Below are positions 1-64,000 of a DNA stretch of 64,000 bases, in pieces; positions within the stretch are counted from its first letter, which is position 1, and every line of letters starts with the position of its first letter. The position numbers and the translations under genes are program-made. The DNA is taken from positions 5,103 to 69,102 of the forward strand of contig CAYYKL010000004.1 of NCBI GenBank assembly GCA_964441155.1, read 5' to 3'. The notes below the pieces were generated by a model. The model did not search any database, was not told where the DNA came from, and was given only the letters and a program-made list of their open reading frames with translations. Origin of the DNA: an uncultured Pseudomonadales bacterium (GTDB lineage: Bacteria > Patescibacteriota > Microgenomatia > UBA1400 > RBG-16-45-19).

Positions 1-270
1 ATCGACCGTCGACCGTCGGACGAGTTGCTAACTTCCGAGCGCCATCGCCATCGTTATGAATTCAATGATGCTTTTGCTAAAGAGTTGGAGTCAGCCGGTT
101 TAGTCATCTCAGCCCGATCAGTCAAGGAAAACTTGGTTGAACTCATCGAGCTGCCAAAAGACGTGCATCCATTTTTTGTGGGCACCCAAGGACATCCCGA
201 ATATAAATCTAGACCCCTTAAACCCCACGCGTTGTTTGTAGAATTTCTCCACGCTTCATTAATAAAGTAA
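1..270 (+). CDS. pyrG: CTP synthase, C-terminal (glutamine amidotransferase) fragment; the gene begins upstream of the window
   Basis: Translation ...[10 protein letters not shown]...[27 protein letters not shown] matches the conserved C-terminus of CTP synthase. The ORF runs off the window start. Confidence 0.8.
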
Positions 271-362
271 GCTTCTCTTCTTTCACTCTTGTTTTTCAAT
301 GACTTGATAAGTCCTATAGTATATATTACAATTCGCTGCTGTGAATTTTCCAGTCTTAAAAT

Positions 363-1763
363 ATGAAAAATGAATTAAATCAAGAACAATCGATTATAGC
401 TCATATCAATGCCCTAAGGCGGAGAACGCTTAGAACATTTTCAAGCTATGGCCTGCTGAGTCTTGTGCTGCTATCTTTTTTGGGTACCCCTGATAATGCA
501 CAAGGCGGCATGACTCCAATTAATCATGATTTGCATTCAGTTATCTATGATCCAGAGGCAATTCATACAGACCAAAAAGAAAATTTTTCTGCTTCAGGAA
601 ACGTGCATGCTTTTGCATCGAAAGAAGCAGATTCTCTCTTCCAAGTACGGGGAAATACTGGAATTGAAATTACAGAGGAAGACTATAAAGACAATAAACC
701 TCCTCAAGTAGCTAGAGAATCCCTATCTCGAGCACAAGAACAATATTCTAGAATTGCCTCAATATACGCTAGTGAAGTAAGAGTGCTATATCCAACTTCA
801 TTCCAAGAACTGATGGACCGCAGCGGCCAAACCAAAAGTCCTATTAATCCATTTATTAATGTCAGACTTAGGAATGAACGTTCCGAAGATGATGCGAGAA
901 TTTTTACGAAAACTGCAACTCTTCTTCTTGGATCAAATACAACGAGAGTTGTTAGATCGGTTTCAGAAACAGGAACAGCGAGTCATGTTTTTGCATATGT
1001 AGACCCATCAAAAGAAGTGATAGGCTTTGGATTAAATTTCACAAGTTTTAGAGGCGATCTCGGAGCAAAACGGAAAACTGCCATACATGAAGTAATTCAT
1101 TTAATTGATTTATCTGCAGGGAATTACGATTTAGAAACCAGAATTCGCATGGAAACACTCAAAGCGGAGGCGTTTGCACTCTATGATCCATTTTACATAT
1201 TTGACACTAAGTATTGGGGAGACATCGATAGCTACTACGCACAGGATGGCGATGGAAATTTTGTCAATCCATTATATAAATTTGGTTTTGCAGTTATTAA
1301 TTCTTTTGAGCGAAATCCTGATTTAACATTCTTTGATAATTCGGAAATTCAGACAGAATTTATTAATAAAATGCTTGAATGGCAATCGAATGGTTGGAGT
1401 CACCAAGATATATTGCGTATTGGTCGGCTGACAGTTGAGAATCGAATGCTAAATCCAAGATTTCTTTTTCCTGATAGCAACTTGGAAAGTTGGTATACCT
1501 TTTTCTCTTCCTGGATGTTGATGGAGTCTTGGCCAGCATTAGTTGACGAATGCTTATCAGGAAATGGCTCTGCCATCAATCAAGATAAAGAGCTTAAGGA
1601 GTTAATGCGTCAGTATCTAGAGCTTGCTTCAGGGAGAAATATTGATAATATTGACGAATTAATTTACAGCTTGAGATGGGAAGGCGGTTTGTGGGAAACG
1701 GATGATCCGATAAATATTAGGTATCCTGCTCCTCCTTTAAATTTTGAGGCTATGTATCAATAA
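363..1763 (+). CDS. Hypothetical secreted or membrane-anchored protein with an HExxH motif (possible zinc metallopeptidase)
   Basis: 466-aa ORF with an N-terminal hydrophobic segment (LLSLVLLSFLG). A single HEVIH (HExxH) motif lies in ...KTAIHEVIHLIDLS.... I recognise no other family signature. Confidence 0.35.
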   Translation: MKNELNQEQSIIAHINALRRRTLRTFSSYGLLSLVLLSFLGTPDNAQGGMTPINHDLHSVIYDPEAIHTDQKENFSASGNVHAFASKEADSLFQVRGNTGIEITEEDYKDNKPPQVARESLSRAQEQYSRIASIYASEVRVLYPTSFQELMDRSGQTKSPINPFINVRLRNERSEDDARIFTKTATLLLGSNTTRVVRSVSETGTASHVFAYVDPSKEVIGFGLNFTSFRGDLGAKRKTAIHEVIHLIDLSAGNYDLETRIRMETLKAEAFALYDPFYIFDTKYWGDIDSYYAQDGDGNFVNPLYKFGFAVINSFERNPDLTFFDNSEIQTEFINKMLEWQSNGWSHQDILRIGRLTVENRMLNPRFLFPDSNLESWYTFFSSWMLMESWPALVDECLSGNGSAINQDKELKELMRQYLELASGRNIDNIDELIYSLRWEGGLWETDDPINIRYPAPPLNFEAMYQ

Positions 1764-1887
1764 ATGCTGAATTAAGAAATAAATCTATCTCCCACTTCAT
1801 CCCGGCTGCTTGCGCTTGGGGGCGAGTCTTGTTAGAATACGTCTTTGCGTGAAAATAAGCGAACAATAATTTAATACAAAAAAAGCT

Positions 1888-2262
1888 ATGTCCCTACAAT
1901 TCACACACAACGATAAAAAATTCCATATTGGCGATATGCTTAAAGTGCACCAGACCATCGTGGAAGACAAAAAAACCAGAACCCAGATTTTCGAAGGCTT
2001 ACTTATTGCCATTAGCGGACGTCAAGAAAACCAATCGTTCACCGTGAGAAAAATCGCAACCGGCAGCATTGGTGTCGAGCGTATTTTCCCCGTCAACTCA
2101 CCCTTTATTGAAAAAGTCGAAGTCAAGTCGCAAGGAAAAGTCCATCGCTCCAAGCTTTACTACTTACGTGATCGAATTGGGCGCAAAGCTCTTCGTGTTG
2201 GTGTCTACAAATCGGCTAAAAGCCTGGCTAAACACAATGCTGCCAAAACCACTGCAGCCTAA
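1888..2262 (+). CDS. rplS: 50S ribosomal protein L19
   Basis: The translation contains FEGLLIAI..., FTVRKI..GVERIFPVNSP and SKLYYLRDRIGRKA, the conserved L19 blocks. 124 aa. Confidence 0.9.
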   Translation: MSLQFTHNDKKFHIGDMLKVHQTIVEDKKTRTQIFEGLLIAISGRQENQSFTVRKIATGSIGVERIFPVNSPFIEKVEVKSQGKVHRSKLYYLRDRIGRKALRVGVYKSAKSLAKHNAAKTTAA

Positions 2263-2485
2263 ACAAGACAGTGCTTTCACCTCATGTTTTATATTTCGCA
2301 ATTTTTTATACGAATTCCATTCTCTGTAATACTCTTCGAATGAAACGACCTGCCGGCAGGCAGGCAGGGACGTACCTTAGCTGTTAGTTCTCGCTTAGCT
2401 CGAACAATATTTCTACCCACCAAATGATGTGTGCATGAACAGGTGCGAAACTCGCGGGGGGTTTATAGAAAATTTTTGCGCGCGC

Positions 2486-3289
2486 TTAAAGACTGCTCTG
2501 GCGTGCATCAATTGAAAGTGTAACTCGATTTGTTTCGTTGTAACCACCACTCATGTGTGTCCAGCGAATTTTAATGAGTTCCACAAACATGCGCCAAGAA
2601 TCCCGTAGGGGGTTGACCCGATTTGAGTACACATGTTGCCAAAACACGGGCACTTCTTTAACTCGATAATTTTCTTTTGCTGCTAGAAACAATAGCTCGA
2701 CATCGATGGCTCCTGTATACGCTTTCGTTTCTTTTTTCGACTGACCACAGACAACCAAGTTTGAAAATAATTGCACTGCGACTTTGTCTCTAAAAAGCTT
2801 AAAGCCACATTGCGTGTCGCTTATGCCATTGTAAATCAAGTGATGCACCAACATCCGAAAACCCCAACCCATAAACCGTCTATAGATTGGGTCATTATGG
2901 CGCTTTGCCTTGCCAAGTGTTCTTGAACCAATCACAATATCGTAGCCTTTTTGGGTATAACCCATAAGCTTATTAAGCTCGGTTATCGGAGTCGCCTGAT
3001 CAAAATCGGTAAACAATCGCCACGTTCCTTTTGCACTGAGCATGCCAGCAATTAATGCTTGGCCTTTGCCCGCATGGGGAATGGTTTTGACACGCACCTC
3101 TTTCTTGTCTCGAGCAAAGGCAGTTAGCAATCGCTTGGTTTTATCCGTAGAGCCGTCATTTACCAAAAGCATTTCAAACGATTTTCTTTCACCTTTCAAA
3201 AAGGTGTATACCAATTCCAATGATCCAGTGTGGAAATTTTCCTCTTCGTTGTAGGCGGGGATGATGACACTTAAATGAATTTTAGACAT
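2486..3289 (-). CDS. Family-2 glycosyltransferase (dolichyl-phosphate sugar synthase-like)
   Basis: The N-terminus LSVIIPAYNEEENF...LLVNDGSTDKT is the classic GT2 DxD-region architecture. Confidence 0.8.
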   Translation of the reverse strand: MSKIHLSVIIPAYNEEENFHTGSLELVYTFLKGERKSFEMLLVNDGSTDKTKRLLTAFARDKKEVRVKTIPHAGKGQALIAGMLSAKGTWRLFTDFDQATPITELNKLMGYTQKGYDIVIGSRTLGKAKRHNDPIYRRFMGWGFRMLVHHLIYNGISDTQCGFKLFRDKVAVQLFSNLVVCGQSKKETKAYTGAIDVELLFLAAKENYRVKEVPVFWQHVYSNRVNPLRDSWRMFVELIKIRWTHMSGGYNETNRVTLSIDARQSSL

Positions 3290-3455
3290 GATGCAGTGAT
3301 GGTTATATTTATTGCTATAACTATATTTAATGGGGTGATTATAACACGCATGTATTTAAGGGTTTGTATCTTCTGAATATAGTTATTTACGGTTTTATTA
3401 TAAGATTAGTATGTGATAGAATACAGCCTCTTATATATATCTCTAGGCTTATACC

Positions 3456-5642
3456 ATGCCCTCTTCAACCCTGCTAACCGTTGTCGTTCCAGTGCGCAAC
3501 GAACGCTACACACTCGAAGCCTTCTTTTTGCGCTTACACAAAGCGCTCTCTTACGCCAAGATACCCTATCAAGTTGTTGCGGTTGATGACTCTTCTGAAG
3601 ATGGCTCGAGCCAAAAACTCTCCAGCCTGGCTAAAGATTATCCCATCACAATCTTGCCAAAAAGCGGTCCCTTAGGAAAAGGCTACTCGTTGCATGAAGG
3701 TTTAAAAACGGTCACTACACCGTTTGCTTGCTATATCGATGCAGACAACGCCTACCCGCCAGAAATGATTCCGGAAATGCTGGTCAAGCTGAATACTGCT
3801 GATATTGTGGTCGCCCAGCGCAATTATTCCAAAAAGGGTAGATGGTTAAAAAAATCTTTAGCCAAATTTTTCAGACGAGTATTTGGACAAGCATTGTTTG
3901 GACTCGACTTCGATGTGCAAGCAGGATTGAAAGTATTTCGCACCGATGCCTTCGCGTCACTTGATCTACACCCCTCAACCTGGAGTTTCGATATAGAATT
4001 TCTCTACAAGGCCGTTCATGCCGGATTTGTCGTTGTTGCACACGACATCAACTATGCTCAGCGCTCAAATGGCAAAGGAAAACATAATCTCTTTACTGCT
4101 GGCATTGAATTGGTTTTATTGTCACTTAAACATCGTTTGTCGCCGCTTAAACCAGTGCACGTGCAAACAAGAGGTTTGACGCGTCAAGTGGGGTGGAAAA
4201 AAATGCGCTTCGATACCCACACTGATTTGCATTATTCTCAAGCAGCCATTCAAACGTTGACTATTAAACAAATTGCGCTCTTTGTGATGGCAATTGCGAT
4301 TGTGGCACTTTTATTTGTATTTGATTGGCAAAAATCCTTGGCCGTCACGGTCTCACTAATTACCGCCTTTTACTTTCTTGATTTGCTATTCAATTTATAT
4401 CTAATCCGGGCAGCATTCAAAAAAAATCCGGCGATACAGATTACCCCCAAGCAAATTGAAGCCTATGACAAACCATGGCCTATGTATTCAATCATGTGTC
4501 CACTCTATAAAGAGTGGCAGGTAATCCCACAATTTACTCAAGCAATTCAGGCAATTGATTATCCCAAAGACAAACTCGACGTGATGCTTATTCTTGAAGA
4601 AGACGATACAGAAACTATTGCAAAAGTGAAAAGCATGAGCCTGCCTGCCTATTTTCGAACGATTATCGTGCCCGATGCACAACCAAAGACAAAACCCAAA
4701 GCGTGCAATTACGCACTCAAAAAAGCCAAGGGTGAATATGCGGTTATCTATGACGCCGAAGACGTGCCAGATCCATTGCAACTCAAAAAAAGCATCGTTG
4801 CCTTCAATCAATTACGCAAGCAAAATATTGTGTGTTTACAGGCAAAACTGAATTACTACAATCCAGAACAAAATCTTTTAACTCGTTTTTTTACGGCTGA
4901 ATACAGCTTATGGTTCGATGTCATTTTGCCGGGGATGCATAGCGTCAATGCGCCTATTCCCCTGGGAGGCACTTCAAACCACTTCAAAGTTTCGGATCTA
5001 AAACTTCTTTCTGGCTGGGATCCGTTTAATGTCACTGAAGACTGTGACTTGGGCATGCGCCTCGTTAAATATGGCTATCGCACCATGATCTTAGATAGCA
5101 CCACCTATGAAGAGGCTAATTCGGACGTAGCTAATTGGTTCCGGCAACGTTCACGCTGGATCAAAGGTTATATCCAAACGTATCTCGTGCACATGCGATC
5201 ACCTCAGGAATTTTTAAGTGACTGGCATAATCCTAACTTACTCTTTTTTCAATTAATTGTCGGTGGCAAAGTGTTGTCACTCATAATCAATCCGATCATG
5301 TGGATAACCACGATTGTGTATTTCACTCTAAGATCAACTGCTGGAGCTTTTATAGAATCTCTCTTTATTGGACCAGTTTTCTATCTAGGTTTCACCGCAC
5401 TAGTATTAGGAAACTTCATGTATCTCTACTACTACATGATTGGAAATGCCAAGCGGGAGCAATGGTCACTCATTAAATACTGCTATCTCATCCCGATTTA
5501 TTGGCTGATGATGAGCATTGCAGCCTGGAAGGCATTCTATCAAATCATGGTTAAACCTCACTATTGGGAAAAAACTACTCATGGACTCCATCTAGGATCA
5601 GGGGAGTCGATTACGTTTTCATTATCTAAAAATGCACTATGA
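3456..5642 (+). CDS. Bifunctional glycosyltransferase carrying two GT2 domains; the second is a processive synthase-like domain with a QxxRW motif
   Basis: The N-terminal domain TVVVPVRNE...VVAVDDSSEDGS is GT2. The second domain has ...YAVIYDAEDVPDP..., a TED, and QRSRWIKG (QxxRW), followed by C-terminal TM helices, as in cellulose/chitin/hyaluronan-synthase-like GT2s. 728 aa. Confidence 0.7.
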   Translation: MPSSTLLTVVVPVRNERYTLEAFFLRLHKALSYAKIPYQVVAVDDSSEDGSSQKLSSLAKDYPITILPKSGPLGKGYSLHEGLKTVTTPFACYIDADNAYPPEMIPEMLVKLNTADIVVAQRNYSKKGRWLKKSLAKFFRRVFGQALFGLDFDVQAGLKVFRTDAFASLDLHPSTWSFDIEFLYKAVHAGFVVVAHDINYAQRSNGKGKHNLFTAGIELVLLSLKHRLSPLKPVHVQTRGLTRQVGWKKMRFDTHTDLHYSQAAIQTLTIKQIALFVMAIAIVALLFVFDWQKSLAVTVSLITAFYFLDLLFNLYLIRAAFKKNPAIQITPKQIEAYDKPWPMYSIMCPLYKEWQVIPQFTQAIQAIDYPKDKLDVMLILEEDDTETIAKVKSMSLPAYFRTIIVPDAQPKTKPKACNYALKKAKGEYAVIYDAEDVPDPLQLKKSIVAFNQLRKQNIVCLQAKLNYYNPEQNLLTRFFTAEYSLWFDVILPGMHSVNAPIPLGGTSNHFKVSDLKLLSGWDPFNVTEDCDLGMRLVKYGYRTMILDSTTYEEANSDVANWFRQRSRWIKGYIQTYLVHMRSPQEFLSDWHNPNLLFFQLIVGGKVLSLIINPIMWITTIVYFTLRSTAGAFIESLFIGPVFYLGFTALVLGNFMYLYYYMIGNAKREQWSLIKYCYLIPIYWLMMSIAAWKAFYQIMVKPHYWEKTTHGLHLGSGESITFSLSKNAL

Positions 5643-8116
5643 AACACAACGAAACACTGTATAGTGCAAAACAAAACGGTTTGACTACTGTAAAAACAGT
5701 CAAGTATTTTATTGGACAAGCCATATTCTACGCGGCCAACTACGGGTATGTCGTGTTATTGAGCAACCAATTGGCAGCAACTGATTTTGGCAGACTTAGT
5801 TTGTTCACTGCGTTTTTCATGTTATTGTCGGTGCCCACGAATGCAATTCAATTATTATTAATCACCTATTTAGCCAAGTTTTCTCAAGTAAAATCCCAGT
5901 CGCGCATCGAATCTGTCTTAAGGCTTGCTCGTAAATACAGCGTTGCGATCGGGAGTCTTATTTTGGGTGCCTACCTCATTACCATTCCGGTGATGCAACA
6001 ATATTTTCACATCAACGCCTTTACACCATTCATATTGCTCGTGCCCACCATAATACTGCTATTCACCTCATCGTATTACAAAGGAATTCTTCAGGGTCAG
6101 TTCCGTTTTGATGCCATGGGTGTAGTTATGGCAACGGAGGGTATCGCCAAAATCTTGTTTGCCTTACTAGCTGCTTGGTTTACCCATTCCTATATTGTCT
6201 CTCTCGCCAGCTTAACCTTTTCAATCTTCATTTCTACAATCGTTGCATTTATATTCACCTATTCCAAGAAAAAAGTGGCGACGCCTTCTTTATTGTTAGA
6301 GAAATCACTCAAAACAGAAATGCGCCTGTTTTTGGCCCAAGCAGGATTAGTTTCAGCCGCGTTATTGGTTATGACACAAATCGATGTGATTATGGCGAAT
6401 CATATTTTGGATAGTGCCGGCATTGGAACTTGGGGGCTTTTGTCTGTGGCAGGCAAAAGCATGATTATGGGCGGTGGGATTTTATCGAGCATTTTCTTAC
6501 CCGCACTTGCTGCAAAGGCGGGCACTCGCAAAGTGAGTCCCATCTTCCGCAAAGGTTTTGCGGCAGTAAGCGCGTTTGTGCTGGGTTGCATCGGAGTTAC
6601 TTTTTTGTTTGCCACGCCTTTATCCCAAATCATTTCTGGCGGCAATCAAAGTGTGGCTCAATGGTTATTTTTCTACACCTTGGCCGCTGGCATGATTACG
6701 CTGACCGCGTATATTATTAACAGCCAAATTGTTTTAAAAGAATATTTATTTGCGCTGCCTCCGCTTGTCCTCACCTTGTTGTATGTTTATGTGCTTTCGA
6801 TATTCTCGTGGGATTTAGAGTCTAGTTTATACGCATACTTCAGCTATGCCACAGCACTTCTTACTTCAAGCTTGGTCTTTTTTATGTTGCGCTATGCAAA
6901 ACCACATCTCCTTGATGTTGCTGGCCTGTTTAAACCCTCGTATGCAATTCATGAAGTAAAAGATAATCGGCTGAAAATTCTCGTGCTCAATTGGCGCGAC
7001 ACCAAACACGTTTGGGGTGGGGGAGCCGAAGTCTATGCGCAAGAACTGGGCAAACGCTTGGTGGAAAACGGCGCTCATGTAACCCTTTTTTGTGGGAACG
7101 ATCTTCATAATTTGCGCGAAGAGACCATTGATGGCGTTAATATTATTAGGCGAGGCGGCTTCGTGACCGTTTATTTCTGGGCCATGATCTACTATGTTTT
7201 CCGCTTTAGAGGCAAATTCGATTGCATTCTCGATTGTGAAAATGGAATACCATTCTTCAGCGCACTCTATACCAATACGCCTGTAATCTTATTGATTCAT
7301 CATGTCCACCAAGAAATTTTTAGAGAACATTTATTCCCGCCATTTTCTTGGTTGGCTCAATTTTTAGAAGCCCACCTTATGCCCTACGTATATCGCAACT
7401 CAAAAATTGTGACGATTTCAGACTCAACTAAAAAAGATATTCGCCGACTTGGTTTGAAAGTTCACGACGTGCCTATCGTGCACAATGGCATTTCCCTCGA
7501 TGAATTCGTGCCTGGTGAAAAATCGCCAGAACCCTTGGTTGTGTATGTTGGCAGATTGAAAGCCTACAAGCGCCTTCCCGATCTAATTGCCTGTGCTCGA
7601 TCTCTCCAGCAACGCCTGCCCAAAGTTACGTTTGTGATTGCGGGTGACGGCGAAGAATCAAATCGACTAAAAAAGCTGGTTCGCCTCTATAATCTCGAGT
7701 CGGTGATTTCGTTTACCGGCTACATTACGCCACAAGAAAAAATTGCGTTGTATCAAAAGGCTTGGGCCGTCATGAACCCTTCGTCCATGGAAGGCTGGAG
7801 CATAACCACCATTGAAGCCAATGCCTGCGGTACACCAGTAGTGGCTGCCAATGTCCCCGGTTTGCGCGATTCGGTGAAGCACAGACAAACTGGCTTACTT
7901 ATTACCATGGGTGATATCGAAGGCTATTCTCAAGCTTTATTCTCGCTATTAACTAACTCAAGCTTACGGTCAACGATGTCTGCAAACGCAAGGGAATGGT
8001 CAGAAGAATTCACCTGGGAAAAGAGTGCGCATCAATTTTTGGAAATAATCTCGGACAACAGTCACAAACTTCACCGCGCAATTGATTCGCTCACCTTAAG
8101 CAAGTTCTCTCGCTAA
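5639..8116 (+). CDS. Fusion protein: N-terminal Wzx-like (MOP family) polysaccharide flippase and C-terminal GT4 glycosyltransferase
   Basis: About 430 aa of multi-TM sequence carries the ...DFGRLSLFTAFFMLL... polysaccharide-biosynthesis-protein signature. It is followed by ILVLNWRDTKHVWGGGAEVY...EGWSITTIEANACGTPVVAANVPGLRDSV, the GT4 EX7E region. The start overlaps the upstream gene by 4 nt (ATGA). Confidence 0.65.
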   Translation: MKHNETLYSAKQNGLTTVKTVKYFIGQAIFYAANYGYVVLLSNQLAATDFGRLSLFTAFFMLLSVPTNAIQLLLITYLAKFSQVKSQSRIESVLRLARKYSVAIGSLILGAYLITIPVMQQYFHINAFTPFILLVPTIILLFTSSYYKGILQGQFRFDAMGVVMATEGIAKILFALLAAWFTHSYIVSLASLTFSIFISTIVAFIFTYSKKKVATPSLLLEKSLKTEMRLFLAQAGLVSAALLVMTQIDVIMANHILDSAGIGTWGLLSVAGKSMIMGGGILSSIFLPALAAKAGTRKVSPIFRKGFAAVSAFVLGCIGVTFLFATPLSQIISGGNQSVAQWLFFYTLAAGMITLTAYIINSQIVLKEYLFALPPLVLTLLYVYVLSIFSWDLESSLYAYFSYATALLTSSLVFFMLRYAKPHLLDVAGLFKPSYAIHEVKDNRLKILVLNWRDTKHVWGGGAEVYAQELGKRLVENGAHVTLFCGNDLHNLREETIDGVNIIRRGGFVTVYFWAMIYYVFRFRGKFDCILDCENGIPFFSALYTNTPVILLIHHVHQEIFREHLFPPFSWLAQFLEAHLMPYVYRNSKIVTISDSTKKDIRRLGLKVHDVPIVHNGISLDEFVPGEKSPEPLVVYVGRLKAYKRLPDLIACARSLQQRLPKVTFVIAGDGEESNRLKKLVRLYNLESVISFTGYITPQEKIALYQKAWAVMNPSSMEGWSITTIEANACGTPVVAANVPGLRDSVKHRQTGLLITMGDIEGYSQALFSLLTNSSLRSTMSANAREWSEEFTWEKSAHQFLEIISDNSHKLHRAIDSLTLSKFSR

Positions 8117-8132
8117 AAAAACTGGCTCGATT

Positions 8133-9107
8133 TTAGAGGTTGTCGTACGAAAAGTTTTTGGTGGTTGGCGACATTTGCCAAAGATGCAATTTCTTGTTGT
8201 TTGGGACCATCATGCATTTTGTTAGTGTTACACTCAATAGGAGCGCATAGATGAGTGCATAAGCGGGATGAGAAACCACTGCTTTAATTGCTGAAAGTAC
8301 CAAGAGAATCTTGGGAATGTGATACCAATTCACCTGATTTTTAGCTGGGGACAATTTCTTTTTTGATTTTTTGGCGAGGAAAAATCTAGAGCTTTGACGC
8401 ATATGGTCTTCTAATGTTTGTGGAGAGGTATACCAAACCCTAGCGATTGGCGCGAAAGCAAAATCAAAGCCAAAATGCTTGGCTTTCATATACGAATAGG
8501 CGTCTTCACCGGCAATTCCCGGCCAACGAAGTTTACGATACAATTTTCTTGAAAAAGCTCGGGCTCTACCGTGACACATGTACACAGTGTCTCCGTGGTT
8601 TATTTTTTGAAACAATTCGTTTTTCCATTCATGATGCCAGTCGAGTACTTTACCAACTAATGAACTATTTTGTGACAAGGGGATTATTTTGGCACCAACC
8701 AATCCAATGTTTTCTTTCGAAATAAGTGGCAAGCAAAGTCCTTGCAAAAATGTTTTGTTCACGGGCAAAATATCTGCGTTAAGCAAAACTACAATATCAG
8801 TTCTTGCAAGAGAAAAGACTTGATTTTGCCGTTGAGAAGCCCCGATTCTCCTTCTGCCCACAATTACCTTGATGCGCGAATCATCCACGCTTTTTGCTGC
8901 GCGCACTGTCTCGTCATCACTTGCATCAGAAATGACAATGATTTTTTCAAGCGCAAAGTCTTTTAATTGCTGCTTCAGGATACATTCGAGCAAAACAGCA
9001 ATATGAGCAGATTCATTGTACGCGGGAATTCCCACCGTGATTGAAAGCTTCTTCTGAAGGGATGTTGTTTTTTTCATGCGCAGTGAATAGGTGGCTAAGA
9101 ATAGCAA
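8133..9107 (-). CDS. Family-2 glycosyltransferase
   Basis: ITVGIPAYNESAHIAVLLECILKQ...IIVISDASDDETV. It is a paralog of the ORFs at 10677 and 11627. Confidence 0.75.
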   Translation of the reverse strand: MLFLATYSLRMKKTTSLQKKLSITVGIPAYNESAHIAVLLECILKQQLKDFALEKIIVISDASDDETVRAAKSVDDSRIKVIVGRRRIGASQRQNQVFSLARTDIVVLLNADILPVNKTFLQGLCLPLISKENIGLVGAKIIPLSQNSSLVGKVLDWHHEWKNELFQKINHGDTVYMCHGRARAFSRKLYRKLRWPGIAGEDAYSYMKAKHFGFDFAFAPIARVWYTSPQTLEDHMRQSSRFFLAKKSKKKLSPAKNQVNWYHIPKILLVLSAIKAVVSHPAYALIYALLLSVTLTKCMMVPNNKKLHLWQMSPTTKNFSYDNL

Positions 9108-9372
9108 ATGTTTGCTTATAAGTGTTATATATATATTGTTATAAGCTTATATGTCAAGGAGCGCACTCCACAAATCAAGGTTTGTTCAGCTCTGTTTCAC
9201 CTATATATAAGACTTATTTTGAGCAAAATCGTTTCTAATTTCAAAGCGTATAGTAAATAATACTATTATGAATAATAGCATAACCTCTATATATATTTCT
9301 AAAGTATTTATAGCCTTGTGTATACCTATATAATGACTTATAATACGCTTTAATAACTATATATACAGGCCT

Positions 9373-10680
9373 ATGCAAGCATCAAGAAATTATCGTATTG
9401 GAGTGGTGGGAACTGGCTTTATTGCCAAGGGGTTAATCCACGCGCTCAACGACCATCCACAGCTTCAGGTAAGCAGCGTGTTAACGCGCCGGCCTATTCA
9501 AGGGGTCAATAACGTTCCCGTACCTCACTCAATCATAACCCAAGACATTGACAAGGTAATTAAGTCATCTGATTTAGTCGTGGAATGCACCGGCGATACG
9601 ATTCATGGCACCGATGTCATCGAAGCGGTTATCCGCGAAGGTTTGCCTGTAGTTACCATGAATCCTGAACTACACATTGTCTCGGGTACCAAGCTCTCTC
9701 AAAAGGGAACCGTTATTGAAGCCGAGGGTGATCAGCCCGGCACACTAGCAGCACTCGATATTGAACTTAAAGATATGGGTTTTGAACCCATTGTCTATGG
9801 CAACATCAAACGATTTTTAAATCTCAATCCAACTCGTGAAGACATGGAATATTGGTCGAAACGGCAAGGGATAAGCCTCAACATGGTGACTTCATTTACG
9901 GACGGTACAAAAGTGCAAGTTGAACAAGTTTTAGTGGCTAATAATTTAGGTGCGACCATCGCGTGCCGTGGCTTATCCGCCATTAATTGCATCAATCATG
10001 AAGACGGTGCGCTGCGCCTGGCTGAAATTGCTGAGAGCTACCATCAACCCATTAGTGATTATGTGGTTAGTCCCACGGCGCCTGCTGGAGTATTTATCGT
10101 TGCCAGGCATTCAGGCAAACAACAACCCTACCTGCAATACTTAAAGCTCGGAGATGGTCCTCATTACGTTATTATTCGCCCGTATCACCTGTGTCACTTG
10201 GAAATCCCCAAAACAATCATGAAAGTGTTAACGGGAAGTCAACGTTACACTTTTAATAATGGTGGTAAGCCAGTGGCGCAAGTGGTGGCAGTTGCTAAAA
10301 AACCCTTGGCTGCAGGCGATAAATTTGCTAAAGCTGTTGGTAGTTTTGAATTGCGCGGAGAAGCAGTGCTTATTGACGCTCATTCTCAGGCTGTTCCGAT
10401 AAGCCTTATGGATAACGCTGTGCTTAAAAAAGCCATAGAGCCCGGAGAAATCATAACCTTCGCTGATGTGGAATTGCCCCCATCACGAGCATTAACTCTC
10501 TGGCACGAAACGCTCGCAGATTTGGGCCATAAGCAAATCTACAAAAAACCAGTTGAGCGTAAACGCCCGCCAAAACCGAAAAGAACCACTATTATCCCTG
10601 AACCATATTTTAAGCCATCGTTGATGTATCGCGTCAGTCAATGGTTTTTTAAAGTACCTTCCGGAAGAATTGCCTCATGA
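9373..10680 (+). CDS. NAD(P)-binding oxidoreductase with a C-terminal SAF domain (COG4091-like 'predicted homoserine dehydrogenase with SAF domain')
   Basis: N-terminal Rossmann motif RIGVVGTGFIAKG. The C-terminal region KPLAAGDKFAKAVGSFELRGEAVLID resembles a SAF domain. It sits inside the glycosyltransferase operon. Confidence 0.45.
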   Translation: MQASRNYRIGVVGTGFIAKGLIHALNDHPQLQVSSVLTRRPIQGVNNVPVPHSIITQDIDKVIKSSDLVVECTGDTIHGTDVIEAVIREGLPVVTMNPELHIVSGTKLSQKGTVIEAEGDQPGTLAALDIELKDMGFEPIVYGNIKRFLNLNPTREDMEYWSKRQGISLNMVTSFTDGTKVQVEQVLVANNLGATIACRGLSAINCINHEDGALRLAEIAESYHQPISDYVVSPTAPAGVFIVARHSGKQQPYLQYLKLGDGPHYVIIRPYHLCHLEIPKTIMKVLTGSQRYTFNNGGKPVAQVVAVAKKPLAAGDKFAKAVGSFELRGEAVLIDAHSQAVPISLMDNAVLKKAIEPGEIITFADVELPPSRALTLWHETLADLGHKQIYKKPVERKRPPKPKRTTIIPEPYFKPSLMYRVSQWFFKVPSGRIAS

Positions 10681-11600
10681 AAAACAAGCTGCCTACCGTA
10701 ACCATCGGCATTCCTGCCTACAATGAAGAAGCCAATATTGGAAATCTTTTATCAGACATAAAAAAGCAGGAAACCCAGACTTTTAGGCTTAAAAAAATTG
10801 TGGTTGCTTGTGATTCACCTAGTGATCATACGTTTGAAATTGTTAAACGCCATGCCCGGCGCAATAAAAAAATAGAGATCATCAATGGCCACAAACGACT
10901 TGGTCAAACAACCAGGCTTGGTCAATTATTTTCTATGACTGAAACAGATTATCTCGTTTGCTTTGATGCCGACGTGGCTTTGGTAGACCCCAAAGTCATT
11001 GAGAAATTAATTCAACCGCTTGAGGACCAAAAAAGCGTCGGATTAGTTGGAGCAAATTTGCAACCAGCGAAAGCCGAAAATCTTTTTGAACACGCGATGA
11101 ATACGATGTTTGAAATCTGGTATAAAGTTCGTCTTCAGCACCAAAGTGGCAATAATATTTTCAGTCATTTAGGTGCCGCTTTCGCTATTAGAAGTGAATT
11201 GGCTCATGCCATTCATTTCCCTAGCTTTATCGTGGCTAATCAACACTTTTTGTATATCAGTGTTTTGCGCAAAGGGTGGCGCTTTGCCTTTGCTCGAGAG
11301 GCGCGAGTATTGTTCCGATCACCGTCGTGTTTTGCTGATTATCACGTCCAGGCAACTCGACCATTTACGGAAAAGGAGCAAATATTTGCGTATTTCGGTA
11401 ATGGTGTGAAAAGTTTGTTTGCAATACCAATGTCATATAAAACAAAAGCAATTTTGCTTACCTTTTTACAAAGCCCCTTGCTAACGAGCCTGGGATTGAC
11501 GTTATTCGCCTGGATTCGCGTGTATACCCACTTAACCATTGCCAAAAAACAAACAGTTTTGTGGGACACACCATTTTCCACCAAACGAGCAGTGGCCTAA
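10677..11600 (+). CDS. Family-2 glycosyltransferase
   Basis: TVTIGIPAYNEEANIGNLLSDIKKQ...VVACDSPSDHT. It shares the C-terminal ...WDT..STKR motif with the next ORF, so the two look like tandem paralogs. Confidence 0.75.
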   Translation: MKNKLPTVTIGIPAYNEEANIGNLLSDIKKQETQTFRLKKIVVACDSPSDHTFEIVKRHARRNKKIEIINGHKRLGQTTRLGQLFSMTETDYLVCFDADVALVDPKVIEKLIQPLEDQKSVGLVGANLQPAKAENLFEHAMNTMFEIWYKVRLQHQSGNNIFSHLGAAFAIRSELAHAIHFPSFIVANQHFLYISVLRKGWRFAFAREARVLFRSPSCFADYHVQATRPFTEKEQIFAYFGNGVKSLFAIPMSYKTKAILLTFLQSPLLTSLGLTLFAWIRVYTHLTIAKKQTVLWDTPFSTKRAVA

Positions 11601-11626
11601 AAAATACTACGCAATAAGGATTTGCT

Positions 11627-12541
11627 ATGAAGACTAAAAAAATAACTATTGGAATTCCCACCTATTACGGCGGTCCATCACTGGTTGAAACGGTTAGAAG
11701 TATCCGTGCAAGCAGTAACTATTCGGATGCCTTAGTTGTGGTTTGTGTCGATGGTGTGCCGCTAAAAAAACCAATAGAAAAAGCATTGCAGGCACTTAAT
11801 GTCGATATCGTATTCAGCGAAGTTCGCGGTGGCCAAGTTGCCCGGATTAAACAAATTATTGGCATGTGTAAAACTCAATTTCTCGTACTTACCCAAGACG
11901 ACATCATCCTTGATGCTCAATCGCTTGAAAGAATTGTGGCGGAGTTTGATCAAAATCCAAAAACGACAATGGTTGCGGCATGTGAATTACCCACCAAACC
12001 AATAATGCTATTTGAAAAAATATTGGCTTCTGGATACGAAAGTGCCCTATGGATTGGCGAACATTGGAACAACGGGGACAATTATTTACTACCCAGTGGG
12101 AGATGCTTAGCTTTTCGCACGGCTCACGCGCAAAAATTTTCTTTACCCGAAGAAATTATTAATTCAGATACCTATCTGTATTTTGAAAATAAGCGCCTTA
12201 AAGGGTTGTGTCGGTATGTGAAGAGTGCAGTTGTGTATAATCCGCTGCCGCAAAAACTAAAAGAGCACATCAATCAAAGCCGTAAGTTTGCAATTTCTCA
12301 AGCAGAAAACCAACGCTATTTCAAACGAGATTTGAACCGTGAATATGCCATCCCCACATCTCTAAAAGTGATGGGCTTGATCCGATCACTTAGCAAACAA
12401 CCGCTATACACGGTGGCTTATCTGACAATTAATGTTTACACCCGAATTGCAGGTAGAAATTTATTTAAAAACGCCACCCGTTTTTGGGATACAGACAGCT
12501 CTACCAAAAGGCTTAAATCGAGCATGACCGCAGGAAAATAG
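11627..12541 (+). CDS. Family-2 glycosyltransferase-like protein (divergent)
   Basis: KITIGIPTYYGGPSLVETVRSIRAS...VVVCVDGVP, with the C-terminal FWDTDSSTKR. It is a paralog of 10677..11600. Confidence 0.55.
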   Translation: MKTKKITIGIPTYYGGPSLVETVRSIRASSNYSDALVVVCVDGVPLKKPIEKALQALNVDIVFSEVRGGQVARIKQIIGMCKTQFLVLTQDDIILDAQSLERIVAEFDQNPKTTMVAACELPTKPIMLFEKILASGYESALWIGEHWNNGDNYLLPSGRCLAFRTAHAQKFSLPEEIINSDTYLYFENKRLKGLCRYVKSAVVYNPLPQKLKEHINQSRKFAISQAENQRYFKRDLNREYAIPTSLKVMGLIRSLSKQPLYTVAYLTINVYTRIAGRNLFKNATRFWDTDSSTKRLKSSMTAGK

Positions 12542-12571
12542 ATTTTCCTGACAACGTGCTCAACTTTCGAT

Positions 12572-14086
12572 ATGAAGACATTACTAGCCGCACTATCGCT
12601 TTGCTTCTTTTCAGCCCTCTTGCTAGGACTTACGGTGAGAGGCAATTGGGGCAATCCGCGACCAAGTGAGATATCTACCCATCTCGTTCAACAAGGTGAG
12701 GTTTTCGAGTCAACCCTTTCGCGTGGGCGCTATGCACAAACCATGGCATTAGTAGAAGATAAAGTGGCAAATCTAACAAACGGAAAAGAATTGGTGGCGT
12801 TACCAGACGCAGGGTATGTCTCTGATAGAGTATATCCTTTATTTGCTCCGGGCCTTGCATTTTATATGGCACCTGCCTACATGATTGGTGCTTATTTTAA
12901 CGCCAATCAAATAGCAGTGTTTTCCTTTATGTCGTTGATAAGCCTTTGCTCAGTCATGATGCTGTTTGGTATACAAAAAGCAATCCGCATTCCTAGTTGG
13001 GCTGCCTGGTTTTCCAGTTTTGCCTTTTTATTCGGCACGAGCGCATTTCCCTATGCAGTAACCATTGCCCAACACAACGCAACGGTACTTTGCCTTTTGC
13101 TTATGTTGCTTGCAGGTATAAAGGGTGCTAGCAAGCCCTGGCTTTATATTTTCGGCTGGCTCGCCTATGGACTGGCAATATTTATGGATTATCCTAATCT
13201 ACTTCTATTGCTTCCCGCAGCTATTTACATGGGTTTAAGTAGCGCAACGATAATAAAAAACAAGCGAGATACAACCATTCGCTTGAAGTTGGCAGCCCTT
13301 TACTGTGTGGTCTTTTTTATGGTGGTTAATGGGTTGCATGGCTGGTATAACCAGGCTCACTTTGGCTCATTTAAGAATATTGGAACTTCGGTCTATACCC
13401 GAGTCCAAAATATGCAAGAGTTGCGGGATATTCGTGCCAACCCATTAGCACTTGAGCCAATTGCAGATACAAGACGTGTATCATCATCGCTCTTTCATCC
13501 GAGCAATTTGCCCAGAGGCATGGTTGTTTTGCTTTTCAGTTTAGATCGTGGCATCATTTTTTACGCGCCAATCGTACTTCTAGGTTTAGTGGGAATCTAT
13601 GGGCTGAGCAAATCAAAAGAGTTTTCTCGTTTGAGTGTGGCTCTTGCTATTACTATGGCCACTAATCTTGTCCTGTATGGCTCATTTGGTGATCCTTGGG
13701 GTGGTTGGGAATATGGACCGAGGTATCTTATACCAAGCATGGCAATACTAGCTGTTGGCCTCGGTAAAAGTCTCGCTGACATTAAAAGCCTTTGGTATCG
13801 ATTGTTAGCATTGCTTATCTTTGTCTATTCTTCCACCATAAACACCTTTGCCGTTCTCACCACCAATCAATCAATACCGAGCGTTGAATCAGGTGTGATG
13901 GAATTTGCATTTGTGCATAAAATTTCGCTGTTAAAAAATGGCATGATTTCAAGTTTTGCTTATCGAGAATGGTTACGTAATTACATGACTGAATACCAAT
14001 TTTTTATCGTGATCATGACTATAATCGTGATCGCTGCTTATTTAAGCCTTCTTATTGCGCCATTATTTGATCGGGAAAAAAGATAG
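12572..14086 (+). CDS. Integral-membrane GT-C-type glycosyltransferase (PMT/ArnT-like, PMT_2 family)
   Basis: 504 aa with about 11 predicted TM segments. The first extracytoplasmic loop ...EVFESTLSRGRYAQTMALVED... resembles the DE..RYA..A motif of the ArnT/PMT family. Confidence 0.45.
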   Translation: MKTLLAALSLCFFSALLLGLTVRGNWGNPRPSEISTHLVQQGEVFESTLSRGRYAQTMALVEDKVANLTNGKELVALPDAGYVSDRVYPLFAPGLAFYMAPAYMIGAYFNANQIAVFSFMSLISLCSVMMLFGIQKAIRIPSWAAWFSSFAFLFGTSAFPYAVTIAQHNATVLCLLLMLLAGIKGASKPWLYIFGWLAYGLAIFMDYPNLLLLLPAAIYMGLSSATIIKNKRDTTIRLKLAALYCVVFFMVVNGLHGWYNQAHFGSFKNIGTSVYTRVQNMQELRDIRANPLALEPIADTRRVSSSLFHPSNLPRGMVVLLFSLDRGIIFYAPIVLLGLVGIYGLSKSKEFSRLSVALAITMATNLVLYGSFGDPWGGWEYGPRYLIPSMAILAVGLGKSLADIKSLWYRLLALLIFVYSSTINTFAVLTTNQSIPSVESGVMEFAFVHKISLLKNGMISSFAYREWLRNYMTEYQFFIVIMTIIVIAAYLSLLIAPLFDREKR

Positions 14087-14087
14087 T

Positions 14088-15719
14088 ATGAACTTCAAAT
14101 TTAGTGGCTCAAGTTTTCAATTAACCCTGCCTCATGCACCTTGGCAAAGATTTGCAAGTGTTTTTAACCGTCAGAGCACTAACATCGTGCTGGCATTAAG
14201 CGTCTTATTTTCCTGGATCAGTTGGTTTTACTATTTCTCAAATGGAAACAACTTGGCTTATAACGATGCGATGTCTCACCTTGATATTGCCCGTAGAGTT
14301 TATGACAATCTTACTCCAGGTGCAGCTCAGCTGGGCAGCGTTTGGTTGCCACTTTCCCACGTGTTAATGCTACCTACCATTTGGATTGATTTTTTCTGGC
14401 GATCAGGATTCTCTGCTGCAATTGTATCCATGATTGCTTACAGCATCACAGTCGTAGCCATTTTCAAAACCAGTAAATCTTTGGGGCTTTCAACCAAAGC
14501 TTCATTAATTGCTGCAGCGGTGACGGGATTAAATACCAATTTTTTATACTTACAAACAACTGCCTTAACCGAGCCACTCTTTATGGCATGCGCGAGTATG
14601 TCTCTGTATTACTTGGCAGTATGGGTAAAAAGTAATCAATTATACAGCTTAATTGGTGCCGCGTTTTGGATTATGTTGTCAAGCTTAACCCGATATGATG
14701 GCTGGGCGTTACTAGGATTATCGGGCATTTGCGTAGTTGTTATTTCGTATCTTCGAACTAAAAAATATAAAGTATTAGAAGGAAACGCAATTCTTTTTGG
14801 AACCCTAGCTGGATTGGGCATTGTATTATGGTTGGGCTGGAATTACATGATTTTTGGTAATCCACTTTATTTTGCCACCGGAGAATTTTCGGCAAAAGCT
14901 CAGCAAGATATTTTAGAAGCAGCTAATGATTTACCCACCAAACATAACTTATGGATATCATTTATAACGTATGTCTATGCCATGATCAGCAATATTGGCT
15001 TAATCAGTATAGTGATTGCCTGTTTTGGCTGGATACTCTTTCTAAAACAAAAATTGGCCACTTACAAAGTGTTGGCTCTGGCATTTGCAGCGCCGCTTAT
15101 TTTCAACATACTGGCTCTTTATTTAGGTCATTCTGTCATTCATTTACCTGAATTGTTCGGTGCCAGCTGGTTTAATGTCCGCTACGGCCTCATTGTTTTG
15201 CCATGGGTTGCTATCGGAGTCGCCTATGTCTTTGAACAGAAAAGTGTCTTGGCTAAATCACTCGTTCCTTATCTGTTATTTTTGCAAATTGGAATGTTCT
15301 TTAATAACCGTTATATCGTGACCGTTGATGATGGTCTTTGGGGTTCGAGTCAAAAAAATGTAAAACAAGTAGGTCTATTCATTAATGAAAAAATTGGTCC
15401 TACCAACCAACCGATATTAGTTTCTGTTGCCTCGCACGATGCCATTCTTTTTCAAAGTGGACTTCCGATGAAACGATTTATCCACGAGGGAACAGGAGAT
15501 TTCTGGGACGAGGCACTCATTGATCCCGATCAATTTGCACCATATGTTCTCATGCGCACCCACGATAATCTCGATTCTGTTGCCAGAGAAATGGATAAAG
15601 TTCCTGGCTTTTTTGAGCGCTACGAACTACTTTATGACGATGAATATGCCGATGTCTATCAACGCAAACTTCCAGATTCAATCACTATGAGCGAAGCGGG
15701 GGATAATGAAGCCAATTAA
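14088..15719 (+). CDS. Integral-membrane GT-C-type glycosyltransferase (PMT/ArnT-like) with a C-terminal soluble domain
   Basis: Multi-TM N-terminal region with ...YNDAMSHLDIARRVYDN... in its first loop, then about 150 aa of soluble C-terminus. The ORF track starts it at 14055, overlapping the upstream gene; ATG 14088 immediately after the upstream stop is the more likely start. Confidence 0.45.
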   Translation: MNFKFSGSSFQLTLPHAPWQRFASVFNRQSTNIVLALSVLFSWISWFYYFSNGNNLAYNDAMSHLDIARRVYDNLTPGAAQLGSVWLPLSHVLMLPTIWIDFFWRSGFSAAIVSMIAYSITVVAIFKTSKSLGLSTKASLIAAAVTGLNTNFLYLQTTALTEPLFMACASMSLYYLAVWVKSNQLYSLIGAAFWIMLSSLTRYDGWALLGLSGICVVVISYLRTKKYKVLEGNAILFGTLAGLGIVLWLGWNYMIFGNPLYFATGEFSAKAQQDILEAANDLPTKHNLWISFITYVYAMISNIGLISIVIACFGWILFLKQKLATYKVLALAFAAPLIFNILALYLGHSVIHLPELFGASWFNVRYGLIVLPWVAIGVAYVFEQKSVLAKSLVPYLLFLQIGMFFNNRYIVTVDDGLWGSSQKNVKQVGLFINEKIGPTNQPILVSVASHDAILFQSGLPMKRFIHEGTGDFWDEALIDPDQFAPYVLMRTHDNLDSVAREMDKVPGFFERYELLYDDEYADVYQRKLPDSITMSEAGDNEAN

Positions 15720-17001
15720 ACGATTTCTATCAGTGGCTATCGCCAGTTTTGTGGTGCTTTTTCCACATAAGGTGCATGCTGAGGCTCAACCTCGCTTGTG
15801 GAATATTCAATCAATCGACACCATGAAGATATCCCGAGATCGTTCAAAACAACAATTTAGCGATCAGCAAATAATTAATGAGTTAGAACTCGTAAAAAAC
15901 GCAGGTGCAAACTACGTCGGCATTGCCACTCCTTATGATGAAGAATTCTATCCAGTGCTCAAGCGATGGAGTGATTTAGCCCATCAAATGGGATTGTCAG
16001 TTTGGTTTAGAGGGAATTTTTCTGCTTGGGAAGGCTGGTTTGGTTATGAAAAAAACATGACTCGACAAGAGCATCTTACAAAAACCAAAGCTTTTATCCT
16101 GGCACATCCCAATCTATTCCAAGATGGAGATAGTTTTACTGGATGTCCTGAATGTGAAAATGGCGGTCCAGGCGATCCACGCACGACCCGAGACCATGTA
16201 GGACATAGACAGTTTTTAATTGACCAGTATGAAACAGCCAATGCTGCCTTTAAACAAATCAATAAACAGGTCGAAACAAATTGGTTTTCAATGAATGGAG
16301 ATATTGCTCGATACGTTATGGATAAAGCGACCGTGGATAAACTTGGTGGGCTGATAACTATCGATCACTATGTCGCCACACCAGAACAATTTGAAGCTGA
16401 TTTACTAAAGTTGCACACTGAGCTTGGTGCAAAAGTGCTTCTTGGAGAAATTGGCGTGCCTATTCCGGACATTCATGGCTCTCTTACCAAAGATGAGCAG
16501 GCGACACTTTTACCCAAATATCTGGATGTCATGTTGAAACATCAGAATTTTGTCATTGGCTTTAATTACTGGACACATCATGATGCTTCAACCGCAATTG
16601 CCAATAGTCAATTGCAGCCATATCCTGCCTATTACCGCTTGCAAGACTATTGGCAACCAGGGACCGTAAAAGGGCATATCGCTAATAATCTCATGGATCC
16701 TCTCTCAAACGCACAGATTAGTCATGCTTACGGCAACGCTCTGACGGATGAGAACGGTGATTATGAATTACTCCTTCCGGTAGGCGAATACGACTTAACG
16801 GTAAGTCGTGATGGTTATATCAGCCAAACGCACCGCGTAAAAATATTTGAATATTCCACCATGGATTTACCAATTTTTCTCGAACCACAAGAGCCAGGTT
16901 TTTGGTATAAAGCTAGAGAACGAATGCAACAATTGCTTGAGAATATGCGTCCAATTTCTCAACTTCCCCAACGGTTTCGACAGTTATTGTCAACGCGGTA
17001 A
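15706..17001 (+). CDS. Secreted TIM-barrel glycoside-hydrolase-like protein (clan GH-A-like) with a C-terminal carboxypeptidase-regulatory-like domain
   Basis: Signal peptide MKPIKRFLSVAIASFVVLFPHKVHA. ...VLLGEIGVP... resembles the GH-A nucleophile motif. C-terminal DENGDYELLLPVGEYDLTVSRDGYISQTHRVKI is a CarboxypepD_reg-like motif. Confidence 0.45.
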   Translation: MKPIKRFLSVAIASFVVLFPHKVHAEAQPRLWNIQSIDTMKISRDRSKQQFSDQQIINELELVKNAGANYVGIATPYDEEFYPVLKRWSDLAHQMGLSVWFRGNFSAWEGWFGYEKNMTRQEHLTKTKAFILAHPNLFQDGDSFTGCPECENGGPGDPRTTRDHVGHRQFLIDQYETANAAFKQINKQVETNWFSMNGDIARYVMDKATVDKLGGLITIDHYVATPEQFEADLLKLHTELGAKVLLGEIGVPIPDIHGSLTKDEQATLLPKYLDVMLKHQNFVIGFNYWTHHDASTAIANSQLQPYPAYYRLQDYWQPGTVKGHIANNLMDPLSNAQISHAYGNALTDENGDYELLLPVGEYDLTVSRDGYISQTHRVKIFEYSTMDLPIFLEPQEPGFWYKARERMQQLLENMRPISQLPQRFRQLLSTR

Positions 17002-17054
17002 TACTAGAAGCTTATTTCAGTTATACTTAGTTGAATGCTTTTTCGGTTAAGAAA

Positions 17055-17579
17055 CTAAATCGCAATAGCTCGGACGATTAAGCGCTTAGAATCTAGAAAG
17101 CCCGAGCAGGTATAGAGCGTTAGCGTGGGCTCCATGGTTTGTTGAATCCAAGAGATATCACTGGGATTTACTTCGGTAATGTGTTCAATTCGATAAGTAT
17201 GTTCGTTCTGGTTTTGATCGGTGACACTTATCCATTCGCCTGTTTTCAGTTCATCGAGTGACCCAAAAATGTGGGGATAGTTGTGGCCATAAATCACCAC
17301 ATTGCCGCCTGTCCCCAAACCAGCTGATTCACTTAAATAATTGCCCATGGTGTTGTCGACATACCAGGTGCCATCTGAAAGCTCGGTTCTCACCAAATTG
17401 ATATGTTTGCCTGAAGGCAATTTAATTTTCACCGGCAACAAGCGTTGTTCGAAGACCGGGCTTGAAATTCTAGGCGGCTGCTCTGTCCCTATAGTAATTA
17501 GACCTGAAGCAATAAACATCAAACCTATAACAAATAGGATTCGTAATGTATTTCGATAAATACGGGAACGCTTTGCCAT
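17055..17579 (-). CDS. Sortase (class E-like transpeptidase)
   Basis: N-terminal TM anchor, the conserved IYGHN histidine block, and the LTLYTC active-site cysteine (TLxTC). It lies immediately downstream of a LAXTG substrate gene. Confidence 0.75.
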   Translation of the reverse strand: MAKRSRIYRNTLRILFVIGLMFIASGLITIGTEQPPRISSPVFEQRLLPVKIKLPSGKHINLVRTELSDGTWYVDNTMGNYLSESAGLGTGGNVVIYGHNYPHIFGSLDELKTGEWISVTDQNQNEHTYRIEHITEVNPSDISWIQQTMEPTLTLYTCSGFLDSKRLIVRAIAI

Positions 17580-17604
17580 AATCTAGGTTATTAATTAACT
17601 GAAT

Positions 17605-18330
17605 TTACCGAGATTTTCTTGAAGCTATCCATGAGCCAAAGCTGAGCACTAAACCGGAAAACATTTTGATTGCGTCGGCATAGCCTGATCCCGTAAATGC
17701 GAGCTCGACAGCGGCAGCCACCTCATTTTGTGTTTCAGTCGTGTTCGAAGTCGTGCTTGCGCTTGTTCCACCAACACCAGAGCTAGTTGATGGCTGAGTC
17801 GTTGGTGTAGGTGTCGGATCAGGAGATTGTGTTGGGGTTGGACCAGGGATGGGTGTGGGAGTTGGCTCAACATCACCACATACAAATGACGTGTTTTGAG
17901 CTAAATATCGATAATCACCCAAATTCCATTGAAAACCATTTTCCACAAACCAGCCTTGCAATTCAGCTAATGTTTTCCACCAATTTGTTTGAATGCCATC
18001 ACTACCTTCTTCGGGGCAAAAGCATTGCACATAATTACCATTTTCCAAGGAATAGACGTCGTCACTTCCATATAACAATGGACCACCTACAATTTGATGC
18101 CAGCCTTGCTGCCAACTTGCGTGATCTCCTGGGTTTTGCAACAGTTCTTGACAAGCTGGAAATGAAGCTTCCGTTTCAGGAGTTGGTGTGGGTGTTTGAG
18201 TTGGTGTGATTTCAATCGAAGCAGACTCGCTTGAGTCAGTGGCTCGAACCAGATTAACGCCTTGCGCAAACGCACCAGACATCAGTACACTAGTGAATAA
18301 TAAGCTTGAAAAAAGTTTAGAGTTAGTCAT
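17605..18330 (-). CDS. Sortase-anchored surface protein (LAFTG sorting signal) with Pro/Thr-rich linkers and a Trp/Cys-rich central domain
   Basis: Signal peptide. PTQTPTPTP and PTPTPIPGPTPTQSPDPTPTPTT linkers. C-terminal LAFTG, then a hydrophobic stretch and an SRKSR tail, which is a canonical cell-wall sorting signal (LAXTG is the class E sortase motif). Confidence 0.7.
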   Translation of the reverse strand: MTNSKLFSSLLFTSVLMSGAFAQGVNLVRATDSSESASIEITPTQTPTPTPETEASFPACQELLQNPGDHASWQQGWHQIVGGPLLYGSDDVYSLENGNYVQCFCPEEGSDGIQTNWWKTLAELQGWFVENGFQWNLGDYRYLAQNTSFVCGDVEPTPTPIPGPTPTQSPDPTPTPTTQPSTSSGVGGTSASTTSNTTETQNEVAAAVELAFTGSGYADAIKMFSGLVLSFGSWIASRKSR

Positions 18331-18431
18331 ATGCTTAAAGTTATATAGTATTTGCTACTAGGTCTTAATAATGAGGGTATTATAAACCCTATAACTATAT
18401 TTATCAAGTCAATGTGGCTGAATAAATTACC

Positions 18432-18806
18432 ATGAAGGATTCATCTACCTCGACAACCTTTACTGGCAGAAAAGCAGAAGATTTAGCTCAGAGATTTCTG
18501 CATGAAAAAGGATGGCGTTATATCACCAAAAACTTTTTAGGTCCGGGGGGAGAAATTGATCTCGTTTTTGTTGATAAAAAAAACGATCAACTAGTTTTTG
18601 TGGAGGTTAAAGCGAGAAATTCATCGCAATTTGGAAGTGCTCTTGAAGCGGTAACCCCACAAAAACTCAAACGAATTCAGCGAGTGGGTTTATTTTTTAT
18701 GCAAACGCATCCAAAACTGCCGCAAAGTGGGCGCATTGACATCGTTTCAATTTCTTACCATCCGAATAAGCAGCCTGCGATTGAACACCTTGAAAATATT
18801 TTTTAA
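18432..18806 (+). CDS. yraN: YraN/UPF0102 family endonuclease
   Basis: GRKAEDLAQRFLHEKGWRYITKNF...GEIDLVFVDKKNDQLVFVEVKAR matches the YraN family. Confidence 0.8.
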   Translation: MKDSSTSTTFTGRKAEDLAQRFLHEKGWRYITKNFLGPGGEIDLVFVDKKNDQLVFVEVKARNSSQFGSALEAVTPQKLKRIQRVGLFFMQTHPKLPQSGRIDIVSISYHPNKQPAIEHLENIF

Positions 18807-18812
18807 GAAGTT

Positions 18813-19496
18813 CTAGAAAAGCATTCGACCAAGCACTTCACCAATGCCGTAGGCAACCAGCGACGATCCCAACCCGGCTAACATGATCTCAATACCCCCC
18901 CGAAGTGGAGAAACTGAGGTGAATTTAGACCGTAATGTTCCCACGCCAAACAACACCAATCCCACCAAGATAAATAACAAGCTAAAATCTTTTGAAGGCA
19001 GAGCTAAAAACACTAGCACCGGCATCATGCCTACCATCACAAAGGCGGTAAAAGTCGTGAGGGCGGAAACCAGTGGAAGATTTGGCGGCTGACTTGACCC
19101 TTCAGCTTGCAGGAGTTCTTCTACTGCTAAATGGGGCGCGTGCAATAAAGTTTGAGCAATAGTTTCTGATGAGGAGCGGGCAAACCCTTTTTGTTTATAG
19201 ATCAACTCAAGCTGTTTTTGCACTGATTCGCTATCTCTTCGCACTAGGTTACCCAGCAGATGCTTTCTTTTTTCATACACTTGCAGTTGGCTTTTGACAC
19301 TTAAAAAACTCCCCACTGACATGGCAAAACCATCGGCAAAGAGATTCGCGAGAGCCATAATGAGAATAATGCGAATCGACGCGTCGGCGCCCAGAGCTCC
19401 GGCCATAACGGCAAAGGTGGTCACGGTGCCGTCGAGTGCGCCATAGACCGCCTCACCAAGTAGCATGGATGTGTTGGTTTTATGAGACTTGCGCAT
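18813..19496 (-). CDS. VIT1/CCC1 family Fe/Mn transporter
   Basis: GALDGTVTTFAVMAGALGA... start motif and the two TM clusters typical of the VIT family. Confidence 0.75.
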   Translation of the reverse strand: MRKSHKTNTSMLLGEAVYGALDGTVTTFAVMAGALGADASIRIILIMALANLFADGFAMSVGSFLSVKSQLQVYEKRKHLLGNLVRRDSESVQKQLELIYKQKGFARSSSETIAQTLLHAPHLAVEELLQAEGSSQPPNLPLVSALTTFTAFVMVGMMPVLVFLALPSKDFSLLFILVGLVLFGVGTLRSKFTSVSPLRGGIEIMLAGLGSSLVAYGIGEVLGRMLF

Positions 19497-19658
19497 ATAA
19501 TCTAAGTATTCAAGTTACTAATATATCTATGAGCAAGTATATTGAAGTAACACGAATAATCAAAGCTCACGATTGAAATACATCGGCATGAACATAAGCA
19601 TGGCAAGCAAGTTTTAGACTAAGTGCCATGATAATGTGATTTCTCAATTACAAACAAA

Positions 19659-20237
19659 GTGCTCATCATTAATAAGCAGGATAAAACTCAATTGAAACCC
19701 CTATATTCCTTTGGCAGTTATGGCCTCTTTCAACTAACCGCAGAACTCGCTGAAGTGTATGTAGCTCAAATTGGTGAAGCCCTGGATCAAATTCCCCTGG
19801 TTGAGCATCATTCTCCTGAGATCATCTTAGCCGTTTCCAAAGATGACCAAGATTTTCACGCCAAATGGGAACATAGCTTGATATCTCTGGATGAACATGG
19901 CAATTTCGTTGGCGTGATTATGGGTTATGAGCGCGAGAGTGAAGAAACCGAGCAATATCCAAATGATTCTATATTTCTGAGTGATTTTGCTGTGTCTAAG
20001 TCGCACCAAAAGCAAGGTCTGGGCAAGTGGATGCTTGGAAGCTGGCTTGATTTCAACACCAAACTCGGTTTCAAAGTGCTTAACAGCTCACTCCAATTCA
20101 CCACCCAAACCAATTCAGCCGTCTGGAATCGACACGTACAAGCGCTCTATGAATCCTTGGGTTTCGCCAAGCGCTCCACACAAAATTATCGTAACCGGAA
20201 TGAAATTGTGTACGAATTGATGATTGGTAAGAAGTAA
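19659..20237 (+). CDS. GNAT family N-acetyltransferase
   Basis: ...FLSDFAVSKSHQKQGLGKWML... carries the acetyl-CoA-binding Q/RxxGxG/A motif. Confidence 0.55.
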   Translation: MLIINKQDKTQLKPLYSFGSYGLFQLTAELAEVYVAQIGEALDQIPLVEHHSPEIILAVSKDDQDFHAKWEHSLISLDEHGNFVGVIMGYERESEETEQYPNDSIFLSDFAVSKSHQKQGLGKWMLGSWLDFNTKLGFKVLNSSLQFTTQTNSAVWNRHVQALYESLGFAKRSTQNYRNRNEIVYELMIGKK

Positions 20238-20242
20238 TACCC

Positions 20243-21202
20243 ATGGCGCAGAAGCCCACGATGTCAGCAAGCGATACAACGTCTTTTTTGCAACAAAAAT
20301 TTGGTCATGATATTTCTGAGCTTTCATTATTAAGCGGCGGGGAGTGGTCACAGGCATATTCATTTATCCATCAGAGTCAAAAATATGTGCTTCGCTGGTG
20401 CAAAACAAGAGAATCGTTTGAAAAAGATGCCTTTGCCAGCCAATTCAACTCGCTCAAACTTCCTATCCCTGCAATTTCACAACAAGGTAAAGCATTTGAC
20501 ATGTTTTATGCCATTTCGGATTTCGCACCAGGAAACTTCATCGAGACACTTTCTGCAACTGAACTAGAACTAACACTGCCGGCTTTATGTGACTTGTTCG
20601 ATGCCCTGCGAGATACAGACCTCTCGCCAACGACGGGCTATGGTTTGTGGGACGCATCAGGGCAGGGGAGTCATGCTAGTTGGAAAAGTTATCTGCTTGA
20701 CGTTATCAATGATCGTGAAAGCAGCATTACGCACGGATGGAGCGAGCATTTGCGATCACAACCAAAGCTTGGCGAAATGTTCAATTCGCTCTACGAAATT
20801 CTTGAGAAACACGTCAATGCTTGCCCTGAAGCAAGAGAGTTAATCCATTCAGACTTGCTCAACTTCAATCTGCTCGTATTGGATCACAAAATTAGTGGCG
20901 TTATCGATTGGCAATGCTCGATGTATGGCGATTCACTCTATGACATTGCCTGGTTTTTGTATTACGCACACTGGTATCCCCAATTTGCAGAGATAGGATT
21001 GAGCGAAAAAATACTTACTCACTATAAGCTCGAATCAAATCAAACCGAAAACATAGAGGACAGGCTCCTCTGCTACTATCTCCATATCGGCCTGGGCTCA
21101 ATTGCCTACAATGCCTACAAACAAGATTGGAAGGCAGCCCAAGACGCTTCCCATTACACCATGAAGATAGTTGGAGAATCACACAAGCAATTTATAAAAT
21201 AG
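20243..21202 (+). CDS. Phosphotransferase of the APH/choline-kinase superfamily
   Basis: Brenner motif HSDLLNFNLLV and DWQCSMYGDSLYDIAWF (the D..E / DxxxxxD region). It starts 5 nt after the GNAT gene, so the two are likely an operon. Confidence 0.7.
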   Translation: MAQKPTMSASDTTSFLQQKFGHDISELSLLSGGEWSQAYSFIHQSQKYVLRWCKTRESFEKDAFASQFNSLKLPIPAISQQGKAFDMFYAISDFAPGNFIETLSATELELTLPALCDLFDALRDTDLSPTTGYGLWDASGQGSHASWKSYLLDVINDRESSITHGWSEHLRSQPKLGEMFNSLYEILEKHVNACPEARELIHSDLLNFNLLVLDHKISGVIDWQCSMYGDSLYDIAWFLYYAHWYPQFAEIGLSEKILTHYKLESNQTENIEDRLLCYYLHIGLGSIAYNAYKQDWKAAQDASHYTMKIVGESHKQFIK

Positions 21203-21325
21203 GTGATTACATTGATATTTCTCATTTAAAAAGAGCCTTTGACATTCGAACTCTCACTTGCTCACTTGACTGATATTATAAAAGTAGTTCTGCTGAAAAA
21301 TTAATACAGAAATCAACTTTGATTT

Positions 21326-21577
21326 ATGAAAAGACTTCTCGCCCAAAATATTTCTATTCCAACACCGGTTGGTTATCCGCGTTATACAATGGAGCAATCA
21401 TTTTTACGCACTTTGCCGCTTTTGCTAGCTAGTTACTCGATTGCAATATTACTTGCATATGTTATTAGAAAATATTTAACAAACTTAATTCTTAAACATT
21501 TTCTACTGGTTATGATTTGGCTTGTTCCAATCGGATGGTCCGTATGGTGGATTTATGCTTGGAGCTCAACGTTCTAA
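21326..21577 (+). CDS. Small hypothetical membrane protein
   Basis: 83-aa ORF with two predicted TM helices. No recognisable homology. Confidence 0.3.
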   Translation: MKRLLAQNISIPTPVGYPRYTMEQSFLRTLPLLLASYSIAILLAYVIRKYLTNLILKHFLLVMIWLVPIGWSVWWIYAWSSTF

Positions 21578-21698
21578 CTTCAATGGTGATGATTTATATT
21601 TCTGAGGGATTCGAACTACATGAAACAAGGCATGTTGTGGATTTATAAATGCGAACGTGGGTGCCTGATTTTTTTAGCCGTTTGAATAATCAAGTGTA

Positions 21699-22286
21699 TT
21701 AACTTGAAGTTGCTTCTTCTAAAAGCTCTGGAAATTCATTCGTTCCCATTTGAAAGTAAAGAAAGTGCAATTTATCTTTTAATCTGACAATTCTTGGTTT
21801 CAATGCTTTCACATACAAAGTAAGTGACTCAAGGTGATGCGGCAAATCATTCGATGTGAATAACACAATTTCTTGGGCAATTCGAGTTGCATCTTCCGGT
21901 AGAGTGAAATCGTACAAATCTTGCCGAGTATCATCAGGAGTTTCAGGAATTTTTGCTGGAGCGACCAAAATAAGTTTTTGAACTTGTACGCCAGTTTCCA
22001 GCAACCAGCGTACTAGAAACGCTCCATCACAACTATGACCAATCAAGATGCTCTCTTGATCAATGCGGTATTTCTCAAACGCTTCTTTCCATTCAGAATA
22101 ATTTGGTTTCCAAGGTGTAGGCAAATCAAGAGCAATTGCTGATTTACCGTTTTCATTTAGCTTGTTTGCAAGCCAATTCATCCAACGATTTTCTTTGGGT
22201 GTTACTAGTGCTTCACTCGGAGGACAACCGTGAAGAATTAGGTACTGCGGGTTCGTTTGAGTCATAGTCCATAAAGTATATCGCAA
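21699..22286 (-). CDS. Alpha/beta-fold serine hydrolase (RBBP9/YdeN-like)
   Basis: LILHGCPPSE...ILIGHSCDGAFLVRWL (GHSxG nucleophile elbow). About 195 aa, typical of the Ser_hydrolase family. Confidence 0.6.
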   Translation of the reverse strand: MRYTLWTMTQTNPQYLILHGCPPSEALVTPKENRWMNWLANKLNENGKSAIALDLPTPWKPNYSEWKEAFEKYRIDQESILIGHSCDGAFLVRWLLETGVQVQKLILVAPAKIPETPDDTRQDLYDFTLPEDATRIAQEIVLFTSNDLPHHLESLTLYVKALKPRIVRLKDKLHFLYFQMGTNEFPELLEEATSS

Positions 22287-22354
22287 TCATTCACATGGTG
22301 GGCATCAAAACCCTGCTAAAACTAAATCTGGATTATAAAAAGTGTGGAAAATTA

Positions 22355-22387
22355 CAAAAAAAGACTGAAAATGATCAGTCTTTTTTA
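22355..22387. terminator. Bidirectional intrinsic-terminator-like hairpin
   Basis: aaaaaa-AGACTG-aaaatgat-CAGTCT-ttttt: a 6-bp stem flanked by an A-run and a T-run. Confidence 0.45.
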
Positions 22388-22500
22388 AAAGTGAACCCAC
22401 AGGAGAACTCTCGTTTCGCTTCGCATCACGGGATTTCTCAGGTTCGCTCTGCTCACTTGAGGCAAGAACCCTGAAGTATTAATTCAATCATAGGATAATT

Positions 22501-22534
22501 ACAAAAATAGGCTGGATTAATCCAGCCTATTTTG
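22501..22534. terminator. Bidirectional intrinsic terminator downstream of the minus-strand tRNA-Glu
   Basis: A perfect 20-nt palindrome AGGCTGGATTAATCCAGCCT flanked by caaaaat and attttg. Confidence 0.55.
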
Positions 22535-22537
22535 CAA

Positions 22538-22610
22538 GTGACCCCACAGGGAATCGAACCCTGGTTGCCGGGATGAAAACCCGATGTCCTAACCGCTAGA
22601 CGATGGGGCC
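22538..22610 (-). tRNA. tRNA-Glu (anticodon TTC)
   Basis: The reverse complement GGCCCCATCGTCTAGCGGTTAGGACATCGGGTTTTCATCCCGGCAACCAGGGTTCGATTCCCTGTGGGGTCA folds as a cloverleaf. The anticodon loop is TTTTCAT. No encoded CCA. Confidence 0.85.
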
Positions 22611-22694
22611 AGGGATAGACATGAGACGTCAGTGATAAGTCATTAGAATGTAATTTCTAACGACCCTAAGACCAAAGTCAAACGTCTAATCTTG

Positions 22695-22766
22695 TGAGCC
22701 CGGATGGGATCGAACCATCGACACAGAGCTTAAAAGGCTCCTGCTCTACCACTGAGCTACGGGCCC
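22695..22766 (-). tRNA. tRNA-Lys (anticodon TTT)
   Basis: The reverse complement GGGCCCGTAGCTCAGTGGTAGAGCAGGAGCCTTTTAAGCTCTGTGTCGATGGTTCGATCCCATCCGGGCTCA folds as a cloverleaf. Anticodon loop CTTTTAA. Confidence 0.85.
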
Positions 22767-23025
22767 GGATAAAATTCCGAGAGCATTTACTTGTCAAATA
22801 TTATTTCAATAATCCCACTGATGCCCTTACGGGCACTTGCGTCAGATATCCTTATCTGACTTCAGGCTACGGGCCCGAATAAAATTCCAAGGCATTTCTA
22901 TTTTAAATACACCACTTACTATCCCACTGATACCCTTCGGGTACTTCGGCCAATTTAAACGAATTGGTCTCAGGCATACAGGCCCAGAATAAATTCCGAG
23001 CCTGGGTATTATAGCGAGTCAAACC
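22757..23025. repeat. About 2.5 tandem copies of a ~110-bp unit; each begins with the first ~11 nt of tRNA-Lys (on the minus strand) and contains two hairpins
   Basis: ctacgggccc(g/a)ataaaattcc... recurs at 22757, 22867 and, degenerate, 22974. Both hairpins are retained in the two full units through compensatory substitutions. Confidence 0.6.
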
Positions 23026-23163
23026 CCACACAATCAACTAGGCAGACTCTTCTATCACCTCTGGAAGCAACCTCTTGACTTTTCGTCAAGCCCATCCCTA
23101 AGATGGGTAGGTGAGTAAATATCTTATCTACTCACGAATCAAAGCAGGAAGGGAGGTGAAATC

Positions 23164-24282
23164 ATGCAAATTAAATCTGCCCATTTATTAGGCGTCGCTG
23201 CCAGCTTCTTTCTAGCACTCGCAATGCTCGTTCCTGGAGCTCAAGCAGCACAAGTAAAAAACTTAAGCATAACCTTAAGTGATCCTAGACCGAATCCAAC
23301 AAGCACAACGCACACGTATTTGTTCACTCACGTGACTGCTGCAACACTCAAAATGATCAATTTTGAATACTGCACCACCCCGTCTGGAACATGCACTGCC
23401 CCTGCAAACGTTAACACCAGTTCTGCAACCGAAGGTACCCTAAGTGGTATTACGGCGGCACAATGGACATTAAACGTAGGTGTGGCTGCAAACCCCAAAC
23501 TTCAGCACACAGGTGCCGGAGAAGCCGTTTCAGGAAATACCGTTATGTCGCTTGGAATCGGTACAGTAACCAACCACGCAATTGATGACTGCCAGGCTGC
23601 TGGAGACACGTCGTCTGATACCTGTTATGTCCGTGTTACCTCGTGTACAGAAGTCACGAACTGTTCGTCTTCTGTCGCAACTAACAAGACTGATGAAGGT
23701 ATCGCCTCCTATACAGTCGTAGCCGCCGTCACGGTGACCGCTCGTGTTGATCCAACCTTTACGTTTGTGGTTAACTCAGTGGCTGCCAGCCAAGTGAACA
23801 ACGAAATCACGACTTCAGTTGCAAGTACGTTTAGCACGCTGCCTTTCGGCAACTTGACTGCCGGCACACCCAAATATGCCGCGCATCGCTTAAACGTGAC
23901 TACTAATACGCAAGCTGGATACACGGTATCCAACCGTATGGTAACTGCCATGACAGGTGTGTACGCAGGCAATAACATTGATCCGTTCACGCATGCCTGG
24001 AGTGCTGCCGCTGTCTGGACCGAACCAACGGGAACGGCCGCAAGCGTCAACACCGGCTGGGTCGGTGCGAATACAACCGACACTGATGTAGCCAACTGGA
24101 CCGCTGGTATGGCTCAAAAGTTCGGCGGTGTTACGAGTTCGGCTCAAACCGTCATGCAATCAAGCACCTCAGACAATGGTTCTAGTGGTGTCTATGTAAC
24201 TTATGCTGTAGAAGCGAATGTGTACCAACCAGCTGATACCTACACTGGTGTCCTGGTCTACAACGCTCTACCGACGTACTAA
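23164..24282 (+). CDS. Secreted Thr/Ser/Ala-rich surface protein; its C-terminal ~175-aa domain is paralogous to the C-terminus of ORF 24473..27316
   Basis: Signal peptide MQIKSAHLLGVAASFFLALAMLVPGAQA. The strong SD GGGAGGTG lies 7 nt upstream. The C-terminal ...ITTSVASTFSTLPFGNLTAGTPKYAAH...NNIDPF...WTEPTG...VYVTYAVE...PTY aligns with the end of the next gene. There are many N-x-S/T sequons. Confidence 0.6.
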   Translation: MQIKSAHLLGVAASFFLALAMLVPGAQAAQVKNLSITLSDPRPNPTSTTHTYLFTHVTAATLKMINFEYCTTPSGTCTAPANVNTSSATEGTLSGITAAQWTLNVGVAANPKLQHTGAGEAVSGNTVMSLGIGTVTNHAIDDCQAAGDTSSDTCYVRVTSCTEVTNCSSSVATNKTDEGIASYTVVAAVTVTARVDPTFTFVVNSVAASQVNNEITTSVASTFSTLPFGNLTAGTPKYAAHRLNVTTNTQAGYTVSNRMVTAMTGVYAGNNIDPFTHAWSAAAVWTEPTGTAASVNTGWVGANTTDTDVANWTAGMAQKFGGVTSSAQTVMQSSTSDNGSSGVYVTYAVEANVYQPADTYTGVLVYNALPTY

Positions 24283-24372
24283 TATGATGCCTTATTTGAT
24301 TGTTTTTAGAGGACGCCTCTCTTGAACTATCAAAACAAGCTCATGTTTTACGTCCGGATGTAAAACCAATAT

Positions 24373-24402
24373 CCCGCTGTAAGCGTTACAGCGGGATTTT
24401 TG
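24373..24402 (+). terminator. Intrinsic terminator after ORF 23164..24282
   Basis: CCCGCTGTAA-gcg-TTACAGCGGG followed by ATTTTTGG. Confidence 0.6.
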
Positions 24403-24472
24403 GTACTTCAGGTTACATACCAAGACATGTAGTCACTATATATGTGCTTAATGCGTTATGATGTTCTAGCGT

Positions 24473-27316
24473 ATGTCCATGAAATTTTTTCGTTTCGCAG
24501 CCATATTGTGTATGTGCTCTGGCCTAATTACCATGGTCGCACCTCGCCCTGCCCTTGCGGCTATCACCTCTGTTACGGAAGATTCAACCACCATTACCGT
24601 GAATGTCGCCAATAAATATCGAGCCATTTTTACCAAAGGCGATACAACTGACTATCTCAAGATTTATGATCGAGCCGAGGATGACAGTAATCCAGATCTC
24701 TTGCTGGAAGAGGTGGGACCATATATTTTTGAAGAAAACATTGATTACATGCTACGTTATGACCCCGGTCGCATCATGCAGATTGTCGAAGTCAGCGATA
24801 CTCGAGTTATCGTCGAAGCACGTGGTCATTTTTGTCGCACCGGCAATGAAAATTGTGTGGACGATGGCGCAGACGATATTTCAGTGCTAGCACTCTACAC
24901 CTTTACTCCAAATGGCATGTGGGTGAAGAACACGACTGATTTCAAAACCAGTGGCGTTGGACTTGATGCAACCGGAACCACCGATTCCTATAATTGGCTG
25001 AATCTTGAGGTTGATGGCACTGATGCCGCATTCTCGGACAGCGCATCTCCAGCAATCTATTATGGTGATGGGTCAACCGAAAGCTCAACCTCGACTGATG
25101 GAGATACCTTTGAAGATAGCAATGTCTATGTCGTCGCTCCCGGACAAGGCAGCTATCAATCCATGCATATTGGTGTAACTAATTGGCTCTCCATGGCCGG
25201 AGGTACCGATAATTGGCTTTGGGACGAAAACTTTTCTGGAACACTCGATAAACTAACCACACAGGAACAAGGGACAACACCAACGAGCACCAAAACTATG
25301 AGTTGGTTTGTTAGGTTTGCAACTCAAGGAGAACTAGATACCGAGAATGAACGTGAGGCAATTAGCAATGATCAGCGTAATCCGGATACACTTTCGTTTA
25401 CCACGGGTAGTGCGTGGCAAGAAGTAGGCAGCGATGATTTTAATGAATACCAAGGCACCTATACCGGTAATTTTTCGAGCAATGAATTATTGGTCGATCT
25501 CGACGGCAACACCTATTCTCGATTTTTCCCGCTGTGGAAGTTTAAAACCTGGAGATCAGTGAGTGCCCCCACATCAGCGAGCTTGGACGCGCTTTGGCTG
25601 GCCCCGGCAACAAGTTACAACATGAGCGTTCAACCAGTTGCGCATGCTTCCTGGGCACAAGATATTGCCCTCTACACCTCACTTGAATCCAGCGGTGCAT
25701 CAACGACACCCAACATTGGCCCTGCGGCAGGCAATGTTGACGGCACTACCACATTTGAAACGGGAATCTATGGGAATGGTGCACTCTTTAATACCGATGA
25801 TGAGCGAATCCGGTATGCCGGAGCTAATCTCACCTCCAATGCTTATTTTGACGCGGAGAGTGACTTCGGCACTATGGCGGTAGAGTTTTGGTTCAAACCG
25901 ACTAGCGACGATGACGCAGCCACGAACATGAATCTCTTTCGCATTGAGCTAGATGCAAGTAATGGCATGGGAGTGATCAAAAATTCTTCAACTAATCTTC
26001 GTTTGAGCCTGGAAACTAATGGCACCGCGTATAATTATCAGATTGCTAATGCCGACTTTTCAAGAATTTGGGAGGTCGGCAAATGGATGCATATTCGGGC
26101 TGTCTGGGACGACACGCAGGCCAACACAGATCAACAGAAAATATTTTTAAACGGGATTGAGCCCACACACACCGATCCAGGCACTGCATTTACTATTACC
26201 AATTTAACGAGTACGCCAAATGTAATCTTTATTGGAAATGGATCCGCTGGGACATCAGAAGCCAGAGGTATAATCGATGAATTTTATATCTACTCTGGAG
26301 CAATTCAACCCTTAGCTGCCGGAGGCAATACTGCTGATACTGACGAATATCTGAATGACACGAGCAGCGACTTTACTTTAAGCTTCGCCGATGACTCGAC
26401 CACCAACCAGGCAGAATATTTATTTTTAGGAGGTGAAACCAAATACACCGGCATAAATAGTTCATTGGCTACCCTTGGATCTGGCAGTTCACCTGCTGTT
26501 GATTGGGAGTATTGGAATGGGACGACTTGGAGTGCTCTAACGGTGACCGATACGACCAGCGGAGCAAATGATTTCACTGCCAGTGGCAATTTTTACTTTT
26601 CCGCTCCTTCGGATTGGGCTACTTATTCGCACTCTGCTTCACCTGAACTTTATTATGTCAGAGCCCACCTCGAATCAGGATCACTCACGACCAGCCCCGT
26701 TGAAGATACTATTCGCACCGATGCTGTTACGTTTCAATACTTAGGGAATGTCACAACTGCAGCCCAAAGTTTATCTTTGCCGTTAGAAAATCCATCAATC
26801 AGTTTTACCGTAAATGCAGTGCCTGGAAGTACTGCCACCAATGGAATTACTACGTCGGTAGCTAGCACATTCAACACCTTGCCATTTGGGAGCCTGGTCA
26901 TTGGCACGCCAAAATATGTAGCTCACCAGTTATCGGCTACCACCAATGCTCATTTTGGCTATGCCGTGACCATGAAACTCGTGAGCTACATGCAAGGCAA
27001 TTATCCGGGCAATAATATTGATCCGTTCATTGCGAGTTGGAGTATCCCCACCACCTGGACCGAACCAACGGGCTCAACTGCCAATGTGGACACTGGTTGG
27101 ATTGGTGCCAATACTTCAGACACCAGAGTAGCCAATTGGACAAGTGCTTCGGGACTGTTTGGCGGGATAACCAGCAGCGCGCAAACGGTAATGTACAGCA
27201 CGAGTGCTGATGACGGTAGCAATGTTTATGTGACCTATGCCGTAGAGGTGAACGACAAACAGCCGGCTGATCTGTATTCGGGATCGGTCACCTATACGAT
27301 TACACCCACATATTAA
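24473..27316 (+). CDS. Large secreted surface protein with a LamG/concanavalin-like domain and a C-terminal domain shared with ORF 23164..24282
   Basis: Signal peptide. ...MAVEFWFKPTSDDDA...GIIDEFYIYSGAIQPLAAGG resembles the LamG_3 motif (IDEvRIYNRALS). The last ~175 aa, ...ITTSVASTFNTLPFGSLVIGTPKYVAH...NNIDPF...WTEPTG...VYVTYAVE...PTY, are paralogous to the previous gene. Confidence 0.6.
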   Translation: MSMKFFRFAAILCMCSGLITMVAPRPALAAITSVTEDSTTITVNVANKYRAIFTKGDTTDYLKIYDRAEDDSNPDLLLEEVGPYIFEENIDYMLRYDPGRIMQIVEVSDTRVIVEARGHFCRTGNENCVDDGADDISVLALYTFTPNGMWVKNTTDFKTSGVGLDATGTTDSYNWLNLEVDGTDAAFSDSASPAIYYGDGSTESSTSTDGDTFEDSNVYVVAPGQGSYQSMHIGVTNWLSMAGGTDNWLWDENFSGTLDKLTTQEQGTTPTSTKTMSWFVRFATQGELDTENEREAISNDQRNPDTLSFTTGSAWQEVGSDDFNEYQGTYTGNFSSNELLVDLDGNTYSRFFPLWKFKTWRSVSAPTSASLDALWLAPATSYNMSVQPVAHASWAQDIALYTSLESSGASTTPNIGPAAGNVDGTTTFETGIYGNGALFNTDDERIRYAGANLTSNAYFDAESDFGTMAVEFWFKPTSDDDAATNMNLFRIELDASNGMGVIKNSSTNLRLSLETNGTAYNYQIANADFSRIWEVGKWMHIRAVWDDTQANTDQQKIFLNGIEPTHTDPGTAFTITNLTSTPNVIFIGNGSAGTSEARGIIDEFYIYSGAIQPLAAGGNTADTDEYLNDTSSDFTLSFADDSTTNQAEYLFLGGETKYTGINSSLATLGSGSSPAVDWEYWNGTTWSALTVTDTTSGANDFTASGNFYFSAPSDWATYSHSASPELYYVRAHLESGSLTTSPVEDTIRTDAVTFQYLGNVTTAAQSLSLPLENPSISFTVNAVPGSTATNGITTSVASTFNTLPFGSLVIGTPKYVAHQLSATTNAHFGYAVTMKLVSYMQGNYPGNNIDPFIASWSIPTTWTEPTGSTANVDTGWIGANTSDTRVANWTSASGLFGGITSSAQTVMYSTSADDGSNVYVTYAVEVNDKQPADLYSGSVTYTITPTY

Positions 27317-27859
27317 CTAGAGAATTTGTTTGTTTGCTGATATATCAAATTGCACAACTTTGGTCGTGGGACCTTGTTGCAGGGTGACTTGCACTAGGCC
27401 GTCTTTGCGTGGCAAGAAAAATTCATAGACAAAACTTCCACCAGCTGCAGGCTTAACGGACTTCATCTCCACTGCATGCCCAAGTACATTAGTATCTGCT
27501 GAGGCTGACGCATTAATTTCTTGTGGCAACAATGATTCGGGGGGCAGGACGGTCGCCGAAATAGTGATAGCCACTTGAGATTGGGGTGCTAATCCCGCCA
27601 CTTGCAGTCTGCCCGAATCGCTTGCATAGGCGACACTGGTGACTTCAATCGGTGAGGCTGCATCTTTTGGCGCGCTTTTTGGCTGACTCTGCATTGACTC
27701 AAGCATCTTTTTTAAATCTTCTACTGTAGCAGCATCTTTAGCGCTCGTTCCGGTGGTTGATTTGGCATCGGATTGTTTGCTTAGGGTTGCCGCGACAAAA
27801 ATCCCTACAGGGAGCAAGAGTAAAAGCAAAACGAGCAATAATTTATCTACGATTCCCAT
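27317..27859 (-). CDS. Hypothetical membrane-anchored protein (N-terminal poly-Leu TM segment, Ser/Ala/Thr-rich linker)
   Basis: 180-aa ORF with the LLLVLLLLLLPVGIFVAATL anchor. No recognisable domain. Confidence 0.35.
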   Translation of the reverse strand: MGIVDKLLLVLLLLLLPVGIFVAATLSKQSDAKSTTGTSAKDAATVEDLKKMLESMQSQPKSAPKDAASPIEVTSVAYASDSGRLQVAGLAPQSQVAITISATVLPPESLLPQEINASASADTNVLGHAVEMKSVKPAAGGSFVYEFFLPRKDGLVQVTLQQGPTTKVVQFDISANKQIL

Positions 27860-27916
27860 ACTTTTTTCCTAGAGTCACTATAGCGTACCATGATAGTGAA
27901 GGCTTAAATAACTAGT

Positions 27917-28699
27917 ATGCGTGCTGAATCTAATCACACTCTACCACCACATGCAAGCAAGAGCGCTCGCAAGGCAACCGCACAACGCATAACGTTTGTC
28001 GTTGGGCTTATTTGTCTCATTATAGGGATAACATTCATACTCGCCCTGAAGCGGGCAAGCAGCCAGGCGAAAGTCAAGGGAACCGCAACCCAACTATCAG
28101 CTTCACAAGTGCTGGCTCACGTAAACCTTCTGCGTCAAGAATTAGGCATTGCTCCTTTAGTTGTTCATCCCTCACTTGAGCAGGCTGCCGCGCAAAAAGC
28201 TGCCCACATGATCGATAGTGGCTATTGGGAACACACCGATCCCAATTCAGGCATTACCCCGTGGCAATTTATCGATGCCACTGGATATCGGTATGCAAAA
28301 GCTGGGGAAAATTTGGCTCGTGATTTCGATGATTCTCAAAAAGTCACTGAGGCTTGGATGGCCTCACCTCCACACCGAGCCAACTTGCTCGAATCTGCCT
28401 ACATGCATACGGGCATCGGCATCGCGTATGGCATGAGAAGCGATCAACCCACCGTGCTCGTGGTGCAACTGTTAGCCAAACCACTATTGCTACATGAGAC
28501 AGAAAGAACAGGCGAATTTATGTCCACTGCTGCCGTTGCCCCGCAATCAACGCCCACCATTATGCTTATCTTTGCCGGGGGAATACTTTTTGTCGTAGTG
28601 GGCTTGGGGGTACTCATGCTCTCAAGGCGCAACAGTGCACAACAGGTTTCAAATCGCCAGAGCAATAACGCCCCGCCCCTACATCTATGGAGCACATGA
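27917..28699 (+). CDS. CAP/SCP/PR-1 domain protein (YkwD-like) with a C-terminal TM anchor
   Basis: ...AHVNLLRQELGIAPLVVHPSLEQAAAQKAAHM...GENLAR...HRANLLESAYMHTGIGIAYG matches the bacterial CAP-domain family. Confidence 0.75.
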   Translation: MRAESNHTLPPHASKSARKATAQRITFVVGLICLIIGITFILALKRASSQAKVKGTATQLSASQVLAHVNLLRQELGIAPLVVHPSLEQAAAQKAAHMIDSGYWEHTDPNSGITPWQFIDATGYRYAKAGENLARDFDDSQKVTEAWMASPPHRANLLESAYMHTGIGIAYGMRSDQPTVLVVQLLAKPLLLHETERTGEFMSTAAVAPQSTPTIMLIFAGGILFVVVGLGVLMLSRRNSAQQVSNRQSNNAPPLHLWST

Positions 28700-28785
28700 G
28701 ATAACAAAAACCACACTTGAACTTAGGACCCAAAGTCAGCTACTATCAATACATAATCTAATTTTTTAAGAAGTGACCACTGCCC

Positions 28786-31128
28786 ATGGAACTATCTACA
28801 ATTGCCATTTCGCTGAATCAATCTACACTGCCATCTAGACGCGATGTAGGTAACAAAGCCTATCAATTAGCTCAAATGATGCAGGCAAAATTACCTGTCC
28901 CGAGCGCATTTTGTCTTACCACCCAAGCTTACGAACAATTTCTCGAAGAAAACAATCTTACACGACCGATCAAAGAAATTCTTGCGCACGTAAACCCTCA
29001 CCACAACGCCTCATTGTTTGATGCCAGTCGCGAAATTAAGCGGCTAATTCTTGAAGCAAAATTACCAGCGGAAACAAAATCAGCCATTACTAAAGAGCTG
29101 ACCAAGCTTGCGGCCAAAAAAAGCGAGCACTTGGTGGTTAGATCGTCAGCTATGATCGAGGATTTACCCCACTCCTCAATGGCTGGAGCGTTTACCAGCG
29201 TCATTGCCACTTCGGAAATAGCAAGCACCTATAAAGCAATCCGCTCATGCTATGCTTCACTCTACAACGCTCGCTCGCTGTATTACTTTGCTAAAAATAA
29301 ACAGCCATTTTCCACACTAAAAATGGGGGTGATTGTGCAGACCCTGGTCAAAGCTGATCGCTCAGGAGTCATGTTTACCGCTAATCCATTGAGCTCCGAC
29401 CGAGATTCAACCATCATTGAAGCTGTCTGGGGATTAGCTGAATCCATCGTGGCTGGAACACTCATTCCCGATCACTATGAAGTAAACACCAAGCAATGGC
29501 GCCTAACTCGCCAAGAAGTTGCCAAACAAACGCTGATGCTCTTGCCACATGAAAAAGGGAACAAACAAGGTGCCGTCCCTGCGTCTCAAGCAGAAAAAGC
29601 CAAGCTGACTGATCAAGAAATAATGACTCTGGCAAAACTAGGCAAAAAAATTGAAACGCTGTTTACGTATCCGCAAGACATCGAATGGGCATTCGAAAAA
29701 AACGAGTGTTTCCTGCTTCAATCGAGACCCATCACCACACTCATGCCCAAAGACGTCAAATCAGAAGTCGTTAATCCGAAGCGTTTAGGTCGAAGCTTGC
29801 CCGAGCCATTGCTTATTGGCATTATTGCCAGCCCTGGCATTGCCTATGGTCGAGTGGTCTTTGTTGACGACAAAACTGAAAGCTTGCCTGAAGATGCCGT
29901 CATCGTTGCCAAGCGCTTGCCTCCACAGCTAGCACCCCTTTTGCGCGTCGCCAAAGCGCTCATTTCCGAGCAAGGGGGAGTGAGCTCCCATGCAGCCATC
30001 TTAAGTCGTGAGTTTTTGTTGCCAACAATCATCCAAGCAAACGGAGCTACGCGCAAGCTAAAACCTGGTTCGTTTGTCACCGTCGATGCTACCACTGGCA
30101 GAGTCTATGAAGGCAAACTCCCTATTGAGCAACTTAAATTAACCCTTCCCGCTCAAAAGCGAAATATCAGAGATATTAAAACTAAAACCAAAGTATATTT
30201 ATCCCTGCCCGAGATCGAACTGGCACACCCTTACTCACATAAATATGCAGATGGCGTGGGTATTATCCGCGGGGAAGCCATCCTCAAGGAATCTATCTCG
30301 CATCACCCTTTGCACGTGTCAGCACTTCAAAAGAACAAATATTTGGTTACCAAATGGTCTGAAGGTATTGAAACTGTAGCCCAGAGTTTTTACCCCAGAC
30401 CGGTGCTCTATGCTTTCACGAGTTCTCCGAGCAATCATATGGCCGCGCTCGCTGGCGGGAGAGAATTTGAGACAACAGAGAGTAACCCGGCATTAGGTTT
30501 ACGAGGTGCCGCTAAAATGCTTCTGAATCCTCGGTCAGTTGTACACGAGCTTAAAGCATTGGAAATGGCCAGAGAAAAACGCGGCTATAAAAATATCCAC
30601 CTCATCTTGCCATTCGTGCGCACCCCTCATGAACTCAAGCAACTGAAAAAAATTCTGACTGGTTTTCAACTCAACCGCCGAGTCAATCTCAAGCATTTTT
30701 TAAGTATTGACACCATGAATACCGTTCTTATGCTCGATGATTGTATTGACGTGGGCTTAGATGGCATTTTTGTCGATAGCGACATTCTAGCGCAATCAGT
30801 TTTGAGCATCGATCCAGATAACGAACTACTTGATGAAAATTATCAGCGGGATTTGACGGGCATGCACAAAGCACTTGAGATTGTGGTACGCACTGCTAAG
30901 CGTCGAGGCATTGCATGCTTAGTAACCGGCTCGCACTTGCACCTGGACAAAGATCTTCTAGAAAAAGTCTTAAGTTGGGGAGCCAGCAGCATTGCTGCCG
31001 AAGCCGCCTATTTGGATGGCATGCGCCTGGAGACATTTGAGTTTGAACAAGAACACAACAAACCAACTGCTCAAGAGAAAAAAAGAACAACCTCATTGTC
31101 GGTCTTCCAAAGAATATTCAAAAAGTGA
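28786..31128 (+). CDS. ppsA: Phosphoenolpyruvate synthase / pyruvate-phosphate dikinase family enzyme
   Basis: The N-terminal PPDK_N region GNKAYQLAQMMQAKLPVPSAFCLTTQAYEQF, the phospho-histidine mobile domain GGVSSHAAILSREFLLPT, and the C-terminal PEP-utilising TIM barrel. 780 aa. Confidence 0.75.
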   Translation: MELSTIAISLNQSTLPSRRDVGNKAYQLAQMMQAKLPVPSAFCLTTQAYEQFLEENNLTRPIKEILAHVNPHHNASLFDASREIKRLILEAKLPAETKSAITKELTKLAAKKSEHLVVRSSAMIEDLPHSSMAGAFTSVIATSEIASTYKAIRSCYASLYNARSLYYFAKNKQPFSTLKMGVIVQTLVKADRSGVMFTANPLSSDRDSTIIEAVWGLAESIVAGTLIPDHYEVNTKQWRLTRQEVAKQTLMLLPHEKGNKQGAVPASQAEKAKLTDQEIMTLAKLGKKIETLFTYPQDIEWAFEKNECFLLQSRPITTLMPKDVKSEVVNPKRLGRSLPEPLLIGIIASPGIAYGRVVFVDDKTESLPEDAVIVAKRLPPQLAPLLRVAKALISEQGGVSSHAAILSREFLLPTIIQANGATRKLKPGSFVTVDATTGRVYEGKLPIEQLKLTLPAQKRNIRDIKTKTKVYLSLPEIELAHPYSHKYADGVGIIRGEAILKESISHHPLHVSALQKNKYLVTKWSEGIETVAQSFYPRPVLYAFTSSPSNHMAALAGGREFETTESNPALGLRGAAKMLLNPRSVVHELKALEMAREKRGYKNIHLILPFVRTPHELKQLKKILTGFQLNRRVNLKHFLSIDTMNTVLMLDDCIDVGLDGIFVDSDILAQSVLSIDPDNELLDENYQRDLTGMHKALEIVVRTAKRRGIACLVTGSHLHLDKDLLEKVLSWGASSIAAEAAYLDGMRLETFEFEQEHNKPTAQEKKRTTSLSVFQRIFKK

Positions 31129-31151
31129 TCTTTCAAAAAATGTAAAGAGCT

Positions 31152-32648
31152 GTGCGTGACACGTGTTATGATAAATGCCTCATGCACCCTGGCTTGACTC
31201 GAATCTTCAAAAAGCATCCAGTACACCTCATCATTGCAGCGAGCGTTATCGTTAGGTTTGGATTTTTGCTGGTGTCAAACCATCTCTATTATCCGGATGA
31301 AATTTTTCAAACTCTTGAACCGGCATTTGCACATATTTCTGGATTTGGTATTGAAGCTTGGGAATACGAAGCGGGAATTAGACCGTTATTTGTGCCCTTG
31401 CTTTTAAGTCTCCCGTTAAAGGTTTTTTATATGGTATCTCGAGGAGACCCGCAGGTATATACGCTGCTCATGAAATTGTTTCTCTCCACTTGGTCGATTG
31501 TTATCCCTCTTGCAGTCTTTCAAGTAGTGAAAAAATCACATGCAGACGCTCGTCGTGCAAATCACTATGCGCTTCTTTCTGGCTTACTAACAGGGGTTTG
31601 GTTTGAGCTTATCTATGTTGCTCCCAGAGCCCTCTATGAAACACTAGCGCTAAATCTCATAGCAAGTGCCTATCTCGTCTATACGCGCGCTGCAACTCAC
31701 AAAGAAAAGTCACTGAGTAAAGAATTTGGATATGCTTTTTGCGCAAGTCTCGTGGCTTTAACGGGAGCAACCAGACCGCAATTTCTGGTTGTATTTCCCA
31801 TAGGGCTCTTGTGGTTTTTTAACCAAAACACATGGGCAAAAAACAGATTGCTATTCGGTGGCTTGTTGACCGTGCTCGCAATTGGGGCTCATGAATACTC
31901 GCAAACGGGCTTTTTTATGCATAGTTTTTTGCGATATATTGAACTGCAGCTGACTACACCCATAAGCGACATTTTCGGGGTCCAATCATGGCTCTATTAC
32001 CCTAAAGCACTTCTGGCTACGAGCGGGGCATTGTTTATTCCAGCCATAATTACTCTTAAAAAGAAAGTCAGCAGGTCTTGGTGGTTGGCACTCATTGTTC
32101 TGGTTATAAGCCATAGCGCGCTACCTCACAAAGAATTGCGCTTTATCTTGCCCATTGTGCCCATAGTGATGATACTATTTGGCCAAAGTCTTGACCTTTG
32201 GCATCAAACAGCGAAGCGATTCACAAAATATCTGCCAGAAGTTTTAACTGGTGCTGCGCTACTTATGAGCATATTATCGCTTCTTTATGTTTTTCCTTGG
32301 TCTAAAGAGTACTACACAGTGCCATTTCTTTACAGAGATTCACTGCTTAAAACTGCTAATGTTTTGCATGAGGATTCGAGTGTCTGTGGAATATATGATG
32401 AATCACGAACTTGGCCAATTTCTCTGAGTTATTATCTTATAAACCGTAATGTACCGCTGTATAACCAAGATTATCCGCCGCCCAACCTGGATGTGATTAG
32501 CCATCAACTCACGCAGGTAGGTGACTCGATCGCGGTTTCAGTAAAACAACCGGCAACGTGCGCAACCGACCCAGCTTACACCAACAAGCGTTCGTTTCCA
32601 GCAATTCAATCGATCGTAGAAGAGTACCAATTCTCAAGCGTAAAGTAA
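31152..32648 (+). CDS. GT22-like (Alg9/PigB/PimE-type) integral-membrane mannosyltransferase
   Basis: Multi-TM protein. The first loop HLYYPDEIFQTLEPAFAHISG matches the GT22 hallmark (HPDEhFQSlE). Confidence 0.55.
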   Translation: MRDTCYDKCLMHPGLTRIFKKHPVHLIIAASVIVRFGFLLVSNHLYYPDEIFQTLEPAFAHISGFGIEAWEYEAGIRPLFVPLLLSLPLKVFYMVSRGDPQVYTLLMKLFLSTWSIVIPLAVFQVVKKSHADARRANHYALLSGLLTGVWFELIYVAPRALYETLALNLIASAYLVYTRAATHKEKSLSKEFGYAFCASLVALTGATRPQFLVVFPIGLLWFFNQNTWAKNRLLFGGLLTVLAIGAHEYSQTGFFMHSFLRYIELQLTTPISDIFGVQSWLYYPKALLATSGALFIPAIITLKKKVSRSWWLALIVLVISHSALPHKELRFILPIVPIVMILFGQSLDLWHQTAKRFTKYLPEVLTGAALLMSILSLLYVFPWSKEYYTVPFLYRDSLLKTANVLHEDSSVCGIYDESRTWPISLSYYLINRNVPLYNQDYPPPNLDVISHQLTQVGDSIAVSVKQPATCATDPAYTNKRSFPAIQSIVEEYQFSSVK

Positions 32649-34271
32649 TCGAATATATTCATCCAGCATCCGCTGCGTCGTAAATCGCTTGGATAATTCT
32701 AAAGTTTTTTTCATCCGCGCTAACCAACCCTGAGGCACATTATTTTGATCACGGTCATAATACAGTGGCACAATATCTTTTTCGAGGCGCAGGTAGAGTG
32801 TTGGAGCCAAGTGATTAGAGTCAAGTGACCAACCCATGTCATGCCATTCGACTTCCGCTGCCCAACCATCTTCTACGGTCAACTGCAAAACACCATTGGC
32901 GATTGCTTTCATGCCTGAAGTACCTGATGCTTCTTCACCGTATATTGGAGTGTTGAGCCACACATCCACACCTTTTACGAGGTGATTGGCCACATCCATA
33001 TTGTAGTTTGGAATAAACAGAGCGTGACCCTCTAGTTCCGTCTTCATCAGTTTAATCATGTCGGCAAGCAGTTGCTTGGCAGTAATATCACGAGCGTGTG
33101 CTTTGCCACTTAACAAGAATTGCACGGGTCGATCTGCCTGCATAAGAATTGCCTTCATTCGAGCAATATCTTCAAAAATCGCATTTGGTCGTTTATAGGT
33201 GGCAATTCTTCTTGCCCATCCGATAACCAATCGATTTGGATCGTATCCTGCTCCCGTTTTCTCGTTCACAAAATTGGCCAAATTTTTCTTAAGTTCTAAG
33301 TGATTCCACCACAGCTGATCACCAGACAAGTCAACTTGCTTAATGCTTTCATCTTGCCAAGTTGGGTGATGGACACCGTTGGTGATACCCACCCAATCGT
33401 ATTCCGGCCAAAGAGTTTTGGACAATTCATAGTGAATTTGGCTCACCGCTGAAGCTTTGCGCGAAATATTAAGTGCAAATTGCGTCATGCTAAAAGCACC
33501 CGTTGAAGGGTCAAAACCAGGGGCGAGCAATTGTTCGATAGTGACTCCCATTTTCTGGGCATAGTAGGTAGCATTGGCCTTAAGAAGGTCAACGTCAAAC
33601 GAATTGTTTCCCGCACGAACCAGAGTGTGATTGGTGTAAACGATTTTAGATTGTGCTTTTGAGCGCGCTTCTTCGTAGGTTAGGTGATCCTGATCCATGT
33701 ATCCTCGAATCAACTGCCAAAAGAGAAACGCTGGCCTGCCTTCATTGACGTGATACACCGATGGTTCGATTTTCAAAGCTCTGAGTACTTTAATACCGCC
33801 AATACCCATAACCATTTGCTGCATTAACTGCTCTTCTTCTGAGCCGTTGTAGATAGCACAGGCAATTTTTCGATCGTTCAATTCATTTTGATCGGTGTCA
33901 GTATCGAGCAAATAGAGAACCACCTGACCAAATGATTTTTTCCAAACCCGTGCCCAGACGTTTTTATTGGTGAGATGAATATTTACGAATAATGGTTGTT
34001 CATCGGCAGCGTAGACATGTTCGTAACCTAGCTTAACTGGATCAACTTCAACATCAACTTCATATTGCATGCCGTTCTCATCGACCTGTGCTTGGTTGCC
34101 ACAGCCACGATAAAGCAACCCCAATGCCACCATGGGTACGTTTGAATCTGCAGCTTGTTTAAGCGTATCACCGGACAATATGCCCAAACCACCGGCATAC
34201 AAGGGCAAGTCATGAGACAAACCAAATTCAGCACTAAAATAGGCAATGGGATGTTGAGCAGTTGGTTGCAT
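32634..34271 (-). CDS. glgP: Alpha-glucan (glycogen/maltodextrin) phosphorylase, GT35
   Basis: N-terminal AYFSAEFGLSHDLPLYAGGLGILSGDTLKQAADSNVPMVALGLLYRGCG and the PLP-lysine region SGKAHARD..AKQLL are characteristic of alpha-glucan phosphorylases. Confidence 0.85.
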   Translation of the reverse strand: MQPTAQHPIAYFSAEFGLSHDLPLYAGGLGILSGDTLKQAADSNVPMVALGLLYRGCGNQAQVDENGMQYEVDVEVDPVKLGYEHVYAADEQPLFVNIHLTNKNVWARVWKKSFGQVVLYLLDTDTDQNELNDRKIACAIYNGSEEEQLMQQMVMGIGGIKVLRALKIEPSVYHVNEGRPAFLFWQLIRGYMDQDHLTYEEARSKAQSKIVYTNHTLVRAGNNSFDVDLLKANATYYAQKMGVTIEQLLAPGFDPSTGAFSMTQFALNISRKASAVSQIHYELSKTLWPEYDWVGITNGVHHPTWQDESIKQVDLSGDQLWWNHLELKKNLANFVNEKTGAGYDPNRLVIGWARRIATYKRPNAIFEDIARMKAILMQADRPVQFLLSGKAHARDITAKQLLADMIKLMKTELEGHALFIPNYNMDVANHLVKGVDVWLNTPIYGEEASGTSGMKAIANGVLQLTVEDGWAAEVEWHDMGWSLDSNHLAPTLYLRLEKDIVPLYYDRDQNNVPQGWLARMKKTLELSKRFTTQRMLDEYIRLLYA

Positions 34272-34424
34272 ATAGAATTATTTCTTCTACGGTAAGCTTA
34301 ATCGCAAAACCCATCACCTGTAAAGGGCAAGCTTTACCAATTGACCTAGGAATCTTTCAGTTCGTAAAAATCTGCTATAGTTAAGACACGCTACAAAAAT
34401 GCATGAAATGAAGGAGAGTTTCCC

Positions 34425-35459
34425 ATGGATAGTTTTGCTGCCCACTTATCCGAACTAACCAACAAAACAGTGCTTATTCGATGTAATTTCGATGTGCCAG
34501 TCGACAAGGGTAAAGTTGTCGATACAACCAGGATCGAGGATGCACTACCAAGCCTCAAACTACTCAAAGAAAATAACATTCGAACAATCATCGTGGCTCA
34601 CTTAGGCCGACCAGATGGAGCGTTTAATGCCTCTTATTCGCTTAAGCCCATCGTGACAGTTCTGGAAAACATGATTAGTGCGAAGATCGGCGTGTTGGAC
34701 TACAACAAAGACATGAGCGTCGTGCTCAAGCAAGCGGAAACTCTAACAGAGTCAATATTACTTTTGGAGAATATTCGATTCTGGAGTGGAGAAGAGAATA
34801 ATGATCAAGATTTTGCGACTGACCTAGCCACATTAGGCTCAGCGTACGTCAACGAATGCTTCGCTACCTGTCATCGCAAACACGCCTCCATGGTTGGTTT
34901 GCCAAAGCTTTTACCTCACTATGCCGGCATTTCACTCGCAAAAGAAGTAACGACCCTCAATCGAGTTAAGCACCATCCAGAACATCCATTCGTGGTCGTA
35001 ATTGGTGGAGCAAAACTAGAAACCAAAGAACCCCTCGTCAATGCTTTCGTTACTACCGCCGACACGATTTTAGTGGGAGGCAAAGTCGCTCTCGATCTCA
35101 AGCTGCACCCTGAACCATTACCAGCCAATGTAGTTTTGGCCGAGCTGGAACCGCACGGCAAAGACATAACTAAAACATCTGCTGATAGATTCGCTGCCAT
35201 TATTAACGATGCGGCACTCATTGTGTGGAATGGGGCCATGGGTGTATTTGAAGAAGATGAATATGCGCAAGGAACTAAAATTGTAGGCAAGGCCATGGCA
35301 GAAACTAAAGGTTTTAGTGTGGTAGGGGGAGGGGACACCGAAACTGCACTTACTCAGTTTGATCTTGAATCAGGGATTGATTTTATTAGCACCGGTGGTG
35401 GAGCAATGCTTGAATACCTTACCCAAAGCAGTTTGCCAGCACTCGTTGCTCTCGGGTAG
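34425..35459 (+). CDS. pgk: Phosphoglycerate kinase (compact form)
   Basis: ...VLIRCNFDVPVDKGKVVDTTRIEDALPS...AHLGRPDG..., C-terminal GGGDT and ISTGGGAMLEYL. The 344-aa length comes from internal deletions, not truncation. Confidence 0.8.
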   Translation: MDSFAAHLSELTNKTVLIRCNFDVPVDKGKVVDTTRIEDALPSLKLLKENNIRTIIVAHLGRPDGAFNASYSLKPIVTVLENMISAKIGVLDYNKDMSVVLKQAETLTESILLLENIRFWSGEENNDQDFATDLATLGSAYVNECFATCHRKHASMVGLPKLLPHYAGISLAKEVTTLNRVKHHPEHPFVVVIGGAKLETKEPLVNAFVTTADTILVGGKVALDLKLHPEPLPANVVLAELEPHGKDITKTSADRFAAIINDAALIVWNGAMGVFEEDEYAQGTKIVGKAMAETKGFSVVGGGDTETALTQFDLESGIDFISTGGGAMLEYLTQSSLPALVALG

Positions 35460-35473
35460 AATAAACATTACGT

Positions 35474-36163
35474 ATGCGTCAATCTCACCAAGTGTCAATA
35501 ATTCTCATACTGGTTTTTACTCTTGGACTCATAAGTGCGCATCTGCTAGTTCTACGATCTATTAATCGTGAAAGTGTTGTTCCCGCACCCTCACAATCGC
35601 TGCAAAAAGTTATTCAACCAAATGCTTTTTTCTACTCAGGTGTTGTGGCTAAACGAAACCAAACGCAGGTGAGTGTCAATTATTCGATGAGTGATTATCC
35701 CCACGTCATGCACTTGGATTTAATTGTTCCCGATGGGACTCAAACTATCTCACGCCTTATAACTCACCCCATACTTACGTCTTTACCTTGGGAATATGTC
35801 GAGTCAAATGGTATTCGGTTGTATCAAAAAACTAAAATATATCAATCTATCGACCAATTCGCTACCAAGCCTGCTGCCGGAAAAACGATTCTGGCTGACG
35901 AAGCGCTCATCCTTACCCCTGCCTACAAAGACTTGAACGCCAAACCATTAAATGAATTTGCTAGTCTTGATGGCATTGAGTATATTTTGACCACATATGT
36001 GCCATCACAACCATTGGGCACTGGACATCGGTATCAAACAATCTTGGATTCAAGCAGCGCACTCGTTAATCTTAAAAACGAGCTTGTTTGGCATATTCGG
36101 ATTCCAACCGCCACTCTAGAACATCCCTTATATTTAGGGGGTGTTGAAGTGAATTACCAATAG
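35474..36163 (+). CDS. Hypothetical N-terminally anchored extracytoplasmic protein
   Basis: 229-aa ORF with a single N-terminal TM. No family recognised. Confidence 0.3.
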   Translation: MRQSHQVSIILILVFTLGLISAHLLVLRSINRESVVPAPSQSLQKVIQPNAFFYSGVVAKRNQTQVSVNYSMSDYPHVMHLDLIVPDGTQTISRLITHPILTSLPWEYVESNGIRLYQKTKIYQSIDQFATKPAAGKTILADEALILTPAYKDLNAKPLNEFASLDGIEYILTTYVPSQPLGTGHRYQTILDSSSALVNLKNELVWHIRIPTATLEHPLYLGGVEVNYQ

Positions 36164-36290
36164 CTGGGGTATTGACACTTCCAGGCATTGGTCTATCCTT
36201 AAAAAGGAATAAAATATATACAAAGCCCTTTAGTTCCGTCTTATTTGACAAACTGCCAAAGTTTGGAATAATAGTTTGTAGCACCACAAC

Positions 36291-37241
36291 ATGAACAAAA
36301 GCTATTTGCAAACGCTTTCCATCGCTGCCTTCCTTGGAATAGTCGCATCTTTATCAGCGATAATTTTTGCATTTTCTCCCGCGCGAGCCCAAGAACAAGG
36401 CAAAGCAATTACGGTAATTCCTCCCCGTTTTGAACTGTTTGCTAATCCCGGTGAAACCGTAACCGAGCGCATCAGGGTCCGAAATGAATCTGATTTTCCT
36501 GTCAATTATGCCGTAGTCATAGAAGATTTCACAGCTGCTGGCGAAGAAGGGCATGTGGTGTTAGAAGAAGATTCTAATACGAACTTTTCCCTAGCCAAAT
36601 GGATGGAACCAGAATCAAAAGAGCTTATTCTCCAACCTAAAGAGGAGCGAGCAGTTAGCTTTAGGATAAACGTTCCCCGAAGTGCAGAACCAGGTGGTCA
36701 CTACGCTTCGGTGCTATTTTCTTCGGCCGGCGAACAAACTCCCGGGTCTGCTGCCGTAACCCAAAGAATTGGTTCCTTGGTTCTATTGAGAGTCTCAGGC
36801 AACGTCACCGAAAATGCCACCATAGAAACGTTTGAAGCGCCATCATATTTACAAAATGGGCCAGTGGAAATTTCTCTACGTGTCAAAAATGAAGGAAATG
36901 TCCACGTGAGACCAAAGGGCACGATTATCATCACCAATCTTTTCAATAAAAAAGTTGATGAAATTCCCTTAAACGGTTCCAACATTATTCCTGGATCGGT
37001 TCGCAAAATGATTACCACCTGGGACAAAAAGAACATCCTCGGTGTCTACAAAGCAACGATGGTTTCCACCTACGGAGAGCAGAACGTGCCACTCACAGCA
37101 GCGACTCGGTTTACGGTCGCTTCACCCATTGCCCTAGCACTTATCGGTATTGGGTCAATTGCACTTCTCATCTTTTTACTCTCCTTGGTGAGTGGGCGCA
37201 AACGCCTCGGCAAGGCCTTCAAAGCGCTTTCAAGCGACTAA
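36291..37241 (+). CDS. Cell-surface protein with two CARDB/DUF11-like beta-sandwich domains and a C-terminal TM anchor
   Basis: Signal peptide. PGETVTERIRVRNESDFPVNYAVVIEDF and GPVEISLRVKNEGNVHV are CARDB/NEW3-like motifs. C-terminal IALALIGIGSIALLIFLLSLVSGRKR. Confidence 0.45.
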   Translation: MNKSYLQTLSIAAFLGIVASLSAIIFAFSPARAQEQGKAITVIPPRFELFANPGETVTERIRVRNESDFPVNYAVVIEDFTAAGEEGHVVLEEDSNTNFSLAKWMEPESKELILQPKEERAVSFRINVPRSAEPGGHYASVLFSSAGEQTPGSAAVTQRIGSLVLLRVSGNVTENATIETFEAPSYLQNGPVEISLRVKNEGNVHVRPKGTIIITNLFNKKVDEIPLNGSNIIPGSVRKMITTWDKKNILGVYKATMVSTYGEQNVPLTAATRFTVASPIALALIGIGSIALLIFLLSLVSGRKRLGKAFKALSSD

Positions 37242-37336
37242 ACGTTCTAACTAACAAAGTTGCTTGAATTGTCCGTACCCCTTGCTTCTCAATCCATATA
37301 CAATGATGTTGTACCGTTTATTAATCAAGCGGCTAG

Positions 37337-38578
37337 TTGTTAGTGGCAACAGTAATGAAGCGCATTGCATTATTAGGCATTCTCACTTTCTCGGTCATAG
37401 TCACCTATGTTTTTGGAGGGCGCGTTGGCGCAGCTGGAAGCCTGAATGAGCTCTCTGACCTCATCAACAACGATGAAGTCAGCACACCTGCAGAGCATTT
37501 AATAAGTTTTCAATTACCAATTACATCTGAAGCAATTGTAAGCACTGACTATATTCATGTATACCTGGCGGGATATTCGAATGTGACCGCCCCAACCTCG
37601 TTGAGTGGTTCATATTCAGGCACACCAACCTTTTCCGTTTCAGGCAATTATGCTCGAGTGACTGGCATTGGCCTAAGTCCCGGTGTATCTTTGACTATTG
37701 GCGGCATTACCGCCACTAATCCTGCTACGGTTGGCGGTTTCCAAGTTATAGTTTCAGTTACTGAAGATGAAGCTGGTTTATTAGTTAAAAATATTAGCAA
37801 TATTGTGGCCATCAGGGGAGGCAGTGCCATAACGGTAAGTGCCATGATCGATACACCCAGCGCGTCGGTGTTGTTTTCTGGCTACTCTGCTCCAAACACC
37901 TTTATCACCTTTACCGAAGATGGCACGGTGCATGGCACTGATATCACCAACGAACTAGGCTTTTTCTCCAAACTTTTGACCGGTCTTTCACCTGGAGATC
38001 ATAGTTTTAGTTTGTATGGTGTCGATTGGATCAACTTAACCACAGCTCCACACGTCATCAATGTATACGCACCCATATACACCCAAACAAATATTACCGA
38101 CATATTGTTATCACCCACACTTCAAATAAGTGATAACGAAATTCTCCAAGGCGAAGACATTGTGGCCTCAGGCTCAGCCAAGCCTGACTCAAACATCACC
38201 ATCTTCACCGAAAGCCCTCTTAGAACTTACTATGCTACAGCCACCAGCTCAGGAGCTTGGTCATACACCATCGACAACACTGACGAGTATGTCGTTGGTG
38301 ACTATACCATGTATGCACTGGCTCAAGACGATTTTGGCGTGCAAAGCTTTGTGAGCATTGCACTCGGTTTTAGCGTAGTTTCGGCAACCAGCGGATCAGG
38401 CACTGCCTGTGGCGATATTACTCGCGGGGACTTAAACTGTGATGATTCTATCAATCTAACCGACTTTTCTATTCTTATGTACTATTGGGGCACTGCCAAC
38501 GCAACTGCAGACATGAACACTGACAGCGTAGTCAATCTCACCGACTTTTCGATACAAATGTATTGGTGGGGGACGTAA
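37337..38578 (+). CDS. Secreted protein with Ig-like repeats and a C-terminal dockerin (type I-like) module
   Basis: Signal peptide. The C-terminal duplicated calcium-binding segments GDLNCDDSINLTDFSILMYYWGT and DMNTDSVVNLTDFSIQMYWWGT fit the dockerin repeat pattern (DxNxDxxxNxxDfxxhxxyW). Confidence 0.55.
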   Translation: MLVATVMKRIALLGILTFSVIVTYVFGGRVGAAGSLNELSDLINNDEVSTPAEHLISFQLPITSEAIVSTDYIHVYLAGYSNVTAPTSLSGSYSGTPTFSVSGNYARVTGIGLSPGVSLTIGGITATNPATVGGFQVIVSVTEDEAGLLVKNISNIVAIRGGSAITVSAMIDTPSASVLFSGYSAPNTFITFTEDGTVHGTDITNELGFFSKLLTGLSPGDHSFSLYGVDWINLTTAPHVINVYAPIYTQTNITDILLSPTLQISDNEILQGEDIVASGSAKPDSNITIFTESPLRTYYATATSSGAWSYTIDNTDEYVVGDYTMYALAQDDFGVQSFVSIALGFSVVSATSGSGTACGDITRGDLNCDDSINLTDFSILMYYWGTANATADMNTDSVVNLTDFSIQMYWWGT

Positions 38579-38620
38579 AGCCAAACAAATGCTTGACGTG
38601 ATTGCAATTACCTCTCATGA

Positions 38621-39751
38621 TTGGCCATATCCATGAGAGTACTTATTGCTTCCCAATTCCACTACAACGCTTTTAAAGGTGGCAATGAACAACACGCTCA
38701 CCAATTAAGTCTTGGGCTTGCTCAAGCTGGCCATGAGGTTGTCTATCTTTCAAGCTCTATTGTGAAACCTTATGATCTTACCTATCGACACGAAAGCTTA
38801 TCCGTTTATTCGTTATTAAATCAACTATTCCTCAAAAACGTATCTTTATCAGTTCAAACCGAACTGCAACATGCAGATATACTCCACGTGTTTGGATTTT
38901 CTCCGCTCATGCTTCAATTGCTTGCTCGTGCTAAAACACGCTCACCGCGATTACTGACCTATCCTGCCGACGCACAACCAAAAAATATTTTCCTGTCTAT
39001 GGTCAGCCAAGCACATCAACAGCTCATTCCTTATATGTGCGATAGCCTACTAACCACGACGAGCGCCTATGAGAAGAGGCTACGAAATCGATGGCCAAAC
39101 ATTCCCATACATCATGTTCCCCTAATGATTCCTGCTCATATTGAAGCAGATGCATTCACCAAAAAACAGGCTCGCATGAAGCTTTCATTAAATAAGGAAC
39201 AGAAGCATCTGCTTTGCGTGGCAGCGCTTAGCTCTCACCACTACTACAAGGGCATTCCGGTTTTGCTACAAGCATTACGTTTGTTGCCCCAAGACATTCA
39301 CCTGCATCTCGTTGGTGATGGCGATCAACTAGCGAAACTTATAATGCTAGCCGAAAAGTTGGGGATTTCAAGTCGCACGACCTTTTATGGATCGCTTAAT
39401 AACGAAGCTATGGCACCTTGGTATAAAGCTGCAGATCTTGTAGTGCTCCCGTCAACCTCACTTTCAGAGGGATTTGGTTTATCATTGCTTGAAGCGATGT
39501 ATTGCGAAACACCTTGCTTGACGACAACCATAATTGGTCCGGCTAAATATTATGCGGCTCACAAGCTATGTCACCTGGTAAAACCAAACGATTCACTCGC
39601 ACTTGCAAAAGCAATATCCACCGCTCTTAGAAGCAATAATGAGGCTATGATAACTCAAGCTAAAGCCTGGGCAAATACCCACACCACCAAAGCAATGACG
39701 CAAAAAACAATTTCTATATATAAAGCAACTCTGCAAAAACACAAGCTATGA
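38621..39751 (+). CDS. GT4 glycosyltransferase
   Basis: ...LHLVGDGDQLAKL...LPSTSLSEGFGLSLLEAMYCETPCLTT is the GT4 EX7E region. Confidence 0.75.
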   Translation: MAISMRVLIASQFHYNAFKGGNEQHAHQLSLGLAQAGHEVVYLSSSIVKPYDLTYRHESLSVYSLLNQLFLKNVSLSVQTELQHADILHVFGFSPLMLQLLARAKTRSPRLLTYPADAQPKNIFLSMVSQAHQQLIPYMCDSLLTTTSAYEKRLRNRWPNIPIHHVPLMIPAHIEADAFTKKQARMKLSLNKEQKHLLCVAALSSHHYYKGIPVLLQALRLLPQDIHLHLVGDGDQLAKLIMLAEKLGISSRTTFYGSLNNEAMAPWYKAADLVVLPSTSLSEGFGLSLLEAMYCETPCLTTTIIGPAKYYAAHKLCHLVKPNDSLALAKAISTALRSNNEAMITQAKAWANTHTTKAMTQKTISIYKATLQKHKL

Positions 39752-40914
39752 AGCCAAAGCAATTTCCTGAAATCTTATTATTTTTAAACGACAACCCTCT
39801 GCCATCTCTCTACACCAAAGGCGTTATTTCGGGAAAAGAACTTCGCCTGCGCAGCGCGCTTTATCAGGTAAAGGAAATTCATGTCCTGGCTCCCAAAGGC
39901 GCGTGGATGGGTGATAAGGACAATAAAGAAATTGGAAAACTTGAGAAAAAAGTTCATATCCACCACATCCCTACTTGGCCATATTACTTGAGAACTATTC
40001 CGTTATTTCTATGGGGGCTTTATGTAATGCGAAGCATAAAACCTGACCTAATTGAGGCTGAAAGTCCGATTATTTCTGGTCCAGCAGCGGTAATCTTGAG
40101 TAAATTGTTCGATAAACTCGTTGTTGTTGAAGTTAGAGCTTCGTATCACGAGCTTATTAAGCACAAGGTCACTTGGATTCCTTATGCACTAAAAAAGTTC
40201 ATGCTAAATTTAGTTTATCTAAGCACACTCAAACAGGCGTCAGGAGTTATTGCCAATTCGCGTTACTATCAACAAAGTTTGCGAGCTATGGGAATTTCTA
40301 GTGAGATAATTAACCCTGGAATTCAACTTCAATCAATTAAAGTGGCGCAATCTGTCAAAAAATCGAAGACAACCATTTTGGGATTTTTAGGCAGAATCGA
40401 GACAGAAAAAGGGGTGGAAATTCTATTAGAAGCGATGGAGATGGTGTTAAATCAAAAAGGATCTGCTCGAAATTTTAAGTTATTAATTGCAGGTGAAGGG
40501 TCACAGCGCGAAAGATTAGAATCATTTGTCAAGCAAAGTCCAATTTTAGAAAGTCGGGTGAAATTTTTAGGTTTTCAAAAACCATGTGATTTTTTTCCCA
40601 AGATTGACATTCTTGTTAATCCAAATATTGTTCGACATCCTCTTGAAATGGTTAATGTAGAGGCAGCCCACTATGGCAAACCCGTTATTTGCTTTGGTGA
40701 TGATCAAATTCCCGAAACGGTGATTCACAATAAAACTGGCTTTGTGGTGAATTCATTGGGTGCAACTTCACTTGCTCAAGGCATCAATGCTTTCGTGACT
40801 TCAAAATTTCTCTTAACGGATAGTGCTCGATTACTTCTGCTCAATCAGCACAATTTCACTTCCCAAGTTAAGGCTCTCAAGACTTTGTATGAGCGAATTA
40901 ACAAAAATATATAG
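39748..40914 (+). CDS. GT4 glycosyltransferase
   Basis: GFLGRIETEKGVEILLEAM...LLIAGEGSQRERLE...NVEAAHYGKPVICF. It overlaps the previous gene by 4 nt. Confidence 0.7.
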   Translation: MKPKQFPEILLFLNDNPLPSLYTKGVISGKELRLRSALYQVKEIHVLAPKGAWMGDKDNKEIGKLEKKVHIHHIPTWPYYLRTIPLFLWGLYVMRSIKPDLIEAESPIISGPAAVILSKLFDKLVVVEVRASYHELIKHKVTWIPYALKKFMLNLVYLSTLKQASGVIANSRYYQQSLRAMGISSEIINPGIQLQSIKVAQSVKKSKTTILGFLGRIETEKGVEILLEAMEMVLNQKGSARNFKLLIAGEGSQRERLESFVKQSPILESRVKFLGFQKPCDFFPKIDILVNPNIVRHPLEMVNVEAAHYGKPVICFGDDQIPETVIHNKTGFVVNSLGATSLAQGINAFVTSKFLLTDSARLLLLNQHNFTSQVKALKTLYERINKNI

Positions 40915-40922
40915 CGGCGATA

Positions 40923-42167
40923 TCAATTTTTGAGGTTTTTTATTACGGGGCGCAGAAGATTCCAACAAAAAATAATAAATGCAAGTATCGCTAGCGAACT
41001 AGACGCAACCAAAACATTGTTAGCAATCTCTTGAATGCTATCGTTAAAGACCATCATGAGCAAAATCTCCTCGCCCAATGCAAGAAGAACGAGGACAGTA
41101 AAAATAAACTGTCCTCTAAGCATTTTGTACAATGAAATCAACAAGGCCAGCGACAGCAAGCCGCATGCCACCAAGTATGGCAATGCGTATGGCATAATTA
41201 AATGATATCGGTCACCTAGCATTAATCCAATGCTATATGCTGGCAGCGCCGTGTAAATGCCTATTAATGACGCTATTATCCCTGATGCTCCGATAAGCAC
41301 CGCTATCATAAGTTTTCTCCGTTGATTTTCGAAAGACAAAGATGGGGCAATTAGGGGAGTGATTAAAATATAAAAACTTTGCATTATAAAAAATATTGTT
41401 TTCCCAACCAAACTCAAGAGCGCATAGGTACCTGCTTGTTCAGGTGGTAAGTATTTTTTAGCGAAAAAAATATCCACCGTAAGTAAGGCTATAACGCCAA
41501 TTCTGGCAATCATAATTTTAATTAAAAATATCCAGTGGGATCGTTTTAACTGACTAGTATTGCGAAACAATCTTATTATTTGATTACCTTCACCATAAAG
41601 ATAAAAGAGCAACACAATTATTGAAGAAGACAAAATTGCGGCCACAATAATTTCGAACGCACGAGGATTATCGGTTGATAGCCAGGTCAACAAAACTTTG
41701 GCGGTTGCCTCGAGCAGCAATCCCACCCCAACTAATACAAAAAATAGTCTTGCTTGCAAGAAACCTCTAATCCATGCAATGGGAAACATGAGAAAAATCG
41801 TCAGGGCACTCAAACTTAAAATTAACCATGAGTTGGGAAAATTAAAATAGCTACTCCACCATGGGGAGCCGATTAAAAAGATGCCTGCGGCAATTAAACC
41901 CCAATATATCGCCAATTTACCAAAGGCTGCGGTAATAGCTTTTGCTTCAGTCGAGTTTTTTGCTGCATAGGTATTAGTTGCGACTGCAATGGCGATACTT
42001 GCAATCGACACTAAAGTAATACTATTGGTCAGCAAGGCTAAATTCCCCATATCTTCCAAACTCAAGGATTTATTAGCAATAAGTGCAAAAAGCCAACCTG
42101 AAGCATTGGCGACTAATCCAGCCAGCCAAAAAAAACCAATCGAAAGTTTATTTTTTGAAATTCTCAT
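40923..42167 (-). CDS. Wzx-like (MOP family) polysaccharide flippase
   Basis: 414 aa with about 12 TM segments. The N-terminal ...LSLEDMGNLALLTNSITLVSI... is the polysaccharide-biosynthesis-protein signature. Confidence 0.5.
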   Translation of the reverse strand: MRISKNKLSIGFFWLAGLVANASGWLFALIANKSLSLEDMGNLALLTNSITLVSIASIAIAVATNTYAAKNSTEAKAITAAFGKLAIYWGLIAAGIFLIGSPWWSSYFNFPNSWLILSLSALTIFLMFPIAWIRGFLQARLFFVLVGVGLLLEATAKVLLTWLSTDNPRAFEIIVAAILSSSIIVLLFYLYGEGNQIIRLFRNTSQLKRSHWIFLIKIMIARIGVIALLTVDIFFAKKYLPPEQAGTYALLSLVGKTIFFIMQSFYILITPLIAPSLSFENQRRKLMIAVLIGASGIIASLIGIYTALPAYSIGLMLGDRYHLIMPYALPYLVACGLLSLALLISLYKMLRGQFIFTVLVLLALGEEILLMMVFNDSIQEIANNVLVASSSLAILAFIIFCWNLLRPVIKNLKN

Positions 42168-42239
42168 CTTCGGTAGTGTAGCATTCGAAGTGAGCGACTT
42201 AAACTGAAACGTGACTTACGTATTGGCAATGGAATTCAA

Positions 42240-42968
42240 TTATATATTTCTCGCGCAAATGAAAAAACTTCGATCCACTTTGGAGAGATGAGTGGGTACT
42301 AAACTATGCCTAATAACTTTGAGTCCTTTGCTTTGCAAGTATTCCTTTAGCCAGTGCTTCGGAGATCGATCCATAAACGTCAAGTTCTTACTCCATTGCA
42401 TATTTCTCTCATCTTCTTGTCCTGTTTCGAAAACAAAGTAACGGCATTTCTTCACCAAAGCATCAACAATTTGATCTGCAGCTTTAAACCCTTGAAAGGT
42501 AACTAGATGATGAAAGACACTGAGTAAAGAAATCATGTCGAATTTTTCTAATCCTCTGGCTATTTGAGGAGTTAGGTATTGATAGATAAATTTAGTATTT
42601 GGTGTTTGATTAAGTACTTCAAGAGATTTTGCGTAATAGTATGCCCGCCTGTCTTGCTCAATCCCTGTAGCTTGAATATGAGAGTTTTCAGCGATTTTAA
42701 ATACAAAGTAGCCCAGCTGAGAACCAATATCTAAATATGAATGGATTTTTTTAAGATTAATGTTTTCAGAGATTAAATGTAAACGATCATCACAAATTCT
42801 CTTGTGACTATTTGGTTTGAGATACCGGATGTAATTGGGATTATATGTGGGCTGATATAGCTCAACGAATTGAGTTGCTTGAGCAAAATTGAGGTAAAGA
42901 TAAGAAAGTGTTTTTTTAATCATCGCTTTCAAGTACCGATAATACTTTATTAAGTTCTGCTTGATCAT
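42240..42968 (-). CDS. SAM-dependent methyltransferase (class I-like)
   Basis: YLDIGSQLGYFVFKIAE is motif I-like. The start may instead be the internal Met at 42923, which would reduce the overlap with the upstream gene. Confidence 0.5.
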   Translation of the reverse strand: MIKQNLIKYYRYLKAMIKKTLSYLYLNFAQATQFVELYQPTYNPNYIRYLKPNSHKRICDDRLHLISENINLKKIHSYLDIGSQLGYFVFKIAENSHIQATGIEQDRRAYYYAKSLEVLNQTPNTKFIYQYLTPQIARGLEKFDMISLLSVFHHLVTFQGFKAADQIVDALVKKCRYFVFETGQEDERNMQWSKNLTFMDRSPKHWLKEYLQSKGLKVIRHSLVPTHLSKVDRSFFICARNI

Positions 42969-43896
42969 GGTTTAGGTTCTGGGCTATGTCAATCATGAGT
43001 TTTGCTATGCAGCAAGTCTCAACAAAATCGGAAATAAACGCCTGATTAATCCAAGACTGCGTTGCTTGCAAAGACAATGTATATGACTTGAAAGCATTAA
43101 CAAACGCATGGTAAGTTGGGCGTCTGCGTGAGAAATTTTTAACGTACGCCATCAAAAGTATGTGGTCATACAGCACAAGAAACTTGCTAGAATTTTCAAA
43201 ATCAATGAAACGATAAATGGAATTATTAACTAAAATATTATCCAGATTCAAATCTCCATGGATATGCGCAATTGGCACGGCAAATGACTTATGTTCTAAG
43301 AATTTCTGCAACTTTCTTGTCATTCTATGGGGATGCTTACGTACGTGTATTGGCAACTCATTAATCTTAGCTATGAGTGATTTTGTGAGCACATGTGAAG
43401 AACTTAATTGTTGACTCTTTTCATGCATAGGAGTGATGGCCGTTAAAACTGATTGAGTTTTGCGCAAATAATGATCAGGAATGAACGAATCAATCAGACT
43501 TCTCCCCGGAATCAATGTTTCACTACTATGCATGATTCCGGCAGTGGATGTTTTCAGCGAGATAGGCTTGGGCACTACATCTACGAGCTTGCGCTGCAAA
43601 AAAGAAAAGTTATTTTTGAGCCTTTGATCACCGATAGCACTTAAGCTGATTCTAACAACAACTTGATCTTCGTAGTCGAGGATAGTAAGACCATGAAAAT
43701 TTGTTTTTACCCGTAGCCCACGAATGTTTTTATGAGCAAGCTCAGTGATTTCATGAGCTAAAAATGGAGATATCCAAACAGGCACTGGAAGTATTGTGTG
43801 TTGACGAAAAATTCTTGGAAACACTCTTTTGTGCTCCCAGATCAAAATCCATCCTGATTTTGGCTTCTGACTAATGTGAATGAGCCCAGATTGCAT
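42916..43896 (-). CDS. APH/kinase-like phosphotransferase (possible sugar or lipid kinase)
   Basis: IAHIHGDLNLDNILVNNSIYRFIDFENS carries the HGDLxxxN catalytic loop and the DFE metal-binding motif. Confidence 0.6.
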   Translation of the reverse strand: MQSGLIHISQKPKSGWILIWEHKRVFPRIFRQHTILPVPVWISPFLAHEITELAHKNIRGLRVKTNFHGLTILDYEDQVVVRISLSAIGDQRLKNNFSFLQRKLVDVVPKPISLKTSTAGIMHSSETLIPGRSLIDSFIPDHYLRKTQSVLTAITPMHEKSQQLSSSHVLTKSLIAKINELPIHVRKHPHRMTRKLQKFLEHKSFAVPIAHIHGDLNLDNILVNNSIYRFIDFENSSKFLVLYDHILLMAYVKNFSRRRPTYHAFVNAFKSYTLSLQATQSWINQAFISDFVETCCIAKLMIDIAQNLNHDQAELNKVLSVLESDD

Positions 43897-43919
43897 ACTA
43901 GATTCATACCAAATAGTTT

Positions 43920-44615
43920 CTATTTTCTCAAAACGGCAAGTAGATAAGCAGCATGCAAGGAATCAATTTTTGCACAAATGCTATTGAGTGGATAAGGCAA
44001 GGGATAATATCCAACACCCTTCGCTTGTTGAATGCTAAATCCATGCAATCTTGCTAGATCGGTCAAGCCTCTTGGGGAAAAGACACGCAGATGCGCTTGC
44101 ATTTCGTCAATTTTTTGATTGTAGTTGGGATGGGCAGGATTACCCACAAATGATTGGTCTGAAACTTGTGTCGAAAATGGCTGCCAACCAAACAAAAGCG
44201 AGAAAATATTGTGCCATGATGCCAAATTAGGAGTGCACACAATTGCCCAACCACCAGGCTTCAAGATACGATGCATTTCTGCCATCATAAGGTCTGTTTT
44301 CGCCACATGCTCAATAACCTGATTACAAATAATTCCATCGACACTTTTATTTTTGAGTGGCAAGGGCTGATTGAAGTCGGAAGCAATCGCGTGTCCTCGA
44401 CGCTTTATAAAACTTCTTAATGTGGACAACTCGTGATCAATGCCAATTATTGTTTTAGCGCCAACAAATTCACCCAAATGAAAACTTTCAGCTCCATCGC
44501 CACACCCCAAATCAACGAGGATTTTCGCCTGCAATTTTTTTGATTCGCTGATTACGGCTTCTCTAAAAACAGCTTCATTTTGCCTGGTAATAGTTGATTG
44601 TCGACTCCGTTTCAT
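43920..44615 (-). CDS. Class I SAM-dependent methyltransferase
   Basis: VDLGCGDGAESFHL (motif I) ... ILKPGGWAIV (post-II). Confidence 0.8.
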   Translation of the reverse strand: MKRSRQSTITRQNEAVFREAVISESKKLQAKILVDLGCGDGAESFHLGEFVGAKTIIGIDHELSTLRSFIKRRGHAIASDFNQPLPLKNKSVDGIICNQVIEHVAKTDLMMAEMHRILKPGGWAIVCTPNLASWHNIFSLLFGWQPFSTQVSDQSFVGNPAHPNYNQKIDEMQAHLRVFSPRGLTDLARLHGFSIQQAKGVGYYPLPYPLNSICAKIDSLHAAYLLAVLRK

Positions 44616-44621
44616 ACATCC

Positions 44622-45539
44622 TTATCTTTTCACCATTTGCCATACATAAGGGTTCTTGCCCATAAGATTGTAATCAATCCACCCCATAAGTCTTGATGAA
44701 ATCTCAAGAATAATCAAGCTTAAAAGAGAAGATAAGCTCGTGGGACTGCGCATAATATGACGGGCAATAATGGTAGCAATGAGTGGAAGATTAAGTGTTG
44801 CTACTCGATAATTGTATTGATGATTGACCCATTGATGCCCGGCAAAAACACGTCTTCTTTGCATAATAAAATCGGCAACTGTTTTCGGGCCAGAATTATA
44901 AACAATCGATCTAGGAGCGTATACGGTGCTGTATCCGATTAACTGCAATAATACCTCAATTGTTGCCTCATCAACCGCACTTTGTGGTGGAATTTGCCTG
45001 ACTATGTTTCGAAATGCAACCATCTCACCACATTTCGGTTTTACGAGAGATATTTCGTGGTGTAATTCCCACAACAAATGCACAACTTTCCCCATGGAAG
45101 TGCTTATACTATTGGTGGGTTTTGGGTGAGCTCCCACCATACCGACATCGGGTTGCAAAAAAGGAACAAGTATCTCTTCAATCGCTTTTTTATGCAGTCG
45201 CAAATCAGCACTCACGGTAACAACAATGGGCGATTTTGCATGTGATAAAAACAGGTTAATTGCCGCTGATTTGCCTTGACGCTCAGCTTGTGTGTAGAGC
45301 TTAATTTTGGGATTCGATTGGGATTTCTTAACCACCAACTCATTTGTTTTATCATTGCTTCCAGATGAAACAACAATTATTTCTTCAATTTTTGTCAGGT
45401 TAAGCACTTGTTTTTCAATAGAATCTATTGTCGCATTGACGTTTTTTTCTTCGTTGTGAGCAAAAATTCCTATGGTTACTTTTAGCTGCTTTTGTTTAAT
45501 TGGTATTAATTTAGTCGGAATCATCGCTGCATTGAGCAT
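44622..45539 (-). CDS. Family-2 glycosyltransferase
   Basis: KVTIGIFAHNEEKNVNATIDSIEKQ...IIVVSSGSNDKT. Confidence 0.75.
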   Translation of the reverse strand: MLNAAMIPTKLIPIKQKQLKVTIGIFAHNEEKNVNATIDSIEKQVLNLTKIEEIIVVSSGSNDKTNELVVKKSQSNPKIKLYTQAERQGKSAAINLFLSHAKSPIVVTVSADLRLHKKAIEEILVPFLQPDVGMVGAHPKPTNSISTSMGKVVHLLWELHHEISLVKPKCGEMVAFRNIVRQIPPQSAVDEATIEVLLQLIGYSTVYAPRSIVYNSGPKTVADFIMQRRRVFAGHQWVNHQYNYRVATLNLPLIATIIARHIMRSPTSLSSLLSLIILEISSRLMGWIDYNLMGKNPYVWQMVKR

Positions 45540-45663
45540 ACACTACTCCAAATGTGCTCACAAGAAGTGACAACTATTTCAAATAACTCCCTCCGCGCGC
45601 CATGCGCTCACTATTTATTGGGTTATAATGGACACTGATGATGAAAAAGCCACATCATTTAGC

Positions 45664-45736
45664 GCCGGAGTAGCTCAGTTGGTAGAGCAATGGTATCGTA
45701 AACCATGGGTCGTGGGTTCGAATCCCACCTCTGGCT
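45664..45736 (+). tRNA. tRNA-Thr (anticodon CGT)
   Basis: GCCGGAGTAGCTCAGTTGGTAGAGCAATGGTATCGTAAACCATGGGTCGTGGGTTCGAATCCCACCTCTGGCT folds as a cloverleaf. Anticodon loop ATCGTAA. Confidence 0.85.
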
Positions 45737-45809
45737 CACACACAAACTCGCATCGATGCATGAAAAAACAAATGAATGTTTAATCAAAAAGTATTGATAG
45801 AATTAACGT

Positions 45810-46532
45810 ATGTCAAATCACTACCGCTCTAGACTTGAAAAAACCGAATCAAAGCGGTTTGCCAAACAGGCAATGATGTTGGGTATTGCCACCCTGATTT
45901 TGCTTGTTGTCCTCATTATCATTGGCATTCCTGCATTAACCAAACTGGCTGTCTATTTTAGTGGAAGTCAGAGTGGAGCCGACACTGAACTCGTTGATAC
46001 TATGGCACCACTATCTCCCCAAGTAAACACTGTTCCTGAAGCAACTAATAGCGCAAAAGTGTCATTGTCAGGTTTTGCTGAGTCAGGATCGGAAGTGCTC
46101 CTCAAAAAAGATGATGTCGAAATTCAGAAATCAATTGTTGACGCTGTGGGATCATTTAGTTTTTCAAGCGTTCAGTTGGAAAAAGGAATGAACGAATTCA
46201 GGTTAACTGCAGTTGACTTAGCTGGCAATGAGAGTCCACCGACCCCGCTTTTAAGCATTGACTACGACAACGAAAAGCCAAAGCTCTCCATTTCTAATCC
46301 CAAAGAAGGAAGTAAATTTTTTGGCTCAAGTGAGCGGCTCATTTCAATTGTTGGTGAAACTGACCAAAATACGCAGGTCACCTTAAACAAGCGTAGCTTA
46401 GTTGTCGATAGCAATGGTAACTTTACTACCTCACACGAATTAATCGAGGGTGACAATCAGCTAGAGATAATCGCCACTGATACAGCTGGAAACGCCGCCT
46501 CTACCACGATCAAGGTTTCTTACCAACCTTAA
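45810..46532 (+). CDS. Membrane-anchored protein with two bacterial Ig-like domains
   Basis: N-terminal TM. The repeated ...V.L.G.AE.GS.V.L..DDVEIQKS.VDA.G.FSFS.V.L..G.N...L.AVD.AGNES... / ...VVDSNGNFTTSHELIEGDNQLEIIATDTAGNAAS pattern is typical of Big-like domains. Confidence 0.4.
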   Translation: MSNHYRSRLEKTESKRFAKQAMMLGIATLILLVVLIIIGIPALTKLAVYFSGSQSGADTELVDTMAPLSPQVNTVPEATNSAKVSLSGFAESGSEVLLKKDDVEIQKSIVDAVGSFSFSSVQLEKGMNEFRLTAVDLAGNESPPTPLLSIDYDNEKPKLSISNPKEGSKFFGSSERLISIVGETDQNTQVTLNKRSLVVDSNGNFTTSHELIEGDNQLEIIATDTAGNAASTTIKVSYQP

Positions 46533-48492
46533 ATCCCTGCCTCAGCTCCTGTAATCTCTTTTTCTCGCTGGAAGCCAGCTCCAAGCTTGCAATCATCCAC
46601 CATATGAGTACGAAAGGGTAGAAAAAGGAATTATTGAAAAGTGAATGAGTGAGAATTGCGACAAGACTAAAGATTTGAAAAGGATACTTTCTAACAGAAA
46701 TACTAAAGCTCAATAAAAAATAAGAAAAACTGATCATGCCAACTATTCCCGTGGTAGCCAAAATAAGCACAAAACTATTATCCGGAGAAGAAGGATGGTA
46801 GGGAATCAGGGGATCATGTGATTGAGGCAAGGTGAACGTGCGATACGAGTTATACCCTATGCCAATATATGGGTGATCTTTAAAAATATCCCAACCAGTA
46901 ACAATGCTGCGAGCACGATGAACAATGGAATACGTCCTCGTGAGGTTTACTCCTTCTCCGCCTGGTTTTATAAGACTACTAAATGCTAAGAGACTTACTC
47001 CCAAAACTGTTATATACAATAGCGCTTGTTTGAAATACCGCAAAGAAACTACACTTGATGCAGCAAACGCAATAAAGGCTGCATAAGAACTTCGAGAATA
47101 GGTAAGTCCCAAACTGACCATGACGATTGATCCCAGCAAGTGCTTGAGAGTTTTCCCATAGGCAACGATATACATGCTAAAAAGCACAATGAGTAATCCC
47201 AGAAAATTAGGATCAAATAATGAACCAATCATCCGATAATAGTGGTCATCCCAACCGTAGTCGAGCAACCACCGCATGTCAGGCATAAACAAGTATTGCA
47301 ACCAGCCCAAAAAAAGATACATACATCCAAAATATTCGATAGCTTTTCTCCAAGAAAACGAAAGCCAATTGACTACAATCCCATCCCAGAGCATCCATCC
47401 AAAAGCCACATACGCAAGCCATCTCCACCAATATAACGCCGAAGGCAGCAGATTTGACTGTAGTTGATGAGCATTTACTAATAAACTGATTCCCATAACC
47501 AAAGAGAATACCAGTAAGCCCAGTGTCCAGGGGGCAATGCTTGGCAAGCGCCGCTTGGTAATAAGTAATCCTACCCAATTCACAACCGCCAACAGCATGA
47601 AGATTTCAAACAAATACACTGCAACACCAGGATTGAGCTGATATCGTGTGAGCTGTCCTAAGGGGACGAGCGCAACCGCGCAAAGGGCAAACATTTGTGC
47701 AAGGCGACCTAATTTCGAATTTTGACTTGTAGCTTGCAATGAGATAGTTAGCTGATGAAATCGCACTAGCGCAGAGTGAATACTCATGAGCATTGCGTAA
47801 TACAAACCTCTTCTCCCATCTCTCCACCCTGAGCGCATGACATAGTTTTGGAAAAACTTCGCCGTTGGATATGCCAAAACTTCTAACCATGTCCAAGGTA
47901 TGCCTTGCTCAAATTTTGACAGTGCTACTTTTTTTGCATATATGTTAATTTTTTTAATTGAAGTCAGAAATGACTTATGAGAATAATGCATAAGACTTCC
48001 GTGAATTACCTCTGTCTTCTTGAAGTTCCAGACTTCATGCACTCGTCCTGACCAGGTTTGACTGGTCTTTGGACCCAAGCGCACTAACTTCACGTTTCCC
48101 ACTTCACCAAACGCTACCTTTTTACCCCACAAATAATCTTCTCTCTTGATGGAGTATCCTTTGGATTTAGCAGGCAAAGCACAAATTTTTTTAACACTCT
48201 CGATTGCTCTACTATCCAATCGCTCATCAGCATCCAAAAACATCACCCAGGGGTTCGTTGCTTGAGCCAGTGCCCAATTACGAGCCGCAGCAAAATCATC
48301 ACTCACAGCATGCTTGAGGATTTTAACTTTGTGCTGCCGCGCCTCTTCAAAAGTTGCGTCAATCGAATCATCATCAATAATGATAATTTCCTTAGCAAAA
48401 TTGAGCGTCGGCAACAATTCGCGTAAATTCTGCGTTTCATTTTTCGCTAAAATCACAATGGTGAGTGGTAACAGCTTATGTTTTTTGATCAT
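46510..48492 (-). CDS. Fusion of an N-terminal GT2 glycosyltransferase and a C-terminal Wzy/O-antigen-ligase-like (Wzy_C) polytopic membrane domain
   Basis: LPLTIVILAKNETQNL...IIIDDDSIDAT...DDFAAARNWALAQATNPWVMFLDADERL is GT2, followed by about 10 TM helices. The conserved loop ...GLTYSRSSYAAF...HPYIGIGYNSY...PDNSFVLILATTGIVG resembles Wzy_C. The likely start is Met 48492 (MIKKHK...), 4 nt into the upstream gene, rather than 48552. Confidence 0.6.
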   Translation of the reverse strand: MIKKHKLLPLTIVILAKNETQNLRELLPTLNFAKEIIIIDDDSIDATFEEARQHKVKILKHAVSDDFAAARNWALAQATNPWVMFLDADERLDSRAIESVKKICALPAKSKGYSIKREDYLWGKKVAFGEVGNVKLVRLGPKTSQTWSGRVHEVWNFKKTEVIHGSLMHYSHKSFLTSIKKINIYAKKVALSKFEQGIPWTWLEVLAYPTAKFFQNYVMRSGWRDGRRGLYYAMLMSIHSALVRFHQLTISLQATSQNSKLGRLAQMFALCAVALVPLGQLTRYQLNPGVAVYLFEIFMLLAVVNWVGLLITKRRLPSIAPWTLGLLVFSLVMGISLLVNAHQLQSNLLPSALYWWRWLAYVAFGWMLWDGIVVNWLSFSWRKAIEYFGCMYLFLGWLQYLFMPDMRWLLDYGWDDHYYRMIGSLFDPNFLGLLIVLFSMYIVAYGKTLKHLLGSIVMVSLGLTYSRSSYAAFIAFAASSVVSLRYFKQALLYITVLGVSLLAFSSLIKPGGEGVNLTRTYSIVHRARSIVTGWDIFKDHPYIGIGYNSYRTFTLPQSHDPLIPYHPSSPDNSFVLILATTGIVGMISFSYFLLSFSISVRKYPFQIFSLVAILTHSLFNNSFFYPFVLIWWMIASLELASSEKKRLQELRQGFKVGKKP

Positions 48493-49301
48493 TGATTGTA
48501 TGTATGTAATAAATTTCCAAAAAACGTAATTGTCAGCAGCATCAAACTCCATGACTCAGTTAATCTCAAAAAATATTCAACGATGCTTCCTCGCACGTTG
48601 CCAAAATGTTTTCTAAAAAAATATAAGCGAGACTGCTTAAACCATTGCAATACAATCGGATTATTTTTTGGCGTACTAGCCGCTCCTTCATGCATAATCA
48701 CCGCCCTGGGTTCGTACACGACATTTTTCCCTTCCCTAAGACAGCGTCGACACAAATCTGTTTCTTCCCAATACATAAAAAAGTTTTCATCAAAGCCCTT
48801 TAATTTTTTAAACAATGAATTAGGTATTATAAACGCTGCACCAGTTACGGCGCCAACTTGGATCATGTGTGGCGCAATCTTATGATCGAACCAGTGATTT
48901 TTTACAAATGGCAAAAAATGCAAGTATTTTCCCAAAAATGAATAGACAAAAAATGATGAAGTGAAGGTTGGCTGCAATGAATAAGAAAGTTGCGGTTGTT
49001 GCATTAAGTTAACAATTTTTGGAGCCACTATACCTGTCGATTGGTGCTTGCTAAAGTGGTCAATGAGCATGTTTACACTTTTTTCACTCATGACACAGTC
49101 TGGATTTAAGAATAACAAATAGTCGCCTGTTGCTTTTGCTGCTCCCAGATTACAGCCAACAGCAAATCCACCATTTTTCTTACTATTATCAATAACAATT
49201 ACTTCCCACGAGGGGATTTTAGGTATTGAATTGAGACACCGAGCTAAAACCGATTGGTTTTTATATGCAACTATTATTATCGAGAGCTTAATGGCTGACA
49301 T
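48489..49301 (-). CDS. Family-2 glycosyltransferase
   Basis: KLSIIIVAYKNQSVLARCLNSIPK...VIVIDNS... Confidence 0.75.
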   Translation of the reverse strand: MSAIKLSIIIVAYKNQSVLARCLNSIPKIPSWEVIVIDNSKKNGGFAVGCNLGAAKATGDYLLFLNPDCVMSEKSVNMLIDHFSKHQSTGIVAPKIVNLMQQPQLSYSLQPTFTSSFFVYSFLGKYLHFLPFVKNHWFDHKIAPHMIQVGAVTGAAFIIPNSLFKKLKGFDENFFMYWEETDLCRRCLREGKNVVYEPRAVIMHEGAASTPKNNPIVLQWFKQSRLYFFRKHFGNVRGSIVEYFLRLTESWSLMLLTITFFGNLLHTYNQ

Positions 49302-49310
49302 AGTGATGCA

Positions 49311-49334
49311 TTAATTAATTAATTAATTAATTAA
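49311..49334. repeat. (TTAA)6 tetranucleotide microsatellite
   Basis: ttaattaattaattaattaattaa sits exactly between the stop codon of GT4 49323..50432 (the stop lies inside the tract) and the start of GT2 48489..49301. Confidence 0.9.
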
Positions 49335-50432
49335 TTTAGGATAGTTACCTTGTGCCTGAATTAAAATATTGTGTAGTTTTTCACCGTGAGATTGCCAACT
49401 GAAGTTTTTTACCGCATGGGCTCGACATTGTTTTGCTAGTGTTTTGTGGAATTGAGGATCAAGCATTCTATCGATTGCAGTAGCTAATGATTTCGGATGC
49501 CTTTTGATAAGTAGTCCCGTTTTCTCAGAAATTACGGTTTCCTTATAACCTCCTTCGGATAAGGCTATTACTGGTGTAGCACATGACATTGATTCTAATG
49601 CTACTAATCCAAATGGCTCTTTCCGGGCTAAACAAAGCGTTGCAACAGCCTGAGAGTAGAGATGTGCAAGTTGTTTATCGGAGAATGGAAGGGTGCCGTT
49701 CTGGGACGACACATACCTCACGTTAATTTTTTTGTGCAAGATCGCTTTATGTAAAAATGTGTGACCGTTTATTTCATCTTTGCCACCGACAAAGAGAAAA
49801 AATGGCTCATGCCAATTTGTCTTGGCTGATTTTTTAAAGATTTTGCTGTCTACACCTAAACCTATAGGCTGAGCTTGCAATCCATAATGCTTAAGAATTG
49901 ACCTCGCATTGAACTGCGAATGAGTCAATCGAACGGTAGCTGCCCAAGTATTTCTTGTGTCGATTCGCTTTAACATGCTGCGCTCATACATGGCTGACCA
50001 TCGACTGAGCAGCTTCAAATGATTGAGCGAGTGCAATTCAGGCTCTGAGACTACTCGTAGCGGCTCTTCAATAAAATAAAGTGTAGGAATTTTACTCAAG
50101 CGCAAGAGATAGGGAGCTTGCGTGTGCCTGCATGGATGCACCAATAGTAAGTCAGGATTATGGGCGGAAATTTGAGCAGAAAGCGTTTGATATATGCCCC
50201 GCAACTGATAACGTAGCCAGAATGCGCGAGAAATTATTGTTTCATGATCTGGTGTTTTGTTGTTTATTTGGTGATTAATTATCACTACAGAGTTAGGTAA
50301 TAAAGCTTTTTTTTGATGAGCCGCGCTAAACCAGACTATTTGATGACCAAGAGAAGTGAGGTAAAGCACCTGCTCATAAACTACGCGAGCAGCTCCGCCT
50401 GGAGGCACATTATCAAAAACGGCGATTTTCAT
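49323..50432 (-). CDS. GT4 glycosyltransferase
   Basis: ...FLFVGGKDEINGHTFLHKA...EPFGLVALESMSCATPVIAL. The likely start is MKIAVFDNV (50432), not the upstream Met at 50501 used by the ORF track. Confidence 0.75.
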   Translation of the reverse strand: MKIAVFDNVPPGGAARVVYEQVLYLTSLGHQIVWFSAAHQKKALLPNSVVIINHQINNKTPDHETIISRAFWLRYQLRGIYQTLSAQISAHNPDLLLVHPCRHTQAPYLLRLSKIPTLYFIEEPLRVVSEPELHSLNHLKLLSRWSAMYERSMLKRIDTRNTWAATVRLTHSQFNARSILKHYGLQAQPIGLGVDSKIFKKSAKTNWHEPFFLFVGGKDEINGHTFLHKAILHKKINVRYVSSQNGTLPFSDKQLAHLYSQAVATLCLARKEPFGLVALESMSCATPVIALSEGGYKETVISEKTGLLIKRHPKSLATAIDRMLDPQFHKTLAKQCRAHAVKNFSWQSHGEKLHNILIQAQGNYPKLIN

Positions 50433-51630
50433 TGCCTGATTGTACCAGTGATACCCAGGTACTGACCATGACAGAAGCAGATTCTTTAGCAGAAAACTCA
50501 CGAGCTTGATTCAAGCCTTTTTGAATAATTGTGTCCCGTTTATGATTACTCATCTTAAGCATTTCCGTTATGGCTGTGCTCAAAATGGTTGAACTGCTCG
50601 TGTCAACCAGCATCGCTGCGTCACCAGCAACCTCCCTAAAAATTGGCAGATTGGAACAGATGACCGGCACCCCAGCCTTCATTGCCTCTGCGATTGGCAT
50701 CCCGAAACCTTCATATCGTGAAGCATAGACAAACGCATGTGCTCTGGCATACAACTGATCGAGACAAGTATCACAAACATACTCCGTCACCCAAATATTT
50801 TCTCCCGTACCTTGAACCACGTCAGATCCCCAACCTTTTGCGCCAACTATCACTAATGGATGATTCACTTTGATTGGAGCATCAAGTTGCTCGAATGCCA
50901 TAATAAGCGTGCCAAGGTTCTTTCTTGGTTCCCGAGTAGCCACACTTAATACGTAGTTATTTTTTTGAATCGTGGAAAATAATCCAGGCAACTTCTTTAT
51001 ACAGGCAAAGTCAACACAAGAGTCAGTCAGAGTCTGCCGATTATCGATTGGAGGATAAACAACTGAAACCATTTCTTTGGGCAATTGCCAATCTTTGACA
51101 AGCTCACTTTTCATGGTTTTCGAAATTGAAAAAAAGTGAGTACAACGGGAGCGAATCGCCCTCAATCGTCTGGTTTGAATTGATGCGTTTTTTTTTGTAT
51201 GGGAAGCGGGAATCTTTTGAGCAGATAAGTCAAACACCGTGGCCGTCGCTAGGCTATTCGTGGAAAAACTATAAGCGTCAAATTGATGCATAATATCCAT
51301 CGCACCAATTAATGGGTCAACAAGCTTTAAGGGAAGCATTTGCAAAGCGCTTAGCAACGAAGATTGGATTTTTTGAGGAACAAACAGGATTTTTTGCTTA
51401 AGCTGAGGGGCAATTTGATTCAGTTGCGCTTCAATTTTTTCTTGCAAACCCCGTGGACAAACTCCAATCAGCAAATATTCATGCTGTGATTCATACTTCA
51501 CCAAAGCATGAATCACACTGGCACAATAATAAGAAACACCAGTGGGTCGATCTTGAAATATAGGCGTTATGTCTAAAGCAATGCGCATGACATAATAATA
51601 GCAGAGTAAAAAAATTACTTGAGACAACAC
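50413..51630 (-). CDS. GT4 glycosyltransferase
   Basis: ...SVATREPRKNLGTLIMAFEQL...RYEGFGMPIAEAMKAGVPVICSNLPIFREVAG (EX7E). The coding sequence contains an A9 homopolymer (51188..51196). Confidence 0.75.
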   Translation of the reverse strand: MLSQVIFLLCYYYVMRIALDITPIFQDRPTGVSYYCASVIHALVKYESQHEYLLIGVCPRGLQEKIEAQLNQIAPQLKQKILFVPQKIQSSLLSALQMLPLKLVDPLIGAMDIMHQFDAYSFSTNSLATATVFDLSAQKIPASHTKKNASIQTRRLRAIRSRCTHFFSISKTMKSELVKDWQLPKEMVSVVYPPIDNRQTLTDSCVDFACIKKLPGLFSTIQKNNYVLSVATREPRKNLGTLIMAFEQLDAPIKVNHPLVIVGAKGWGSDVVQGTGENIWVTEYVCDTCLDQLYARAHAFVYASRYEGFGMPIAEAMKAGVPVICSNLPIFREVAGDAAMLVDTSSSTILSTAITEMLKMSNHKRDTIIQKGLNQAREFSAKESASVMVSTWVSLVQSGNENRRF

Positions 51631-52860
51631 ATGGGCTACACTAAATCAGCTCTATTAGGGTTTTCATGGATTGGCCTAATGCGCTTTTTTAGTCGCGGCG
51701 GCGGCATGCTTCGAGCCGCTCTATTAGCCCGATTGCTCTCGCCACAAGACTTTGGCATATTTGGCATCGCTTTTTTAGCTCTAGCATTTTTAGAACTTCT
51801 GACTGAAACAGGCATAAATGTCGTCTTGGTTCAAGAGCACGAGAACGCCATTGAGGAATATCTCAATACTGCCTGGGTTGTTTCTATTGTGCGCGGCGTA
51901 CTTGTTTGCCTGCTTTTGTGTCTAACTGCTCCGTTAATCGTTCTCTTTTTCAAAGAACCCCGAGCTTTACCATTATTGCTTTTAGTAAGTCTAGTCCCAT
52001 TAGTGAGAGGCTTCATCAATCCCGCAGTTGCTCGATTTCAAAAAAAACTGGAGTACCGTCGGGATTTTTCCTATCGAACAGTATTAATTGTTGTGGAAAC
52101 TTTGGTGAGCGTCACTCTTGCATTTATAACTCGTCATCCGGCAAGCTTGGTTGTAGGCTTACTCGCAAGTGCATTTATAGAGCTCATCATTACCCATACT
52201 ACAATCCGTCCACGCCCAAAACTTGCATTTAATCGAAAACAATTCACAAAAATCGTGAGCTCGGGAAAGTGGGTGACTACCGCCGGTATTTTTGAGTACA
52301 TCGCTAGCAGAAGCCAGGATATCGTCATTGGTCGCTTTATTTCAAGTGTTTCGTTAGGGCTGTATCAGATGGCCAATCGATTCACCACGCTACCAACGTC
52401 AGAAATCATCGAAGTCGTTAACCGAGTCACGTTCCCCATCTACACGAAAATTGCTGATGACAAGAAACGCTTGCGACGTGCTTTTTTTCGCAATTACTTA
52501 GGGATTTTAGCTTTATTTCTCCCGCTAACAATCGTAATTTATGTCTTTGCTGATGCGATAACGCTTTTCATCCTTGGAGACCAATGGATGGCTGTGGCGC
52601 CGCTTATGCGCTCCTTAAGCTTGCTCAACGCTGCAATTGTACTTACCGCTCCTTCAAACCCACTCTTGTTGGCGCTCAAAAAGCAAAAGCATCTATCAAA
52701 TCTCACCTTGTTGCGAGCATTCGTGCTGGTGATAATGATTGTGCCGATGATATCGAAATGGGGAATTAATGGTGTGATATATGCCACTTTCATTTCATAC
52801 ATGGTTACACTTCCGTTTAGATTCTGGTACACATTCAACGTACTTAAGGGAAGCCAGTGA
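51619..52860 (+). CDS. Wzx-like (MOP family) polysaccharide flippase
   Basis: ...GMLRAALLARLLSPQDFGIFGIAFLALAFLELL... with about 12 TM helices. An alternative start is Met 51631. Confidence 0.55.
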   Translation: MRQHMGYTKSALLGFSWIGLMRFFSRGGGMLRAALLARLLSPQDFGIFGIAFLALAFLELLTETGINVVLVQEHENAIEEYLNTAWVVSIVRGVLVCLLLCLTAPLIVLFFKEPRALPLLLLVSLVPLVRGFINPAVARFQKKLEYRRDFSYRTVLIVVETLVSVTLAFITRHPASLVVGLLASAFIELIITHTTIRPRPKLAFNRKQFTKIVSSGKWVTTAGIFEYIASRSQDIVIGRFISSVSLGLYQMANRFTTLPTSEIIEVVNRVTFPIYTKIADDKKRLRRAFFRNYLGILALFLPLTIVIYVFADAITLFILGDQWMAVAPLMRSLSLLNAAIVLTAPSNPLLLALKKQKHLSNLTLLRAFVLVIMIVPMISKWGINGVIYATFISYMVTLPFRFWYTFNVLKGSQ

Positions 52861-53404
52861 TTAAAACACTTAAAGAATCTCTTGTGTATAGTGACTCGTG
52901 GCTTAGCTTCTACAAAGATGATGTTTCGTTTCCAGGTGGAGAAATTGGTACCTATGTTAAATTGAGACGTAAAAGCGGGGCAGGCGTAGTCCTAATTAAC
53001 CCAGAAAATAAATCATATTGGTACAATTATTACGATATCCAACGCAACGAGAATCATGGGTAATTCCAGGAGGAGGAATTGAGCCAGGGCAACAACCTGA
53101 AGAGGCAGCAATTTCCGAAACTCAAGAAGAAGTAGGCATACATATCGACGCCAAGCATCTCCAGCCGTTAGGTAGTTTTTATCCACTCAATAGTTTAAGT
53201 GACGAGCGCATTAGCTTGTTTTTGGCAAGAATTTCAGAATCTGAATTGAGAGATCACGTTGCAAACGATGCGGAAATCATTTCAGTTGCTCTCATTGAAA
53301 TTTCTCATGCTCTTCAAATGATTGAAGATGGACGGATTAACGATGAAATAACTGCACTCGCAATACACCTTGTTCTAAACAAACTAACTCTTGGCTCCCA
53401 GTAG
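52857..53404 (+). pseudogene. NUDIX hydrolase split by a frameshift (either a pseudogene or an assembly error)
   Basis: ORF 52857..53063 holds the NUDIX N-terminal beta-strand region. The overlapping ORF 53018..53404 in another frame holds the Nudix box GGGIEPGQQPEEAAISETQEEVG. The frame switches near 53040..53060. Confidence 0.5.
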
Positions 53405-54313
53405 TCCACGCACTGAACCGAGCATAACGCCAATATCCGCTACCACTTGAACAATAGGCAACACGACATAATATTCGAACCTATGCTTGGCCACGCGCTT
53501 CAATCGTTTGCGAAATTTAATTATCGGAAATAGAGGATAGAGCACAAACAACCAAGGCACCCAAATGAACAGGAAATAGCGCAGCCAAACTGTATGAATT
53601 CTCTGCATGTGTGGGCGATATCGCGCTTCCATATCGCCGCGTGCATATCCGGCAATTGCTTTGAAAAAATTTCCGAAAGATTTTGGTGGATGCCAATACA
53701 CAATTGCTTTAGGATTTATAATCATGCCCACCACTGACTTCAAACGCCGGGCAAATACTAAATCTTCGCATGTGGTTAAATATTCAGGATACTTGCCGGC
53801 TTTTTTCCAAGCCGCTTTTGTAAATGCAATCGATCGGGAAGACGGCAAAAAGCCCTTCGTGTTCAAATCATGCGGATCAGTTGCTGTAAACCAAGCAAAA
53901 CAACGCTCGATTATGTATTTGGTAATCGGCAAATAAAACCCGCCCACTACTTCATTTTCTCGCTTGGAACCGACTGCAATCGCCATTTCTTTAAGCCAAT
54001 CAATATCAGCCTTACATCCTGCATCGGTGATTGCAATCCATTCGTTGTTAGCGGACTCAATTCCTATATTCCTACCTTTTGAGCGATTAACATTGCCTGC
54101 TTTAATCAATTGAATTTTAATCGATGCATGCAACTCACCCCAATGCATAATTTGCTCAGCAGTAGCATCTCGTGATTGAGCATCAACAATAATGATTTCA
54201 TTCGGTTTGCATGACTGTTTTGCAAGAGAATTAAGCAAATCAGCAATGCTTAAAGCTTCATTTTTTGTCGTAACGACTACCGAAAAAGGTATTAATGGAG
54301 ATGCTGGATTCAT
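53384..54313 (-). CDS. Family-2 glycosyltransferase with a C-terminal membrane segment
   Basis: FSVVVTTKNEALSIADLLNSLAKQSCKPNEIIIVDAQSRDAT. Confidence 0.75.
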   Translation of the reverse strand: MNPASPLIPFSVVVTTKNEALSIADLLNSLAKQSCKPNEIIIVDAQSRDATAEQIMHWGELHASIKIQLIKAGNVNRSKGRNIGIESANNEWIAITDAGCKADIDWLKEMAIAVGSKRENEVVGGFYLPITKYIIERCFAWFTATDPHDLNTKGFLPSSRSIAFTKAAWKKAGKYPEYLTTCEDLVFARRLKSVVGMIINPKAIVYWHPPKSFGNFFKAIAGYARGDMEARYRPHMQRIHTVWLRYFLFIWVPWLFVLYPLFPIIKFRKRLKRVAKHRFEYYVVLPIVQVVADIGVMLGSVRGLLGAKS

Positions 54314-54505
54314 ATGGTATGTATCTTAAATAGCCCAGTCCTTATGTAGCGTCGAATTATTAGGCGAAACTCTAGATCTTAATCGGTAAAAATTCTATGC
54401 ATATATCGTGTGTAGACTTATCCCACATCCTGCTTTTAAAAATATGAGCAGTATTTTTATACTAGCTATTGTGAAATAGCATAGCAAATGCAATTGCTTT
54501 TTTTA

Positions 54506-55465
54506 CTAGCTCAGACGCTTGAAAGCGGCCACAAACATGGGGTCATATCCCTCTTGAAGATGTGGCAATACCCGTCTTACTTTGCCAAGATCAAATGCAC
54601 TTGTGAGATCAATACTTAATCCCGAAGATCCAATTTCTGGTACGTACGAAATGTCGATTAATTCAAGAGTGTTTCCCATATTCTTGAGTAGTTTAGCAAC
54701 AATTCCTTCGTTTTCTTGCACGTTTATAGCACAAGTGGCATATACCAAAGTGCCTCCAACCTTTAAGGCTTTGATAAGGCTTTTTATCAATCGAAGCTGT
54801 CTTTCAACTAGTTTGGTAATTCGCTTGGGCGTCCAAGTCTGCAATACTTTAGGGTTTTGCATCACATGTTTTTCGCTGCTGCATGGGGCATCAAGCAAAA
54901 TCTTATCGAAGACTTCGCCTGCTTTTGCACCAATAATTTCGGCTGGCAGATTAGCAGTCTCAGTATTTTCTAAACCGTAGGCGATCATGTTATTTTTCAA
55001 TTGGAGATAGCGCTGTTTAGACAGCTCATTTGCAACGATGGTGATTTCGTTCGAGGGAGTGCACCAGCTTAATGCCAAGGTTTTGCCACCTGGCGCAGCA
55101 CAGGCGTCCAGCACAACTTCTTTTGGCTGTATGTTGAGCGCTATCACCGGCAACAGTGAAGCAGGGTTAAGAAGATAAAACCAATGCTGATCGTATCCCG
55201 GCAGCTGCGATGGAAACGACATTTCCTTTGGCCATTTGATTGCCTGCGCAAACCATGGAATCGACTCCATGCTAAGTCCTTGAGCATCCCACAACTGTTT
55301 GAGCTTATTTTGATGGAGTGGATTTATTAGTATGCAAGGAACGTTTTTCAGCTTGAGAGATTGGATAAGTAGCTCATGATCATCGTTTGTCTTTGTCATT
55401 TGACGATAGAATTCATGAAATGCATTTTCGCCAATAATTTTTTGATCTCTTTTGGCTTTATTCAT
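54506..55465 (-). CDS. RNA cytosine-C5 methyltransferase of the NOL1/NOP2/Sun (RsmB/RsmF) family
   Basis: VLDACAAPGGKTLAL (motif I), DKILLDAPCSSE (motif IV, catalytic Cys) and LVYATCAINVQENEG (motif VI, second Cys). Confidence 0.75.
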   Translation of the reverse strand: MNKAKRDQKIIGENAFHEFYRQMTKTNDDHELLIQSLKLKNVPCILINPLHQNKLKQLWDAQGLSMESIPWFAQAIKWPKEMSFPSQLPGYDQHWFYLLNPASLLPVIALNIQPKEVVLDACAAPGGKTLALSWCTPSNEITIVANELSKQRYLQLKNNMIAYGLENTETANLPAEIIGAKAGEVFDKILLDAPCSSEKHVMQNPKVLQTWTPKRITKLVERQLRLIKSLIKALKVGGTLVYATCAINVQENEGIVAKLLKNMGNTLELIDISYVPEIGSSGLSIDLTSAFDLGKVRRVLPHLQEGYDPMFVAAFKRLS

Positions 55466-56552
55466 ATGAATCTAGCCTTTCGGATGCCTTTAGCATTTGA
55501 TTAATAACCTCCTGCGCAACTTCACCGTTTAACGTATGTGGTTTATATTCGTTGCCAATGTAAATTGGCTGAAATCGCACATCAACTAAACTGTTTTCAA
55601 TAAAAATGTATTCACCCACGATTCCTTGCCGGGTTTTTTCTGACCAAAATTGATCAAAAACAAGATTTCCATGAGAATACACAATCAATTTCTGGTTATA
55701 TAGCTCGATAGCTTGCACCCAATGAGGATGACTTCCTAAAACTAAGGCTGCGCCTGCTTCTATGGCAGCATGCGCTAGATCTTGTTGATGTTGATTTGGA
55801 TCGTGCGTATATTCACTGCCCCAATGAAAATAGGGGATAACAACCGATGAACGCTTATTAGCAAGCGAAACTAAGGCAATTATTTCCTGAGGATTTCTTT
55901 CTTTTAGAGTGGCATCGATGCCAACCATTGCCACTTCTACGTTATCCTTTACTTGTAAGTAGGCAATTTCATCAAATCCAACATAGTGCAGCGCACCTTG
56001 ATCTAAAATTGTTTTTGTTTCAAGCAAACCTGCACTCCCAAAATTGAGACTATGGTTATTTGCCAGGCTTACCACATCAATTCCTGCATTTTTCAAAGCG
56101 TCTACATGCCTCAAATTGCCGCAAAATTTCATGCCATCAGAAAGCAAGGGACAGTTTGCCACCAAGGCGCCTTCCAAATTGACCATCGCAATATCAGCGT
56201 CTGAAAACAAATTCCCAAGATTCTCTAGTAATTGACCAAAGCTATCTTGATTGTTAGCCACCACATTAACATGTCTACCCGGATTGTAATCGCCGCCAAC
56301 TACCAATTTCCAGGATTTTTGGTCTGTAATCTCAATCACATCATCAAAGATCGTTTCGAGTGCAAGCATGTCGTGACTAGTGGGCAGCGGAATGGTGCTT
56401 GGAGTTACGGTAGAGATTTCAGTTTTTTTTGGGATTACTAATAACTGACGATTCTGAGACAGCACGGTCATTATGTACTTGATGAGCAACATATTAACCA
56501 GTGCAAAGGCACCCACCAAAGTCATTAGCCAGAAATTTTTATGTGCGCTCAT
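55458..56552 (-). CDS. CapA/PGA_cap family metallophosphatase-like protein
   Basis: ...DIAMVNLEGAL..., ...VVSLANNHSLNFG... and ...GSHPHWVQ... match the CapA family. N-terminal TM. Confidence 0.75.
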   Translation of the reverse strand: MSAHKNFWLMTLVGAFALVNMLLIKYIMTVLSQNRQLLVIPKKTEISTVTPSTIPLPTSHDMLALETIFDDVIEITDQKSWKLVVGGDYNPGRHVNVVANNQDSFGQLLENLGNLFSDADIAMVNLEGALVANCPLLSDGMKFCGNLRHVDALKNAGIDVVSLANNHSLNFGSAGLLETKTILDQGALHYVGFDEIAYLQVKDNVEVAMVGIDATLKERNPQEIIALVSLANKRSSVVIPYFHWGSEYTHDPNQHQQDLAHAAIEAGAALVLGSHPHWVQAIELYNQKLIVYSHGNLVFDQFWSEKTRQGIVGEYIFIENSLVDVRFQPIYIGNEYKPHTLNGEVAQEVINQMLKASERLDSYE

Positions 56553-56644
56553 CCCTCTATTCTACCTGCAAATTTCTTGATAAGCGTGCTTTTTTCAGAT
56601 ACTTAGGGTAGGATGATCCCAATTAAAAAGGATGAAATGACGTC

Positions 56645-57511
56645 ATGAACTACTCCGAAACCACCTGGATATCGTTTTCGTCAATGCGAAATTTCATGCA
56701 ATGCCCACGATCATACTACCTCGCAAATGTTTTTCGCGATCCCAAAACTAATCACAAAATATCAACAGTCAGCCCTCCGCTTGCACTGGGGCAAATTGTG
56801 CACCAAGTACTTGAAGAGCTCTCTGGATTACCAGCTCAAAAACGTTTCGAAAAACCACTGACTGATGAATTTATTAAAAAATGGACCTCTGTTTCTGGAA
56901 AATTAGGTGGATTTTCAAGCGAGGCACAAGAAAATGAGTTCAAATTGCGAGGCTTAGAAATGCTGCGAAAAGTCCAGTTAAATCCAGGACCATTAGCAAA
57001 TTTGGCGATAAAACTTGCGGATAACTTACCAAGTTATTGGCTAAGCGATGTCGATCAAATCAAACTCTGCGGCAAAATTGACTGGCTTGAATATCTCCCC
57101 GACACAGATGAAGTCCATATTATTGATTTTAAAACAAGCAAGTCTACCCAAGAAAGCGAGAGCTTGCAGCTTCCCATTTATGTATTACTAACATCACACG
57201 TTCAAAAACGTGCGGTTAAAAAAACCAGTTATTGGTATTTAGGCCTGCACGACGCGCCCGTAGAACAGCCAGTGCCAGATCTCAAACAAGCGGAGCAAGA
57301 TATCGGTAAAATCGCACAAGAGATTAGATTGGCAAGAAAGCTTAATCGGTTTCCCTGCAAAAAGGCCAGCGCAACTTGCTCTTTCTGCTCACCATATGAA
57401 GCCATTATTGAAGGAAAAGCAATTTTTGTGGGGACTGGGATATACCAACAAGATTTATATATGATTCATCGATCAAATGAAGATGAAGGAAGCTCAAGCC
57501 TCATTCACTAG
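56645..57511 (+). CDS. PD-(D/E)XK nuclease of the Cas4/RecB-like type with an Fe-S cysteine cluster
   Basis: An N-terminal Cys (QCPRSYYL), the IIDFKTSK (D...E/DxK) core, and a C-terminal C-x6-C-x2-C (CKKASATCSFC). Confidence 0.55.
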   Translation: MNYSETTWISFSSMRNFMQCPRSYYLANVFRDPKTNHKISTVSPPLALGQIVHQVLEELSGLPAQKRFEKPLTDEFIKKWTSVSGKLGGFSSEAQENEFKLRGLEMLRKVQLNPGPLANLAIKLADNLPSYWLSDVDQIKLCGKIDWLEYLPDTDEVHIIDFKTSKSTQESESLQLPIYVLLTSHVQKRAVKKTSYWYLGLHDAPVEQPVPDLKQAEQDIGKIAQEIRLARKLNRFPCKKASATCSFCSPYEAIIEGKAIFVGTGIYQQDLYMIHRSNEDEGSSSLIH

Positions 57512-58245
57512 AATTTTTTTTGCGTGTAGCGCATGGTGTAAGCAAGCTCAATAAGCTGAGCTGTTTCTTCAACGCTATAGTGCTGGGTGTTTACGGTTAA
57601 GTCGTAATATTTTGGACTTTTTATCTCTTTGCCAAAGTATTGCTTAACAAATCCCGCTCGCTCTGCCGCGACTTTTCGAATAATATCTCTGGCTTTTTGA
57701 TAATCAACCCCTTCGTATTTTACTGCTCGAGCAACACAAACTCGGTAGGGTGCAGTGATGCGCACATGAAAGCCTGCACCGCGAGGGACTATGAAATTTG
57801 TACCTCTTCCTAACAAAACAACGTTTCCTTTGTGCGCCAGACTCAGGACCACTCTATATAAGTGCTTTAAATATCGCTGCTCAGAAACATAATCTGGATT
57901 AATGAGTTGATGCACAATGTCTTGAACCATTGTTCGCTGTCGCTCGTCAACTCTTTCAATTATATCTTTGCGTAATTTTGCCGATGAGGCTACTTCTTGC
58001 AAAAGCTTGTCATCATAGAATTCATATCCCAACTTTTTTGCTAATAATTGGGCTATTGGCTTACCGCCACTTCCGGGATCACGAGCAACAGTAACAAATT
58101 TTCCAAACATTGTTGTCGGTTGATTTTGAAGATTACTTTGCACTTTCTTTTGTACAAGTTCTATTCTTTTATAAAATTCATTAATGAACTCATGATATAT
58201 GTTTTTCATAATATGATTATGACAATTGAGAAATGAATTATGCAA
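57508..58245 (-). CDS. Cytidylate-kinase-like family protein
   Basis: FVTVARDPGSGGKPIAQLLAKKLGYEFYDDKLLQ is the P-loop-like start of the Cytidylate_kin2 family. Confidence 0.5.
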   Translation of the reverse strand: MHNSFLNCHNHIMKNIYHEFINEFYKRIELVQKKVQSNLQNQPTTMFGKFVTVARDPGSGGKPIAQLLAKKLGYEFYDDKLLQEVASSAKLRKDIIERVDERQRTMVQDIVHQLINPDYVSEQRYLKHLYRVVLSLAHKGNVVLLGRGTNFIVPRGAGFHVRITAPYRVCVARAVKYEGVDYQKARDIIRKVAAERAGFVKQYFGKEIKSPKYYDLTVNTQHYSVEETAQLIELAYTMRYTQKKF

Positions 58246-58406
58246 TATGTATTAAATATTTCGGAAAATAATTTGAATTCACAATTTATTTCTGTATTTC
58301 TTGCCTTTAACATAAAGAGTTGCATTACTCACTTTGCAAAAAAATGTAAACAAAGATTAATATTGATTGATATGTGGTTTACAATATAAGTTTAGCGAGT
58401 ATTTAT

Positions 58407-58478
58407 GCCCTCGTAGCTTAAAGGATAAAGCAACGGTCTTCGGAACCGTTGATGGGGGTTCGATTCCCTCCGAGGGCA
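58407..58478 (+). tRNA. tRNA-Arg (anticodon TCG)
   Basis: GCCCTCGTAGCTTAAAGGATAAAGCAACGGTCTTCGGAACCGTTGATGGGGGTTCGATTCCCTCCGAGGGCA. Anticodon loop CTTCGGA. The acceptor stem GCCCTCG/CGAGGGC pairs. Confidence 0.8.
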
Positions 58479-58581
58479 CTTAAAATCACTAAAGTACATT
58501 CAAGCTTGTACATAACAGCACTTACCTTGAGGCAACTTTTTGATTTTTAACATATTATAATAGTGTGCAAGCTTTTTAATT

Positions 58582-58653
58582 GCGCCCATAGCTCAGTGGT
58601 AGAGCGGTCGCCTCTTAAGCGATTGGTCGAAGGTCCGAATCCTTCTGGGCGCA
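58582..58653 (+). tRNA. tRNA-Lys (anticodon CTT)
   Basis: GCGCCCATAGCTCAGTGGTAGAGCGGTCGCCTCTTAAGCGATTGGTCGAAGGTCCGAATCCTTCTGGGCGCA. Anticodon loop CTCTTAA. Confidence 0.85.
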
Positions 58654-58766
58654 CACATATGGAATCATTGCTTGAATTTTTTTCTTTTATGAGCGATCGT
58701 TTCCAAGCTTCACACTTTAATCCAAGCGCTTGAGCTCATATACTGATCATGATACGGTAATAAGGT

Positions 58767-59393
58767 ATGCCTAAGTCTTTAATTGTTATCGGATGGCTCG
58801 TGAGCTGCATCGTCATGCTTTCTGTCAGCACCACAACTCTTCAGTTTTTACTTAAGCCACAATATTTGCCTGAGAAAAATTCAAACTCCCAAGCAGTTAC
58901 GCTTCCTAATACCTCGCAAGTTGAGTCTCCGGCAACCTTAGGGATTGCTACCAGCGCAATGGTTGCCGACGCTCGCACAGAGATTATCGCTCGTTACTTG
59001 CATAAATATGATTCCCCCATGTCTGGATATGCGAGCTTAATAGTAGACACGGCTAATCTGGTTGCCAATGAATACAATTTAGATGCAACTCAGTTGGCAT
59101 ATCTCACTATTGCTATTGCGCAGAATGAAAGCAACCTGGGCAAGCGGATGCCAGAAAACTGCTTTAATGCTTGGGGATGGGGAATACATTCGGCCGGAAC
59201 ACTCTGTTTTGATAGCTGGGAAGAGGCAATACCAAAGTATATGAATGACTTTGCAAAAGAATATATGTATAAACAAGGACTCAATTCTCCAGAAGCAATC
59301 ATGAGTCGATACACTCCCCACTCACCAAATGGAGCGTGGGCAAAAAATGTTTCACACTTTCTTCATCTCATTGAGACTTATACATTTGAATAG
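58767..59393 (+). CDS. Membrane-anchored glucosaminidase-like (FlgJ/LytD-type) peptidoglycan hydrolase
   Basis: N-terminal TM. ...LTIAIAQNESNLGKRMPENCFNAWGWGIH... resembles the Glucosaminidase-domain motif (AQAxLESGWG...NNLFGI). Confidence 0.4.
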   Translation: MPKSLIVIGWLVSCIVMLSVSTTTLQFLLKPQYLPEKNSNSQAVTLPNTSQVESPATLGIATSAMVADARTEIIARYLHKYDSPMSGYASLIVDTANLVANEYNLDATQLAYLTIAIAQNESNLGKRMPENCFNAWGWGIHSAGTLCFDSWEEAIPKYMNDFAKEYMYKQGLNSPEAIMSRYTPHSPNGAWAKNVSHFLHLIETYTFE

Positions 59394-59453
59394 GCCGCAA
59401 AAAGATATTTTATTCAATTGCAACTTGGTTGGAGCAGAAGATTGCTCCAGTAG

Positions 59454-59482
59454 TTGACAATCCCATATTATTTTCATATAAT
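59454..59482 (+). promoter_or_regulatory. Consensus sigma70-type promoter (TTGACA-17-TATAAT)
   Basis: TTGACA at 59454..59459, a 17-nt spacer, and TATAAT at 59477..59482. An intrinsic terminator follows immediately. Confidence 0.5.
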
Positions 59483-59492
59483 ACCGCCACGT

Positions 59493-59533
59493 CCAACGGT
59501 TTCTCTCACCGGAGTTACTGTTGGATTTTTTTT
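59493..59533 (+). terminator. Intrinsic terminator (8-bp stem, T8 run)
   Basis: CCAACGGT-[16 nt loop]-ACTGTTGG followed by ATTTTTTTT. Confidence 0.55.
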
Positions 59534-59625
59534 ATTCTCTTTTTTAAGTGCCTATAAATTAGTAGAATTTTACGTTCAATCCTGTATACTCTTTTCTGGT
59601 CGTCCCATTTCTTAATGCAAAGATT

Positions 59626-59713
59626 GCCAGAGTGCTGGAACTGGTAGACAGGCACGGCTTAGGACCGTGTGCGGTTTTACCGCGTGTGGGTTCAAGTCCC
59701 TCCTCTGGCACCA
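59626..59713 (+). tRNA. tRNA-Leu (anticodon TAG), type II with a long variable arm; CCA encoded
   Basis: GCCAGAGTGCTGGAACTGGTAGACAGGCACGGCTTAGGACCGTG...GGGTTCAAGTCCCTCCTCTGGCACCA. Anticodon loop CTTAGGA. Confidence 0.8.
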
Positions 59714-59785
59714 TCAGTCGCATATTTTAAGTGCTTGTCAATTAGTGGCATTATTACTAATGTTTCTTGAGGTATACTACGTGCT

Positions 59786-60607
59786 ATGAAATTTACACTA
59801 TCTATTCCACTTTCTGACCATACTCAAGCTCGTAATGAGGTCATTGCCAAACTGGCGCTAAGCGTAACCGTTAAAGGGTTTCGCAAAGGCAAAGCACCGA
59901 TAGCCAAGGTTGAAGAAAAATTAGATGAGGGATACATTACCGAACAGACGGTCAATCATATATTCCCTTCAGCTTTTCGTATCTATTTGCAAAAAAATAA
60001 TCTTGAACCTATAGGCGATCCAAGCGTTACGATTACCTCAATTGAAAAAGATAAAGATTGGGAATTTGAAGTTGAGATTGCGCAAAAACCAGAGGTGATA
60101 TTGGGTGATTATGCAAAAAAAATTGCATCTCAAAATAGCGCCTCGCAAATAATTTTGCCAGGAGATGAAGCATCCAAGACGCAAGTTCCAGATAAAGAAA
60201 ACAAAATTAATAAAATTTTGGAATTATTATTAGAAGAAGTAAAAGTGGAAGTTCCGAAATTATTAGTTGAGCAGGAAGCAAACCGCAAATTAGCCACCCT
60301 TGTTAAGCAGATTACCGATATGGGGCTTACGGTAGATGCATATCTAAAATCTCAAAATATCACCAAAGAACAGCTTAAAGAGCAATATGAACATGCAGTT
60401 GAAACTAATCTCAGGGTAGATTTTACTCTAGAAGCAATCGCACTTGAGCAAAAGATCCAGGTGTCAGATATCGAATTACGTGAACAAATCAACAGTATCA
60501 ACGATCCACATGAGAGAAAACACGTTGAAGAAAGTGACATGTATCAAGCCAGTCTTCGGTATTCCCTCATGAGAAACAAAGTAATTGATTATCTCTTAAA
60601 CCTATAA
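59786..60607 (+). CDS. tig: Trigger factor, short form (ribosome-binding N-domain plus C-terminal chaperone domain; no PPIase domain)
   Basis: The GFRKGKAP signature in the N-terminal domain and a conserved TF C-terminal region. 273 aa against about 430 for canonical TF. Confidence 0.65.
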   Translation: MKFTLSIPLSDHTQARNEVIAKLALSVTVKGFRKGKAPIAKVEEKLDEGYITEQTVNHIFPSAFRIYLQKNNLEPIGDPSVTITSIEKDKDWEFEVEIAQKPEVILGDYAKKIASQNSASQIILPGDEASKTQVPDKENKINKILELLLEEVKVEVPKLLVEQEANRKLATLVKQITDMGLTVDAYLKSQNITKEQLKEQYEHAVETNLRVDFTLEAIALEQKIQVSDIELREQINSINDPHERKHVEESDMYQASLRYSLMRNKVIDYLLNL

Positions 60608-60683
60608 TATTACTTTTCTAAGGTGTTTATTGCTGATATAATTGTCGAGAGCTTGTTGAGCTCGTTTGTGGTAGGAAAAAAAT

Positions 60684-61331
60684 ATGAGCGATAACAGTCC
60701 ATTTCAGCCACTAAATCAGTCAAAAACAACTAAGCCTAAGCTTAACCAACAAAGCTTTGTTGAGGCGCTAAAAAACGTGGGCTCAGGTGTCGCAAACACA
60801 GTTAAGGATGATTTAATAAAGCCCATAGCTATGGATGCATGGGATAGTCTGGTTAAAAACCCAGGTAATTCAAGGCCGACTGAATCTAAATCCGCTTCCA
60901 GCTGGGATAACGACTGGCTTAAGCAACGAGAGGAAGAAATTCGAGCTCAAGAACGAGCCAAACGACGACATCAAGAGATATTAACGGCCAAACCATTGTT
61001 TGATCGTCAAGCTGAAGAAACAAAGGCTCAAATCAAAGCTATTCAGGACGAACTTAAAGCATTAGCTAAAGACATGGCGAGCTTGGGCACGTCTTTACAG
61101 CAAGCAATTGAAGAAGAAATTGTCAGTCCAGGAGCATATCACATCAGTTTTTTCGAAAAACTGCGCACGTTTATCGTGCAACTGCGCAAGCAAGTAAACG
61201 AATCATCGAACTGGTTGGAAGCGAGCTCGGCTCGAAAAGCAGCCAAAAAATCATATTGGGGTAATGTGAAAAAGCATGGCACCAAATACATGCTCTCAGA
61301 CGAGAGATCAAAAGCTACTCAAGCTGGCTAA
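60684..61331 (+). CDS. Hypothetical coiled-coil protein
   Basis: 215-aa ORF, K/E/Q-rich with a heptad character. No recognised family. Confidence 0.3.
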   Translation: MSDNSPFQPLNQSKTTKPKLNQQSFVEALKNVGSGVANTVKDDLIKPIAMDAWDSLVKNPGNSRPTESKSASSWDNDWLKQREEEIRAQERAKRRHQEILTAKPLFDRQAEETKAQIKAIQDELKALAKDMASLGTSLQQAIEEEIVSPGAYHISFFEKLRTFIVQLRKQVNESSNWLEASSARKAAKKSYWGNVKKHGTKYMLSDERSKATQAG

Positions 61332-61424
61332 AAAGCAAATTCGATGCGGTTAAGCCTTTTCAAATTTCTTCCTGGTGGTTACAATACGCCTGTCCTATTG
61401 AATCATGTTTAGATAAGTAGATTT

Positions 61425-61501
61425 GACCGCTTAGCTCAGTTGGCTAGAGCGCTTCGTTGACATCGAAGAGGTCGGAGGTTCAAGTCCTCCAGCGGTCACC
61501 A
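61425..61501 (+). tRNA. tRNA-Val (anticodon GAC); CCA encoded
   Basis: GACCGCTTAGCTCAGTTGGCTAGAGCGCTTCGTTGACATCGAAGAGGTCGGAGGTTCAAGTCCTCCAGCGGTCACCA. Anticodon loop TTGACAT. Confidence 0.85.
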
Positions 61502-61558
61502 ATTTTCGTACAGTGTGTTAATCGATTACAAGACCATACAAGACTTGATGAGGTGTTT

Positions 61559-61954
61559 ATGGACGGTGAGCCAAAGTTAGTCGTAAAAAGTGAAATGCCC
61601 CAAGATAGAACAGGTACGAGGACCATGTTTGATCCAACGGTCACTCGGTGGGAGATTTTTACTCGCAACCTTATAGCCGGCTTTGGCAGAGCACTGGGTG
61701 GGACCATCATTTATTTTGCTTTTCTTCTCATTGTCGGTGGCGTCGTTGGACAGATAGTTTTCCCCATATTTAAACCCTATATTGACTCGTATATGAATAT
61801 ATTGAGTGGTTTTAGTCAAATTAATAACCCCCAAAACACCACGAATGACCCCAGCATGCAAATTCAAGATAGAAACAATACGGAGACTTCTAATATCGAT
61901 GAGCTGTTAAAAAATCCCAAGGTGCAAGATTTGCTTGAGCAGTTTGCTCAATAA
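61559..61954 (+). CDS. Small hypothetical membrane protein
   Basis: The ORF-track start at 61457 lies inside tRNA-Val. ATG 61559 has GAGGTG 4 nt upstream and is the likely start. One or two TM helices. Confidence 0.35.
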   Translation: MDGEPKLVVKSEMPQDRTGTRTMFDPTVTRWEIFTRNLIAGFGRALGGTIIYFAFLLIVGGVVGQIVFPIFKPYIDSYMNILSGFSQINNPQNTTNDPSMQIQDRNNTETSNIDELLKNPKVQDLLEQFAQ

Positions 61955-61994
61955 CACGTTTTGCACATGATCCGTTTTAATTTATAACAATTCA

Positions 61995-62078
61995 ATGATA
62001 CACTTCCCTCACATGAAACAAAGTCTAATGATCGCCACTACAACTACCATGCTCCTAAACGGGGAAGTCGTGTTGTAG
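61995..62078 (+). CDS. Candidate thrS leader peptide (27 aa) with four consecutive Thr codons
   Basis: atg ata cac ttc cct cac atg aaa caa agt cta atg atc gcc ACT ACA ACT ACC atg ctc cta aac ggg gaa gtc gtg ttg tag translates to MIHFPHMKQSLMIATTTTMLLNGEVVL. The stop is 24 nt before a terminator hairpin. There is no clear SD. Confidence 0.4.
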   Translation: MIHFPHMKQSLMIATTTTMLLNGEVVL

Positions 62079-62102
62079 CAAAATTGCAAAGACACTTAAG
62101 CT

Positions 62103-62124
62103 AGCCCCGATTAGGGGCTTTTTT
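62103..62124 (+). terminator. Intrinsic terminator/attenuator 80 nt upstream of thrS
   Basis: AGCCCC-gatta-GGGGCT followed by TTTTTT. Confidence 0.55.
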
Positions 62125-62206
62125 AATGCGCGTCTGCGCAAAGCACACGTTCATAATTATAGATATATGCGTCATAATAGGAATTAGTTAGTAAAAAAGG
62201 AATCTC

Positions 62207-64000
62207 ATGTCGATTGCACCAAACAAAAAACAGGAGCAGGAATATCTAGACAAGCTCCGCCATTCAGCCGCCCATTTGCTCGCTGCCGCAGTGCTTGAAC
62301 TCAGGCCAGAAGCTAAGCCGACCATTGGGCCAAGTATTGATGATGGTTTTTATTACGATTTTGATTTTCAAGATAAACCTATCTCGGAAAACGACTTACC
62401 CAAAATTGAGCAAAAGATGCGTGAGCTAGTTAAAAAGTGGCAAGGCTTTGAACGAATTGAGGTTGACAAACACGCTGCACTGCAAAAAGTTGGCAATAAT
62501 GAATTTAAGCATGAGCTTATTGAAGAGTTTTCGGCTGAAGGGAAAACTCTATCAATATACAAATCGGGAGCGTTTGAAGATTTATGCCGTGGTGGCCACA
62601 TTGAGAACCCCAGTCTTGAACTCAAACACTTCAAGCTTATGAGTGTCGCGGGAGCGTATTGGCGGGGGAGTGAGAAAAACAAAATGCTAACCAGGATTTA
62701 TGGCACGGCGTGGAAAAGCAAAGAAGACTTGGATAAGTATCTTCAATTACTTGAAGAGGCCAAAAAGAGAGACCACCGCAAATTAGGCAAAGAACTCGGA
62801 TTATATTTCATTGACGACACAGTGGGCAAAGGATTAGTAATGTGGTTGCCAAATGGGGTAATTGTTCGTGACGAAATCGAAGCGCTGGTAAAAGAAAAAG
62901 AAAAACAAGCTGGATATATGCGCGTGAGCACCCCCCACATCGCTAAAGAAGAGCTGTATCTCACCTCAGGACATTTGCCATATTACAAAGACTCGATGTA
63001 TCCACCCATGATCATGGATGATGGCACGTATTATCTCAAGGCAATGAATTGTCCGCATCATCACCAAATTTATCTCCATGAACCTCGAAGTTACCGTGAT
63101 TTGCCATTGAGATTTGCTGAATACGGAACCTGTTACCGTAACGAGTTATCAGGCACGCTAGCCGGTTTGTTGCGAGTTCGCAGCATGGCAATGAATGACG
63201 CTCATATTTACTGCCGCAAAGACCAGATAAAACAAGAGATTTCGGCGGTGATAGAGTTAACGCAAGCGTATTTTTCGCTATTCGGATTAGAAAACTATTG
63301 GTTTAGGTTATCGAAATGGGATCCAAACCGAACCGAAAAATATTTTAATGAACCTGAAAATTGGGAGTATTCGCAGAACGTCATTCGCGAAGTGCTTGAA
63401 GAAATGAAAGTTGAGTATGTTGAAGTAGATGACGAAGCGGCGTTTTATGGTCCCAAAATTGACGTACAATTCCGCTCGGCGATCGGTCGAGAAGAAACCA
63501 TGTCTACTATTCAATTGGATTTTGTTGCCAGAAAGCGCTTTGGCTTGACCTATGCAGACAATGAAGGCACTCAAAATAGTGATGTGTTCGTGATTCATAG
63601 GGCACCACTTTCTGTGCACGAGCGTTTTTTAGCATTTCTCATTGAGCACTTCGCAGGAGCATTTCCCTTCTGGCTTAGCCCTTTGCAAGTCGTCGTGGTC
63701 CCCATAGCTAGACTCCATCATGATTATGCTCAAAAAATCGTTGACCAACTTGAGTCTCAATCAATTCGTGCTCATACCTGGAGTGATGGCAGTATGGGAA
63801 AAATGATTCGATTGGCTGAGAAGCAAAAGGTGCCGGTAATTGTGGTTGTCGGTGATAGGGAGCAAGCAGAACAAACAGTTTCTCTTCGACTACATGGGAA
63901 TCAATCTCAGGGCTCGGTTGCAATTCAAGCACTGATAGACACGCTTGTTTTGGCAAAATCACAACGCTTGCTTGACATGCCTCCTTTCAAGCAAACATAA
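62207..64000 (+). CDS. thrS: Threonyl-tRNA synthetase (lacks the N-terminal TGS domain)
   Basis: Editing-domain HSAAHLL, class II motifs (…FRLSKWDP…; …QLDFVARKRFGL…), and an anticodon-binding C-terminus. 597 aa; the stop falls at the window end. Confidence 0.9.
   Translation: MSIAPNKKQEQEYLDKLRHSAAHLLAAAVLELRPEAKPTIGPSIDDGFYYDFDFQDKPISENDLPKIEQKMRELVKKWQGFERIEVDKHAALQKVGNNEFKHELIEEFSAEGKTLSIYKSGAFEDLCRGGHIENPSLELKHFKLMSVAGAYWRGSEKNKMLTRIYGTAWKSKEDLDKYLQLLEEAKKRDHRKLGKELGLYFIDDTVGKGLVMWLPNGVIVRDEIEALVKEKEKQAGYMRVSTPHIAKEELYLTSGHLPYYKDSMYPPMIMDDGTYYLKAMNCPHHHQIYLHEPRSYRDLPLRFAEYGTCYRNELSGTLAGLLRVRSMAMNDAHIYCRKDQIKQEISAVIELTQAYFSLFGLENYWFRLSKWDPNRTEKYFNEPENWEYSQNVIREVLEEMKVEYVEVDDEAAFYGPKIDVQFRSAIGREETMSTIQLDFVARKRFGLTYADNEGTQNSDVFVIHRAPLSVHERFLAFLIEHFAGAFPFWLSPLQVVVVPIARLHHDYAQKIVDQLESQSIRAHTWSDGSMGKMIRLAEKQKVPVIVVVGDREQAEQTVSLRLHGNQSQGSVAIQALIDTLVLAKSQRLLDMPPFKQT

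Follow-up and report, generated by a model that had tools for sequence, protein, structure and literature searches.

A reading frame that joins a Wzx-like flippase domain to a GT4 glycosyltransferase raises two questions: is it a real protein, and in what kind of pathway would such a protein work? The frame lies in a 64,000-nucleotide stretch of DNA (here, the window), the features of which are listed in Table 1. The fusion reading frame is intact, and its DNA is identical in two further independent assemblies. Full-length colinear homologs were found at 79, 79, 72, 41, and 40% identity, along with dozens more at about 35%, and the MOP-GT4 junction recurs in at least 70 species-level genomes. 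An artifact in which a frameshift or a missed stop codon at the domain junction joined separate flippase and GT4 genes, a caveat attached to the earlier note, is thereby rejected with near certainty. Both domains are under strong purifying selection (pN of 0.17 to 0.23 for MOP and 0.10 to 0.13 for GT4, versus a pS of about 0.75 to 0.8); because the synonymous sites are saturated, the two values are given in place of a dN/dS ratio. The start codon overlaps the stop codon of the upstream double-GT2 gene (ATGA), as had been noted before, and this arrangement, which recurs in three relatives (L001, L004, and L043), indicates on sequence grounds that the two genes are translationally coupled.

Table 1. 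Features of the window discussed in the text (TM, transmembrane helix)
Feature	Position	Strand	Remarks
Partner protein, GT2a-2TM-GT2b-4TM	3456..5642	+	728 aa; other half of the four-module unit
GT2a, Dpm1/GtrB/ArnC-like (polyprenyl-phosphate glycosyltransferase-like)	3456..4160	+	aa 1 to ~235
GT2b, membrane-embedded processive-synthase-like (cellulose-synthase-like) GT2	4476..5345	+	Assigned from motifs and BcsA match
GT2b motif DAED	4749..4769	+	aa 433-436
GT2b motif TED	5034..5048	+	aa 527-529
GT2b motif QRSRW	5145..5159	+	aa 564-568
ATGA start/stop overlap of the fusion frame with the upstream double-GT2 gene	5639..5642	+	
MOP(Wzx-like)-GT4 fusion frame	5639..8116	+	825 aa, intact
MOP/PST-type 12-TM transporter domain	5639..6925	+	aa 1-429
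Cytoplasmic linker, TM12 to first GT4 beta-strand	6926..6973	+	aa 430-445, ~15 residues; no other frame open
GT4 domain (GT-B fold, retaining-type)	6974..8062	+	aa 446-808; Pfam, Foldseek, invariant residues
GT4 clade motif NWRDTKH	6989..7009	+	
GT4 motif GGGAEVY	7016..7036	+	
EX7E catalytic/donor-binding motif	7790..7816	+	E718-GWSITTI-E726
GT2 glycosyltransferase, one C-terminal TM	10677..11600	+	Position of relatives' GT2 gene(s) between megaprotein and GT-C genes
Second GT2 glycosyltransferase	11627..12541	+	Conserved downstream block
~10-TM protein, probably GT-C-like	12572..14086	+	504 aa; no Pfam match of its own; conserved downstream partner
PMT_2-family GT-C glycosyltransferase	14055..15719	+	Pfam; conserved downstream partner
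Stand-alone paralog of the fusion's MOP domain	40923..42167	-	414 aa, 12 TM, no Pfam match
GT2-Wzy_C protein	46510..48552		38 kb from the fusion; only Wzy_C domain in the window reading frames scanned
Canonical Wzx (PF13440)	51619..52860		Within a separate GT4-rich cluster

In the predicted structure, the N-terminal domain has 12 TM helices in two six-helix bundles that form a V, which is the MOP superfamily fold, and the full 12-TM fold is kept with high model confidence. At the sequence level, the domain scores 24.5 to 26.2 bits against the Pfam PST/Wzx families (PF01943 and PF13440), under the cutoff of 28.2, and hhalign pairs it with the window's own PF13440 Wzx protein at 54% probability (E value, 1.3e-4). 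When the TM domains of 13 relatives were compared with Pfam, PF01943 matched four of the 13 (best E value, 5.5e-10), PF13440 two (1.8e-14), and MatE two; an NCBIfam scan of 13 TM domains left the query without a match and gave a single SpoVB match, in one relative. A profile of the TM domain alone, run against PDB sequences, returned spurious orexin-receptor and other TM matches and no MOP protein. Since sequence-level detection fails, a comparison of folds was needed, and it rules out the GtrA- or YfhO-like identity that had been named as one possible alternative for the TM region. Across the MOP domain family, positions E167, K171, D249, H255, and G272 vary little or not at all; among the charged residues within TM helices, K171 and D249 are invariant and E167 is nearly so. 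Topology was called with a home-made hydropathy scan, in which K/R-rich segments alternate as expected (N terminus, loops 2-3, 4-5, 6-7, and 8-9, and C terminus). Because the resulting topology is N-in/C-in with 12 TM helices, the GT4 domain is placed on the cytoplasmic side.

The GT4 domain is above the Pfam thresholds for PF00534 (Glycos_transf_1, 136.5 bits) and PF13439 (Glyco_transf_4, 60.4 bits). It has a two-Rossmann GT-B fold, with Foldseek target-normalized TM-scores of about 0.8 to MshA, BshA, SPS, PimA, and PglA. Across 37 sequences, neither the two glutamates of the EX7E motif (E718 and E726) nor the phosphate-binding residues R639 and K644 vary, and the domain looks catalytically intact. 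The earlier description of a Wzx-like MOP/PST domain and a complete GT4 enzyme in one polypeptide is confirmed. Run against PDB sequences, a profile of the full-length fusion alignment gave GT4 matches and no others, because all alignment columns were used.

The coupled upstream gene encodes two further glycosyltransferase modules. The closest solved relatives of GT2a are all polyprenyl-phosphate glycosyltransferases (DPMS 5mlz, 1.3e-15; GtrB 5ekp, 2e-14; ArnC 9hwj, 7e-11; PDB sequences), and its NCBIfam matches (AglJ, Dol-P-hexose transferase, PgfS, and ArnC) are all far under the equivalog cutoffs. GT2b carries the D, DxD, TED, and QxxRW motifs, with two TM helices before and about four after the catalytic domain, as in BcsA, PgaC, NodC, and hyaluronan synthase. 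Its best solved relative is BcsA (6e-12, PDB sequences). None of these synthases is linked to a MOP transporter and a GT4 domain as GT2b is, by fusion or coupling, and every equivalog score of GT2b is far under threshold (for PgaC, 78.8 bits versus a threshold of 422).

Far from standing alone, the fusion is the standard state of a large CPR family, relatives of which are encoded in at least 554 species-level genomes, mostly labeled Patescibacteria/CPR. We surveyed the architecture in 80 species-level loci. The commonest arrangement is one frame of about 1,550 to 1,600 aa, GT2a-GT2b-MOP-GT4 (33/80 loci), followed by GT2b-MOP-GT4 in one frame without GT2a in 21; in another 15 loci, a GT2b-containing gene lies immediately upstream, with junctions mostly of -4 to +5 nt, and an adjacent GT2b is missing in only three. 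Thus, the fusion recurs among relatives, and what does not stand is MOP-GT4 as the whole unit: because GT2b shares a frame with MOP-GT4 in 54 of the 80 loci, and GT2a does so as well in 33, the two genes of the window are a split four-module protein. In some relatives, GT2b-GT4 is kept but MOP is cut down to its last six TM helices or replaced by a linker of about 60 to 70 aa, from which it follows that transport in cis is not obligatory.

Conservation extends downstream of the fusion. In relatives, one or two GT2 genes are followed by the 10-TM GT-C-like gene and then by the PMT_2 GT-C gene. Of the 57 loci whose downstream sequence runs to 7 kb or more, 46 have a homolog of the 10-TM protein and 42 have one of the PMT_2 protein; two GT-C-type genes thus lie downstream of the fusion in about 75 to 80% of loci. 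The 10-TM protein is probably GT-C-like, as judged from its sequence: 4 of 15 homologs match PMT_2, and E46, R53, and P78-D79 are invariant. No PDB sequence matched its profile. Farther away, the window contains two stand-alone Wzx-like genes (at 40923 and 51619), as was previously claimed.

We propose that the fusion frame is the transporter and GT4 half of a conserved Patescibacteria/CPR four-module machine that makes, flips, and uses a lipid-linked sugar for an envelope glycan, a reading to which we give about even odds (probability, roughly 0.5). The analysis itself shows the domain identities, folds, topology, conservation, range of architectures, and gene neighborhood; that MOP transports, that its substrate is lipid linked, which sugars take part, and in what order the steps run are inferred. 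The tethered glycosyltransferases of the cytoplasm would assemble a sugar or short glycan on a lipid carrier on the inner side of the membrane; MOP, separated from GT4 by some 15 residues, would translocate it; and the two downstream GT-C enzymes, which point to polyprenyl-phosphate-sugar donors, would take the flipped molecule as a donor outside the cell. GT2b may provide the acceptor polymer. The parts assigned to GT4 and GT2b in this scheme are guesses. One point against the scheme is that synthases of the kind GT2b resembles move their product across the membrane themselves, which would make a separate flippase unnecessary for the GT2b product. A more elaborate version, which we consider doubtful, is that GT2a-GT2b-MOP-GT4 and the two GT-C enzymes constitute a self-contained hybrid pathway typical of CPR, in which one polypeptide would both make and extrude a backbone polymer through its synthase-type GT2 and also make polyprenyl-phosphate-sugars, flip them with its own MOP domain, and pass them to GT-C enzymes for decoration of the polymer outside.

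The proposed machine has to be weighed against other uses of the same parts. PelF is a GT4 enzyme, and PelG is a 12-TM MOP/PST protein. The fusion might be a covalent version of this pair, in which GT4, with or without GT2b, polymerizes a polysaccharide in the cytoplasm and MOP serves as an inner membrane conduit for a polymer that is not lipid linked. In both systems, a cytoplasmic glycosyltransferase works with an inner membrane transport part, although in Pel (PelD/E/F/G) the glycosyltransferase PelF and the transport subunit PelG are separate proteins (PMC8892547, PMC7112168). The short tether that holds GT4 at the cytoplasmic face of MOP and the constant presence of a processive-synthase-like GT2b with QRSRW fit this idea, as does the failure to find a priming phosphoglycosyltransferase (PF00953 or PF02397; WecA/WbaP type) among the scanned window reading frames (all but a few small ones) or a Wzy polymerase gene adjacent to the fusion in the window. 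However, Pfam PelG (PF16933) matched neither the query nor the 13 relatives, the called genes of loci L001 to L004 include none of the PelD/PelE-like or c-di-GMP-binding kind, and for PelG itself, transport of the polymer is only a proposal. Pel has neither the GT2 synthase nor the GT-C partners present here, and the conserved GtrB/DPMS-like GT2a and the two GT-C enzymes would be left unexplained; we regard a Pel-like conduit as less likely but as a real rival. The lack of a priming enzyme among the scanned frames counts against the reading of the earlier note, that of a classical Wzx domain which, as part of a Wzx/Wzy pathway, flips a repeat unit carried on Und-PP, with the fused GT4 adding the last sugar. 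Apart from the Wzx-like fold and family signal, this reading can draw on one relative (L004) whose locus has a Wzy_C gene some 2.5 kb upstream and on the GT2-Wzy_C protein of the window. The latter is distant, and just 1 of 80 loci has a homolog of it nearby; the canonical Wzx of the window already sits in a cluster of its own; and a classical Und-PP-oligosaccharide substrate is unsupported because no priming enzyme was found among the scanned frames. Nor is there support for the idea that the final sugar transfer is coupled to flipping in the Wzx/Wzy sense: the conserved partners are two GT-C enzymes and a GT2 of the synthase-like kind, and some relatives have half a MOP domain or none. We judge this reading improbable.

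A membrane lipid such as diacylglycerol could be glycosylated by GT2b, GT4, or both, with MOP flipping the finished glycolipid outward; the staphylococcal YpfP/LtaA pair would be a functional parallel. GT4 is weakly similar to the monoglucosyl-diacylglycerol synthase Mgs (2.4e-13), to the lipoteichoic acid anchor glycosyltransferases IagA/BgsA (2.7e-9), and to PimA, and GT2b has a weak match to Glyco_transf_21 (ceramide glucosyltransferase family) and a D,D,D,QxxRW motif set common to lipid glycosyltransferases. Yet these similarities are far under the family thresholds and equal to those seen with many unrelated GT4 and GT2 enzymes, the donors to which the GT-C partners point are of another kind, and we know of no MOP-family protein that acts as a glycolipid flippase, all of which makes a glycolipid product very unlikely. 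Nor do we see much chance that MOP has lost transport and mainly anchors GT4 beside GT2b. The relatives with a reduced or replaced MOP domain would suit a scaffold, as would its faster evolution (about 18 to 26% identity to distant relatives, versus about 45% for GT4), but such divergence is normal for Wzx proteins. Purifying selection, the conserved intramembrane charges, and the complete 12-TM fold argue for a working transporter, as does the abundance of the clade as stand-alone proteins (1,834 representatives at an E value of 1e-30 or less, many of 410 to 470 aa).

Known systems share parts of the proposed machine. Characterized Wzx/PST flippases (e.g., WzxE, PDB 9G95/9G97; PMC11706664) have about 12% identity to the MOP domain, which is under the Pfam threshold; they are stand-alone proteins, whereas the fusion bears a C-terminal GT4, and they serve the Und-PP-oligosaccharide pathway, for which neither a priming enzyme nor a Wzy was found alongside the fusion among the window reading frames scanned. 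A precedent in the literature is the set of GtrB/CsbB-type systems in which a GT-A enzyme (C55-P-sugar), a flippase (GtrA type or the Wzx-type GacK), and a GT-C enzyme act together (PMC8035078). Here, too, a conserved cluster combines a Wzx-type transporter with a GT2a of the GtrB/DPMS/ArnC-like kind and with one or two GT-C enzymes, and by analogy the logic may be the same: a polyprenyl-phosphate-sugar is made inside, flipped, and transferred outside. Unlike in those systems, GT-A and flippase are covalently linked here (most relatives) or translationally coupled, and the synthase-like GT2b and GT4 are extra catalytic modules absent from them.

Our literature searches, including those for Patescibacteria glycosyltransferases and flippases, found no description of a flippase-glycosyltransferase or four-module architecture, and the conserved Patescibacteria/CPR envelope-glycan cluster (the megaprotein, one or two GT2 genes, and two GT-C genes) is apparently uncharacterized so far. 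Patescibacteria/CPR rely on host-cell attachment. Stable flippase-glycosyltransferase complexes are hard to capture; a natural covalent MOP-GT4 fusion, present in hundreds of species and mostly within a four-module protein, is ready for cryo-electron microscopy and reconstitution and bears on how Wzx-type flippases get their lipid-linked substrate from the last cytoplasmic glycosyltransferase. The range of architectures (stand-alone, half-MOP, split, and fused) is a natural experiment on which modules need physical coupling. If the hybrid pathway were real, envelope glycans would be assembled in a way that differs from the Wzx/Wzy, ABC-transporter, and synthase pathways, and the fusion would offer structural biology a natural covalent complex of glycosyltransferase and flippase in which to examine how a flippase is handed its substrate.

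Domain additions to MOP flippases are not confined to this family. The MviN protein of Mycobacterium tuberculosis carries a pseudokinase domain. VanZ is fused to or neighbors MviN/MATE-clan flippases (PMC12419801). As here, MOP flippases accept added domains in these cases, but the additions are not glycosyltransferases and form no four-module assembly. The MOP clade of the fusion is also joined to GT2, GT4-GT2, GT2-GT4, and kinase domains in other proteins; its fusion to other cytoplasmic sugar enzymes suggests a general design in which an enzyme is tethered to its exporter.

The fusion of a Wzx-like transporter and a GT4 glycosyltransferase reported in the earlier note is the C-terminal half of a four-module protein, GT2a-GT2b-MOP-GT4. 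Its partner, the upstream gene, encodes two distinct GT2 modules. The nearest solved relatives of GT2a (aa 1 to ~235) are dolichol-phosphate mannose synthase (1.3e-15), GtrB (2e-14), and ArnC (7e-11), all polyprenyl-phosphate glycosyltransferases, and NCBIfam agrees. GT2b (aa ~341 to 630) is preceded by two TM helices and followed by about four, carries the motifs DAED, TED, and QRSRW, and has cellulose synthase BcsA as its nearest solved relative (6e-12). In 80 surveyed loci, which match the fusion best by tblastn among at least 554 and are not a random sample, the ORFs were taken as stop-to-stop frames, so that lengths are upper bounds. All four modules share one stop-free frame of ~1,550 to 1,600 codons in 33 of the 80 loci, and GT2b-MOP-GT4 forms one frame in 21. 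A further 15 loci are split as in the window, with a GT2b-containing gene directly upstream; MOP-GT4 without adjacent GT2b (3/80), MOP-GT4 or part-MOP-GT4 ORFs ending at a contig end (7/80), and a stand-alone GT4 (L079) make up the others. The split-form junction is mostly -4 to +5 nt (the 15 surveyed loci and the previously fetched relatives' loci L001, L002, and L004), and the same ATGA is found in L001, L004, and L043. From these junctions and the one-frame relatives, it follows that the two overlapping genes of the window are a split four-module protein.

Features of the window
Position	Strand	Length (aa)	Feature
363..1763	+	466	ORF without Pfam match or predicted TM helix
3456..5642	+	728	Double GT2 (GT2a-2TM-GT2b-4TM)
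5639..8116	+	825	MOP-GT4 fusion
8133..9107	-		GT2
9373..10680			Oxidoreductase
12572..14086	+	504	~10-TM protein; no Pfam match, no PDB sequence match
14055..15719			PMT_2-family GT-C
15706..19496			Predicted surface/secreted proteins
24473..28699			Predicted surface/secreted proteins
31152..32648	+		Alg9-like GT22 (GT-C), mannosyltransferase family
36291..38578			Predicted surface/secreted proteins
40923..42167	-	414	Full-length paralogue of fusion TM domain; 12 TM, no Pfam match
46510..48552	-	680	N-terminal GT2 + multi-TM Wzy_C (O-antigen ligase/polymerase-like)
51619..52860			Canonical Wzx-type gene (PF13440, 243 bits)

When the 102 homologues of the first search were scanned with custom HMMs for the four modules, a range of architectures emerged: MOP-GT4 (~800 aa), GT2b-MOP-GT4 (~1,340 aa), GT2a-GT2b-halfMOP-GT4 (~1,370 to 1,400 aa), GT2a-GT2b-GT4 without a MOP domain (~1,185 aa), and, more distantly, MOP-GT2a-GT4 (~1,080 aa). 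The half-MOP proteins (P0064, P0066, P0067, P0070, P0075, P0076, P0081-P0083, P0085, and P0086) retain only the C-terminal six TM helices, which might dimerise or partner a stand-alone protein; in the MOP-less ones (P0065, P0068, P0069, P0072-P0074, P0077, P0078, and P0084), a linker of ~60 to 70 aa joins GT2a-GT2b to GT4. With each GTDB species represented by one genome, a relative was found encoded in at least 554 genomes, and the informative record titles among the matches listed are those of Patescibacteria/CPR (Woese-, Gottesman-, Davies-, Levy-, Curtiss-, Ames-, Doudna-, Falkow-, and Moranbacteria, Parcubacteria, and Saccharibacteria). Among the surveyed loci, many contigs with the CPR-type cluster bear titles such as “uncultured Gammaproteobacteria,” “Pseudomonadales,” or “Bdellovibrionales”; because the nearest relatives include named Patescibacteria, these MAG titles seem doubtful and look like misassignments.

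The single polypeptide and the translational overlap described in the earlier note were both borne out. The fusion ORF starts with ATG, has no internal stops in the ORF listing and translation, and comprises 12 TM helices and a full GT4 domain; its start codon (5639-5641) overlaps the TGA (5640-5642) of the upstream gene, a double GT2 by Pfam. The stop or frameshift that the note had asked about at the domain junction is absent: the fusion frame is the sole open frame at 6880..7000, and the 2,478-nt gene with 1 kb upstream recurs with zero mismatches in two independent run-level assemblies (SRR30362386 and SRR13214015). Contigs of several sources encode an identical protein, and co-linear full-length homologues exist at 79, 79, 72, 41, and 40% identity, with dozens more at ~35%. 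The zero-mismatch DNA and these homologues rule out an assembly artefact. Relative to the two nearest relatives, non-synonymous divergence (0.17 to 0.23 in the TM domain and 0.10 to 0.13 in GT4) lies far below that at the saturated synonymous sites (~0.75 to 0.8), and therefore both domains are under purifying selection.

The topology is based on simple hydropathy and charge analysis and on an AF2 model. Twelve hydrophobic helices lie within the first 430 residues, 11 of them found by hydropathy scan; TM1 (~aa 23 to 43) is weak in the scan and is a helix in the AlphaFold model (full length, pLDDT 84.9, pTM 0.71). TM12 ends at aa 429, and a linker of ~15 residues leads to the first GT4 strand at aa 446. 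Because the alternation of K/R-rich loops places both ends of the TM domain in the cytoplasm, the GT4 domain, whose membrane face the note had left to be predicted, is cytoplasmic, on the side where nucleotide sugars are located. Pfam finds the full GT4 domain at aa 461 to 802 (PF00534, 136.5 bits; PF13439, 60.4 bits). The EX7E motif noted previously is present as E718-GWSITTI-E726, and both glutamates, as well as R639 and K644, are invariant across 37 homologues. By Foldseek, the domain is a generic retaining GT-B (TM-score of ~0.8 to MshA, BshA, sucrose-phosphate synthase, PimA, and PglA), which indicates no particular donor or acceptor.

For the TM domain, the sequence evidence by itself is weak: its Polysacc_synt match (24.5 bits) is under the 28.2 cut-off, NCBIfam gave no match, and a profile search of PDB sequences returned only spurious GPCR matches. 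Among the TM domains of 13 relatives, four match PF01943 (best, 5.5e-10), two PF13440 (1.8e-14), and two MatE, all MOP-clan families, and the family consensus LGRxLxxEDFG at the end of TM1 aligns with LARLLSPQDFG of the window's own Wzx. Thus, the domain belongs to the MOP transporter superfamily and most resembles its PST/Wzx branch, as the note had proposed; a GtrA- or YfhO-like identity is rejected. Both further stand-alone Wzx-like genes that it listed are confirmed, one by PF13440 and the other by hhalign to the fusion TM domain (99.8%, E 1.4e-27). The latter lies next to two GT4 genes as well as to methyltransferase and kinase-like genes.

The MOP clade of the fusion and this paralogue is missed by present Pfam models. 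When an HMM of the TM domain was searched exhaustively, 1,834 representatives matched at E≤1e-30 and 12,254 at E≤1e-3. Among the best 150 matches are stand-alone MOP proteins (410 to 470 aa), MOP-GT2 (~730 aa), MOP-GT4 (~800 to 850 aa), MOP-GT4-GT2 (1,119 aa), MOP-GT2-GT4 (1,105 aa), MOP joined to kinase-like and GrpB domains (955 aa), and megaproteins (1,400 to 1,600 aa), a range which shows that the clade joins other domains promiscuously. The GT2 domain of the MOP-GT2-GT4 protein P0087 is, like GT2a, nearest to GtrB (4e-13). P0149 (955 aa) combines a MOP domain of the same clade with APH-like phosphotransferase and GrpB domains, and hence the exporter is also tethered to non-glycosyltransferase enzymes. 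L001, the locus of a 79%-identical relative, additionally encodes a 767-aa protein (13649..15952 of that locus, +) with a same-clade MOP domain (E 1e-104) and a C-terminal region of ~340 aa without a Pfam match, an arrangement shared by P0181; it lies between GT2 and oxidoreductase genes, a site at which the window has no gene.

Neighbourhoods were counted in the 57 of the best 80 loci with at least 7 kb of downstream sequence. Homologues of the ~10-TM protein occur in 46 of these (median E, ~9e-65) and of the PMT_2 protein in 42 (median E, ~1.5e-83), in a conserved same-strand order of megaprotein, one or two GT2 genes, 10-TM protein, and PMT_2. The window keeps this order, with the minus-strand GT2 and the oxidoreductase lying additionally between the fusion and the block. 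Judging from its homologues, 4 of 15 of which match PMT_2 (best, 2.5e-8), the 10-TM protein is probably a second GT-C of an unrecognised subfamily; in its family, E46, R53, and P78-D79, all near the first loop, are invariant, as are H168, D206, and D374-P375.

Polyprenyl-phosphate-linked sugars, the donors of GT-C enzymes at the external face of the membrane, are synthesised on its inner side by GtrB/DPMS-type GT-A enzymes and require flipping. The flippase is usually of the GtrA type; for the streptococcal group A carbohydrate, the Wzx-type GacK has been proposed (PMC8035078). The cluster would hold all three functions, GT-A, flippase, and GT-C, with a covalent link or translational coupling between the first two, and the co-occurrence of the three favours a lipid-linked-sugar model. 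The analysis established the domain identities and folds, the topology, the selection, the architectures, and the synteny; as to mechanism, we infer, with a probability of about 0.5, that the tethered cytoplasmic glycosyltransferases would make a lipid-linked sugar or short glycan, which the MOP domain would move across the membrane and the GT-C enzymes would use up outside. A possible role of GT2b is to supply an acceptor polymer; GT4 may either lengthen the lipid-linked unit or prime that polymer.

The main rival is a Pel-like export of a polymer that is not lipid linked, with glycosyltransferase and inner-membrane transport activities that would be joined in one chain here, whereas PelF and PelG are separate subunits in Pel (PMC8892547, PMC7112168). 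We regard it as unlikely, given no PelG-family match for the fusion or 13 relatives and no PelD/E partners among the called genes of L001 to L004, and it leaves GT2a and the GT-C genes without explanation. The classical Wzx/Wzy role, in which the earlier note had coupled the last glycosyl addition to translocation, is still less probable: a WecA/WbaP-type priming enzyme is absent from the window ORFs scanned, and their sole Wzy_C domain lies 38 kb from the fusion and has a homologue near a MOP-GT4 gene in 1 of 80 loci. Least probable, and about equally so, are glycolipid flipping by the MOP domain and a pure scaffold role for it; the half-MOP and MOP-less relatives speak for a scaffold, and purifying selection, invariant intramembrane charges, and abundant stand-alone members speak against it.

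Each module is of a known kind (MOP/PST transporter, GT4, GtrB-like GT2, synthase-like GT2, and GT-C). The novelty lies in the architecture, in which a MOP transporter is covalently tethered to glycosyltransferases, mostly as a four-module megaprotein, in a conserved CPR cluster. MOP flippases fused to other domains, such as VanZ (PMC12419801), are already known; our literature search found no paper on the MOP-glycosyltransferase megaprotein architecture, and public annotation consists of automatic composite names only, e.g., [quoted passage not shown] Such a fusion is unsurprising in principle; it is widespread, well defined, and attractive for experiment, and the system is relevant to substrate delivery to flippases and to the surface chemistry of CPR bacteria.

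The first ORF in the table has no homologue in the 80 related loci. The GT2-Wzy_C protein is a second fusion of a glycosyltransferase with a membrane enzyme in the window. The Alg9-like protein (121.5 bits), encoded here in a bacterial genome, is flanked by pyruvate-phosphate-dikinase-like and glycogen-phosphorylase-like genes. Around the glycan genes, the predicted surface set includes a CarboxypepD_reg-domain protein, a sortase, a 947-aa LamG-domain protein, a CAP-domain protein, a WxL-interacting-domain protein, and a dockerin-containing protein, and the region appears to be dedicated to the cell surface.

Follow-up and report, generated by a model that had tools for sequence, protein, structure and literature searches.

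Two tandem genes for polytopic membrane proteins, followed by a gene for a secreted glycoside hydrolase, lie in the 64,000-nucleotide stretch of DNA analyzed here (the window), and raise the question of which acceptor such enzymes would serve. A first-pass annotation had read them as a protein O-glycosylation system or a periplasmic-face glycan decoration system. This reading was supported in part, with glycan decoration favored and protein O-glycosylation less likely. We propose, with modest confidence, that the three proteins form an extracytoplasmic complex that decorates and remodels a synthase-made surface polysaccharide.

A conserved gene trio

The three open reading frames, referred to as P1, P2, and P3 (Table 1), were found exactly where the first-pass annotation had placed them, and they are real genes, as shown by their many strong homologs (48 clusters for P1, more than 2427 for P2, and more than 1415 for P3). 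The most likely start codon of P2 is ATG 14088 and not TTG 14055; an identical database protein (P0049) has 543 aa, and the L002 gene calls concur with this ATG.

The trio ends a tightly packed gene run (9373–17001) and is a conserved unit. Among 80 loci from GTDB species representatives, P1 is followed by P2 in 67 of 72 loci and P3 comes next in 56 of 65, with median gaps of −11 nt (P1–P2) and +3 nt (P2–P3). At least 346 species-representative genomes carry a P1 relative, those credibly labelled being all CPR; the trio also turns up in Woesebacteria, in a complete genome, and in Gottesmanbacteria. Every pairwise natural fusion exists: P1::P2 (P0357), P2::P3 (P0062, L043), and P1::P3 (L082/P0388).

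Table 1. Features of the trio and its neighborhood (window positions; residue numbers refer to the encoded protein).
Feature	Position	Strand	Description or basis
GT2	2486–3289	−	Soluble, 267 aa; NCBIfam, sub-threshold
Double GT2	3456–5642	+	728-aa fusion, conserved first cassette gene; two Pfam GT2 domains
Wzx/MOP-like + GT4	5639–8116	+	825-aa fusion; PF01943, GT4 matches, TM scan
GT2	8133–9107	−	324 aa, C-terminal TM helix; Pfam GT2, TM scan; divergently transcribed
DRL-type NAD-dependent oxidoreductase	9373–10680	+	DRL_cat 121.7 bits, NAD_binding_3, SAF domain
GT2	10677–11600	+	307 aa, C-terminal TM helix; Pfam GT2 77 bits, TM scan
GT2	11627–12541	+	304 aa, immediately upstream of P1; Pfam
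P1	12572–14086	+	504 aa
P1 outer-face motifs			E46; R51-G-R-Y-A55; D79; D206-Y-P-N209; D374-P-W-G-G-W379; R384-Y385
P2, mechanical ORF	14055–15719	+	554 aa from TTG 14055
P2, preferred call	14088–15719	+	543 aa from ATG 14088
P2 motifs			Loop 1 Y58-N59-D60..S63-H64..R69-R70; R202-Y-D-G-W206
P2 C-terminal domain	15318–15716	+	Residues 411–543, ~130 aa, acidic, predicted extracytoplasmic
P3	15706–17001	+	431 aa
P3 signal peptide	15706–15780	+	Residues 1–25
P3 clan GH-A (β/α)8 barrel	15793–16659	+	Residues ~30–318
P3 candidate acid/base	16150–16158	+	E149 or E151 after β4; secondary-structure position
P3 candidate nucleophile	16447–16449	+	E248 on β7; secondary-structure position
P3 further barrel residues			H221-Y222 on β6; Y288-W289 on β8
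P3 CarboxypepD_reg β-sandwich	16663–16881	+	Residues 320–392
Sortase	17055–17579	−	174 aa, N-terminal TM helix; PF04203 73.5 bits
Sortase substrate	17605–18330	−	241 aa; sequence features

Two GT-C glycosyltransferases and a putative glycosidase

P1 is a GT-C glycosyltransferase: its family has no Pfam model, and the GT-C fold was found with ArnT and ALG12 as best structural matches. P2, judged by its PMT_2 and PMT matches and its profile link to P1, is a GT-C enzyme as well. It matches PMT_2 at 28.3 bits (cutoff 26.1), a model matched by 17 of 42 family members (PMT by 6 of 42), and hhalign relates the P2 and P1 profiles with 82% probability (E 1.1e-5, 278 columns). The suggested search with PMT_2, PMT, and STT3 models was positive for P2 (PMT_2) but not for P1, and neither protein matched STT3 in Pfam even at E ≤ 1. 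The DE/RYA-like first-loop motifs described for both proteins are real in part. In P1, E46 (47 of 48 members), R51 (48/48), R53 (41/48), Y54 (39/48), and A55 (40/48) are conserved and D79 is invariant, while P2 has an invariant Y58-N59-D60…S63-H64…R69-R70.

P1 is predicted to span the membrane with 12 helices, both termini inside, and P2 with 11, its N-terminus inside and its C-terminal domain (net charge −5.6; invariant D415, H450-D451, H466-E467, R490, and D496) outside. In both families the cytoplasmic loops are net positive and the motif-bearing loops neutral or acidic. The fusion linkers fit this topology: an extra TM helix is found in P1::P3 only, and the P2::P3 fusions, which lack a hydrophobic linker, were counted as evidence on P2. 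The gene in the slot directly upstream of P1 (GT2, GT4, PIG-L or CE4 deacetylase, or kinase) is fused to the cytoplasmic N-terminus of P1 in other genomes; the enzymes fused there are processors of sugars on the inner face.

The proposed architecture of P3 was confirmed throughout. Its hydrophobic N-terminal signal recurs in 47 of 48 homologs, the CarboxypepD_reg match exceeds its threshold (35.6 vs. 32.3 bits), and the GH-A fold was recovered. E149/E151, H221-Y222, E248, and Y288-W289 are invariant and lie on β4, β6, β7, and β8 as in the 4/7 superfamily, and a C-terminal helix is poorly conserved. P3 falls in no existing Pfam GH family.

The upstream cassette

The double GT2 lies upstream of P1 in 45 of 55 loci. 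In its N-terminal half, a GtrB/DPM1-like GT-A domain (DAD95) precedes two TM helices, and the NCBIfam matches, all sub-threshold, are to AglJ, Dol-P-hexose transferase, PgfS, and ArnC. The C-terminal half, a GT2 of the processive synthase type (DAED433, TED527, QRSRW564), has more TM helices behind it and gives sub-threshold matches to PgaC/IcaA and CelA/BcsA over residues 291–707. QxxRW and [TS]ED are kept in 35 of 41 homologs. The 825-aa protein, found in 40 of 55 loci, has about 10 TM helices at residues ~20–400 and is a candidate flippase for a lipid-linked sugar; its GT4 matches are strong, and PF01943 scores 24.5 bits, below the cutoff of 28.2, with an unmarked match (E ≤ 1e-5) in the L004 ortholog. 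No GtrA flippase was found here. This absence and the sub-threshold GT-A and Wzx-like matches are counted against the reading favored here.

The DRL oxidoreductase, first gene of the packed run, is accessory (about 9 of 80 related loci), and a promoter-like site before it (9307–9334) is not above chance. The first-pass annotation had also invoked DPM-synthase-like GT2s, which holds weakly. The soluble GT2 at 2486–3289, a possible donor supplier by its matches, scores far below all NCBIfam cutoffs (PgfS 68 bits, ArnC 53.5, Dol-P-hexose transferase 41, PpgS 33), and the 728-aa N-half is likewise sub-threshold. The three small GT2s next to P1 resemble PgaC- or HpnI-type enzymes more. The GT22-like gene at 31152 is genuine (PF03901, 121.5 bits) but lies outside the cassette, among central-metabolism genes.

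Alternative acceptors

In a Pgf- or PMT-like protein O-glycosylation system, P1 and P2 would transfer sugars from polyprenyl-phosphate-sugars to Ser/Thr residues of disordered linkers, the target proteins being secreted or sortase-anchored, e.g., the sortase substrate beside the trio. In this protein a signal peptide precedes a four-Cys globular domain of ~110 aa, and a 33-residue PT-rich linker (153–185) leads on to LAFTG, a TM helix, and a tail with RKSR; of the three proteins cited as Thr/Pro-rich surface proteins it alone qualifies, those at 23164 and 24473 having neither PT-rich tract nor sorting signal. Also in favor, family members match Pfam families named for protein O-mannosyltransferases (PMT_2, PMT, TMEM260-like), and PgfS is the best match of the soluble GT2. 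A similar set, one GT-A and two GT-C proteins, makes up part of the Pgf system of S. mutans, with outer-face catalytic residues predicted and sortase-anchored Ser/Thr-rich adhesins in the cluster (PMC5856776). The sortase gene is loosely linked to the cassette: one lies ≤7 kb downstream of P1, with an LAxTG protein near the trio, in 13 of 56 loci. By our estimate this exceeds chance expectation, which leaves room for a protein-related role. However, no sortase is nearby in 43 of 56 loci. Most of the 16 homologs of the LAxTG protein encoded beside the trio have LAxTG, a TM helix, and basic residues at the C-terminus, but cassette-linked LAxTG linkers vary in composition, are PT-rich in only 2–3 of 17, and are often Gly-rich, some with an S+T fraction of 0–0.06. 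Both the rarity of nearby sortases and these linkers make O-glycosylation less likely than glycan decoration. P1 and P2 moreover show neither a YfhO match nor MIR domains in Pfam, and the trio is coupled to a processive synthase and both coupled and fused to a glycosidase; we know of no role for a glycosidase in known protein O-glycosylation. We consider this explanation unlikely.

PimE, MptA/B, Aft, and Emb elongate LM/LAM and arabinogalactan on the outer face, and P1 and P2 could similarly elongate, in succession, a membrane-anchored lipoglycan or glycolipid whose chain length P3 sets; we regard this as improbable. Alternatively, P2 or P1 could act like an oligosaccharyltransferase or ligase, moving a Wzx-flipped undecaprenyl-PP-oligosaccharide en bloc onto wall, protein, or polymer, the acceptor being recognized by the outer domain of P2. 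Against this stand the lack of an STT3 match, of a WWDYG-type motif in the P2 consensus, and of a priming phosphoglycosyltransferase within the window, together with the best structural matches, ArnT and ALG12, whose donors are monosaccharide-P-lipids. This seems to us very unlikely.

Relation to characterized systems

Glycan decoration finds its closest parallels in three-component wall-polymer systems (GtrA/GtrB/GtrC, CsbB/GtcA/YfhO, GacI-J/GacK/GacL), in which a GT-A polyprenyl-P-sugar synthase, a flippase, and a polytopic GT-C act on a surface polymer at the outer face, within surface-polysaccharide clusters of variable glycosyltransferase content; multi-component transmembrane glycosylation uses GtrA- or Wzx-type flippases (PMC8035078). 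Here, in contrast, two tandem GT-Cs of unclassified families are obligately coupled to one another and to a GH-A glycosidase, with fusions between these partners in some cases. The GtrB-like GT-A shares a polypeptide with a processive synthase, GtrA is missing, and no curated family cutoff is reached. The ArnC/ArnD/ArnT lipid A aminoarabinose pathway (ArnT, GT83; PDB 5f15) differs in acceptor and lacks the glycosidase partner; neither the P1 nor the P2 profile showed a sequence relation to E. coli ArnT (hhalign probability <1%), and the YFEKP motif is absent.

Pgf (PgfS, PgfE, PgfM1, PgfM2) shares the enzyme complement and nearby sortase-anchored protein noted above, but PgfM1/PgfM2 are YfhO-type, an epimerase is absent here, the trio has a glycosidase among its members and is itself linked to a synthase, and only roughly one locus in four has a sortase substrate, with linkers inconsistently Ser/Thr-rich. 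Synthases with a cognate GH5 hydrolase exist (CcsZ; PMC7710045), but BcsA/BcsZ, clostridial CcsA/CcsZ-GH5, and PslG systems have no GT-C, whereas the hydrolase here is tied to GT-Cs and belongs to none of the Pfam GH families. As in the yeast Pmt1-Pmt2 and mycobacterial EmbA-EmbB heterodimers, distantly related GT-C paralogs adjoin and are occasionally fused (P0357), and P2, like Emb and Aft enzymes, has a predicted extracytoplasmic C-terminal domain. Unlike in those pairs, a P1–P2 complex is suggested only by fusions and synteny, and no MIR or CBM domains are recognizable by sequence.

A proposed pathway

From the folds, the conserved gene order, the natural fusions, the conserved motifs, and the predicted topology, we infer donor type, acceptor identity, a physical complex, and the activity and substrate of P3 as follows. 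The C-half of the double GT2 would be a processive, membrane-embedded synthase that polymerizes and extrudes a β-linked backbone, which would make a priming phosphoglycosyltransferase unnecessary; its product could, however, be unrelated to the GT-C acceptor. Polyprenyl-phosphate-sugars would be made on the inner face by the N-half and/or the soluble GT2, variable neighbors (GT2, GT4, deacetylases, kinases, DRL oxidoreductase) may modify the donor sugars, and the Wzx-like domain of the 825-aa protein would flip them. The paralogous GT-Cs would then use acidic and basic motifs on the outer face (E46, R51, D79, DYPN, and DPWGGW in P1; ND60, SH, RR, and RYDGW in P2) to attach these sugars to the extruded polymer. 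P3, a putative retaining glycosidase or transglycosylase of clan GH-A that would dock to the GT-Cs, would trim, release, or re-link the polymer. Overall, the trio would complete the surface polysaccharide encoded by its own cassette.

Gene organization and conservation of the trio

The genes for two GT-C membrane proteins (P1 and P2) and a secreted GH-A-fold protein (P3) close a co-directional, near-contiguous run that also holds a DRL-type oxidoreductase and two GT2s. The three open reading frames placed here by the first-pass annotation were recovered, with P2 running from a TTG at 14055 to 15719 (554 aa); the ATG at 14088 is the likely start of P2 because P0049, a database protein identical to it, has 543 aa and the gene calls on the same organism's other contigs agree. 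This ATG lies 1 nt from the P1 stop, and the P2 and P3 genes share 14 nt. A scan for promoters and terminators found nothing above shuffled expectation, so the operon structure rests on gene spacing and synteny. The window has a GC content of ~42%, seven tRNAs and one sortase.

Coordinates of the trio, its cassette and other features of the window
Feature	Position (nt)	Strand	Description
GT2	2486-3289		
Double GT2	3456-5642	+	728-aa fusion
Wzx-like::GT4	5639-8116	+	825-aa fusion; Wzx/MOP-like polytopic domain and GT4
Small GT2	8133-9107	-	
Co-directional run	9373-17001	+	P3 last
Small GT2	10677-11600		
Small GT2	11627-12541		
P1	12572-14086	+	504 aa, GT-C
P2	14088-15719	+	543 aa, GT-C
P2 C-terminal domain	15318-15716	+	residues 411-543
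P3	15706-17001	+	431 aa, GH-A fold
Sortase	17055-17579	-	
Sortase substrate	17605-18330	-	signal peptide, LAFTG
Secreted paralog	23164-24282		
Secreted paralog, larger	24473-27316		Laminin_G_3 domain
GT22-like gene	31152-32648		third GT-C in the window
WxL-interacting-protein peptidoglycan-binding domain protein	36291-37241		C-terminal TM anchor
Dockerin protein	37337-38578		secreted; ends in type I dockerin domain
Second glycan locus	38621-54313		Wzx/Wzy type
GT4s of second locus	38621, 39748, 49323, 50413		
Methyltransferases of second locus	42240, 43920		
Kinase-like gene of second locus	42916		
GT2s of second locus	44622, 48489, 53384		
GT2::Wzy_C fusion	46510-48552		680 aa; O-antigen ligase/polymerase domain
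Polysacc_synt_3 flippase	51619-52860		
PGA_cap family protein	55458-56552	-	CapA-like poly-gamma-glutamate capsule synthesis, 172 bits

Relatives were located with one P1 peptide pattern across GTDB species-representative genomes, at least 346 of which carry one; credible record titles among them include Roizman-, Gottesman-, Woese-, Doudna-, Giovannoni- and Dojkabacteria, Saccharimonadales and Parcubacteria. The window's nearest relatives are all uncultivated Patescibacteria, to which the trio is restricted as far as sampled. Many trio-bearing TPA metagenome-assembled genomes (e.g., L013, L016, L047) are titled 'uncultured Gammaproteobacteria/Pseudomonadales' and have CPR-like gene content, and one trio genome so titled is a 0.94-Mb 'chromosome'; these labels appear unreliable. 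An exhaustive profile search recovered 424 representative clusters of the P1 family at E<=1e-30 and 5093 at E<=1e-10; the 48 P1 matches from a word-indexed search are an underestimate due to limited sensitivity.

Among 80 loci fetched, P2 lies downstream of P1 on the same strand in 67 of the 72 with sufficient flank, and P3 follows P2 in 56/65, with a median gap of -11 nt between P1 and P2 and of +3 nt between P2 and P3. Gottesmanbacteria and a complete Woesebacteria genome of 1.27 Mb keep this order, as do loci in which P1 is only 31-32% identical to that of the window. Natural fusions join every pair: P1::P2 (P0357, 1065 aa), P2::P3 (P0062, 918 aa; L043, 941 aa) and P1::P3 (P0388/L082, 954 aa); P0289 is a tandem P1::P1 protein. 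These fusions are strong Rosetta-stone evidence of joint function, and the three proteins probably form a physical complex. Functional names for P1, P2 and P3 homologs were absent from the public sources searched: most listed homologs are unnamed, and the few names given are 'hypothetical protein', the label of a domain and, twice, 'Glycosyl transferase family 2'. Exact-sequence cluster look-up of the three proteins gave neither names nor accessions, and a literature search on GT-C or glycosylation systems in Patescibacteria/CPR found nothing relevant.

P1 and P2 are remote paralogs of the GT-C class

P1 and P2 are GT-C proteins by fold or clan, P1 being polytopic with a structure that superposes on the conserved GT-C module (GT-C_A), and by sequence they are not members of ArnT, PMT, STT3 or YfhO. 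By hhalign, the P1 and P2 profiles align over 278 membrane columns (probability 82%, E 1.1e-5), and the two are therefore remote paralogs. Both had been labelled PMT/ArnT-like from the sequence; P2 narrowly passes Pfam PMT_2 (PF13231; 28.3 bits against a threshold of 26.1), P1 has no Pfam match, and neither profile aligns with E. coli ArnT. PMT_2 is matched by 17/42 P2 relatives and by only 3/48 P1 family members, and PMT (PF02366) weakly by 6/42 P2 relatives. P1 has only a sub-threshold match of 45 bits, to the Leptospira LA_3751/LA_3752 'putative glycosyltransferase' family. Sequence and profile searches against the PDB gave no relative of P1 and nothing useful for any of the three proteins.

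Several established families could be set aside. Orthology to ArnT was rejected, with both profiles at an hhalign probability below 1% against E. coli ArnT. The first periplasmic loop of ArnT carries the functional motif 42-RYA-44 and a YFEKP motif (PMC5377068); the RYA-like motif attributed to both proteins is present in P1 (R53-Y54-A55), which lacks YFEKP, but P2 has neither. Membership of PMT/GT39 was likewise rejected, as the window's P1 and P2 have no PF02366 match and no detected MIR domain, and P2 has N-D in place of D-E. Nor do they belong with STT3/PglB/AglB, since neither matches any STT3 model or shows the STT3 Pfam domain and WWDYG-type motif. YfhO and Wzy_C, either of which would have counted against the reading of the first-pass annotation, are matched neither by P1 and P2 at E<=1 nor by their family members; YfhO is itself a GT-C family (PMC8035078). 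The acidic first-loop residues expected of orthologs are conserved (P1 E46 in 47/48 and D79 in 48/48; P2 D60 in 42/42), with a predicted location on the outer face, and the donor of both proteins would be a polyprenyl-phosphate-linked sugar.

Topology was derived from AF2 helices for P1 and from hydropathy for P2, with loop charges counted over both family alignments. P1 is predicted to have 12 TM helices and to begin and end in the cytoplasm; for P2 the prediction is 11 helices, a cytoplasmic N-terminus and an extracytoplasmic C-terminus. Every proposed cytoplasmic loop has a net charge of +0.1 to +2.6, while the motif-bearing loops are neutral or acidic (-1.1 to +1.1) and the ~130-aa C-terminal domain of P2 has a net charge of -5.6. 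The predicted outer face thus defined carries E46, R51-G-R-Y-A55, D79, D206-Y-P-N209 and D374-P-W-G-G-W379 of P1, and Y58-N-D60, S63-H64, R69-R70 and R202-Y-D-G-W206 of P2. The natural fusions are an independent test of this model and are consistent with it: no hydrophobic segment joins the parts of the P2::P3 fusions (P0062, L043), and the P1::P3 fusion (L082) keeps one additional TM helix after a basic stretch, as the model requires if the GH domain and the P2 C-terminus are outside and the P1 C-terminus is inside.

The putative extracytoplasmic C-terminal domain of P2 is unusually conserved. In an alignment of 42 sequences only 41-78% identical to the window's P2, D415, G419, S421, N424, S446, S449, H450-D451, H466-E467-G468, R490, D496, D522 and Y524 are invariant, a pattern closer to that of an active or metal site than to that of a plain binding module. 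Pfam and the PDB gave no match to the domain, which is duplicated in one relative (P0165).

P3 is a secreted GH-A protein outside the Pfam glycoside hydrolase families

A secreted hydrolase with a CarboxypepD_reg domain had been proposed for P3, and the secretion signal and the domain were borne out: the domain scores above threshold, and P3 and 47/48 homologs have an N-terminal hydrophobic signal. P3 has the (beta/alpha)8 barrel of clan GH-A. Residues ~30-318 have no match by sequence, no Pfam GH family model matches the window's P3 significantly, and the PDB gave no hit by sequence or profile, leaving the catalytic domain without a sequence relative among solved structures. Among 48 family members, GH matches are faint (Glyco_hydro_cc in 3, E 2e-3; Cellulase/GH5 in 1, E 1e-3). 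P3 is thus GH-A by fold and lies outside every existing Pfam GH family.

Candidate catalytic positions were judged from secondary structure. The invariant E149 and E151, 5-7 residues past beta4 (143-144), are candidates for the acid/base, and the invariant E248, in G-E-[FWI]-G on beta7 (243-249), for the nucleophile; H221-Y222 lies on beta6 and Y288-W289 on beta8, with H221-Y222 and W289 following a GH5-like pattern. As judged in this way, these candidate residues sit where a 4/7-superfamily enzyme would need them. A CxxC pair flanks the candidate acid/base (C147-P-E-C150-E-N-G) and is otherwise invariant, but the L043 P2::P3 fusion (11536-14361) has Ala instead (PAPEAENGG) and retains both Glu; the pair is therefore probably structural (e.g., a disulfide), not catalytic.

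The trio accompanies synthase-type and flippase-like proteins

A homolog of the double GT2 lies upstream of P1 in 45/55 loci, and a GT4- or flippase-like gene in 40/55. The N-terminal half of the double GT2 has the GtrB/DPM1 architecture, a GT-A domain with two TM helices, and sub-threshold matches to AglJ, Dol-P-hexose transferase, PgfS and ArnC; the separate GT2 at 2486-3289 scores 68 bits against PgfS (cutoff 500). The C-terminal half has the D, DxD, TED and QxxRW motifs and flanking TM helices of processive synthases (DAED433, TED527, QRSRW564; helices at 273-317 and 596-690). Residues 291-707 give sub-threshold matches to the PgaC/IcaA and cellulose synthase (CelA) NCBIfam models, and 35/41 full-length homologs retain both TED and QxxRW. 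With all hallmarks present, this half is predicted to be of the membrane-embedded processive synthase type. The Wzx-like domain of the adjoining fusion scores 24.5 bits, under the cutoff of 28.2, and is confidently matched in its L004 ortholog. Elsewhere the two fusions form a single protein of ~1550-1590 aa (L005 2171-6835; L007 1-1067, gene of 1594 aa).

No priming phosphoglycosyltransferase of the WecA/MraY or WbaP type was found in Pfam scans of essentially all large ORFs of the window. GtrA, searched with the L005 protein, is absent from the window and was found in only two further loci, three related loci in all. Together these absences fit a synthase-dependent backbone with a Wzx-type flippase for the lipid-linked sugar; the same arrangement has been proposed before, in the case of streptococcal GacK (PMC8035078). 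A cognate secreted hydrolase is common in synthase-dependent systems, and the clostridial CcsZ is a GH5 enzyme, also of clan GH-A (PMC7710045).

In other genomes the cytoplasmic N-terminus of P1 is fused to GT2, GT4, PIG-L or CE4 deacetylases, APH-type kinases or GNAT, which would make or tailor the sugar on the inner face. These fusions resemble the Arn pathway, where ArnC (GT2) and ArnD (CE4 deformylase) act before ArnT. The interval between synthase and P1 varies by locus (extra GT2s and GT4s, Rml genes, pyruvyl transferase, PIG-L; a DRL oxidoreductase in ~9/80) and looks like strain-specific glycan chemistry around conserved machinery. The L007 cassette includes RmlA, RmlB/D and RmlC, which suggests a rhamnose-containing glycan there. 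The window's three small GT2s are paralogs with a common extreme C-terminal motif, W-[DQ]-[TM]-x-x-[ST]-T-K-[RN] (VLWDTPFSTKR, RFWDTDSSTKR and HLWQMSPTTKN), preceded by a hydrophobic or amphipathic segment.

Proposed mechanism and alternatives

Given the folds, motifs, synteny, fusions and topology of the trio, the most likely mechanism is a synthase-made backbone, decoration by the GT-Cs and remodelling by P3, in which donor, acceptor, physical complex and P3 activity are all putative. The synthase half of the double GT2 would extrude the polysaccharide backbone, the GT-A domains would load sugars onto polyprenyl-phosphate, and the Wzx-like domain would flip them. P1 and P2 would then attach the flipped sugars to the polymer outside the membrane, where P3, docked on the GT-Cs, may trim, release or transglycosylate the product. 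In its workings such a module would parallel both the Arn pathway and the multi-component transmembrane glycosylation systems that act on Gram-positive wall polymers. It fits none of their curated family definitions.

The protein O-glycosylation system raised in the first-pass annotation has a precedent in S. mutans Pgf, where Ser/Thr-rich stretches of sortase-anchored adhesins are glycosylated by one GT-A and two GT-C proteins, and the adhesin genes lie within the cluster (PMC5856776). Directly adjoining P3 are a sortase and a protein that has a signal peptide, a PT-rich linker and LAFTG; homologs of the latter sit beside the trio in 13/56 loci, which by a rough estimate exceeds chance for ~1-Mb genomes, with a few more upstream of the cassette. 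However, three quarters of loci lack the sortase pair, linkers are PT-rich in just 2-3/17 substrates, several being Gly-rich with Ser/Thr nearly absent, and known systems have no place for a fused glycosidase or synthase. Of three supposed Thr/Pro-rich surface proteins only the window's LAFTG substrate qualifies, since those at 23164 and 24473 were rejected as acceptors for want of a PT-rich window or sorting motif. We consider protein O-glycosylation improbable. Lipoglycan assembly appears just as doubtful, and transfer en bloc in the manner of an oligosaccharyltransferase is very unlikely.

Most substrate homologs finish with LAxTG, a TM helix and a basic tail; LAxTG is the type of signal associated with class E sortases. 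The substrate and 16 homologs (L016-L088) have in common a globular domain of ~110 aa that has no Pfam match, in which four Cys are conserved along with motifs such as HGIvG, QCfC, GiQTNWwK and GW.yiP.Gs.WGL. The two rejected proteins are secreted paralogs with a common conserved ~60-aa C-terminal domain (...TSSAQTVM.S.S...VYVTYAVE...QPAD.Y.G...Y...PTY).

A more ambitious extension of the synthase-based mechanism, unlikely on present evidence, would make the trio a CPR-specific, obligately coupled, undescribed machine: a heteromeric GT-C pair with a docked GH-A protein of a new family that acts mainly as a transglycosylase, the complex decorating the synthase-extruded polymer and passing it on covalently, either to the wall or to the four-Cys protein anchored by sortase. 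If so, the trio would be the main route by which Microgenomates-type Patescibacteria assemble and attach surface glycopolymers, and the outer C-terminal domain of P2, in which H-D, H-E, D and R are invariant, would provide another site for catalysis or for binding the acceptor.

Other glycan-related genes in the window

The GT22-like gene, which had been grouped with the trio, has a strong Alg9-like GT22 match (121.5 bits) and no NCBIfam match. It was rejected as a module member: it lies between PEP-utilising and phosphorylase-like genes, away from both glycan loci, and was not seen in related loci. The second glycan locus is separate from the trio's. The WxL-interacting-protein peptidoglycan-binding domain protein is followed by the dockerin protein, dockerins being unusual for such a genome. 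The PGA_cap family protein adjoins an RsmB/F rRNA methyltransferase.

Implications

The Patescibacteria (CPR) envelope has hardly been characterised, yet it mediates an attached, host-dependent lifestyle. What is new here is a GT-C/GT-C/GH-A trio in fixed order, every pair of which also occurs fused; its coupling to a protein in which a GtrB-like domain and a synthase are fused; the highly conserved outer C-terminal domain of P2; and, as far as sampled, the restriction to Patescibacteria. The principle behind it is not new: the Arn pathway and Gram-positive wall polymers already follow this general logic, which the trio extends. It is an outer-face module conserved in at least 346 species-level genomes and tied together by fixed order and fusions, and it provides a testable hypothesis of a synthase-made polymer, GT-C decoration and GH-A remodelling, and defines residues that could be mutated. 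P3 may be the founder of a new glycoside hydrolase family, and new GT-C families may likewise be founded on P1 and P2.

Follow-up and report, generated by a model that had tools for sequence, protein, structure and literature searches.

The tyrT locus of Escherichia coli was reportedly found in 1981 to carry 178-bp tandem repeats downstream of tRNA-Tyr, each with the 3'-terminal ~19 nt of the tRNA. The locus described here, upstream of tRNA-Lys in a stretch of DNA of 64,000 nucleotides (the window), resembled it in that tandem units lay beside a tRNA gene, were seeded by its terminal piece, were probably co-transcribed with it and arose by local duplication. It differed from tyrT in that the main array was on the 5' side and included copies of the tRNA 5' end and of the promoter and leader, and in that the array encoded no plausible peptide while its hairpins were kept by compensatory change. 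A closer analogue of the tyrT repeats at this locus was a 58-nt duplicate of the tRNA-Glu tail and terminator. Transcribed spacers of tRNA operons can be functional, as the leuZ 3'ETS of E. coli is an sRNA sponge; this is a precedent for selection on non-tRNA parts of a precursor, and for the present locus a lead only.

Fragments of prokaryotic tRNA genes have been traced to integration of elements (attL/attR, 3' parts, kilobases apart) and to CRISPR spacers (van der Gulik et al. 2023, PMC9897764). The units described here were likewise partial, non-functional copies near an intact gene, but they were 5' parts, in tandem, ~110 bp apart and with no mobile element. In the tRNA-Lys(CUU)-tRNA-Lys(UUU) pairs of Alphaproteobacteria (L057 and L093) the same 11-nt head was found ~90-110 nt upstream of tRNA-Lys(UUU); there it belonged to a complete and scorable upstream tRNA, whereas here no unit scored as a tRNA and only nt 1-29 were traceable. 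Whether or not its hairpins are selected, the locus is a local curiosity and no new system, of a kind already known as tRNA-flanking partial duplications.

The window had a GC content of ~42%, and homologues of the neighbouring proteins carried the names Roizmanbacteria, Beckwithbacteria, Microgenomates and Patescibacteria. By these names the DNA belongs to an uncultured bacterium of the Patescibacteria (CPR), apparently one of the Microgenomates. The intact tRNA-Lys(UUU) gene was followed by tRNA-Glu(UUC), and a Lys-Glu tRNA pair was found also in other Microgenomates (L019 and L089). The ~235 bases upstream of tRNA-Lys comprised two units of ~110 bp and a decayed third, and every unit ended in the first 11 nt (the head) of tRNA-Lys, read on the minus strand. 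The features of the locus were as follows.

23008..23037, minus strand: predicted sigma-70-type promoter TTGATT-18-TATAAT, in the distal partial unit (best scan match in the region, 10/12).
22975..23003, minus strand: leader start and decayed head 3 (GGGCCTGTATG, 22985-22975), with a predicted 5' hairpin AGGCUCGGAA/UUCUGGGCCU.
22866..22974, minus strand: repeat unit 2 (model R1, 82.4 bits), with hairpin A (22949-22968), hairpin B (22931-22943), TCAGTGG resembling tRNA nt 12-18 (22924-22930), a decayed promoter/leader copy and then head 2 (GGGCCCGTAGC, 22866-22876).
22767..22865, minus strand: repeat unit 1, abutting tRNA-Lys +1 (model R1, 87.6 bits together with head 2), with hairpin A (22841-22860), hairpin B (22822-22835), TCAGTGG (22815-22821), TTGACA (22792-22797) and leader CTCGGAATTTTATCC (22767-22781).
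22694..22766, minus strand: tRNA-Lys(UUU), intact, whose 5' part seeds the repeats (ARAGORN; Rfam tRNA model, 68.6 bits).
22538..22610, minus strand: tRNA-Glu(UUC), lying 83 nt downstream of tRNA-Lys as the operon's second gene (ARAGORN; Rfam).
22493..22550, minus strand: reference copy of the 3' duplicate, comprising the tRNA-Glu 3' end (13 nt), terminator 1 (a perfect 15+15 palindrome, 22504-22533) and flank.
22346..22403, minus strand: second copy of the 3' duplicate, comprising pseudo-tail CCTGTGGGTTCAC (22391-22403), terminator 2 (22357-22386) and flank GTAATTTTCC.

The 26-mer GCTACGGGCCCGGATAAAATTCCGAG at 22756 recurred at 22866 (24/26) and 22975 (20/26), with spacings of 110 and 109 bp; at up to three mismatches it had two occurrences in the window against 0.00 expected by chance. 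Global alignment of units 1 and 2 gave 69% identical columns (75% of the ungapped ones) and a score of 69, compared with -25 ± 9 for shuffles (z ~10), and the third copy was recognisable over its last ~35 nt only. The array was not detected by TRF (Tandem Repeats Finder) because it holds just two diverged copies. A preliminary description of this DNA had claimed tandem units seeded by the tRNA-Lys 5' end, and all the strings that it quoted were found in their places. The small ORFs in the repeats were not credible. When the 64-kb window and the other Patescibacteria loci were searched, model R1 and the sequence patterns matched this locus only, and within these sequences a dispersed palindromic repeat or MITE (REP- or BOX-like) had no support.

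The repeat was not an assembly artefact, the region being 100% identical in seven independent Logan assemblies. These assemblies were essentially one strain (99.7% identity or more, along up to 8 kb), so they added no comparative information. Over positions 21150-30282 of the window, ten unrelated sequencing runs (L001-L010) gave the same strain with the same minimum identity and extent; runs containing it include SRR13214015, SRR8893623 and SRR33385776. To the next relatives of its genes, protein identity fell to 73-87%; it is a widespread, clonal organism of a poorly sampled genus. Four independent Logan assemblies (L002, L003, L004 and L006) all broke at 22737/22738, inside tRNA-Lys, presumably because the 3' half of the tRNA is common to other organisms in the samples, and this break explains the scarcity of contigs spanning the whole operon.

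By the gene beside the repeats, two relatives were found on short contigs reaching into the intergenic region, L135 (87% protein identity) and L136 (83%), from the runs SRR28385526 and SRR27197510. Comparison of synteny revealed the same promoter-head-unit-head-unit-tRNA-Lys architecture in L136, which had, in order, promoter TTGATT-18-TATAAT, ACCCAGG, a head, a unit, a decayed head 2 (GGGCCAAGTAGC), a second unit and tRNA-Lys. Head 3 was better preserved in L136 (GGGCCCGTACG) than in the window, and the leaders were of similar length (242 nt in L136, 234 nt in the window). L135 had the same promoter and a long AT-decayed leader with one recognisable unit, in which the heads and hairpin B were largely decayed; its contig ended before the tRNA. 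Over the whole leader, identity to the window was 63% for L136 and 47% for L135, and 4-fold degenerate sites of the adjacent gene were 53-56% identical between the species. The repeat structure is therefore restricted to a narrow lineage, yet older than one species. More distant homologues of the adjacent 372-aa gene (56-63%) had no tRNAs nearby and no repeats, homologues of the Ser_hydrolase gene downstream (70-73%) were not syntenic, and the contigs for P0121 and P0125 were too short to inform the comparison.

A background set of 120 loci sharing the tRNA-Lys 5' half, mostly from Alphaproteobacteria and Thermoanaerobaculia, was obtained by an unspecific search. Head-only repeats were found in none of these 120 other genomes; 2/120 had an upstream head, in both cases as part of a complete tRNA-Lys(CUU) gene. 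The five Patescibacteria of the set had apparently short leaders, with -10-like boxes ~15-45 nt upstream and no head repeat. Searching metagenomes (JGI collection) for the architecture head-N(80-110)-tRNA gave one match, on the unrelated high-GC contig L134, where (2754-2885) the same 11-mer as head 2 lay ~100 nt upstream of a tRNA starting with it; by a rough estimate this match is compatible with chance. Viral contigs gave chance matches only, the best match to the model being L202 at 28 bits, apparently coding and without a tRNA.

The preliminary description had derived the units from the tRNA-Lys gene, and this proved correct for its 5' part. Nucleotides 1-11 of the tRNA matched 11/11, and nt 12-18 matched in both window units. 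Unit 2 of L136 carried TCAGTGGTAGAGCAGGAG, identical to tRNA-Lys nt 12-29 (18/18), and aligned to tRNA-Lys with z=5.8 against shuffles; at the same position window units 1 and 2 both read TCAGTGGGAT. Taken by itself, the window gave just two matches that reached about the top 1-5% of shuffled controls, the 11-nt head and the 13-nt Glu tail, so that the assignment of nt 12-29 rests on L136. Past nt 29 there was no signal of tRNA homology, middle-only alignments of the window units and of L136 unit 1 giving P=0.41-0.95. The suggestion that whole tRNAs had decayed in place was not borne out, as Rfam and ARAGORN found no tRNA in the units and nothing aligned beyond nt 29; even a relaxed search (Rfam at E<=10 and ARAGORN, 22250-23200) returned just the two real tRNAs. 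A model of complete decayed tRNAs fused head-to-tail via the palindromic GGGCCC was rejected for want of support past nt 29. Among the families of Rfam 15, the best non-tRNA matches scored 15-26 bits, where the thresholds are 42-70.

Ahead of the next head, each unit aligned to the distal promoter and leader, TTTGAC...TATAAT...CTCGGAATTTATTCT matching TTTGAC...TAAATG...CTCGGAATTTTATCC. Stem-loop B, just upstream of the nt 12-29 remnant, read GTGCCCGTAAGGGCA and looks like a second copy of tRNA nt 1-9 (GGGCCCGTA) that has been lengthened to a palindrome. The units are thus patchworks in which 5' pieces of tRNA-Lys (to nt 29) are combined with pieces of its former promoter and leader. A segment running from the promoter through a short leader to the first ~29 nt of tRNA-Lys would have been copied at least twice: a tandem duplication of roughly -37 to +29 may have come first, after which the pseudo-copy was remodelled and the resulting ~110-nt unit duplicated again. 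Each unit contains a head (nt 1-11), stem-loop A, stem-loop B, a remnant of nt 12-29 and the -10 box and leader as a decayed copy.

Hairpin A (22841-22860 and 22949-22968) and hairpin B (22822-22835 and 22931-22943; gcccTTAcgggc and acccTTCgggt) occupied equivalent positions in the two units. When the inserts of window units 1 and 2 and of L136 unit 2 were aligned (alignment A4; 32 nt, ungapped), 94.9% of cells were paired, 5/13 pairs had changed on both sides, and one hairpin position showed three different Watson-Crick pairs (A-U, G-C and U-A); sliding the 3' partners as a control gave 21-38% paired and 0-1 double changes. Five units from three species of closely related lineages were aligned by hand around the structure, the most diverged of them, which MAFFT misaligned, being placed by hand and with a covariance model. 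In this alignment 55/60 cells were paired and 8/13 pairs doubly changed, and 0/20000 column shuffles were as good. Model R1, built from three units, recovered L136 unit 1 and the L135 unit at the expected positions with filters off (E ~0.02-0.03). The non-Watson-Crick cells, two G.U and three A.C on the tRNA-sense strand, did not identify the strand, and the fold energy of unit 2 gave no signal (z ~0).

These results indicated that base pairs were kept through changes on both sides beyond the controls, on few and related sequences in a partly hand-made alignment. The compensatory hairpins of the preliminary description held, and the relatives made the evidence much stronger; its view that hairpin A kept its structure without likeness of sequence had to be given up, A being homologous and in the same register with several double substitutions. 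The leader as a whole drifts near the neutral rate, but each unit has kept its two stem-loops, and the motif GGGYATCAGTGG has been kept as well. Retention of the stems argues for constraint, because synonymous sites are near saturation and the leader is just 63% and 47% identical in the two relatives. Selection on RNA structure in the leader hairpins is therefore likely, as judged from the sequences. The same compensation could be mimicked by self-correction of palindromes at the DNA level, or template-switch repair, without RNA selection.

We consider it probable, if by no means certain, that the array arose by local tandem partial duplication of the tRNA-Lys 5' region and now forms a long leader whose hairpins are likely selected. 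Their most likely role would be as elements for folding, stability or processing, either of the tRNA precursor or of the leader once excised. More tentatively, the hairpin modules may make up a functional, lineage-specific structured leader RNA derived from the partial duplications of tRNA-Lys, which either controls folding and 5' maturation of the tRNA-Lys/tRNA-Glu precursor or is released by RNase P as a stable sRNA with its own role. A separate proposal, that a pseudo-head blocks the acceptor stem, was rejected: in silico the effect amounted to 6-8 kcal/mol in the window and only 1.4 kcal/mol in an L136 graft.

If the hairpins are selected, a reduced genome, of a sort in which non-coding DNA is usually scarce, has turned material from a tRNA duplication into a structured leader that is conserved, and leaders of tRNA operons join the places in which to seek lineage-specific RNA elements in Patescibacteria. 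A functional leader RNA, if real, would be a new non-coding RNA that arose from pieces of a tRNA gene in an ultra-small genome of the Patescibacteria. Without selection on the hairpins, the locus still documents 5'-side tRNA fragments made by local tandem duplication without a mobile element; such fragments matter for tRNA annotation and for the use of tRNA fragments as island markers.

The main alternative, to which we grant a minor but real chance, is that the units are neutral relics of tandem tRNA-Lys genes, complete or partial, and that the hairpins persist by intrastrand template switching, not by RNA selection. Template-switch mutagenesis in quasi-palindromes is an established process and counts for this reading, as do the presence of tRNA-Lys nt 1-11 and 12-29 in the units, the occurrence in other bacteria of genuine tRNA-Lys genes in tandem, repeating every 89-99 nt, and a leader identity (63% and 47%) close to the neutral 53-56%. 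Decay of the heads and hairpin B in L135 and the lack of a fold-energy signal in unit 2 are also what it would lead one to expect. However, no unit is recognisable as a tRNA and nothing past nt 29 aligns; hairpin A stayed in register across all five units, and one of its positions had three different Watson-Crick pairs, although neutral sites are near saturation; and both architecture and leader length were conserved between species.

How the leader would be transcribed bears on a further reading, in which the units serve as tandem active promoters (like P1/P2 of rRNA operons), with several starts including TTGACA-17-TTTTAT at +1. The preliminary description had proposed this proximal promoter, and its parts were indeed present: TTGACA (22797-22792), a spacer of 17 nt, TTTTAT, CC and G+1. 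A perfect TTGACA with a 17-nt spacer in unit 1, and the -10/leader copies of the distal promoter that the units include, favour such use. TTTTAT is, however, a poor -10 box, without the conserved A at position 2, and was not called by the promoter scan; the L136 proximal unit has no TTGACA; and the positions aligned with the distal TATAAT are degenerate (TAAATG in unit 1, AGAAAT in unit 2). Only the distal promoter (23037-23008) both passed the scan and was conserved in all three species, being 83-88% identical in L135 and L136, against 53-56% at 4-fold degenerate sites. Tandem active promoters are thus unlikely.

No terminator was found between the distal promoter and the tRNA. From the conservation of the upstream promoter and the absence of a terminator before the tRNA, we infer that the leader is transcribed, and the operon is most likely read from a single predicted start near 23001 with a leader of ~235 nt. 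The most upstream promoter copy is the only intact one, and RNase P would remove the leader at tRNA-Lys +1. Other tRNAs of the window had TTGxxx-17-TAxAAT promoters 20-45 nt upstream, and these short distances fit an ancestral short leader that was duplicated later. In the spacer between tRNA-Lys and tRNA-Glu (22611-22693), complementary ends (TTAGACGT ... GACGTCT) enclosed an internal hairpin TTAGAA/TTCTAA, a fold that is possibly a processing stem.

The repeats shared a 397-bp intergenic region with a gene for a 372-aa secreted protein that starts divergently at 23164, and they might serve that gene through the DNA or the other strand, whether as upstream regulatory sites or as a small or antisense RNA. 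Weak plus-strand promoter-like sites were seen at 22786-22813 and 22856-22885, and the counts of G.U and A.C cells are compatible with the plus strand. The sites were not common to both units, however, the 372-aa gene had a conserved promoter of its own (TTGACT-18-TAAGAT, 23075-23104), placed well past the repeats on their downstream side, and its distant homologues had neither tRNAs nor repeats, which makes this role very unlikely.

The 372-aa protein itself had no Pfam match, and homologues across Patescibacteria. Its gene was followed, within the region 23164-27316, by one for a larger protein, which in the window has 947 aa and carries a Laminin_G_3 domain. Among relatives (L137-L139), proteins of ~590 aa contained a stretch of ~180 residues that matched about half of the 372-aa protein at 50-60% identity, and often shared a contig with its homologue. 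The two genes look like a surface-protein cassette that has been conserved as a pair. At 17055-17579 of the window there was a gene for a sortase.

On the 3' side, the fragment CCTGTGGGTTCAC (22391-22403), noted earlier as resembling the tRNA-Glu 3' end, matched that end at 12/13 positions and belonged to a 58-nt duplicate, offset 147 nt downstream, whose copies were 74% identical and included the flank GTAATTWTCC. The first 60 nt were homologous (P<0.001) and the remaining 87 nt not alignable. The two terminator stems were two double substitutions apart and both still fold. This duplicate suggests that the locus is prone to local duplication. Further tRNA-Glu-like pieces downstream (CAGGGTTC and GGGTTTTGATGCC) were within shuffle expectation and were discarded.

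An earlier proposal, that the fragments are att-site scars of since-deleted integrative elements targeting tRNA-Lys and tRNA-Glu, could appeal to integration as the origin most often documented for tRNA gene fragments in prokaryotes (PMC9897764) and to the tRNA-Glu fragment as a 3'-terminal 13-mer, the usual kind of att core, but it is largely refuted and extremely improbable, since the Lys fragments are 5' ends, the homology of the copies (~100 nt for Lys; for Glu, 45 nt beyond the tRNA end into terminator and flank) far exceeds a core, the copies lie a mere 99-134 bp apart, the module had no true match in viral contigs, and no integrase, recombinase or transposase was present among 21 ORFs scanned (8.1-36.2 kb), leaving none within ~13 kb.

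The terminator after tRNA-Glu (22504-22533) was a loopless 30-nt palindrome between an A-run and a T-run, and it could act in both directions; terminator 2 (22357-22386) had a 12-bp stem and a 6-nt loop. Elsewhere in the window, four tRNA genes formed a loose cluster at 58407-61501, namely Arg(TCG), Lys(CTT), Leu(TAG) and Val(GAC), and these were without head or tail repeats. A TAxAAT-type -10 box lay 20-45 nt upstream of Arg, Lys(CTT) and Val, with none obvious for Leu, and CCA was encoded in Leu and Val only.
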